A stretch of DNA of 28,876 bases, from contig JAYTHY010000085.1 of NCBI GenBank assembly GCA_043732185.1, positions 1 through 28,876 on the forward strand, read 5' to 3'. Below the pieces are notes generated by a model. That model did not search any database. It was given only the letters and a program-made list of their open reading frames with translations, and was not told the DNA's origin. A program made the position numbers and the translations under genes. This document shows, piece after piece, positions 1-28,876 of the stretch. The stretch's first letter is position 1; the number at the start of each line of letters is the position of its first letter. Origin of the DNA: Fibrobacteria bacterium (GTDB lineage Bacteria > Fibrobacterota > Fibrobacteria > UBA11236).

Positions 1-1
1 G

Positions 2-70
2 CTGCTGGAAATCATCGAGGAAATGACTACTATCAACATGGGGCTCTTGAAAAATGACGCCATTGGGTAA
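2..70 (+). CDS. 3' end of a gene entering from the left (..LLEIIEEMTTINMGLLKNDAIG*), possibly DUF6788-like
   Basis: Frame from base 2 is open to TAA at 68-70. The amphipathic helix resembles, from memory, C-termini of small IS-associated DUF6788 proteins. Only 22 codons are visible. Confidence 0.3.
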   Translation: MLEIIEEMTTINMGLLKNDAIG

Positions 71-94
71 CTGAGTGGGGGTTTCCGAAAGGCA

Positions 95-123
95 TTGACT
101 TTAGACCCTATGGATCTGAAAAT
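95..123 (+). promoter_or_regulatory. Possible sigma70 promoter for the 179..985 gene
   Basis: TTGACT (95-100), 17 nt spacer, GAAAAT (118-123). Near-consensus match only. Confidence 0.3.
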
Positions 124-178
124 AATTCTTTCGGGGTGGTTTCCATCCCGGCCGTACGGTCGTCAAACCGAGTAATGA

Positions 179-985
179 ATGTCTTTACCTTGCTTGGACA
201 AGCAAATGGTTGCAAATGGAACCGAATGGAGGCCCAGCCTGAATTATTGTAATTCGCTTCTGCTGCTTGGGCTCATGGTAACACTCTCGTATTCGGATGG
301 GGAGTTTTTGGAGAAAAGGGAATCAGGAGTTGGGCTCGGATGTTTTTTTAAAATTTACGCCGATTACACGGACTTTAATCTGAGGCCAACCCTCACTTAC
401 AAAGGTTATGCGGAAGTCGCCGGAGTGTATTACAAAAAATATCAAGGCGTTCAGATTCAAGAAAGTTCTAGTACAGGGTACGGAGGGGACCTTAACCTGT
501 ATGTCTGGAAAGAAAACGAATCGTTCCCCTTAACAGTTTCGGTGAGGGCGGGCTTTCTTCGGGTTGCCCCCATTTTCCCCATCGACAATTACGATTTTTA
601 TTATAACAATGGAGTTTCGTCTTTCTATAAAATCGAAGAACATGAAAATACCATTACTGCTGGTATAAACTTTTCTCACGTAATCACAGTATCGGGAGCT
701 TACTCCATAGCTCCTAAAATCGGATATAGTATCGAAGCAGTGAAATATTCAGGACGAATTTCAGATTCAAATTCAGGCCCCGCGACCTCATATTGGAAAA
801 AACATGAGAATTTCCAAAGTTTGGAATGCAGTATTGGTTTTCGAAAGAAACTGTCGCCATTCGTTTCCTTTCTTTGGTTTGCCGAGGTAGATTTGGGAGA
901 TCGGGGTGACCGTTCAGGTCATTCGGAGGAAGGATTTGGGCCAACCTCCGGCGGATTTGGATTTTCCTTATTGGTGAATCGATAA
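179..985 (+). CDS. Hypothetical exported protein, probable outer-membrane beta-barrel
   Basis: 268-aa ORF with a signal-like hydrophobic stretch (LLLLGLMVTLSYS), many alternating aromatic/Gly beta-strand segments (LTVSVRAGF, ITAGINFSH, IAPKIGYSIE, LECSIGFRKK) and a terminal strand GGFGFSLLV. True start may be ATG 206. Confidence 0.55.
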   Translation: MSLPCLDKQMVANGTEWRPSLNYCNSLLLLGLMVTLSYSDGEFLEKRESGVGLGCFFKIYADYTDFNLRPTLTYKGYAEVAGVYYKKYQGVQIQESSSTGYGGDLNLYVWKENESFPLTVSVRAGFLRVAPIFPIDNYDFYYNNGVSSFYKIEEHENTITAGINFSHVITVSGAYSIAPKIGYSIEAVKYSGRISDSNSGPATSYWKKHENFQSLECSIGFRKKLSPFVSFLWFAEVDLGDRGDRSGHSEEGFGPTSGGFGFSLLVNR

Positions 986-1018
986 AGTTTTGAAAGCAAA
1001 ATCAGGTGGCGTTGGGCT

Positions 1019-2101
1019 ATGAAATTGGCGATATATGGCGCTTACGGTTTCACTGGCCATTTGATCGGGAAGGAATTGACTGCTTCTGGGCATTTTCCCT
1101 TTCTAGCGGGACGCGATCCCGTTCGGTTGTCGAACATGACCGGAGGCTGGTGCGCGGACCTGGAAAAACGGGTGGTTGATCCGGAAAATCACCGTGAACT
1201 GGCCGACTTTCTCGCTGGAATCGATTTGTTGATTCAATGCGCCGGACCCTATGTTTCACTGCCCGGAATTTTTCTCGATACTTTGAACCGATGGCCCGGC
1301 ATCGTTTTGGACGTTTGCGGGGAATTTTCCCATGTCGAAAATTCGCTCGTGCAGGCTGGCGAAATCGTATGGCAGGCTGGTGGATTGAGGATTCATTCCT
1401 GCGGTTTCGAATCCTTACCGGCGTTGTGGCTAGCGTCGGAAATGATGGAGCGGATGCCCGCGGCCAACCGGCTTTGCACGTTTTACAAACACCGGAACCC
1501 CAAGTTTTCTCCCGGGACCCGCGCCACGGCGCGATTGATGAGCGGGGAGCGGCGGATGATTTTTGATGAAAACACATTGCGTTTGGCACATCGGGAGGAA
1601 TGGATTTCCGAAGGACTTGTTCCGTGGGGATTTCCCGGCGATACGGCTCTGTTGAGCCCATTGCCGGAAATGGCCATGCTCCCACGCCGTTATGGCCTGA
1701 GGTATTGTGGAAGTTACGCTGTCATCCCGGTGGAGGCGGCGCGTTTTCTGGAAAAAAATTCTGCTGGAGAAACCCCTGTACAACCGGAAGGGATGCGTAG
1801 GCCTCGTTCCATGCCTACGCCGGATGAGCAACGGCGGCATGCCTTCACCTTAGCCGTGTCCGCATGGAGTCCGGACGGGATAAGGCGGACGGGCCGAATG
1901 CATGGACAGAATCCCTATGGCACCTCCGCGTGGATGGTGCGTCGGTTGGTGGAAATTCTGGCCCATACCCAATCACGCCCCAGCGGGATCCGGGCCCCGG
2001 ATGAATTATTTCCGGCAAAAACCGGATTGGCGGAGCTCATGAAAAATAAGGAGTTCCGGATTGAGTTTGATGAAGACTCTCGGTCCTTCGAAAAAACCTG
2101 A
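1019..2101 (+). CDS. Saccharopine dehydrogenase-like NAD(P)-dependent oxidoreductase (trans-acting enoyl reductase family)
   Basis: N-terminal Rossmann motif IYGAYGFTG, plus LAGRD, CAGPY, LDVCGE, CGFESLP and C-terminal NPYGTSA motifs typical of this family. Confidence 0.85.
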   Translation: MKLAIYGAYGFTGHLIGKELTASGHFPFLAGRDPVRLSNMTGGWCADLEKRVVDPENHRELADFLAGIDLLIQCAGPYVSLPGIFLDTLNRWPGIVLDVCGEFSHVENSLVQAGEIVWQAGGLRIHSCGFESLPALWLASEMMERMPAANRLCTFYKHRNPKFSPGTRATARLMSGERRMIFDENTLRLAHREEWISEGLVPWGFPGDTALLSPLPEMAMLPRRYGLRYCGSYAVIPVEAARFLEKNSAGETPVQPEGMRRPRSMPTPDEQRRHAFTLAVSAWSPDGIRRTGRMHGQNPYGTSAWMVRRLVEILAHTQSRPSGIRAPDELFPAKTGLAELMKNKEFRIEFDEDSRSFEKT

Positions 2102-2108
2102 CCGATGA

Positions 2109-3527
2109 TTATGGGGAAACGGCTATGGCCAATTCCAATTCCGCGCTGACCCAACCCCGGATTTCCGCCTCGGGGTTGGCACTTGCTCCACCTTGGGTCA
2201 GGCTGATGATTTCGCGCCAATCTACATTGCGGCGATGAACGCCATCTACCACGAAGAAAAAATCCCGTTCATTCCGTTTCCCGGCAATGCAACCCCAATG
2301 ATTCCCGTCCCGGCTGAATTGAAAGGAGTCCCCGACAATCAGGTCGAATTCATAGGCCCGCCCTGAAACCACCACGGCCATTTTGCCTTTCCGGCTGGCC
2401 ACATATCCAAACACCCCGGCGGGTCCGAACAGCGGTGGTCCGGCCCATGTCTCAGCGGCAATTTCCCGACCGTCGATAAGGACATGCCATTGCTTTTGGA
2501 TGCGTGCAGCAAACCCGAATTGTTTGCCATCCATTCCATGGGTAGGCCCCGCGATTTCATCCCAGGAAGAACTCGCATAGCCATCTTCCACCAGAATGAA
2601 TTTGCCGTTTTCCTGGAGGGCGAAGTAGAATGGGATTTCCGATCCGACCTTGAATCCCAAAGTGCCGGATAGAATAGTTTTAAATCGCAGTGAATCGGCA
2701 ATGCCGTTTTTAACCACGAATTCTTGGCCGCCCACCCGCGCTGCGAAAGCGATGAATTGCCCGTCGGGACTGAACACCAGATCGTGCAGATGATCGTAGG
2801 CGCGACTTTCGAAACCCTCCACCACGGCATTCCAGCGATTCCCAGATCGGGCCAAATAGGCGGTTTGGGTAGCGGAAAAATTGAACTTCAATTCTGTAAT
2901 CTCATCATAGGCCGGCCCCTTATTTCCATCCTGCACTACCCTCGCATGGCTTTCTGTTCGCGCCGAATATGCCCAATGGTTGCCATTCCCAAGCAGCAAG
3001 GAACCGACGCCATCGAAAAACGGATCGGGCAACTGATCCATCACAACGGCGGATTGTGCGGCGCGCCGGGCGACATAGGCGAAATGGGATTCATCCGGAC
3101 TGAATCGGAACGTGCCTTTGAGAATGGCATCGAAAGGCGGGCCCTGGAGACTGTCAAGCACCACATGCCACCGACCTTGCCGCTCCGCCGAAAAGGCCAG
3201 ATGCTGTCCCGATGGAGAATAAACCACTTCGCCAATGCCGTCCCATTTTCCGGAATGCCCGCCGGTGTGGAACAATTGCCAATGGTTTCCGGAGCGGGCG
3301 GCATAGGCCCATTTGCCGCCACCTTGGGCAAAAGTGGATACAGCGATGCCGTCATGCCTCCCGATGCGCTGGTCGTCCAAAAACAAACTTTGACTTCCCA
3401 CCGTTTTACGAACCTGGAACGTGCGTGTTCGATCCGGCGTCTTTGCCGTCCAAACCAAAGTGGAAGCGCATCCTGAAAGGAGTCCACAAAAAGCGAGCGC
3501 GGCCTTGCAAAGCCTAGGTGAGATCAT
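2109..3527 (-). CDS. Lipoprotein with about 11 TolB/PD40-like beta repeats
   Basis: Signal peptide with lipobox LSGC. Repeats of about 37 aa of the form FSPDGxHxAYxARxxxxWxVVxDG...YD. Start overlaps the fabZ-like stop (ATGA at 3524-3527). Confidence 0.8.
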   Translation of the reverse strand: MISPRLCKAALAFCGLLSGCASTLVWTAKTPDRTRTFQVRKTVGSQSLFLDDQRIGRHDGIAVSTFAQGGGKWAYAARSGNHWQLFHTGGHSGKWDGIGEVVYSPSGQHLAFSAERQGRWHVVLDSLQGPPFDAILKGTFRFSPDESHFAYVARRAAQSAVVMDQLPDPFFDGVGSLLLGNGNHWAYSARTESHARVVQDGNKGPAYDEITELKFNFSATQTAYLARSGNRWNAVVEGFESRAYDHLHDLVFSPDGQFIAFAARVGGQEFVVKNGIADSLRFKTILSGTLGFKVGSEIPFYFALQENGKFILVEDGYASSSWDEIAGPTHGMDGKQFGFAARIQKQWHVLIDGREIAAETWAGPPLFGPAGVFGYVASRKGKMAVVVSGRAYEFDLIVGDSFQFSRDGNHWGCIAGKRNERDFFFVVDGVHRRNVDWREIISLTQGGASANPEAEIRGWVSAELELAIAVSP

Positions 3528-4147
3528 GGAACCGGAAGGGGTGCGAAGAAGGGCGTCTTGACAGCTCCCGTCATTCGACCCTTGGCAACTACCTTGCCTT
3601 CAACCGTCGCTTCCACTTCAAACCGAGAAATGCCTTCCACGCGATGCGTGAGCGTCACCATGAATTCCAGGCATTGGCCGGCAAACACCGGTTGCACAAA
3701 ACGAAGATCCACCGAACCGCTCATTCCGGGCATGGGCTTGCCCTCCTTGGCCAGCGTTTCCAAACAGGCAGAATTTTCAACTCGGTATCCTGGTTTCATT
3801 CGGTATTTCATTTCCAGATTTCTCAAGCCGGTAAGAATTTCCTCGGGGTCATGCCCACGCTGCTCCCATTGGGCTTGGAGGAAGAAAATGATCTGCAGCA
3901 ACAAAGTGGATTGCCCCATGCCTTCCTGCGTGTAAATCCCGGGCCACAAATGCATCTCCGGAAAATGTCCATCGAACACGGCCTCATTGGCTGACACCAT
4001 CCGCTTGGTCCACAAGACGGATTGCGGGCCACGTTGATAGGCCAGGATGCCATCCACCATGAGCAGGGGACGCCGGTGAGGAATGAGCAATTGAACCACC
4101 TCGGGCCCCAACACCAGCTTTTTTTTGCCTTCCACATCCTGAGTCAT
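3524..4147 (-). CDS. fabZ: FabZ-type 3-hydroxyacyl-ACP dehydratase (CylZ-like) with an internal insertion
   Basis: IPHRRPLLMVD, FDGHFP (catalytic His), PGIYTQEGMGQ (catalytic Glu), RFVQPVFAG and C-terminal ATVEGKVVAKG. Confidence 0.85.
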   Translation of the reverse strand: MTQDVEGKKKLVLGPEVVQLLIPHRRPLLMVDGILAYQRGPQSVLWTKRMVSANEAVFDGHFPEMHLWPGIYTQEGMGQSTLLLQIIFFLQAQWEQRGHDPEEILTGLRNLEMKYRMKPGYRVENSACLETLAKEGKPMPGMSGSVDLRFVQPVFAGQCLEFMVTLTHRVEGISRFEVEATVEGKVVAKGRMTGAVKTPFFAPLPVP

Positions 4148-4157
4148 GAGCGCCCTT

Positions 4158-4904
4158 TCAACCGGTCAATCCGCCGTCTACGATGATTCCCTGTCCCACG
4201 ATATAGCTGGCAGCCTCCGAAGCGAGAAAGACGACGACGTTGGCCACTTCCCGTGCTTCGCCGAAACGCCGCAGGGGAATGTGCTTCTTGGTTTCCTCTA
4301 CGATGCGATGGTTCAGCCGGGCGGCCATGCCAGTGTTCAGCAAACCGGGGGACACCGCGTTGACCCGGACCCCGAGCGGGGCGAGTTCGGATGCCATGTT
4401 CCGAGTCAGGGAAAGCAAACCGCCCTTGGAGGCCGCGTAATTGGCCTGCCCCGGATTGGCGTGCACGCCGGTGATGGATGCCACGTTGATGATGGCCCCA
4501 CGCCGCTGTGTGATCATGGTTTTTACCACTGCCCGCGAACAATGGAAGGCCCCGTCCAAATTCACGGAGATCGTTTCTCGCCAATCCTCGTGCGACAGGG
4601 TGACAAAAAGTCCATCACGCGTAACACCTGCATTATTGACGAGGACATCCAGACGTCCGCGCGCCAAGACGATTTTTTCCACAGCTGCCTTGATTTGATC
4701 CGGTTGCCGAACATCGAATGGACATAATTCACCGTCGCCACCGGCTTCCCGCATGGCCTGCAGGGTTTCCAAGGCCTTGTCCTCCCGGTTGAGAAATCCG
4801 AGATAGACGAAATCACCAATGCTGGCGAAGGCGATGGCAATTTCCCGGCCCAAGCCCCGGGAAGCGCCGGTTACCAATACGGTTCTAGCCGTCGTGGCAT
4901 TCAT
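4158..4904 (-). CDS. fabG: 3-oxoacyl-ACP reductase (SDR, CylG-like)
   Basis: TGASRGLG, NNAGVTRD, GQANYAASK and IVDGG motifs. Start overlaps the upstream stop (ATGA). Confidence 0.93.
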   Translation of the reverse strand: MNATTARTVLVTGASRGLGREIAIAFASIGDFVYLGFLNREDKALETLQAMREAGGDGELCPFDVRQPDQIKAAVEKIVLARGRLDVLVNNAGVTRDGLFVTLSHEDWRETISVNLDGAFHCSRAVVKTMITQRRGAIINVASITGVHANPGQANYAASKGGLLSLTRNMASELAPLGVRVNAVSPGLLNTGMAARLNHRIVEETKKHIPLRRFGEAREVANVVVFLASEAASYIVGQGIIVDGGLTG

Positions 4905-5959
4905 CGCTGCGGGGAATGGATGAGCGGAGGAAACGTGTTTCCAGCCCGCGTGGAATAGCTATGCCGTTGCGGATCCACAAATACGCTGCGGTTATTGATG
5001 GCGGGAGCAGAGAGCGCCGTGACCTGACCTACCATTTTGTCTGCTACATGAAGATCGAACACGATTCCCGAGCAGGCCCACTCTTTTTCCAACAAGGCCA
5101 ACGCCAGCCATTTCCCGAGGGTATCGGAATATCCCGTATTGATCAAGCATCCGATTTCCAGGTCTTCCCGGAACACCTTCGCCCCCGCTGAGAGGGGGTT
5201 TGAAGAGGACACCAACGCCACCCGATGAGTGCAAGATTGGCGTCTGGCCGCCAAAGCTGCAGAACCCGGGTAGGTTTTCTTGTAGGAGATCCTCCATTGC
5301 AATTGGAGCTCTATGGGAGTCATATTGACGGAAACATCCTTGCGGATGTTGAAGAAAAAATTTTCCAAGGCGCACAAATCCAGCGAGGCAATTCCAGCGG
5401 TTTCCAAATCGAATTTTAAACCGGATTTCAAAATCCGTTCTCGCCATTGTGTTGCCGACGTTTTGGGGATGAGTAGGTCATAGGAAAATTCCCCACTGCT
5501 GCCCGCGCGAAAGCAGATGAATCCGTCGCCGCGATAAAAACCCAGAAAGGGTAAGCCGATCACCTCGGTGGAAATCACCTCCGAAAGCAATTCCCAAGCA
5601 TAAGGGCCATTCAGCGACAAGAATTGATGTTCCGATGTCAGAAATTCTAAGTGAAGGTCGGCCCCCACTTCCGCGTATTCCCCAAAAAAGCGGCTCAGTT
5701 TTTCGGCCGTCATGCCGTGGGCCAGTAGCAGGAAATCCTCCCCGTCCGCGCAGACGTAGAGGTCCGCGATTGGATTTCCTGCTTCATTCAACAGCACGGT
5801 ATGCTGCATCTGACCGTCCCGGATGTAAAGTTCGCAGGGGCAGATCCGGTTCAAGGTGGACGACGCAGCCGAACCGGAAATTTTCAGGGCAACTCGATCC
5901 GGATCCTCGGAAAGGGCCACGGACAGCCGTATGGCGCGGACTTCAGATTCAAGCGACAT
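4901..5959 (-). CDS. GcvT-like aminomethyltransferase (folate-binding fold) protein, CylF-like
   Basis: GcvT-fold motifs LLNEAGNPIAD, LSLNGPYAWELL, RAGSSGEFSYDL (cf. RTGYTGEDG), LDLCALE (cf. RDSLRLE) and GYSDTLGKWLALA. Overlaps the ACP gene by 11 nt. Confidence 0.85.
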   Translation of the reverse strand: MSLESEVRAIRLSVALSEDPDRVALKISGSAASSTLNRICPCELYIRDGQMQHTVLLNEAGNPIADLYVCADGEDFLLLAHGMTAEKLSRFFGEYAEVGADLHLEFLTSEHQFLSLNGPYAWELLSEVISTEVIGLPFLGFYRGDGFICFRAGSSGEFSYDLLIPKTSATQWRERILKSGLKFDLETAGIASLDLCALENFFFNIRKDVSVNMTPIELQLQWRISYKKTYPGSAALAARRQSCTHRVALVSSSNPLSAGAKVFREDLEIGCLINTGYSDTLGKWLALALLEKEWACSGIVFDLHVADKMVGQVTALSAPAINNRSVFVDPQRHSYSTRAGNTFPPLIHSPQR

Positions 5960-6257
5960 GGGGGTCTTTCGATCCGGAAGCGAGAACCAAATCGGTTAAG
6001 GTGTTCATGGTGCGCATGGATCCGCTCAGCAGGAACGGCGTGTCTTCGGAAATTTTCACCCCGAATTCGGTTTCCAAAAAAACGACCAGTTCCACGGCAT
6101 CGAGTGAATCCAACCCAAACCCGCTTCCGAACAGGGCTACGTCGGGATCCAGTTCATCCGGATCACGGTCTATTTGCAGGCGCTCAATCAAGGCACCCCG
6201 GAGTTTTTCGAGAACCTCTTTCCGTTCTAGAATGATTTTTTTTTCGTCCATTATCAT
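5949..6257 (-). CDS. Acyl carrier protein (AcpC-like)
   Basis: LFGSGFGLDSLDAVELV phosphopantetheine motif and acidic composition. Start reassigned to ATG 6257 (or 6251), which overlaps the KS stop (TAATG) and follows GAGGG. Confidence 0.92.
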   Translation of the reverse strand: MIMDEKKIILERKEVLEKLRGALIERLQIDRDPDELDPDVALFGSGFGLDSLDAVELVVFLETEFGVKISEDTPFLLSGSMRTMNTLTDLVLASGSKDPHVA

Positions 6258-8350
6258 TACGTTTTCCCTCGGGACAAGATAATTGCGCAAGACAGAGATT
6301 GACCGTTTCCATCCGCCACCAGTACGTGTTGTGCTTTTCCAAGACGAAGCCAAAGCACCGCCGCATTAAAGGCCAATGCCGGACTGAAGGCAGGGGCCAA
6401 TCCAAAGGCGTTCGTCGGATCCCGATGGGGAATTCCAGGAAGGCAATCTTTCATCCCCGCTCCAAACAGCGCCTGCAAAGAATGTTCCCCAATTCCGGCC
6501 ATGGCAAGGGCAGTTTGAATTGCGTGGGTGAGATGGTTCGGTCCAGCCATGCCCCAACCCGTGACCGCAATCGGATTTTTTCCGGATGTGGGCAGCGAAG
6601 TTAAAAGCGCGCAGGCCGCGCCCTCGCCGGAATCCGCGGTTTCGAATTCCGGATCAAATTCGTCCAATCCACCCGCGGCCATCACATCGGCATCGTCCCG
6701 GTTTCGCAGGATATCCGCAGCGTAGACGATGGCAGCCAAACCGCTGCCCCAGCCTGTGCTGATGGTGCTGAGCGGCCCTCCCAAGGACAATAATTTGGAA
6801 CTGGTCCCGGCTGGGGCATTCAACACCATGCGGGAGAAGGCCGTAGTGGAGAGCAGCGGAAGTCCGTTTTTTTTGATGCTGCGATGCAGGGCCACCACGC
6901 TTTCTGGTGATGGGTTGATGGTTCCCAAAATCAAACCCATGCGGTCATCCCGGGATCTTTTCACTGGCAGTCCGGCATCCGCCATTGCCAACCCGATAGA
7001 GGCCGTTAAAAACCGTGAGGCGGGATCCAGTCCGCGGCGATCCACGGTGGGAAACAATTCCGGCCAGGAAAAATCAGGTACCCGTCCGGAATTGAGGCGC
7101 ACCGCATTTTCCATGGCGGGAATAATCGCCTCCAGCCCTATTCCATGCGGACCCACGATGCCTAGGCCGGTTACATGAACGGTTTTCACTAAGACCGGAA
7201 AAGGATGACGGGGTCTTGGGGCGTCTGGAACGCCGACCACTACGGCGGCATTGGCTCCGCCGAAGGCGGAATTGGTACACAGCGAGTATTGCACGCGATG
7301 CGGCCGGGGACGGGGCGAGAATACAGGATCCGCCGGGCCCTGCTTGCGCACTTCGGTGTAATTCAAAGTGGGGGGAATGACCTGACTTTCCATCGACAGC
7401 AGGGTGACGATAATTTCAAGCACTCCGGCGGCGCCTTGGGCATGGCCTAGATAACTTTTTGTGGAACTGACGGGAAGACGAGTAGAACTCTCCCCGAACA
7501 CCGTTTGAATGGCCTTCCATTCGGCAGGATCATTCGCTGCCGTTCCGGTACCATGCGCGTTAACATAGGCTATTTGTTCCGGGTGGATACCGGAATGATG
7601 CAGGGCCCCTGATAGTGCCCGCGCCACTCCGGATCCGGTGGGATCGGGAGAAGTATCGTGGTAACTGTCGCCCGATAATCCGTAGCCCTCCAAGGTTCCC
7701 CGAATCGGGATGCCGGGACGAGGCGCGGTATCAGCGCGTTCCAAAACCAGAAACCCAGCTCCTTCTCCCAAGGTTGTTCCAAAGGGATGGCTGAATGGGG
7801 CGCATTTTCCCGAGCTCAACACGCCCAACGAATTGAATCCCGCCAGCATGATGGGGTTCAGCACATCGGCCCCACCAGCAATAACAGCGTCCACGCAACC
7901 TTGTCGCAACAGATCAAGTCCGAGACCTATGGCATTGGTTGAAGAGGAGCATGCCGTTGAAACCGTGAGGACAGGGCCGCGCGCTCCCAGTTCGGCAGCA
8001 ACAGCTTCGGCCATTTGATGCAGGGGCATTTCAAAATCACCGAGACTGGTGCCGAACACGAGCCCGATTCTTTCCGGAAGAATACCGGATGCATCCAGAC
8101 TCGCCATTTCCCAGGCTTCCCGCGCCGCATCCAGGGCAAATTCGATGTTCAGCCGGGAAATGGGTTTGTCCGCGGTGGCAATGGAATTTTTATCCGGGAT
8201 CATTCCGGCGATTTTGGATTTGATTCCGTCCGTGGAAAAACGCCTGATGGTCGCCATGCCATCCAGACCTTGGTCAATGCCCGACCATAGCGCGGGTATT
8301 CCCCGGCCCAGTGCGCAAATCGAACCCATACCGGTTATCCAGGCAGACAT
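6257..8350 (-). CDS. Fused beta-ketoacyl-ACP synthase / chain-length-factor (KS-CLF) protein, CylI-like
   Basis: N-domain has an intact triad: STACSSS (Cys134), NAHGTGT (His266) and KSYLGH (His303), ending in NSAFGG. A second thiolase-fold domain starts near 7186 (VHVTGLG, RRGLDPASR, FSRMVLNAPAG) with Trp in place of the catalytic Cys (STGWGS). Confidence 0.92.
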   Translation of the reverse strand: MSAWITGMGSICALGRGIPALWSGIDQGLDGMATIRRFSTDGIKSKIAGMIPDKNSIATADKPISRLNIEFALDAAREAWEMASLDASGILPERIGLVFGTSLGDFEMPLHQMAEAVAAELGARGPVLTVSTACSSSTNAIGLGLDLLRQGCVDAVIAGGADVLNPIMLAGFNSLGVLSSGKCAPFSHPFGTTLGEGAGFLVLERADTAPRPGIPIRGTLEGYGLSGDSYHDTSPDPTGSGVARALSGALHHSGIHPEQIAYVNAHGTGTAANDPAEWKAIQTVFGESSTRLPVSSTKSYLGHAQGAAGVLEIIVTLLSMESQVIPPTLNYTEVRKQGPADPVFSPRPRPHRVQYSLCTNSAFGGANAAVVVGVPDAPRPRHPFPVLVKTVHVTGLGIVGPHGIGLEAIIPAMENAVRLNSGRVPDFSWPELFPTVDRRGLDPASRFLTASIGLAMADAGLPVKRSRDDRMGLILGTINPSPESVVALHRSIKKNGLPLLSTTAFSRMVLNAPAGTSSKLLSLGGPLSTISTGWGSGLAAIVYAADILRNRDDADVMAAGGLDEFDPEFETADSGEGAACALLTSLPTSGKNPIAVTGWGMAGPNHLTHAIQTALAMAGIGEHSLQALFGAGMKDCLPGIPHRDPTNAFGLAPAFSPALAFNAAVLWLRLGKAQHVLVADGNGQSLSCAIILSRGKT

Positions 8351-8369
8351 GCAATGTGCCGATACCGGA

Positions 8370-9341
8370 TCAATTGGCGGCTTTGATGATGGCGCCGATG
8401 ATCAGGGTGATGAGACCGATGGCGAAGAGAATGGCACCCACCGTCATGCCCACCACGAAAATAACGGCGCCCATCGAAACGAATAATGCACTGGCACCGA
8501 AGGTTAGTACACTAATGCCCAGTAGCTTGGCTCCAATACGAATGGGTTTTGATCCGGGTTCGGAGGTTTGTTCGAATTGGGAGGAGGTTAGGGATCCATC
8601 CTCCGAATTGGCAGCCGCCAGTTGGTCCCGGTAACGCCAGAAGGCCTCTCCACCCGACGCTGCCGCCATTTCCGCCGAGGAAATATCCGCCCGGGAGGGT
8701 TCTGAAGCGCGACGCACTTTTTCCACGTACTCATCGATGATCACGCCTGGATCATTGTTCGACATCCTAAAGGAAGCCTGGGTCATCATGGATCGAAGTT
8801 GGGTGCGACGCGCCCGCGAAACGCCTGCCAGGGCTGCCTGATCATCCAACGATTCCGCAATATGCATGGCCAAGCCCGGATGTTCCCGCAGCGTTTTTCG
8901 GATGGCGCTTTTTTCATCCGCAGCCAACTTGGAAAGCGATTCGGTGACTTCAAAAACCGAGGCGTCAATGGTATCCAGATTCTGCGCGATGCGCTGTTGC
9001 ATTCCGGGATGGAATTGTCCCTCTTCGGAAAGGTCGCGAAAGGACTGGGTAAGCAAGAGGCTGTGCAAAATTTCCTGAAATTGCTTTTCTGCGGGTTCCA
9101 ACCGGTTCCGAACGGCCTCGGTCAGGGGCTTGCCCGTGGCTGTCTGGGTGAATCCTTCCACGAACCGGGACTGGCGAACCCGATCCAATTGACTGTCGAG
9201 ATTGGCCAGATAATCATCCATGTTTTCGGGTTGATGACCCTTGCGGACGGTTTTGGCGCTGGGTGCACACCCCTCAATACCTCCGAGGGCGGCGCCTGCC
9301 GTCATGCCTATTCCGATTTTTAGGGCTTTGCGTCTGTCCAT
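8370..9341 (-). CDS. Hypothetical Tat-exported lipoprotein with a C-terminal transmembrane hairpin
   Basis: MDRRKALK twin-arginine motif, h-region and Cys25 in IEGC. Helical body, two hydrophobic C-terminal segments and a GAGG RBS. Confidence 0.75.
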   Translation of the reverse strand: MDRRKALKIGIGMTAGAALGGIEGCAPSAKTVRKGHQPENMDDYLANLDSQLDRVRQSRFVEGFTQTATGKPLTEAVRNRLEPAEKQFQEILHSLLLTQSFRDLSEEGQFHPGMQQRIAQNLDTIDASVFEVTESLSKLAADEKSAIRKTLREHPGLAMHIAESLDDQAALAGVSRARRTQLRSMMTQASFRMSNNDPGVIIDEYVEKVRRASEPSRADISSAEMAAASGGEAFWRYRDQLAAANSEDGSLTSSQFEQTSEPGSKPIRIGAKLLGISVLTFGASALFVSMGAVIFVVGMTVGAILFAIGLITLIIGAIIKAAN

Positions 9342-9348
9342 ACGTACC

Positions 9349-9648
9349 TCACCTTGACGTGTTCAAACTTGTGAAAATCATTACATTAAACATCAAAGTG
9401 ACTAGGCAGGCAATGCCGATCACGATGCCGATTATTGCACCATCCGTGAGTTCCCGCTGGACGGTGCTATCCGCAGCTATTCCGCCGGAATCCCGGGAGA
9501 TGAATGTGGAGTCCTTGATTCCAGCCGGATCCTGATCTGGACGGTTAGGATTCGCCAGGCAAAGCTGCGTGCTTAGTGCCAACAGAAAAAAAACTGCCAG
9601 CTTCGCAATGAAATTTCCAATTCCCGTCCCGTTCATGGCCACATCCAT
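9349..9648 (-). CDS. Small hypothetical membrane protein (signal peptide plus C-terminal TM helix)
   Basis: Exactly fills the operon gap (TGA-ATG junction at 9649/9648). Hydrophobic segments LAVFFLLALSTQLCLA and GAIIGIVIGIACLVTLMF. Start may be ATG 9636. Confidence 0.65.
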   Translation of the reverse strand: MDVAMNGTGIGNFIAKLAVFFLLALSTQLCLANPNRPDQDPAGIKDSTFISRDSGGIAADSTVQRELTDGAIIGIVIGIACLVTLMFNVMIFTSLNTSR

Positions 9649-10494
9649 TCAGTTTCTCAAAAGTGCAAACGCTTCTTCCGGCGTGGAAATCGAAGCGCCC
9701 ACAAGGTTGCCGATTCTTCGTAAGGCACGGTATTGGACGTCTTCGAAAGTCTTTTGGATACCGGCGAGAAACCCCTGAAATTTTTCATCCACCTTTTGGC
9801 GGGCAAAAAGCTCATTCACGGGATGTTTCACCCGCCCGTTTTCTTGAAACCACAGGTATAGCACCTTTAAGGCATCCCTCCGGTCATGGTCCGGATTCAC
9901 GGACTTCACCAGCATTTTTTTCGCATAGGAGTAAAAACTGCTCGCATGCCTAGCCTCATCATTGGACAGATTCAGGGCGATGGCGGACAACACCGGTTCC
10001 GGACTGTGGATGTGCAGGTTGTAATAGTTGGCCGATGCGAACATTTCGGAAATGATGTTCGTGACCAAAGTTCCCATCCGCGACTTCATGAAAGGCGCCG
10101 TGCCCCGGCCCTGTAGAAAAAAGTTGTCATCCACCCTGATTCCGAAATGACCCAACCATTTCAACAGGGCATGGGGATGGCGGGTCTCTTCGTAAAACCA
10201 CACGGAAATCCATTGAGAAAAATCCGGATCGTCCCAAAAATCCTTGAGAAAGCGCTGGCTGGCGGTGAACGTGGTCAATTCTGAGGAGGCACTTTCGCGC
10301 ACCAGATTCAACCATTCCGGGGTCACCTTATCCTTTGCGATGGACTTCCACGGGATATCTTCCATGCGCCACCGCACGCGCTCCGCCTTTTCGGAAAGCC
10401 GGAAACAAAGCCGGTCTTCCGGCAGAATATCCACGGAGGAAACGGCGCCCGTTTTTGCCGGGTATGTGGTCGAAATGTTTTCCTCGATTGCCAT
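9649..10494 (-). CDS. Ferritin-like di-iron enzyme, soluble acyl-ACP desaturase-like
   Basis: Carboxylate/His ligand pattern E(SELTT)..WFYEETRH..E(ISEMF)..NDEARH, comparable to WTAEENRH/DEKRH of acyl-ACP desaturases. N-terminal WxxxDIPW motif. Confidence 0.8.
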   Translation of the reverse strand: MAIEENISTTYPAKTGAVSSVDILPEDRLCFRLSEKAERVRWRMEDIPWKSIAKDKVTPEWLNLVRESASSELTTFTASQRFLKDFWDDPDFSQWISVWFYEETRHPHALLKWLGHFGIRVDDNFFLQGRGTAPFMKSRMGTLVTNIISEMFASANYYNLHIHSPEPVLSAIALNLSNDEARHASSFYSYAKKMLVKSVNPDHDRRDALKVLYLWFQENGRVKHPVNELFARQKVDEKFQGFLAGIQKTFEDVQYRALRRIGNLVGASISTPEEAFALLRN

Positions 10495-10522
10495 TCAAAT
10501 CACTGTCCATTAAACTGAAATC

Positions 10523-10540
10523 CAATTTACATTAAAATTG
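10523..10540. promoter_or_regulatory. Inverted repeat upstream of the lipid operon, possible operator
   Basis: CAATTT-N6-AAATTG about 30 bp before the first operon start codon, in AT-rich DNA where chance matches are common. Confidence 0.25.
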
Positions 10541-10989
10541 AAAGTCTGAGTTCAATGTTAAAGTGCAGCACTTGGGAACATCAAATCCATACTTCAAAAT
10601 GCCGGGCTAAAACTTTACGATTTCAAGTATGGGTTCGATATGGGATGCACTTTAATGGGTTTGGGGTACAATTGCCTAACCGTTTTGAGCTTCTTACGGC
10701 GTTTTCGACCAAGCCTAGCCTAACCATAAAGCGTCCACTTAAATAGGCAGTGTACGCTGAATATCGGCGTTCCGGACCCATTTTATCTTTTCAGATACAC
10801 CAAGAATTATTTTGAGGCGATTTTCTTCAGGACTCTTTTCAGCTTCTGGACATGGGACGCGTAGTATAGGACATGGCGTTTAATCCTAAAACCATTAACA
10901 CGAAATTGAAGGTAAGTTGTAGAAAATATACTCCAAGTTTTTTTGGATAAACCCCGGTTCGGACGTGAACTCCCGTACACGAGTGAATC

Positions 10990-11442
10990 TTATTTCGAGC
11001 GAACAATCGTACGCAAAAGAACTGTGATAATGAAAGCTCCGGCGATAAAATGCATGGGTACAGTCAAAAGCACAAATCCTTTCGGAGCAAGAGAACCGTC
11101 CGGTAAGTTGGCTTTAAAATTGCCGAGGGTGCTGAGCAAGGTGAGGATCGAGGCTCCAATGCCGAAGACTAAGGGGGCGTTTTTCTTGAAAAGTTTAACG
11201 CCAATCCAAAAACCAATGCTGGCGACAATGGCCGGCAAAATGGAAGCCATGGTTATGCTCATGAGGTTGATCATTTGCGGCACCTTTGCCGCACCAATGG
11301 CCGGGGAAACCATGCCCCAAAGATTATTGACTATGGCAGCCAAAATGCCTGCTATGGCGCCGCCCTTTAGATAGGTAGGTAATTTGGCTGGCAGACCGGT
11401 TACCGATTCGGTGGTTGACATTGAGAGGGTTGCAGTATTCAT
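10990..11442 (-). CDS. Four-TM membrane protein, DUF6069-like
   Basis: Four hydrophobic helices, AAIVN, LLS and C-terminal MHFIAG motifs. AGGAG RBS. Confidence 0.7.
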   Translation of the reverse strand: MNTATLSMSTTESVTGLPAKLPTYLKGGAIAGILAAIVNNLWGMVSPAIGAAKVPQMINLMSITMASILPAIVASIGFWIGVKLFKKNAPLVFGIGASILTLLSTLGNFKANLPDGSLAPKGFVLLTVPMHFIAGAFIITVLLRTIVRSK

Positions 11443-11463
11443 AATAATCTCCTATACGTTAAG

Positions 11464-11485
11464 TGTATCTACATGTATAAAAACA
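11464..11485. promoter_or_regulatory. Candidate MarR operator
   Basis: Overlapping palindromes TGTA-TC-TACA (11464-11473) and TACATGTA (11470-11477) between marR and the downstream gene's RBS. Confidence 0.4.
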
Positions 11486-11494
11486 AAAAAAAGT

Positions 11495-11845
11495 TTATTC
11501 CTTCCGCAGACAATTCAGAACGGCACTGGCATGTTTAGCATCTTTCTCCGAAATCGGACTCATGGTTTCCAGCCATTTCGGCTCTTCTTTATCGAGTTTT
11601 GCCAAGAGATGTAATCCTTTGGTGGTGATGGAAACTTGAATGGCCCGGCGATCATCGGGATTTTCAACGCGCGTTACCAGCCCCTTGAGCAAGAGTTTGT
11701 CAATCAGGCGGGAAACATTTGACTTCCGATCGATCATTCGACTTGCAATCAGATTCGCAGAAACAGCTTTAGGACTTTGGCCACGTAGTATCCGCAAGAC
11801 ATTGAATTGCTGCGGGGATATTCCATAGGGCTTAAATCTGCGCAT
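11495..11845 (-). CDS. MarR-family transcriptional regulator; the homologous reading frame extends to about 11935 but is out of frame with upstream ATGs
   Basis: GISPQQFNVLRILRGQ, MIDRKSNVSRLIDKL and RVENPDDRR winged-helix motifs. The upstream in-frame segment reads LDKGFKSEKQKLALNVLFTAGWL. Confidence 0.88.
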   Translation of the reverse strand: MRRFKPYGISPQQFNVLRILRGQSPKAVSANLIASRMIDRKSNVSRLIDKLLLKGLVTRVENPDDRRAIQVSITTKGLHLLAKLDKEEPKWLETMSPISEKDAKHASAVLNCLRKE

Positions 11846-12076
11846 GGCCAGACAATCAAGCCAACCTGCCGTGAACAGGACATTCAGAGCCAGCTTCTGC
11901 TTTTCGCTCTTAAAGCCTTTGTCAAGAGGGGGGTGTCATTTTGATCGTTATTGGATTTTTCCATCCATCCAATTGGAAAAAATGCCGGTTTTCATCGTAG
12001 GCGAGGGCAGCTTCCCACATTTTCACGTGCAATGGAGAAGCGGAATTTGAAGATTGCCAGAAACGGGAGGCTAGAG

Positions 12077-12448
12077 CTACTTCATGGAATGCAGCCCAAC
12101 CTTATTTCCTTCGGTATCTTTAAAATGTGCCATAAACCCATTGTGACCGATCGCAGTTTTAGGAAGAATTACTTCACCACCCGCTTTCACAATTTTAGAA
12201 AGTACAGTGCTTAAATTTTTTCCAGCATTTAAATAAACCAAAGTTCCCGTTGCCGTCGGTTTATAGCCTTTACCAACAATTAAACAACCGCCGACGCTTC
12301 CGTTTTCCATATCTGCCGGGAAGAACGCGGATTTCATGCCCATCGCTTCCATCACCGCCATTTTTTGACCAAGGATCTTTTGGTAAAATTTTGTGGCCCG
12401 TTCAAGATCTTTAACCGGTATTTCAAACCAATTTAGTGCGTTCGGCAT
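12077..12448 (-). CDS. VOC/glyoxalase-bleomycin resistance family protein
   Basis: WFEIPVKDLERATKFY, GTLVYL, AGGEVILPKT and FKDTEGNKVGLHS motifs. Confidence 0.92.
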   Translation of the reverse strand: MPNALNWFEIPVKDLERATKFYQKILGQKMAVMEAMGMKSAFFPADMENGSVGGCLIVGKGYKPTATGTLVYLNAGKNLSTVLSKIVKAGGEVILPKTAIGHNGFMAHFKDTEGNKVGLHSMK

Positions 12449-12686
12449 GAGATTTCCCTTCGAATGAGTGATTATGTGGCAGTTACCACAACAAAAAAAT
12501 TAGCAAACAACTGGACAAATAAGCGCTCGGGCAAAAGGAGTTTAGGCCTACATTTTGCCTGCATTAAAAAAGAATCCTCCTGAAACATTTTGAGTCTTCT
12601 TTCCGACTAAACAGGATAGCAACAATGAAATCGAATGATTTCCGACTTTATCCACAAAAATATGGTTATCATCACTAGAGGGATTA

Positions 12687-13742
12687 ATGCAGAATACGGA
12701 AAACGTCCGAAACGACATCCAGGAATACTATGGAAAGGTCCTGAAAAGCACTCTGGACCTCAAGACCAATGCCTGCTGCACAAGCGAGTCCATACCCGAG
12801 CGCCACCGAGCCATCCTGTCGGAGATTCCATCCGAAATCCTGGAAAAGTTTTACGGCTGCGGCTCGCCCATACCCCCAGATCTGGAAGGGAAGATTGTGC
12901 TCGACCTGGGTTGCGGTAGCGGACGGGATGCGTACTTGATTTCCAAATTGGTGGGGCCGGGTGGCCGAGTCATCGGCATCGACATGACCCGAGAGCAATT
13001 GCAAACGGCCGAAAAGTATGTCGTACCCCAAATGAAATTCTGGGGATTTCTGAAAGCCAATCTGGAATTCCGTCAGGGGTATATCGAGGACTTGGCTGCA
13101 GCTGGCATCGAGGATAGCTCTATCGACATCGTCGTCTCCAACTGTGTTCTAAACCTATCACCAGACAAGGAAGCGGTCTTCCGGGAAATTTTCAGGGTTC
13201 TGAAACCTGGTGGCGAGCTATTCTTTTCCGACCTATTCGCGGGACGGCGCATCCCGGAACACCTACAGGCTGATCCGGTGACCCGCGGGGAATGCCTAGG
13301 GGGAGCGCAGTACTGGGAGGATTTCCGCAGGCTTATGCGCAAGGCCGGGTGGCTGGATTTCCGGTTCATATCTAAACGCAGAATGGCATTGGAGAATTCC
13401 GAACTCGAAGCCAAGGTCGGCATGATAGATTTCTATTCCGCGACTGTCCGAGCTTTCAAGATTGCGAACTTGGAAGATATCTGCGAGGACTATGGACAAA
13501 CCGCCGCCTATCTAGGGACTCTCCCTGATATGCCGCATGCCTTCGCACTGGATGATCATCACCTGTTCCAAACGAGTAAGCCCATGTTAATTTGCGGCAA
13601 CACCGCCTCCATGCTTTCCGATACTCGCTTCGCCCGTCATTTCCGTATCACAGGGGATCGCACTATTCACTACGGCCCCTTCGACTGCGCGCCCGTATCC
13701 AGCGGCGAAAATCGCAGTCAGACCGGTAGCAGCTGCTGCTGA
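12687..13742 (+). CDS. arsM: Arsenite S-adenosylmethionine methyltransferase (AS3MT/ArsM type)
   Basis: YYGKVL..DLKTNACC, FYGCGSP, SAM motif LDLGCGSGRD, VSNCVLNL, GECLGGA and C-terminal CC. Confidence 0.85.
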   Translation: MQNTENVRNDIQEYYGKVLKSTLDLKTNACCTSESIPERHRAILSEIPSEILEKFYGCGSPIPPDLEGKIVLDLGCGSGRDAYLISKLVGPGGRVIGIDMTREQLQTAEKYVVPQMKFWGFLKANLEFRQGYIEDLAAAGIEDSSIDIVVSNCVLNLSPDKEAVFREIFRVLKPGGELFFSDLFAGRRIPEHLQADPVTRGECLGGAQYWEDFRRLMRKAGWLDFRFISKRRMALENSELEAKVGMIDFYSATVRAFKIANLEDICEDYGQTAAYLGTLPDMPHAFALDDHHLFQTSKPMLICGNTASMLSDTRFARHFRITGDRTIHYGPFDCAPVSSGENRSQTGSSCC

Positions 13743-14114
13743 AAAATGGAAAGTTAAGTATGACAAAGATCAAGAATGTGTTAGGCCAAACTCCTAAATG
13801 AGCAAAATATTGAGTCAGGCAAATACGAATAGGAATTAGCTTTTAATTCTCCTGATGGAGCGTCCCCTGACATCAAAGATGTCTGCCAACAAATTTTTGG
13901 AAATTGTACGAAAAAATCGGACAACTGAACCGTGGGGTTTTGCTTCGCCATGGCGGTGAAGAAAGCTTTTTTGCGGCTAAAACCCCCACTCCTCCCGACC
14001 CACCGAATCGGGATGCCTTGCTACTGCCGATTTACCCGGGAAAGCTGGAATTTAGGCTGAAAAATGGAGGGCTCGACATCAAATATTGGAGGCTTAATTA
14101 GATATATTTGGACT

Positions 14115-17100
14115 ATGCATAAAATGAATAAATTTATTTTCGCCTCTTTCGCGGCCCTGATAATGTTGAGTGTTCCAACACTCGGAGCTACTGCCGATAT
14201 TCTGCAAGCCAGTATCATCTACCATTCCGATGCAAGTCAAAGGGCCGTTGGATTTCGAAAGCAATTTCAAGTCCCAACAACGGGTGCCAATGCCAACTTG
14301 TTTATTTTTGCAGACAACCGTTATCAATTATGGATCAATGGACAATTTGTTTGGAGAGGTCCAGCACGATTTGATCCAAAGCGTCCTGAATACGATAGTT
14401 TGAACGTGGGCAGTTATTTGACGGCCGGTACCAATACCATTGCCGTACTCGTTTATGGCCATGTCACCAATAGTAACGGACTAGATAACCGAGGCAATGG
14501 ACGTTCGATGGACCATGCCCCCGGCCTTGCGGTGCAGGTCGTCGGGCAGGGTTTTAGCGTGTCCACGGACAATACCTGGCGGTGCAGCAACAATACCCGA
14601 TTCCGGCCTCCCGCGGTGGACTGGGCAGATGTCAAGGATAGAGTGGACGCTACTTTTGAAACCGGTGACTGGTTGTTGCCTGATTTTATTGACACAGCAT
14701 GGCCTACAGCCGTGGCGGTAGCGGGCAGTCAATGGGGGCTTCTGCATTCCCGCATCACTCCCTTGCTGCGTTCTACAGTAACACCGTATACCATAACCGG
14801 TCGCACTTTGCCTTTCCAAGTTACGGGGGCGACCACGCTTACCTTATCCCTGGCCCGCAACATTGTCGGGTATGTCGTTTTGGATTTTGACGCCGATGCA
14901 GGCAGTGTCATCGTGGTAGGCGGTCGCCATCAATATACGGCGCGTGCCGGCCGGCAAACCTATCTTACCGGCGAGGCATTCGGTTCCGGTAGCCAATCCG
15001 ATGTCAATACTTTGAGTCTGACAATACAGGTAAACTCCGGCCGAGTTAATTTTTTCGACATCAAGATTTTCAATTACATCTATCCTTTCGACCGGGCAGC
15101 CAGTTTTACCAGCAACGATGCCATGCTTAACCGGTACTGGGAAGTGATGGCGCATTCCCTTCCCCAAATGAGTGAGGACGGGTATGAGGACTGCCCGTGG
15201 GAGAGGGCAGAATGGATGGGTGGCATGGACCATGTGTACGATTTTACGCGCGTAGCCTTTAGTGCTCCTGGTCCCAATGGGTCGCCCGTGTACGGCGATT
15301 CCCGCTTGATGGCCAAGATGATTATGGATATCGGGCAAAGCCAGCAGGCGGATGGCCGTATCAAAGCCCATCATCCATCGGATCGTTGGGATATTCATGG
15401 ATACATTGAAGATTACAATTGCGTTTGGATGTGGGATATTTGGCAGCACTATCAAGTGACCGGTGACAAAGCCTTTGTAGCGGAGCTTTGGCCGGTAGTG
15501 CAAAAGCAACTCAAATTGTTCCAAGACAGCATCAAAACAAATGGCCTAATCAATGCACGGGAATTTTTCATTTTCGACAACCCCTACGCCTATCAAGTGT
15601 GTCAGGGCGCGACTTTAAACGCCTTTCTCTACAAGGCGCTGTTGGCAGCCGCTAGCCTGGCAGGGGTTGTCCAATCCCCGGCCGATTCTATCAAGTATGC
15701 GGGAATGGCCATGGCTTTGAAAAACTCTTTTAATTCCTTATTGTGGGATCCGGTCGCCGGGACATTTAAGGGCCGTGTGGGAGGCAATGTAACTTTGCAT
15801 GCGGCGGTAACCGCCCTTTACAGCGGTATCGTTTCCCAGGCCAACTTGCCTTCCACGCAGAGTTGGCTTTTGCGCCAGGATGCCGGTCCGATCGCCTTCC
15901 CGTGGATTTTCAATTACTGGTTCCGGGATCTCTACTCCATGAACAGCGATGTGGCCGATCAGGCAGCGCTACAGATCATCCGGACAAAATTCAACAATAC
16001 CTGGAACGCCAATAATCCTGGTTATGTCACATCGGAAGCAAATAATGGAGGACGAAATTTCCATTGTTACGGAATGGTACCCGGTTATTTTTTTGGCGCC
16101 TATTTACTGGGAGTTCAGGCCGATCTCCCGGTTTCCAATAAACGCATATCCATTCAGCCCAGACTGGGCGATCTGACGTCGGCATCCGGAACTGTGGTGA
16201 CCGAGCACGGCTTGGTTCCCGTTACATGGGCAAGGTCAGACACTTCCCTGGATTTTACCTGCAACGTGCCGACCGGCACCACGGCCCGTATGAGCCTTCC
16301 TGTATCCGGTAGAACACGTCTAGTGGTGGATGGCCTGGTGAAACTGGCTTGTGGTGTGCCACCTGCGGCCGGCGTGAGTGTAGATAGCCGCTCTGTAAGC
16401 TTGGACTTGGGGCCAGGCCCGCATACCGGCCATTTTGGGAGCCCATCAAAAAATCTAGCGCTGAATACGGCCGTCAGCGCTTCCAGTTCAGTTACCGGGA
16501 GTGGGTGGTCAACGGCCAATGCTACGGACGGATTACAACAAAGTCTGGTCAGTTCCCTGGGTTGGAGCAGCAGCTCCAACTTGACGGTTAGCCATCGGGA
16601 ATGGGTGGCAGTCGACTTGGGCTCGGCAGCGCAGGTCGATCAGGTTGTCCTCTATCCGCGTACGGATGCGGGCAGCATCGGGTACGGTTTTCCACAAGAC
16701 TTTACCATACAGGTTTCCAAGGACAGTCTGACTTGGGACACGGTAGCCACCCTGGTAGGCTATGCTTTGCCCTCCGGAGTCGCCCAGCGCTTCGCCTTCG
16801 CAGCCCGCCCTACCGTGCGCTATGTGAAAATAGACGGAACGCTACTGCGTCCAAATCCAAACGATGCCAATCAATACCGCATGCAGTTTGCGGAAATCGA
16901 AATCCCCGGCTTGGCCTGCCTTCCCGTGGGAATCCTTCCAGGGTTCGAACGTTTTTCTCAAAACGCTATTTCCGAGGAAGGCGTCGATGTCAGTGTTTTG
17001 GCTCTAAAATCCAGTGTAAAAACCATTAACCTGCATTTCCACCTGGTTGAAAAACTGACCGAGGTTTCCATCGGGCTTTATACCTCTAAAGGCCGCGAAG

Positions 17101-17258
17101 TCCGTTCCTTAAAGGTAAAGAACCTGAATGCTGGTTTGCAAACCGTGGAAATGACGTCGCGGGATAGTCAAGATCAGCCGCTGATGCCCGGTACCTATTA
17201 CTGTCGCATCCAAAGCAATCGATTGGATAAAACGGTCAAAGTGGTTTTACCTCCATAG
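14115..17258 (+). CDS. Secreted GH78-like alpha-L-rhamnosidase with F5/8 type C (CBM32) domain and C-terminal FlgD-Ig/CTD-like domain
   Basis: Signal peptide from ATG 14115 or 14124 (ORF is open from 14064). ADNRYQLWING N-domain, EDCPWERAEW catalytic region, IQPRLGDL..G.V.V.W C-domain, NLALNTAVSASS..ATDG..WVAVDLG..FPQDFTIQVS discoidin domain, and tail PGTYYCRI..KVV. Confidence 0.82.
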   Translation: MHKMNKFIFASFAALIMLSVPTLGATADILQASIIYHSDASQRAVGFRKQFQVPTTGANANLFIFADNRYQLWINGQFVWRGPARFDPKRPEYDSLNVGSYLTAGTNTIAVLVYGHVTNSNGLDNRGNGRSMDHAPGLAVQVVGQGFSVSTDNTWRCSNNTRFRPPAVDWADVKDRVDATFETGDWLLPDFIDTAWPTAVAVAGSQWGLLHSRITPLLRSTVTPYTITGRTLPFQVTGATTLTLSLARNIVGYVVLDFDADAGSVIVVGGRHQYTARAGRQTYLTGEAFGSGSQSDVNTLSLTIQVNSGRVNFFDIKIFNYIYPFDRAASFTSNDAMLNRYWEVMAHSLPQMSEDGYEDCPWERAEWMGGMDHVYDFTRVAFSAPGPNGSPVYGDSRLMAKMIMDIGQSQQADGRIKAHHPSDRWDIHGYIEDYNCVWMWDIWQHYQVTGDKAFVAELWPVVQKQLKLFQDSIKTNGLINAREFFIFDNPYAYQVCQGATLNAFLYKALLAAASLAGVVQSPADSIKYAGMAMALKNSFNSLLWDPVAGTFKGRVGGNVTLHAAVTALYSGIVSQANLPSTQSWLLRQDAGPIAFPWIFNYWFRDLYSMNSDVADQAALQIIRTKFNNTWNANNPGYVTSEANNGGRNFHCYGMVPGYFFGAYLLGVQADLPVSNKRISIQPRLGDLTSASGTVVTEHGLVPVTWARSDTSLDFTCNVPTGTTARMSLPVSGRTRLVVDGLVKLACGVPPAAGVSVDSRSVSLDLGPGPHTGHFGSPSKNLALNTAVSASSSVTGSGWSTANATDGLQQSLVSSLGWSSSSNLTVSHREWVAVDLGSAAQVDQVVLYPRTDAGSIGYGFPQDFTIQVSKDSLTWDTVATLVGYALPSGVAQRFAFAARPTVRYVKIDGTLLRPNPNDANQYRMQFAEIEIPGLACLPVGILPGFERFSQNAISEEGVDVSVLALKSSVKTINLHFHLVEKLTEVSIGLYTSKGREVRSLKVKNLNAGLQTVEMTSRDSQDQPLMPGTYYCRIQSNRLDKTVKVVLPP

Positions 17259-17336
17259 TTTTTGGCCGGGCCAAATACGTAGTGGTACCATAAGGCGTAT
17301 TTAGAAGTTGGATACAAATCCTATATTTATCATCCA

Positions 17337-18620
17337 ATGAAAATTCTGATAATCGGTTCTGGTGGCCGTGAACATGCGATTGGTTTAAAATTATCCCAAT
17401 CCCTGCAAAAGCCTTCCCTGGTTTTTGCGCCTGGTAATCCGGGCATGGAGCAATTGGGGAACTGTTTTCCCGTTGGCGCAGAAGACTTAAGTGGACTCTT
17501 AGCCCTTGCTCAAGACCAAAAAGTCGACCTTACTTTTGTTGGGCCGGAGCAGCCTTTGGTGGCCGGCATCGTGGATCTTTTTCAGGCTAAGGGACTGCGT
17601 ATATTTGGACCGAGTCAAGCGGCGGCAGCCTTGGAAGGGAGCAAAGCCTTTTCAAAGAACTTCATGCAGCGCCACGCCATTCCTACGGCGCAGTATCAGA
17701 CTTTCAAAAGTTTGCAACCCGCTCTCAACCACCTTCACCAGGTTGGCGCGCCTATTGTTATTAAGGCCAGCGGTTTGGCTGGAGGGAAAGGCGCAGTGGT
17801 GTGCATGACCCAATCTGAAGCCGAAGCGGCAGTGGAGTCGATGCTTGGACCAAAGGCGGTTTTTGGATCAGCTGGGTCGGAAGTCGTTATTGAGGAGTTT
17901 ATGGAAGGCGAAGAGGCTTCTGTCTTCGCCCTGACAGATGGAGAATCGTTTGTGGTATTGCCTTCCGCACAGGATCACAAGCGCATTGGTGATGGGGACG
18001 TAGGTCCCAATACGGGGGGCATGGGAGCCTATTCTCCCGCGCCTATCATGTCAGCGGAAATGCTCGAAAAGGTTTCCCGCACCATCATTTCACCTACACT
18101 TCAAGGAATGCGGCAGGAAGGGATCCCTTACCGCGGTATTTTGTTTGTGGGTGTGATGGTCACGGCGCAGGGCCCTAAGGTGGTCGAGTTCAATTGCAGG
18201 CTGGGTGATCCGGAAACTCAGGTGATTTTGCCGATTTTGGAGGAGGACTTTCTCGAGCTTATCTTGGCTTCCCTCGACGGACGTTTGGGAAGCCTTGAGG
18301 TTCATGCGCCTAAGTCATGGGCTGCGGTTGTGGTCCTTGCAGCGGAAGGGTATCCAGGTGCTTATTCGACGGGCAGGCCGGTATTGGGGTTGCAGGGATT
18401 AAATGGACTCCCTCACACCCAGGCCATCCACGCGGGAACCAAATACCTGGAGGGTAAGTTGGTCACAGCCGGAGGTCGAATTTTAGGCTTGGTCGGACAG
18501 GGTACAACCTTGGAAGCCGCCATCGGTGCCGCCTATGCGGGAATCCCACACATCGAGATTCCTGGTATGCAATTCCGTAAGGATATTGGTAAAAAGGGAC
18601 TGGCCAGATTGGTACCTTAA
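17337..18620 (+). CDS. purD: Phosphoribosylamine--glycine ligase
   Basis: MKILIIGSGGREHA, APGNPG, VGPEQPL, LEGSKAFSK, QDHKRIGDGDVGPNTGGMGAY, EFNCRLGDPETQ and FRKDIG. Confidence 0.98.
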   Translation: MKILIIGSGGREHAIGLKLSQSLQKPSLVFAPGNPGMEQLGNCFPVGAEDLSGLLALAQDQKVDLTFVGPEQPLVAGIVDLFQAKGLRIFGPSQAAAALEGSKAFSKNFMQRHAIPTAQYQTFKSLQPALNHLHQVGAPIVIKASGLAGGKGAVVCMTQSEAEAAVESMLGPKAVFGSAGSEVVIEEFMEGEEASVFALTDGESFVVLPSAQDHKRIGDGDVGPNTGGMGAYSPAPIMSAEMLEKVSRTIISPTLQGMRQEGIPYRGILFVGVMVTAQGPKVVEFNCRLGDPETQVILPILEEDFLELILASLDGRLGSLEVHAPKSWAAVVVLAAEGYPGAYSTGRPVLGLQGLNGLPHTQAIHAGTKYLEGKLVTAGGRILGLVGQGTTLEAAIGAAYAGIPHIEIPGMQFRKDIGKKGLARLVP

Positions 18621-18625
18621 AGGAG

Positions 18626-19453
18626 ATGTCCTTTTTTGCCTTCCAATTCCATCATTACCCAGTTTGGCTGCTGGGATTATTATTGGCACTCGGGGCTCAG
18701 GCCAAACCGCTCGGACCGGCTCCACTTCCCGCTCCTGTCCCAGCCCCTGTACTTGTCCCTGCCCTTGTTCCCGCACCCCTTCGCATTCTCAGTCAGAAGG
18801 CTTTAAAAATACCGGAAAAACTGGTTTTCGATATTACTTGGGGGGGATGGGGTTTCCGCTGGATAAAGGCTGGGCAAGCCACCCTGGAACTTATACCCAC
18901 CTCTGATTCCACCCAGTGGACGATCCAATCCCTAGCACGCTGCAACCATTTCTTTGAATCCTTTTATCCGGTTCGCGACACGGTCTCCTCCCTTATCGAT
19001 GCAAGAGGAATTTTCCCCTTGCGCTTTGACAAGCGGCTACATGAAGGCTCCTACCATGCCCACATATCCGCCGTATACGATCAAACCAACCATAAATTGC
19101 AAACCCAGGACACCATTTTAAGCATTGATCCCTTTACCCATGATGTGCTTTCCGCCTTTTATTTCATCCGAACACAAAAGATTAAGGTGGGCGATAGTTT
19201 TGAATTGGCCGCGGTTTCAGGAAAAAAGAAGTATAACCTGAAGGTTTTGTGCCATGGCCGGGAAGAAATTGTGGTGCCAGCTGGCACATTCCATACGCTC
19301 ATTGTGGAGCCCGTTCTCAAGGGTGACGGTATTTTCAAAGCCAATGGCAAATTGACAATTTGGGTGACGGACGATGAAAGGCATATTCCGGTAAAGATGC
19401 AGAGCAAAATTCCGGTTGGCTCCATAAAAGCGGAGTTGGTTTCGAGATACTGA
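18626..19453 (+). CDS. DUF3108-like exported protein
   Basis: AGGAG RBS directly after the purD stop. Signal peptide, Pro-rich linker, and EKLVFDITW, DVLSAFYFIR, VPAGTF and IWVTDDERHIPVK motifs. Confidence 0.8.
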   Translation: MSFFAFQFHHYPVWLLGLLLALGAQAKPLGPAPLPAPVPAPVLVPALVPAPLRILSQKALKIPEKLVFDITWGGWGFRWIKAGQATLELIPTSDSTQWTIQSLARCNHFFESFYPVRDTVSSLIDARGIFPLRFDKRLHEGSYHAHISAVYDQTNHKLQTQDTILSIDPFTHDVLSAFYFIRTQKIKVGDSFELAAVSGKKKYNLKVLCHGREEIVVPAGTFHTLIVEPVLKGDGIFKANGKLTIWVTDDERHIPVKMQSKIPVGSIKAELVSRY

Positions 19454-19563
19454 ATCGCGGTGAAAAATGAACAATCCTGACCAAAAAATAAACCATATTA
19501 TCCGGAATCGTGTTATATTCTGATGGCACTTTCTGCCGTGAAGCTTTCAACCAAGGAGCCTTT

Positions 19564-20094
19564 GTGAACACCTCACAACTCGATGATATGCAAGACGATA
19601 AGAACAACCAAAACCCTACCCTCACTCCCTCGCAGGATACGGATGATAATGAGTTCGGCGATGAAAGTGCGGAAGCCTCGACGCCGCAGGCTTCAGAAAA
19701 CGACGAAGATGATTTGTGGGATTTGGATGATGAATCGGAACAGAGCCAAACTTCTTTGACTACAGCAACTGTAGCGACTAGTAAAGTCAAAGCTAAAGTT
19801 GCCACTCCGAAAAAAGTTACGGCCAAAGCCAAACCTGCTGCTCCCAAAAAAGTAGCCGTGAAAGCCAAACCGGTTGCCACTAAGAAGGCGGCGGCCAAAG
19901 CCAAGCCAGCCGCAAGAAAAAAAACCGCGGCCAAAGCAAAGAAGAAATCCGGTAAAACCGTGGCACCTAAAAAGAAGGTGTCTCCAAAAGCCAAGGCAAA
20001 AACCAAGACTAAAGTCAAAACCAAAAGTGCCAAGAAGCCAGTAGCTAAGGCTAAGAAAACCAAAGCGAAGAAATCGAAGGGCAAAAAGAAGTAA
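19564..20094 (+). CDS. Histone H1-like Lys/Ala-rich protein with an acidic N-terminal half
   Basis: GTG at 19564 follows AAGGAG (ORF is open from 19510). Asp/Glu-rich N-half, then PKKV/KAKP/AKK repeats, followed by a terminator. Confidence 0.8.
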   Translation: MNTSQLDDMQDDKNNQNPTLTPSQDTDDNEFGDESAEASTPQASENDEDDLWDLDDESEQSQTSLTTATVATSKVKAKVATPKKVTAKAKPAAPKKVAVKAKPVATKKAAAKAKPAARKKTAAKAKKKSGKTVAPKKKVSPKAKAKTKTKVKTKSAKKPVAKAKKTKAKKSKGKKK

Positions 20095-20121
20095 CCTAGC
20101 CGTTACTCGGTAAATGCGTGT

Positions 20122-20159
20122 TGCCCCTTTGGTCATTGACCGGAGGGGCATTTTTATTT
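20122..20159 (+). terminator. Intrinsic terminator
   Basis: Hairpin TGCCCCTTTGGTC-ATT-GACCGGAGGGGCA (two G-U pairs) followed by TTTTTATTT, between convergent genes. Confidence 0.8.
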
Positions 20160-20198
20160 CTGGGAATTATTTACTGATGAAATCAGTGTAGCAGATTT

Positions 20199-22172
20199 TT
20201 AGTGAAACAGCCGGAAGCGTAGGGCCTTGGGGCCAGGGCTTAGGAAGATAACCGTATCCACAGCTGGAAAACTGCGATGGGTAATTTGCAGCTTGTGTTT
20301 TCCCGTCGACAATTCCTTATCCTTAACCGGTGTGGTGCCGATAAACCGGCCGTCAACGATAACTTCGGCAAAGGGAGGAGCGGAGGTGATCGTTAAGCTG
20401 GCTTTGAGGGCAACGGGCTTTTCAACTGCCGGTTTATCTGTCGCATTTTTGATGGCCGGGGATTTTTCGCCTGGGGTTTTTAGAAAGTTTGTCTCTGGGC
20501 TATCAGAGGAATTATTTGCGGCCGACACGGATTCTACACGATGAACGACAGGTTTGGCCGCAATGGGAGCAGGTTCTTTGGCGGGAATTGGCTTGGTTTC
20601 CACTGGCGCCTCATTGGAACCGGAAACAATGACTTCTGCAATGCCGGTTTTGGTCGGGTCTTCTAAGGAAATAACTTTAATCCTAGTCTGCCCGGTTTTC
20701 TGACCCCAGACTTCCCCATCCTGAACGGAAGCAATGGACGGATCTTCACTCTCCCAGCGCACCCCCGGGGCGGCATTGGAAGGCTGGACGGCCACCATGA
20801 ACTTGCGTTTTTGACCTGATTGCAATTCCATCGACCCAGGTTGCAACGCTAAGGACACGACTCGATTGCTGGTTTCAGCAGTCGAATTCACGGAAGTGGT
20901 ATTTCCCGCTGTTGAGGTTGCATGCTCCCCTCCACTGCGAAGCACCAACACCAAAGCAGTGACAAGTAGCGCAACAGCAGCCAAACCTGTACCCACCCAA
21001 ATACCAATGGATTTGGTCTTCGACCCGCCGAAATGAGAACCGCTGCGCCCTCCTCCAGAGCTCCCATTGAAATCCATGTCATCGGACTGTTGAGCTTGTC
21101 GGGCTCCTGAACGAATTCCCGAACCTGGCATATCCCGGGATGCATTCGGCTTTACGCCTGTCCCAACCTTGGGCTTCTCCACCTTCATGCCGGCCTTAAG
21201 GGGAACCTTGGCAGCGCGCGGAGAGGTCTCGTCTGGTCCCGGGGCCGGAGTGAGATCGATTACTGTTTGATTGCCCATTTTGCCAACCTTGTCCAGATAG
21301 TCTCTGGTGGTCTCGGCAGGATCCATTACACCCTTTTGATTCAGATATCCCCGAAGCTGTAGAGAAAGCCACCGAGACCCACCACCCCGGCTTTCCGGGC
21401 TCTTTTGCAGCAGGGTTTCTACCAGATTTTCCAGGATCGGATCCACATCCGGAATAATCGTAGCCAAAGAGGCATGGGGCAGATCACAGATATTGCGCAT
21501 GATGGTGGGAATATTGGGACCAGTGAATGGTTTTCGGCCCGACAGGCAATAATAAAAGCAGGCACCCAGAGAAAACATGTCGGTTTGATGCGTCGGTTTT
21601 TTACCGTCGATTTGTTCCGGCGACATGAAATTGGGCGAGCCGAGAATGCTGCCGGTTTGGGTCAAATTTTGTTCGCTGATATGGGCAATTCCAAAATCCG
21701 CGATTTTAAGTTTGCCATCCCCCATGAACATGATGTTTTCAGGTTTGATATCCCGATGGACGACATTAAATTTTTCAGCGGTTTGGAGGCCTTCGGCAGC
21801 CTGGAAAATGACGGCTGCGGCGACTTCCGGTTCCATGGGTTGCCCACCCAACAGATTCAGAATAAACTGCAAATTTGGACCATCGATATATTCCATCACC
21901 AAATACTGAATGTCCCCTTCGACACCGTAGTCGAAAATTTCCACAATATTGGGATTTCTAAGTCCAGCTGCCGTTTTAGCTTCGACCGTAAACCTGTCGA
22001 GTAGATTGGCATTGGTGGAAAGATGGGAGTGGATGACCTTGACGGCCACCATGCGATTCAGAGCTGGATCTTCGGCCAGATAAACGGTGGCCATGGCACC
22101 CTGACCCAGTTTGGTTAGGGCATTGTACCTACCAAATTTAAGTTGGGCGGTGCTCTTTCCCGGTTTTGACAT
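20199..22172 (-). CDS. Hanks-type membrane Ser/Thr protein kinase with extracytoplasmic Ig-like (Big_2) and PEGA domains
   Basis: LGQGAMATV, VAVK, HRDIKPEN, DFG, MSPEQ and DMFSLG. TM helix IGIWVGTGLAAVALLVTALVLVL. Big_2 segment VRWESEDPSIASV..G. PEGA segment ITSAPPFAEVIVDGRFIGTTP. Confidence 0.93.
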   Translation of the reverse strand: MSKPGKSTAQLKFGRYNALTKLGQGAMATVYLAEDPALNRMVAVKVIHSHLSTNANLLDRFTVEAKTAAGLRNPNIVEIFDYGVEGDIQYLVMEYIDGPNLQFILNLLGGQPMEPEVAAAVIFQAAEGLQTAEKFNVVHRDIKPENIMFMGDGKLKIADFGIAHISEQNLTQTGSILGSPNFMSPEQIDGKKPTHQTDMFSLGACFYYCLSGRKPFTGPNIPTIMRNICDLPHASLATIIPDVDPILENLVETLLQKSPESRGGGSRWLSLQLRGYLNQKGVMDPAETTRDYLDKVGKMGNQTVIDLTPAPGPDETSPRAAKVPLKAGMKVEKPKVGTGVKPNASRDMPGSGIRSGARQAQQSDDMDFNGSSGGGRSGSHFGGSKTKSIGIWVGTGLAAVALLVTALVLVLRSGGEHATSTAGNTTSVNSTAETSNRVVSLALQPGSMELQSGQKRKFMVAVQPSNAAPGVRWESEDPSIASVQDGEVWGQKTGQTRIKVISLEDPTKTGIAEVIVSGSNEAPVETKPIPAKEPAPIAAKPVVHRVESVSAANNSSDSPETNFLKTPGEKSPAIKNATDKPAVEKPVALKASLTITSAPPFAEVIVDGRFIGTTPVKDKELSTGKHKLQITHRSFPAVDTVIFLSPGPKALRFRLFH

Positions 22173-22394
22173 TATCAGCGCCTTTGCGGGTAACCGATTA
22201 AGGTGTGATCGATTAAAGTATAACCCTCTACCACAAAATTGAGGCGGGTTGCAAATCGGACTTTTCCTGACAGAATTTAAAAAATTTGCGCGGTTTACGG
22301 GGCCTGCGCCTACCGGAAGAACCGGGTTTTTTTAACTTTTGGGGCCTGCCTGCGATGAAACATATCATCGTAGAAACCCTGTCCGGAGATCCGC

Positions 22395-25223
22395 ATGATT
22401 GCCAATTCCGTCCGTTCCATCCTGGAAAAACTGAACAAGTATAACCGCAGCATGCTCGAAGGCGCTGTGGGCTCCTGCGTCACGCGATCTCATTATGAGG
22501 TAACGGCCAGCCATATTCTCACCCAGGCCTTGGAAGAAGGCAAAGGCGATCTCCCCTACATCCTCGCCTATTTCAAAGTCAGCGGCGCGCTTTTTAAAAA
22601 TGCATTGGTGCAGGACCTAAAGGAACTGCGCACCGGCAATACCGGCAAGCCAGTTTTTTCACCAACTTTCATGACAATGTTGGAATCTGCTTGGGCGGAA
22701 GCCTCACTCAATCTCGGCCAAAGTGAAATCCGCACAGCAGCCATTCTCCTAGCCCTAAGGCGCGCGCCCGGATCCGTGTCTCCAGGACTCGCCGATCAAT
22801 TGGCCATGATCAATCCAGAAACGTTGCTCGCCAAGTTCGCTGAAATCACAGCCCATTCCAAGGAATCGGAAGACGCACCGCAAGGTACGGACCGTAACGC
22901 AGATGGTACTACAGCCGAAGGCTCGTCTTTATCTCGTTTCACCGTTGACTTTACGGAAATGGCACGCAAGGGAAAAATCGATCCCATCTTTGGCCGCGAC
23001 AATGAAATCCGCATGATCATCGATATTTTATCCCGCCGCCGCAAAAACAACCCAATCATGGTCGGTGAAGCCGGCGTTGGAAAAACCGCCGTGATCGAAG
23101 GATTGGCTTTACGCATTGCCCAAGGTCAAGTGCCTGACATCTTAAAGAATGTGGAAATCCGTATGTTGGACATGGGGCTTTTGGCCGCAGGTGCGGGTGT
23201 GCGCGGCGAATTTGAAAACCGGCTAAAAGGTGTGATCAAGGAAGTTAAAGCGTCCACCACGCCAGTCATCCTCTTTATCGATGAAACGCATACCATCATT
23301 GGGGCAGGTGGAGAAGCCGGCCAGAACGATGCGGCCAACTTGCTCAAACCGGAAATGGCTCGCGGTGAACTGAAAATCATGGGCGCCACAACCATCACTG
23401 AATTCCGGAAGTATTTCGAAAAAGATCCTGCCATGGCACGCCGCTTCCAAATGGTGCGCATCGAAGAACCGGATCCCGCCACGGCAGCCATCATGCTTCG
23501 CGGCCTACGTACTAACTATGAAAAATTCCACGGCGTAAAGATCACGTATGACGGTGTCAAAGCAGCTTGCGACCTCTCGCATAAATTCATTGCCGGTAGA
23601 CAGTTGCCGGATAAGGCTGTGGATCTGCTCGACACCGCGGCTGCCCGGGTGAAAATGGGTTTGTCTGCCAAGCCACCAGTACTCATCAATCTGGAACAAG
23701 CCATCGAGAATATGAAAATCGAAATCATCGCGCTGGAAAAGGACGATGCCTCCGGAATCTTGACCGATCGGGAAATTCTTGGCAACACCAAAGCCCGCTT
23801 GGAACTTGCAATAGCGGAAACCGCCGAAGTCGAAACCCGCTGGTCCACAGAACTAGGAATGGTCAAGGATATCATCGCCATTCAGGATAAGCTGGTAGCG
23901 AACAAGCCTGGCGCCACTGCCGACAAGGATTCCAAGCCTGCCAAAGGCGCTGCCAAAGAGCTCAAAGAAGCGCCCGTTCCGCTTACTGCAGAGGAAGAAA
24001 CCGCCCTGCGCTTGGACATGGAAGGCAAGTGGAAGGCACTGGAAGAATTCCAAGGCGAAAACGCCACCGTGCATGCCCATGTGGGTCCGGAGGTGATTGC
24101 CCAGATTATCGGTGAATGGACCGGCATCCCAGCTGGTAACATGCTAAAAAATGAAGCCCAGTCCTTAATAGAACTGGAACGCACCATCATCGAACGCGTA
24201 GTGGGCCAGGATGCCGGTGTCGAGGAAATTTCCTCTACCTTGCGAAGTGCTAAACTAGGACTCAGCAATCCCGAAGCGCCTATGGGTGTCTTTTTGATTA
24301 CCGGCCCCTCAGGCGTGGGTAAGACGGAAGTGGCTCGCGTTATCTCAGACATTCTGTTCGGCGGTGAAAAATTTGTGGTCACCATCAATATGAGCGAATA
24401 CCAGGACAGCATGTCCATCACCCAGCTTAAAGGGGCCAGTGCCGGTTATGTGGGCTATGGAGACGGCGGCGTGCTAACCGAAGGAGTGCGGAAACGACCC
24501 TATACTGTGGTTATTCTTGACGAGGTTGAGAAAGCCCATAAGGATGTTCTTAACATGTTCTACCAGGTATTCGACAAGGGCATGCTGCGCGATGGTGAAG
24601 GCCGGGACATCAGCTTCCGAAATACCGTCATCATCATGACCAGTAATTTAGGTCTGGACACCATCACACGCGTCCATGCGGAAGGCAGCGCCAACTCCCT
24701 GGATGAATATCGTCAGGCTATATTACAAGAATTGACCGATCACTTTGCCCCGGCGCTGTTGGCCCGGTGTAAGGTGGTTCCGTTCTTGCCACTTGACTCG
24801 GAAGTTCTCAAACGCATCGTCTTCATGAAGCTCATGAAACTAGGCAAGCGATTGATGGAGAAGCATAAACTGGCTTTTGCAGTGGCACCGGAGGTTGTCC
24901 GAGATATTGTCATGCTATGCACCACGTCCCAAAGCGGTGCGCGTAATATCGACACCATCATCGACCAGAAATTGATGCCTGAGATCTCAAAAAATCTCCT
25001 CTATCATATGGCCGAAAGCAAAATCTTTACGCATCTATTCCTGTCTGTGAATGATTCTGGAGGATTCGCCTGCTCCTTTTCCGTCGGGGACTTCCAACTT
25101 CCTGAGAATCAAGCGCCCTTGGCGGAAGAAGACTCTGAAGCGAATGGCGGCGTGGTATCGGAAGAGGAAGCAGCTTTGGTGGCGGAAGGTGAAGAGACGA
25201 CGATTATTGGCAAACCGGAATAA
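22395..25223 (+). CDS. tssH: Type VI secretion AAA+ ATPase ClpV/TssH
   Basis: ClpV-type N-terminus (KLN..R..LEGAVGSCVTRSHYEV), DPIFGRDNEIR, ILSRRRKNNPI, Walker A GEAGVGKT and GPSGVGKT, RQLPDKAVDLLDTA, WTGIP, GYVGYG, QVFDKG and SGARNID. Confidence 0.9.
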   Translation: MIANSVRSILEKLNKYNRSMLEGAVGSCVTRSHYEVTASHILTQALEEGKGDLPYILAYFKVSGALFKNALVQDLKELRTGNTGKPVFSPTFMTMLESAWAEASLNLGQSEIRTAAILLALRRAPGSVSPGLADQLAMINPETLLAKFAEITAHSKESEDAPQGTDRNADGTTAEGSSLSRFTVDFTEMARKGKIDPIFGRDNEIRMIIDILSRRRKNNPIMVGEAGVGKTAVIEGLALRIAQGQVPDILKNVEIRMLDMGLLAAGAGVRGEFENRLKGVIKEVKASTTPVILFIDETHTIIGAGGEAGQNDAANLLKPEMARGELKIMGATTITEFRKYFEKDPAMARRFQMVRIEEPDPATAAIMLRGLRTNYEKFHGVKITYDGVKAACDLSHKFIAGRQLPDKAVDLLDTAAARVKMGLSAKPPVLINLEQAIENMKIEIIALEKDDASGILTDREILGNTKARLELAIAETAEVETRWSTELGMVKDIIAIQDKLVANKPGATADKDSKPAKGAAKELKEAPVPLTAEEETALRLDMEGKWKALEEFQGENATVHAHVGPEVIAQIIGEWTGIPAGNMLKNEAQSLIELERTIIERVVGQDAGVEEISSTLRSAKLGLSNPEAPMGVFLITGPSGVGKTEVARVISDILFGGEKFVVTINMSEYQDSMSITQLKGASAGYVGYGDGGVLTEGVRKRPYTVVILDEVEKAHKDVLNMFYQVFDKGMLRDGEGRDISFRNTVIIMTSNLGLDTITRVHAEGSANSLDEYRQAILQELTDHFAPALLARCKVVPFLPLDSEVLKRIVFMKLMKLGKRLMEKHKLAFAVAPEVVRDIVMLCTTSQSGARNIDTIIDQKLMPEISKNLLYHMAESKIFTHLFLSVNDSGGFACSFSVGDFQLPENQAPLAEEDSEANGGVVSEEEAALVAEGEETTIIGKPE

Positions 25224-25238
25224 TATTTTCCGGGTTGC

Positions 25239-26765
25239 CTAACCCTTAAATCCGTATTTGGCACGATTCCTGTCGATGAGAATCATAGCGATGATTTTAG
25301 GGACGTACTCGTTGGTTTCTGTTTGCATGAATCCCATGCGGTACACATACCAGAAATCGCGATCATGGACGGGATCCTCGATTTGGCGCAGAACACGGCG
25401 CATTTTATTTCCTCCGGCGTTGTAAGCTGCCATTGTTAAAGCTGCATCCCCGAACTCTGAATAGAGGAGATGCAGATACTTGGCTGCGGCTCGCGTCGAC
25501 AATTGAGGCTGTGTTCGATCGTCCTGATTAGATGGCAGGGTTTTCCATTCTTCGGGGACGATAAGATTGTACTCCCGGGCCGTTTCTGGAACCATTTGCC
25601 ATAATCCCCTGGCATCATTCCCGCTCTGAGCCACCGAATCCAATAGGCTTTCCTGCATTGCGATGTAAAAAAAGTCTCCGGGAACTTTCATTCGTTTCAA
25701 TTCCTGCCGGATAAGCGATTCGTATTTCGATTTACGGGCGAATCCGGTGACAAGGGTGGCTCTATTAGCCGGCAAACAGAAATAGTCTATTTGATCCTGA
25801 ACACTTTTTATAAAAGTTTCCGGAATGATAAATCCTTTTTTCCCCATCTCTTCCAAAATTTGATGGACATCATTTCCAAGCGCCAAACTATAGGTTGGTG
25901 CACGGTCCGGAATTCTTAATTTTTCTCGAATCTGGACCAATTGATGCTCGGCTGAAAGCAACTGGTCGACGAGTTTTATTTTTTCCGCCAATACTTCAGC
26001 GCCCGGACCGGATACGGCGTTTAAGCCAAACTCCAAGGCATGGATTTGGCTTACCAAATCTCCTTGCTTTTTTATTCTCGCACGATAATTCAAGTTTTGA
26101 AAAGCTAAAACGGAAACAGCAAGTAAAAAGAGGCATCCAATTCCACCACCAATCCAGAAAATTCGTTTGCGCGAATTAGCGAATGTGTTGCCAAGCTCAC
26201 CCATCCAATCCGCCACACGTTCGGGTAAAACCCCTCCTTGCAGCAGTCTCGATAGCCGCGCTGGATCCTTTAATAGGGCCTGCATGACCTCTTGCGGACT
26301 ATTTGATTTTCTCAATCGTTTGGCCATTTCCATGATCAAACTTTTACTGCCTTTGGTAGCACTGTCAGAAAACATCCCAACATGGGCAACCGCCATGGTT
26401 GTGGTGGCACGCCCGCGAAGCATAAGCGAATCGCCTTCGTCACTGACCCCCTGGGTAACGTCCATGACGTTCACCCGCATGGCCGGTCCCGCGGGACCAA
26501 GGCTGATAATCTCCCCGCCTAAAAGCTCTCGTTCCGCTATGCGGGTCTTACCCACAAAAGTGCCATTCGTACTGTCCAAGTCCTTGAGCCAAAGAACTTG
26601 GGCCTTCAAGACAACTAAGGCATGCCTGCCGGAAACGATGCCGTTGTTTTCACCCGTAAAGGATAAATCATTGCCATGGCTACGGCCTAAGGTAAGCGAA
26701 GAGACGACCTCCACCTTTTTGCCTTGAGCTGAGCCATCCAACATTTCCAGGAAAAATCGTTTCAA
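25239..26765 (-). CDS. FHA domain - TM - coiled coil - SLT (MltD-like) lytic transglycosylase fusion
   Basis: TTG start after GGAGGA. FHA residues LGRS, VSGRH and STNGTF. TM helix IFWIGGGIGCLFLLAVSVLAF. SLT motifs QES (catalytic Glu), GLWQM, AAYNAG and ETNEYV. Confidence 0.88.
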   Translation of the reverse strand: MKRFFLEMLDGSAQGKKVEVVSSLTLGRSHGNDLSFTGENNGIVSGRHALVVLKAQVLWLKDLDSTNGTFVGKTRIAERELLGGEIISLGPAGPAMRVNVMDVTQGVSDEGDSLMLRGRATTTMAVAHVGMFSDSATKGSKSLIMEMAKRLRKSNSPQEVMQALLKDPARLSRLLQGGVLPERVADWMGELGNTFANSRKRIFWIGGGIGCLFLLAVSVLAFQNLNYRARIKKQGDLVSQIHALEFGLNAVSGPGAEVLAEKIKLVDQLLSAEHQLVQIREKLRIPDRAPTYSLALGNDVHQILEEMGKKGFIIPETFIKSVQDQIDYFCLPANRATLVTGFARKSKYESLIRQELKRMKVPGDFFYIAMQESLLDSVAQSGNDARGLWQMVPETAREYNLIVPEEWKTLPSNQDDRTQPQLSTRAAAKYLHLLYSEFGDAALTMAAYNAGGNKMRRVLRQIEDPVHDRDFWYVYRMGFMQTETNEYVPKIIAMILIDRNRAKYGFKG

Positions 26766-26923
26766 GATTCCTCCGATCTGGTCTTCTATCTTAACGCCAT
26801 CCCGAAGCTAAAACAATCGCGGGAAATATGCCAATAAGCATGCCAATGGGAAAGGCATTATTAATCAAATTAAGCTGGGAAGCCCATAAGACCCAAGCAA
26901 AAAAAACTAAACAGCAGTGGATA

Positions 26924-28876
26924 TTATTCGTTCGGTTTAAAAACAGGTTCCCGATTTGTGTCCGGCACGGCGGGGCCCATTAAAATTTTTGATAAAGTTT
27001 GCGCCGAAATTCCTGGACTGTACGGAACTTTTAGAGATGCTGGAATTGCAGGCAGCCCCAATCGCCCCTGATTTACGGAAGCCATTGGAAAGCCTTCCGG
27101 CCGACCACGTTGTTCAAGTGGCAGCTGGAGCAATGGCATCAAGCTTGGGCGCAGCATTTTAAGAAGCTGTACGGGTAGTGAACTCGTAAAACCATATTCC
27201 TTGGCCACATCTCCATGCACATGAGCTGTCAAGGTTCCAAAAAATCGGTCTCCCAGAAAAAAAACGAAAGTGGCTGTACGATTTACTACGCGGGACTCCA
27301 ATACCTGTCCGCTTTTACTTACGGTTTCAAAGCGTTGATCTCCAGTGCCCGTCTTTCCTCCCAGCGGAATATAAGCGTCATTTGATAGTGGAAAAGCTTT
27401 GAAGCCCCTAACGGCCGTACCTTTTTCAACAATATCCAGCAAAGCGGCTTTTACGGTTCGACAGATTTCCGGGGAAAGCAAACGCTGGTAGGAAGTATCT
27501 TGGCGAGCGAAATTGGTTTCATAGGGCGTGCCATTGGCAAATCGCATCCGGTCGATTAGGACTGACGGATATTTCACGCCATCATTGAGCACTATGCCCA
27601 CCAATTCCGCCAAGGCATTGGGTCTATCCGCTGAACTTCCGATAGCGGTGGCAAAGGACGGGACCAACGAACCGAATGGGTAACCTAGACGTTGCCAGGC
27701 TTTGTGAATATCGAGAAAGGCCTCCATCTCCATGATGCCGCGAATGCGTGAGTCCTGGGCAGCTTTGTGCCGAGTTCTAAAAAGCCATTGATAGGTTTCA
27801 TGCGTTTGGATTAGACTAGCGGATTTAACTTCGGTCCAGGTGGCGGATGGATGTACACGCAAATATCCGACCAACCACAATTCAAGTGGATGCACACCAG
27901 CCACATACCCTAAATCCGCCAGGCCAAGATTCTCTTTGAAATAGTGGGCATGCAAAAGGTCGAGCTGCTTTCCGGGATATAAAGAATCGCCAAGTTGATC
28001 CCTCATGAAGGTGCGAAATCGAAGCGTATCCGCTTGAGGTTCGAGCGTCAGGAATGCCGTAGCTATCCGACGCGGTGCAGGCCGAAAGCTGTGAAAAAAT
28101 GTTTCCGTTATTTTCTCGGAATCCAAGCCACGGTATTTTCGATAAAAACGACCCAGAAACAATTGACCTTCCTGTTCGGCGAATTTTTCCAGGTAGACTT
28201 GCCGCTGCGGCGAAGCAGTTGAATCGATCAGCATGGCTCGGGATATAGGGGCCTGGCCGATATAATAGTTTACGATGTCACGCATAAGTCGAATGAACAC
28301 CAGATTAACGGATCGGCGGAACGCCTGTTTGATGGTTTGCACGCCGCCTTCATCGGATTCGAAATTCACAAAGGAATGAATGCCGCCACCGGTAAAGAAA
28401 TGCTCTGAAGTACTGCCGGAATAATTCCTATTCATGGCAGCATCCAACATGGCGGACAATGAAGCATCCTTTGCTGTAGCGAGATAACCAGCGGCCCAGC
28501 GGGTAAGTGCATCCGGACCCTTGACTTCCAATTCCCTGTTGGCTGATACGGAGCGACCCGTCAACCGTTCATGCAAAGCCGTGATGATTTCCAAATAGTT
28601 CACCAACGTTCTCAATTTAGCGGTCGAGCCCAAATCGAGTTTCACTCCATCATTGATATTAAGCGGTTGTTCATAATTGTCAGCCTGCACCCGGAGCAAA
28701 TTCCTTTTTTCCACGGTTTCATATAGGGTAAAGCTATAGACGACACGCGAGGGATCCCCTTTTTCCAAAAGCCGAAATGCATTGAGGCCGGTTGAGTCTA
28801 AAAACTTTCTGTCCGCCAATCTGCGCAGAAATCGAACCACATCCTTTTGCACCTGGCCGTCCAAGGTGGTCCCTAC
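26924..28876 (-). CDS. High-molecular-weight penicillin-binding protein, transpeptidase-containing C-terminal part (5' end outside the window)
   Basis: SxxK (GSTAK), SxN (RSVN) and KTG (GGKTGTG) motifs in order. The frame stays open to the window edge (VGTTLDGQVQ). Confidence 0.85.
   Translation of the reverse strand, partial: VGTTLDGQVQKDVVRFLRRLADRKFLDSTGLNAFRLLEKGDPSRVVYSFTLYETVEKRNLLRVQADNYEQPLNINDGVKLDLGSTAKLRTLVNYLEIITALHERLTGRSVSANRELEVKGPDALTRWAAGYLATAKDASLSAMLDAAMNRNYSGSTSEHFFTGGGIHSFVNFESDEGGVQTIKQAFRRSVNLVFIRLMRDIVNYYIGQAPISRAMLIDSTASPQRQVYLEKFAEQEGQLFLGRFYRKYRGLDSEKITETFFHSFRPAPRRIATAFLTLEPQADTLRFRTFMRDQLGDSLYPGKQLDLLHAHYFKENLGLADLGYVAGVHPLELWLVGYLRVHPSATWTEVKSASLIQTHETYQWLFRTRHKAAQDSRIRGIMEMEAFLDIHKAWQRLGYPFGSLVPSFATAIGSSADRPNALAELVGIVLNDGVKYPSVLIDRMRFANGTPYETNFARQDTSYQRLLSPEICRTVKAALLDIVEKGTAVRGFKAFPLSNDAYIPLGGKTGTGDQRFETVSKSGQVLESRVVNRTATFVFFLGDRFFGTLTAHVHGDVAKEYGFTSSLPVQLLKMLRPSLMPLLQLPLEQRGRPEGFPMASVNQGRLGLPAIPASLKVPYSPGISAQTLSKILMGPAVPDTNREPVFKPNE

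Follow-up and report, generated by a model that had tools for sequence, protein, structure and literature searches.

The window analysed here, a stretch of 28,876 nucleotides from a Fibrobacteria bacterium, encodes a protein of the CylF-like branch of the GcvT (glycine-cleavage T-protein) fold, and its gene lies in an operon with a KS-CLF/ACP/GcvT-like/FabG/FabZ core. The gene cluster represents a widespread pathway whose product is probably a polyene lipid. Because most folate and lipoyl-arm residues of GcvT are lost from the protein and its gene is placed beside, or fused to, that of an acyl carrier protein (ACP), a new job on a carrier-bound chain is likely. We consider it very probable that the CylF-like protein works on the ACP/KS-CLF machine and not in glycine or folate metabolism. 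More tentatively, its role may be folate-independent chain initiation on the ACP phosphopantetheine arm.

Gene content and organization of the operon

The genes of the operon are listed in Table 1. As described in an earlier note on this DNA, the ACP and GcvT-like genes overlap; the overlap measures 11 nt. However, all eight junctions are equally tight (gaps of -11 to +19 nt, with KS/ACP at -1 and GcvT/FabG at -4). The overlap therefore does not set this pair apart and was rejected as a sign of an ACP/GcvT partnership. A promoter/terminator scan remained at chance level (8 sites vs. 5.9 expected; 11 vs. 14.7).

Table 1. Features of the operon in the window.
Feature	Position	Strand	Length	Basis or remark
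Exported PD40/TmcD-like beta-propeller, lipoprotein-like N terminus	2109..3527	-	472 aa	PF07676
FabZ-like dehydratase (CylZ-like) with insertion	3524..4147	-	207 aa	PF07977
FabG-like ketoreductase (CylG-like)	4158..4904	-	248 aa	NF009466 FabG, above cut-off
CylF-like GcvT-fold protein	4901..5959	-	352 aa	Pfam GCV_T and GCV_T_C
Acyl carrier protein (ACP)	5949..6257	-	102 aa	PF00550, E 3e-9; Ser51 in LDSLD
Fused ketosynthase and chain-length-factor-like protein (CylI-like)	6257..8350	-	697 aa	Pfam and NCBIfam
All-helical protein of unassigned family, twin-arginine-like signal (plus Cys), C-terminal hydrophobic hairpin	8370..9341	-	323 aa	
Protein with hydrophobic stretches	9349..9648	-	99 aa	No Pfam match
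Ferritin-like protein, two ExxH motifs	9649..10494	-	281 aa	PF03405, E 3.6e-4, below cut-off

The ketosynthase (KS) half of the fusion has an intact Cys134/His266/His303 triad, which is found in 64/64 rows, and matches 6KXD and 6QSP, which we take to be entries of the ishigamide and aryl polyene pathways. The second half lacks the Cys, and Gln occupies the corresponding chain-length-factor (CLF) position in only 2 of 64 rows. The CLFs of aromatic PKS decarboxylate; as the conserved Gln is missing, the CLF studied here is unlikely to do so. An active KS, a Cys-less CLF, an ACP, a ketoreductase and a dehydratase occur together, and an enoyl reductase was not seen as a conserved neighbour, which is the composition of a highly reducing type II PKS.

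Fold and phylogenetic placement of the GcvT-like protein

The protein matches PF01571 (E 1.2e-27) and PF08669 (E 6.5e-7), and the three-domain GcvT fold is present according to Pfam, the AF2 model (pLDDT 95.8) and Foldseek (TM 0.83 to 1YX2 and 1WOO). Solved T-proteins (1WOO, 1WSR/1WSV and 3A8I) share this fold at TM 0.80-0.83, together with the catalytic Asp and the logic of a swinging-arm carrier. They differ by their low identity (18-22%) and by an N-terminal segment of ~30 residues that is missing in the window protein, which has a conserved C-terminal extension. Their partner is the H-protein, whereas that of the window protein is, by context, the ACP. The score against the TIGR00528 gcvT equivalog is 82 bits, below the cut-off of 235.85, and the conclusion that the protein is not a glycine-cleavage T-protein is supported. 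An Atlas search returned generic aminomethyltransferase clusters and nothing more specific.

In a tree of 41 rows, with long branches, no fixed root and a single annotated CylF (Bacillus wiedmannii), the protein joins this CylF and a protein from the Escherichia coli O157 island, and the group is separated from GcvT, SoxA and DMGO (100/99). The family HMM gives 164 bits to B. wiedmannii CylF, 78-92 to GcvT and SoxA and 2 to E. coli YgfZ. Tree and HMM thus bear out the CylF-like identity, yet the window protein and B. wiedmannii CylF are only 23% identical. Common to the whole branch are W122, P137, E157, E199, W222, P319 and S325, the last invariant in 142/142 covered rows; these residues look largely structural.

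Folate, lipoyl-arm and pocket residues

The motifs RAGSSGE (151-157) and LDLCALE (193-199), read earlier as altered GcvT motifs, are confirmed; their aligned counterparts in solved T-proteins are RTGYTGE and RD-x-x-RLE. The functional residues of GcvT presumably include a D96/N113/R223 relay and the H-protein-docking R292 (E. coli numbering). The relay is not kept, its positions being Ala65, His81 (Glu/Asp in the family) and Leu193 in the window protein, and the column of R292 is not conserved in the family.

The canonical tetrahydrofolate (THF) residues are human Met56, Asp101, Tyr197, Glu204 and Arg233, according to PMC9551070. In the window protein they correspond to Arg22, Asp66, Ser154, Asp161 and Leu193: three are replaced, one is conservatively changed and Asp66 alone is exact. 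Among the 137 rows covering all five positions, 112 keep none or one. Asp66 is found in 139/151 family rows and an acidic residue at position 81, new with respect to GcvT, in 129/151; both are present in all 16 sister-branch proteins. Position 154 is Lys or Arg in most relatives. The window protein itself is atypical in having His81 and Ser154, and in B. wiedmannii CylF the counterpart of Asp66 is Leu.

These replacements weaken the proposal of the earlier note that the enzyme acts on an ACP-tethered intermediate by THF-dependent C1 or amine chemistry, a proposal comparable to the 'methylated derivative' predicted for CylF (PMC3674703). The N10-activating Asp is kept and the fold is nearest to true T-proteins, but this Asp is the very residue that THF-independent Iba57 also retains. 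The variable Glu204 position is Asp or Glu in 80/151 family rows and the Met56 position is Met in 14/16 sister proteins; on the other hand, the pterin-binding Glu is replaced by hydrophobic or otherwise non-acidic residues in 16/16 sister proteins, and by Met in the O157, Lys in the Priestia and Gln in the Bacillus protein. Moreover, folate-pathway inhibitors raise, rather than lower, granadaene (PMC4315905). We judge THF-dependent chemistry to be improbable.

Iba57 and YgfZ have the GcvT fold and have kept the Asp while losing the folate contacts. Iba57 illustrates that this fold can lose THF use: PMC9551070 describes it as THF-independent and devoid of a THF pocket, with tunnel and Asp kept and with Arg at the Met56 position, as in the window protein. 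A YgfZ/Iba57-like maturation factor for the metal clusters of ferritin-like or radical-SAM partners could be envisaged on this basis, and a radical-SAM domain is encoded in 15/16 sister loci. Such a role is nevertheless very unlikely, given that the KGC-x-GQE motif with its essential Cys is absent in 269/269 homologues and in the window protein, that the family has no invariant Cys, that YgfZ is hardly scored by the family HMM and that only 15/54 loci carry the ferritin-like gene. Iba57/YgfZ structures are also more distant (TM 0.60-0.68), and the context of the window protein is lipid synthesis.

Linkage to the ACP and KS-CLF

An ACP gene lies upstream of the GcvT-like gene in 75/75 loci with informative upstream DNA, two of them as in-frame fusions, and 65 of the 73 separate pairs overlap; the same arrangement is found in 16/16 fetched loci of the sister branch. 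Natural ACP fusions, in which the Ser motif is intact, occur in 14/150 representatives. The fused representatives are 26-48% identical to each other, and the four included in the tree fall at separate places. Within 56 family ACPs, Ser51 is invariant and Arg12, located in an N-terminal extension, is at least 90% conserved. An Arg of this type is present in 10/10 ACPs from clusters with the GcvT-like gene vs. 0/3 from KS-CLF clusters without it. The tie to the ACP proposed earlier is therefore real by context, resting on conservation and fusions.

A distance-correlation test across 52 loci revealed no ACP-specific signal: the partial r of the GcvT-like protein was 0.53 to KS-CLF and 0.15 to the ACP, whose shortness makes its distances noisier. 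This close tracking of KS-CLF fits a non-catalytic core factor, which would shelter the reactive polyene on the ACP in its central channel, or bridge ACP and KS-CLF, and thereby set processivity or chain length. In line with such a factor, no catalytic residue is invariant branch-wide, and the conserved Asp of Iba57 is dispensable (PMC9551070). However, Asp66 and the acidic residue at 81 line the former active site, and polyene KS-CLF clusters without the gene exist. We regard a non-catalytic role as rather unlikely.

Conserved and variable neighbours

Clustering of neighbouring genes covered 1017 selected ORFs and added ACPs. KS-CLF is present in 62/63 loci with enough upstream DNA, a FabG-like gene in 67/73, a FabZ-like gene in 47/57 and FabD in 57/80. 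This core is found again alongside unrelated sets of downstream genes, which argues for a shared core step. The hallmark of this branch is the helical Tat-like protein (57/58 loci), in which R3 is invariant. A homologue matches TAT_signal, while the window copy has no Pfam match; its AF2 model (pLDDT 77) has its best fold match among helical bundles (Z 5.8), and the best Atlas score is 0.79. The beta-propeller gene is present in 31/49 loci. The ferritin-like protein, weakly matching plastid acyl-ACP desaturase (E 0.053), is a variable, putative tailoring component, and the 99-aa protein was found in 1/80 loci, that of a near-identical relative (L001).

The earlier note saw no evident starter or release enzyme in the operon, and profile and homology searches of the window indeed found no FabH, thioesterase or CylE-like gene, nor a GNAT Pfam match. 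A FabH-like gene was not found in the 96 loci either (single-query tblastn), and FabH is absent from the annotation of four plasmid clusters carrying the GcvT-like gene; an AMP-binding gene occurs in 3/96 loci. Of three KS-CLF clusters without the GcvT-like gene, one has FabH. Two KS-CLF clusters (L088 and L090) lack both, so such synthases can start without the GcvT-like gene.

Release or acyl transfer, in which the protein would cleave the phosphopantetheine thioester and hand the chain over to an acceptor such as water, an amine or a lipid, could account for the failure to find thioesterase, CylE-like or PlsC-like genes in any of this branch's 80 loci. In GcvT chemistry, too, a C-S bond is broken on a swinging arm, and the invariant Ser325 could be a candidate residue. 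This role is weakened, however, because relatives coexist with dedicated off-loaders: some sit beside a CylE-like GNAT and a thioesterase, another beside a thioesterase, and 9/16 sister loci encode a PlsC-type acyltransferase. In this branch the Tat helical protein is another candidate acceptor. We therefore consider release rather improbable, whereas priming, the other role suggested in the earlier note, is still plausible.

Relation to glycine cleavage and ornithine supply

The window contains neither gcvH nor gcvP, as had been stated. The canonical gcvT of this genome is encoded on contig C52, gcvH on C5 and gcvP on C5/C8; since this gcvT is also apart from both, their absence near the GcvT-like gene proves nothing alone and was rejected as evidence. 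CylF, which belongs to the seven-gene core of the granadaene operon, has been predicted to supply ammonia from glycine for ornithine synthesis (PMC6985545), in conflict with the prediction in PMC3674703. This published role misfits the clusters studied here. Neither gcvH nor gcvP was found in the 96 loci, and the B. wiedmannii CylE-like protein had no match in these loci, the window or the genome (E 1e-3; a single query of limited reach). Ornithine cyclodeaminase (OCD) was not found in the window's own genome (marker completeness 100%), and the GcvT-specific Arg233 position is Arg in only 4/151 rows. With a canonical T-protein encoded elsewhere, ammonia supply or a spare T-protein is an extremely unlikely function. 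The same protein branch thus occurs without CylE or a nearby H-protein, which dissociates CylF from ornithine supply and links it with ACP/KS-CLF.

A literature search largely confined to openly accessible papers found no biochemical study of CylF, and passages of PMC6498181, PMC13235161 and PMC13724373 contain nothing on CylF function.

Proposed role in chain initiation

The CylF-like protein seems to belong to the core machinery of chain building, as it is kept under very different release enzymes and a FabH was not found. The synthase of which it would be a core part is of a dissociated, polyene type (KS-CLF, ACP, FabG, FabZ and usually FabD). In our proposal, the swinging-arm tunnel of GcvT is retained and would admit the ACP phosphopantetheine arm instead of lipoyl-H-protein, without THF. 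The rebuilt pocket, which keeps Asp66 and in most relatives has an acidic residue (Glu/Asp) at 81 and a basic one (Lys/Arg) at 154, may then serve initiation, either by decarboxylating malonyl-ACP to acetyl-ACP or by placing a short acyl starter on the dedicated ACP; this would be the least certain step. KS-CLF, FabG and FabZ would elongate the chain into a conjugated polyene, which the ferritin-like protein may tailor; its handling at the envelope may fall to the helical protein and the propeller, both exported. Against initiation, a housekeeping FabH-like gene on contig C46 could supply starters, the distance correlation is stronger with KS-CLF than with the ACP, and the candidate catalytic residues are not universal, as the Leu of B. 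wiedmannii and the His81 and Ser154 of the window protein indicate.

Comparison with known systems

In group B Streptococcus (GBS), the granadaene (cyl) operon, whose product is an ornithine rhamnopolyene, shares FabG, ACP, FabZ and a fused KS-CLF with the window, as do the cyl-like Bacillus clusters. The window branch differs in having no CylE-like, glycosyltransferase or cylX/cylA/cylB-like genes as conserved neighbours (the window operon lacks the CylA ABC exporter and a glycosyltransferase), in having the Tat helical protein and propeller instead and in its natural ACP fusions. At the residue level, Asp66 contrasts with the Leu of Bacillus CylF, compared through the B. wiedmannii sequence.

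The nearest named relatives (26-28% identity, 230-238 bits) are the aminomethyltransferase-family protein of the E. coli O157:H7 fatty-acid-synthase island, presumably OI-47, and its Rahnella, Enterobacter and Proteus homologues. The island protein is the sister group of the window family in the tree, and proteins of its type share the substitutions (Asp kept, Asn to Glu, Tyr to Lys). The gene order is FabG, FabZ, ACP, GcvT-like, KS-CLF in the two regions fetched. The island differs in carrying AcpS, a second KS-like gene, ABC/LolA-like export genes and a two-partner secretion pair; no characterisation of it was found in the literature search.

The ishigamide KS-CLF and aryl polyene KS systems likewise combine KS-CLF, ketoreductase and dehydratase, with no enoyl reductase seen. 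In the window, by contrast, KS and CLF are fused, a GcvT-like gene is present and an adenylation or FabH starter enzyme is not a conserved neighbour.

Significance

CylF-like proteins may, although we think it doubtful as a whole, form a new class of ACP-acting enzymes in which the GcvT fold has turned from lipoyl/THF chemistry to folate-independent KS-CLF priming, by malonyl-ACP decarboxylation or starter loading, across several phyla, with a remnant pocket that may bind folate as an inhibitor. If so, such inhibition would explain why antifolates raise granadaene. The natural ACP fusions and the environmental, non-pathogen sources offer simple assay substrates. If true, the proposal would extend the GcvT fold to a new reaction and reveal a new means by which type II polyene synthesis can be started or controlled. 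It would also make accessible a large family of orphan clusters, which occur in Myxococcota, Fibrobacterota, Gemmatimonadota, Poribacteria, enterobacteria and bacilli.

Fold and family placement

The AlphaFold model of the window protein (56-row alignment) reached a pLDDT of 95.8. Its best structural matches are T-proteins (TM 0.83 to 1YX2 and 1WOO, at 21-22% identity), and YgfZ/Iba57 match it less well (TM 0.60-0.68). The top target-normalised TM-score, 0.84, belongs to PDB 3TTG, a 337-residue 'putative aminomethyltransferase' from Leptospirillum. Against the gcvT equivalog model the protein scores 82 bits, with a cut-off of 235.85. The altered motifs listed in the earlier note (RAGSSGE for RTGYTGE, LDLCALE for RDSLRLE) were found, and they align with the canonical motifs as it says. 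The closest relative found, at 97% identity, is from a Fibrobacteria MAG. Scores on the family HMM were 238 bits for the E. coli O157 island protein, 230 for Rahnella, 164 for a Bacillus wiedmannii protein annotated as CylF and 159 for a Priestia plasmid protein; the genome's own GcvT scored 92, SoxA 90, E. coli GcvT 78 and YgfZ 2. A maximum-likelihood tree was built from 41 rows (26 hand-picked family rows and 15 references, YgfZ excluded), in which a 100/99 branch splits the ketosynthase-linked proteins and family rows from 11 GcvT/SoxA/DMGO-type rows; the O157 group is sister to the window family and Bacillus CylF lies further off, in a tree with long branches, an unfixed root and one annotated CylF, that of group B Streptococcus not being included. 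The window protein is termed CylF-like here, and not CylF.

A canonical GcvT is encoded on contig C52 of the same genome, GcvH on C5 and GcvP on C5/C8. The window gene is therefore an extra copy of the GcvT fold, and the absence of gcvH and gcvP beside it, which the earlier note had pointed out, is not informative taken alone.

Operon and gene neighbourhood

Nine minus-strand genes form an operon from 10494 to 2109, in the order ferritin-like, 99-aa, 323-aa unknown, KS-CLF, ACP, GcvT-like, FabG, FabZ-like and beta-propeller. The GcvT-like gene does start within the end of the ACP gene, as previously noted, with an overlap of 11 nt (5959-5949); this is ordinary for the operon, since all eight junctions range from -11 to +19 nt.

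Features of the window
Feature	Position or length	Strand
ACP	6257-5949	-
GcvT-like gene	5959-4901	-
KS-CLF fusion	697 aa	-
Ferritin-like ExxH protein	9649-10494	-
323-aa Tat-signal helical protein, C-terminal hydrophobic hairpin	8370-9341	-
360-aa Rossmann-like gene, no Pfam match	1019-2101	+
Arsenite-methyltransferase-like protein, below every NCBIfam cut-off	12687-13742	+
ClpV/TssH of Type VI secretion, above cut-off	22395-25223	+
Ser/Thr kinase	20199-22172	-
FHA-SLT protein	25239-26765	-

The Rossmann-like gene converges on the operon end and occupies the same place in locus L003. ClpV/TssH, the kinase and the FHA-SLT protein cluster away from the operon; no further type VI genes were found among the 23 window proteins scanned.

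Where a locus had enough DNA to judge, KS-CLF was present in 62/63, the Tat-signal protein in 57/58, FabG in 67/73, the FabZ-like protein in 47/57, the propeller in 31/49 and the ferritin-like protein in 15/54. FabD occurs in 57 of 80 loci and is not in the window. In most relatives it lies between FabG and FabZ; it is missing at window 4147-4158 and from the complete loci L001, L003, L004, L039, L050 and L076. A housekeeping FabD on contig C46 could serve the window operon. The tailoring slot, occupied in the window by the ferritin-like gene, differs among loci (L033, L053, L028, L013). Among the genes that vary around the core are a flavin halogenase-like gene in 13 loci, accompanied by DUF1702 in 12, a flavin oxidoreductase in 11, which we read as phytoene-desaturase-like, and an RPE65-type oxygenase in 4. 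No enoyl reductase was found among the conserved neighbours of the core, and the product is therefore likely, by analogy with granadaene-type logic, to be a conjugated polyene. The Tat-signal protein, for which no family or fold match was found, could be an acceptor or carrier of this product; several loci from Poribacteria, L036, L037 and L048 among them, have it in duplicate.

Association with the ACP

The genome scan matched 139 stretches, of which 109 were confirmed and the best 80 retained. These 80 span Fibrobacterota, many Myxococcota (Sorangium cellulosum So ce56 included), Gemmatimonadota, Poribacteria and others. In 75 of them the gene has an ACP upstream, the other five being cut off by a contig end ≤142 nt from the gene, and 65 of 73 separate pairs overlap (68/73 within 30 nt). 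The two are fused in frame at loci L021 and L073, and 14 fusions occur among the 150 best cluster representatives, each with an intact Ser motif, at 26-48% pairwise identity; the four placed in the tree take separate positions, which argues against a single event or one sequencing slip. A phylum scan matched 37 of 151 genomes (2 of window type, 35 of a sister branch), and the ACP is directly upstream in all 16 sister loci examined of the 35. The association proposed earlier thus holds. An N-terminal ACP extension with an Arg (window Arg12) was found in 10/10 ACPs from GcvT-like clusters and, in a small control set, 0/3 from KS-CLF clusters without the gene. Across 52 loci, distances of the GcvT-like protein correlated more closely with KS-CLF (partial r 0.53) than with the ACP (0.15), which cautions against reading too much into the ACP link, although length effects weaken this comparison. 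We infer that the protein docks physically on the ACP. P0249 (408 aa) carries a GcvT-like domain followed by an SDR start in a single chain, possibly a ketoreductase fusion or a frameshift artefact.

The folate site

According to passages of PMC9551070, human GcvT contacts THF through Met56, Asp101, Tyr197, Glu204 and Arg233, residues that align with window Arg22, Asp66, Ser154, Asp161 and Leu193. The survey comprised 151 rows (150 representatives and the window), 137 of them covering all five positions; none of the THF residues is kept in 5, one in 107, two in 24 and three in 1. Asp66 is retained in 139/151, Tyr197 is replaced by Lys/Arg in 116/151 and Arg233 is Arg in 4/151; at the Glu204 position 59 of 151 have Asp and 21 have Glu, and all 16 sister proteins have a non-acidic residue. 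Also lost are the D96/N113 relay and the docking residue R292 of E. coli GcvT; the N113 position is Glu/Asp in 129/151. Iba57 is THF-independent although it retains the counterpart of Asp66 as well as the arm tunnel (passages of PMC9551070). With most THF residues lost and this precedent, THF use appears unlikely. The THF-dependent chemistry suggested earlier is probably wrong, 112/137 rows keeping at most one of the five residues, and we regard it as improbable. A review passage reports that folate-pathway inhibitors raise granadaene, an effect left unexplained by the proposed pathway (PMC4315905).

Possible role

The core also recurs elsewhere with different companions. In E. coli O157 and Rahnella these are a two-partner secretion pair and ABC/LolA-like export, in Priestia a thioesterase, and in Bacillus genes for a CylE-like GNAT, a thioesterase and rhamnose; in the sister branch they are a B12 radical-SAM-KS-CLF fusion (15/16) and a PlsC-type acyltransferase (9/16). 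Sister loci (L100-L115, e.g. L101:1757-5521) often hold a second KS-CLF, plus ACP, GcvT-like, FabG and FabD, with the acyltransferase on the opposite strand, and also FabZ and an FMN-reductase/SCP2 protein. Single-query tblastn of the 96 loci and the window gave no CylE-like, FabH-like, GcvH or GcvP protein; a thioesterase turned up in 2 loci and an AMP-binding enzyme in another search of the set in 3. As the GcvT-like protein is kept with the ACP under varied off-loading and tailoring sets, it most simply acts on a shared step.

Passages of PMC6985545 predict for CylF a role in supplying the ammonia for ornithine, and describe the fatty-acid genes as co-occurring in other contexts; the guess in PMC3674703 is a methylated derivative. 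The ammonia role does not fit here, because single-query searches found neither CylE nor H- or P-proteins in these clusters, Arg233 is lost, and no ornithine cyclodeaminase was found in the window's genome.

Genes are present for elongation, reduction, dehydration and malonyl loading. All 64 rows have an intact KS triad, and the CLF half has Gln, the decarboxylating residue, at the Cys position in 2/64. With no FabH found in these loci and the CLF lacking this Gln, initiation is the one step left without a gene, and we therefore tentatively favour priming that is independent of folate and would run through a presumably retained arm tunnel. A non-catalytic sheltering or chain-length role is a rather unlikely second choice, followed by THF chemistry and then release. 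Priming is weakened by a housekeeping FabH in the window's genome, by Bacillus CylF having lost the Asp, and by KS-CLF clusters without either FabH or the GcvT-like gene: a FabH-like gene is present in one of the three fused KS-CLF clusters without the latter and missing from the other two.

A search for literature on GcvT-like proteins in ketosynthase clusters, or on residue numbering, with subscription journals mostly outside its coverage, returned nothing relevant. The cluster type is undescribed, and its ACP-linked, CylF-related GcvT-fold branch, apparently uncharacterised, is real and widespread.
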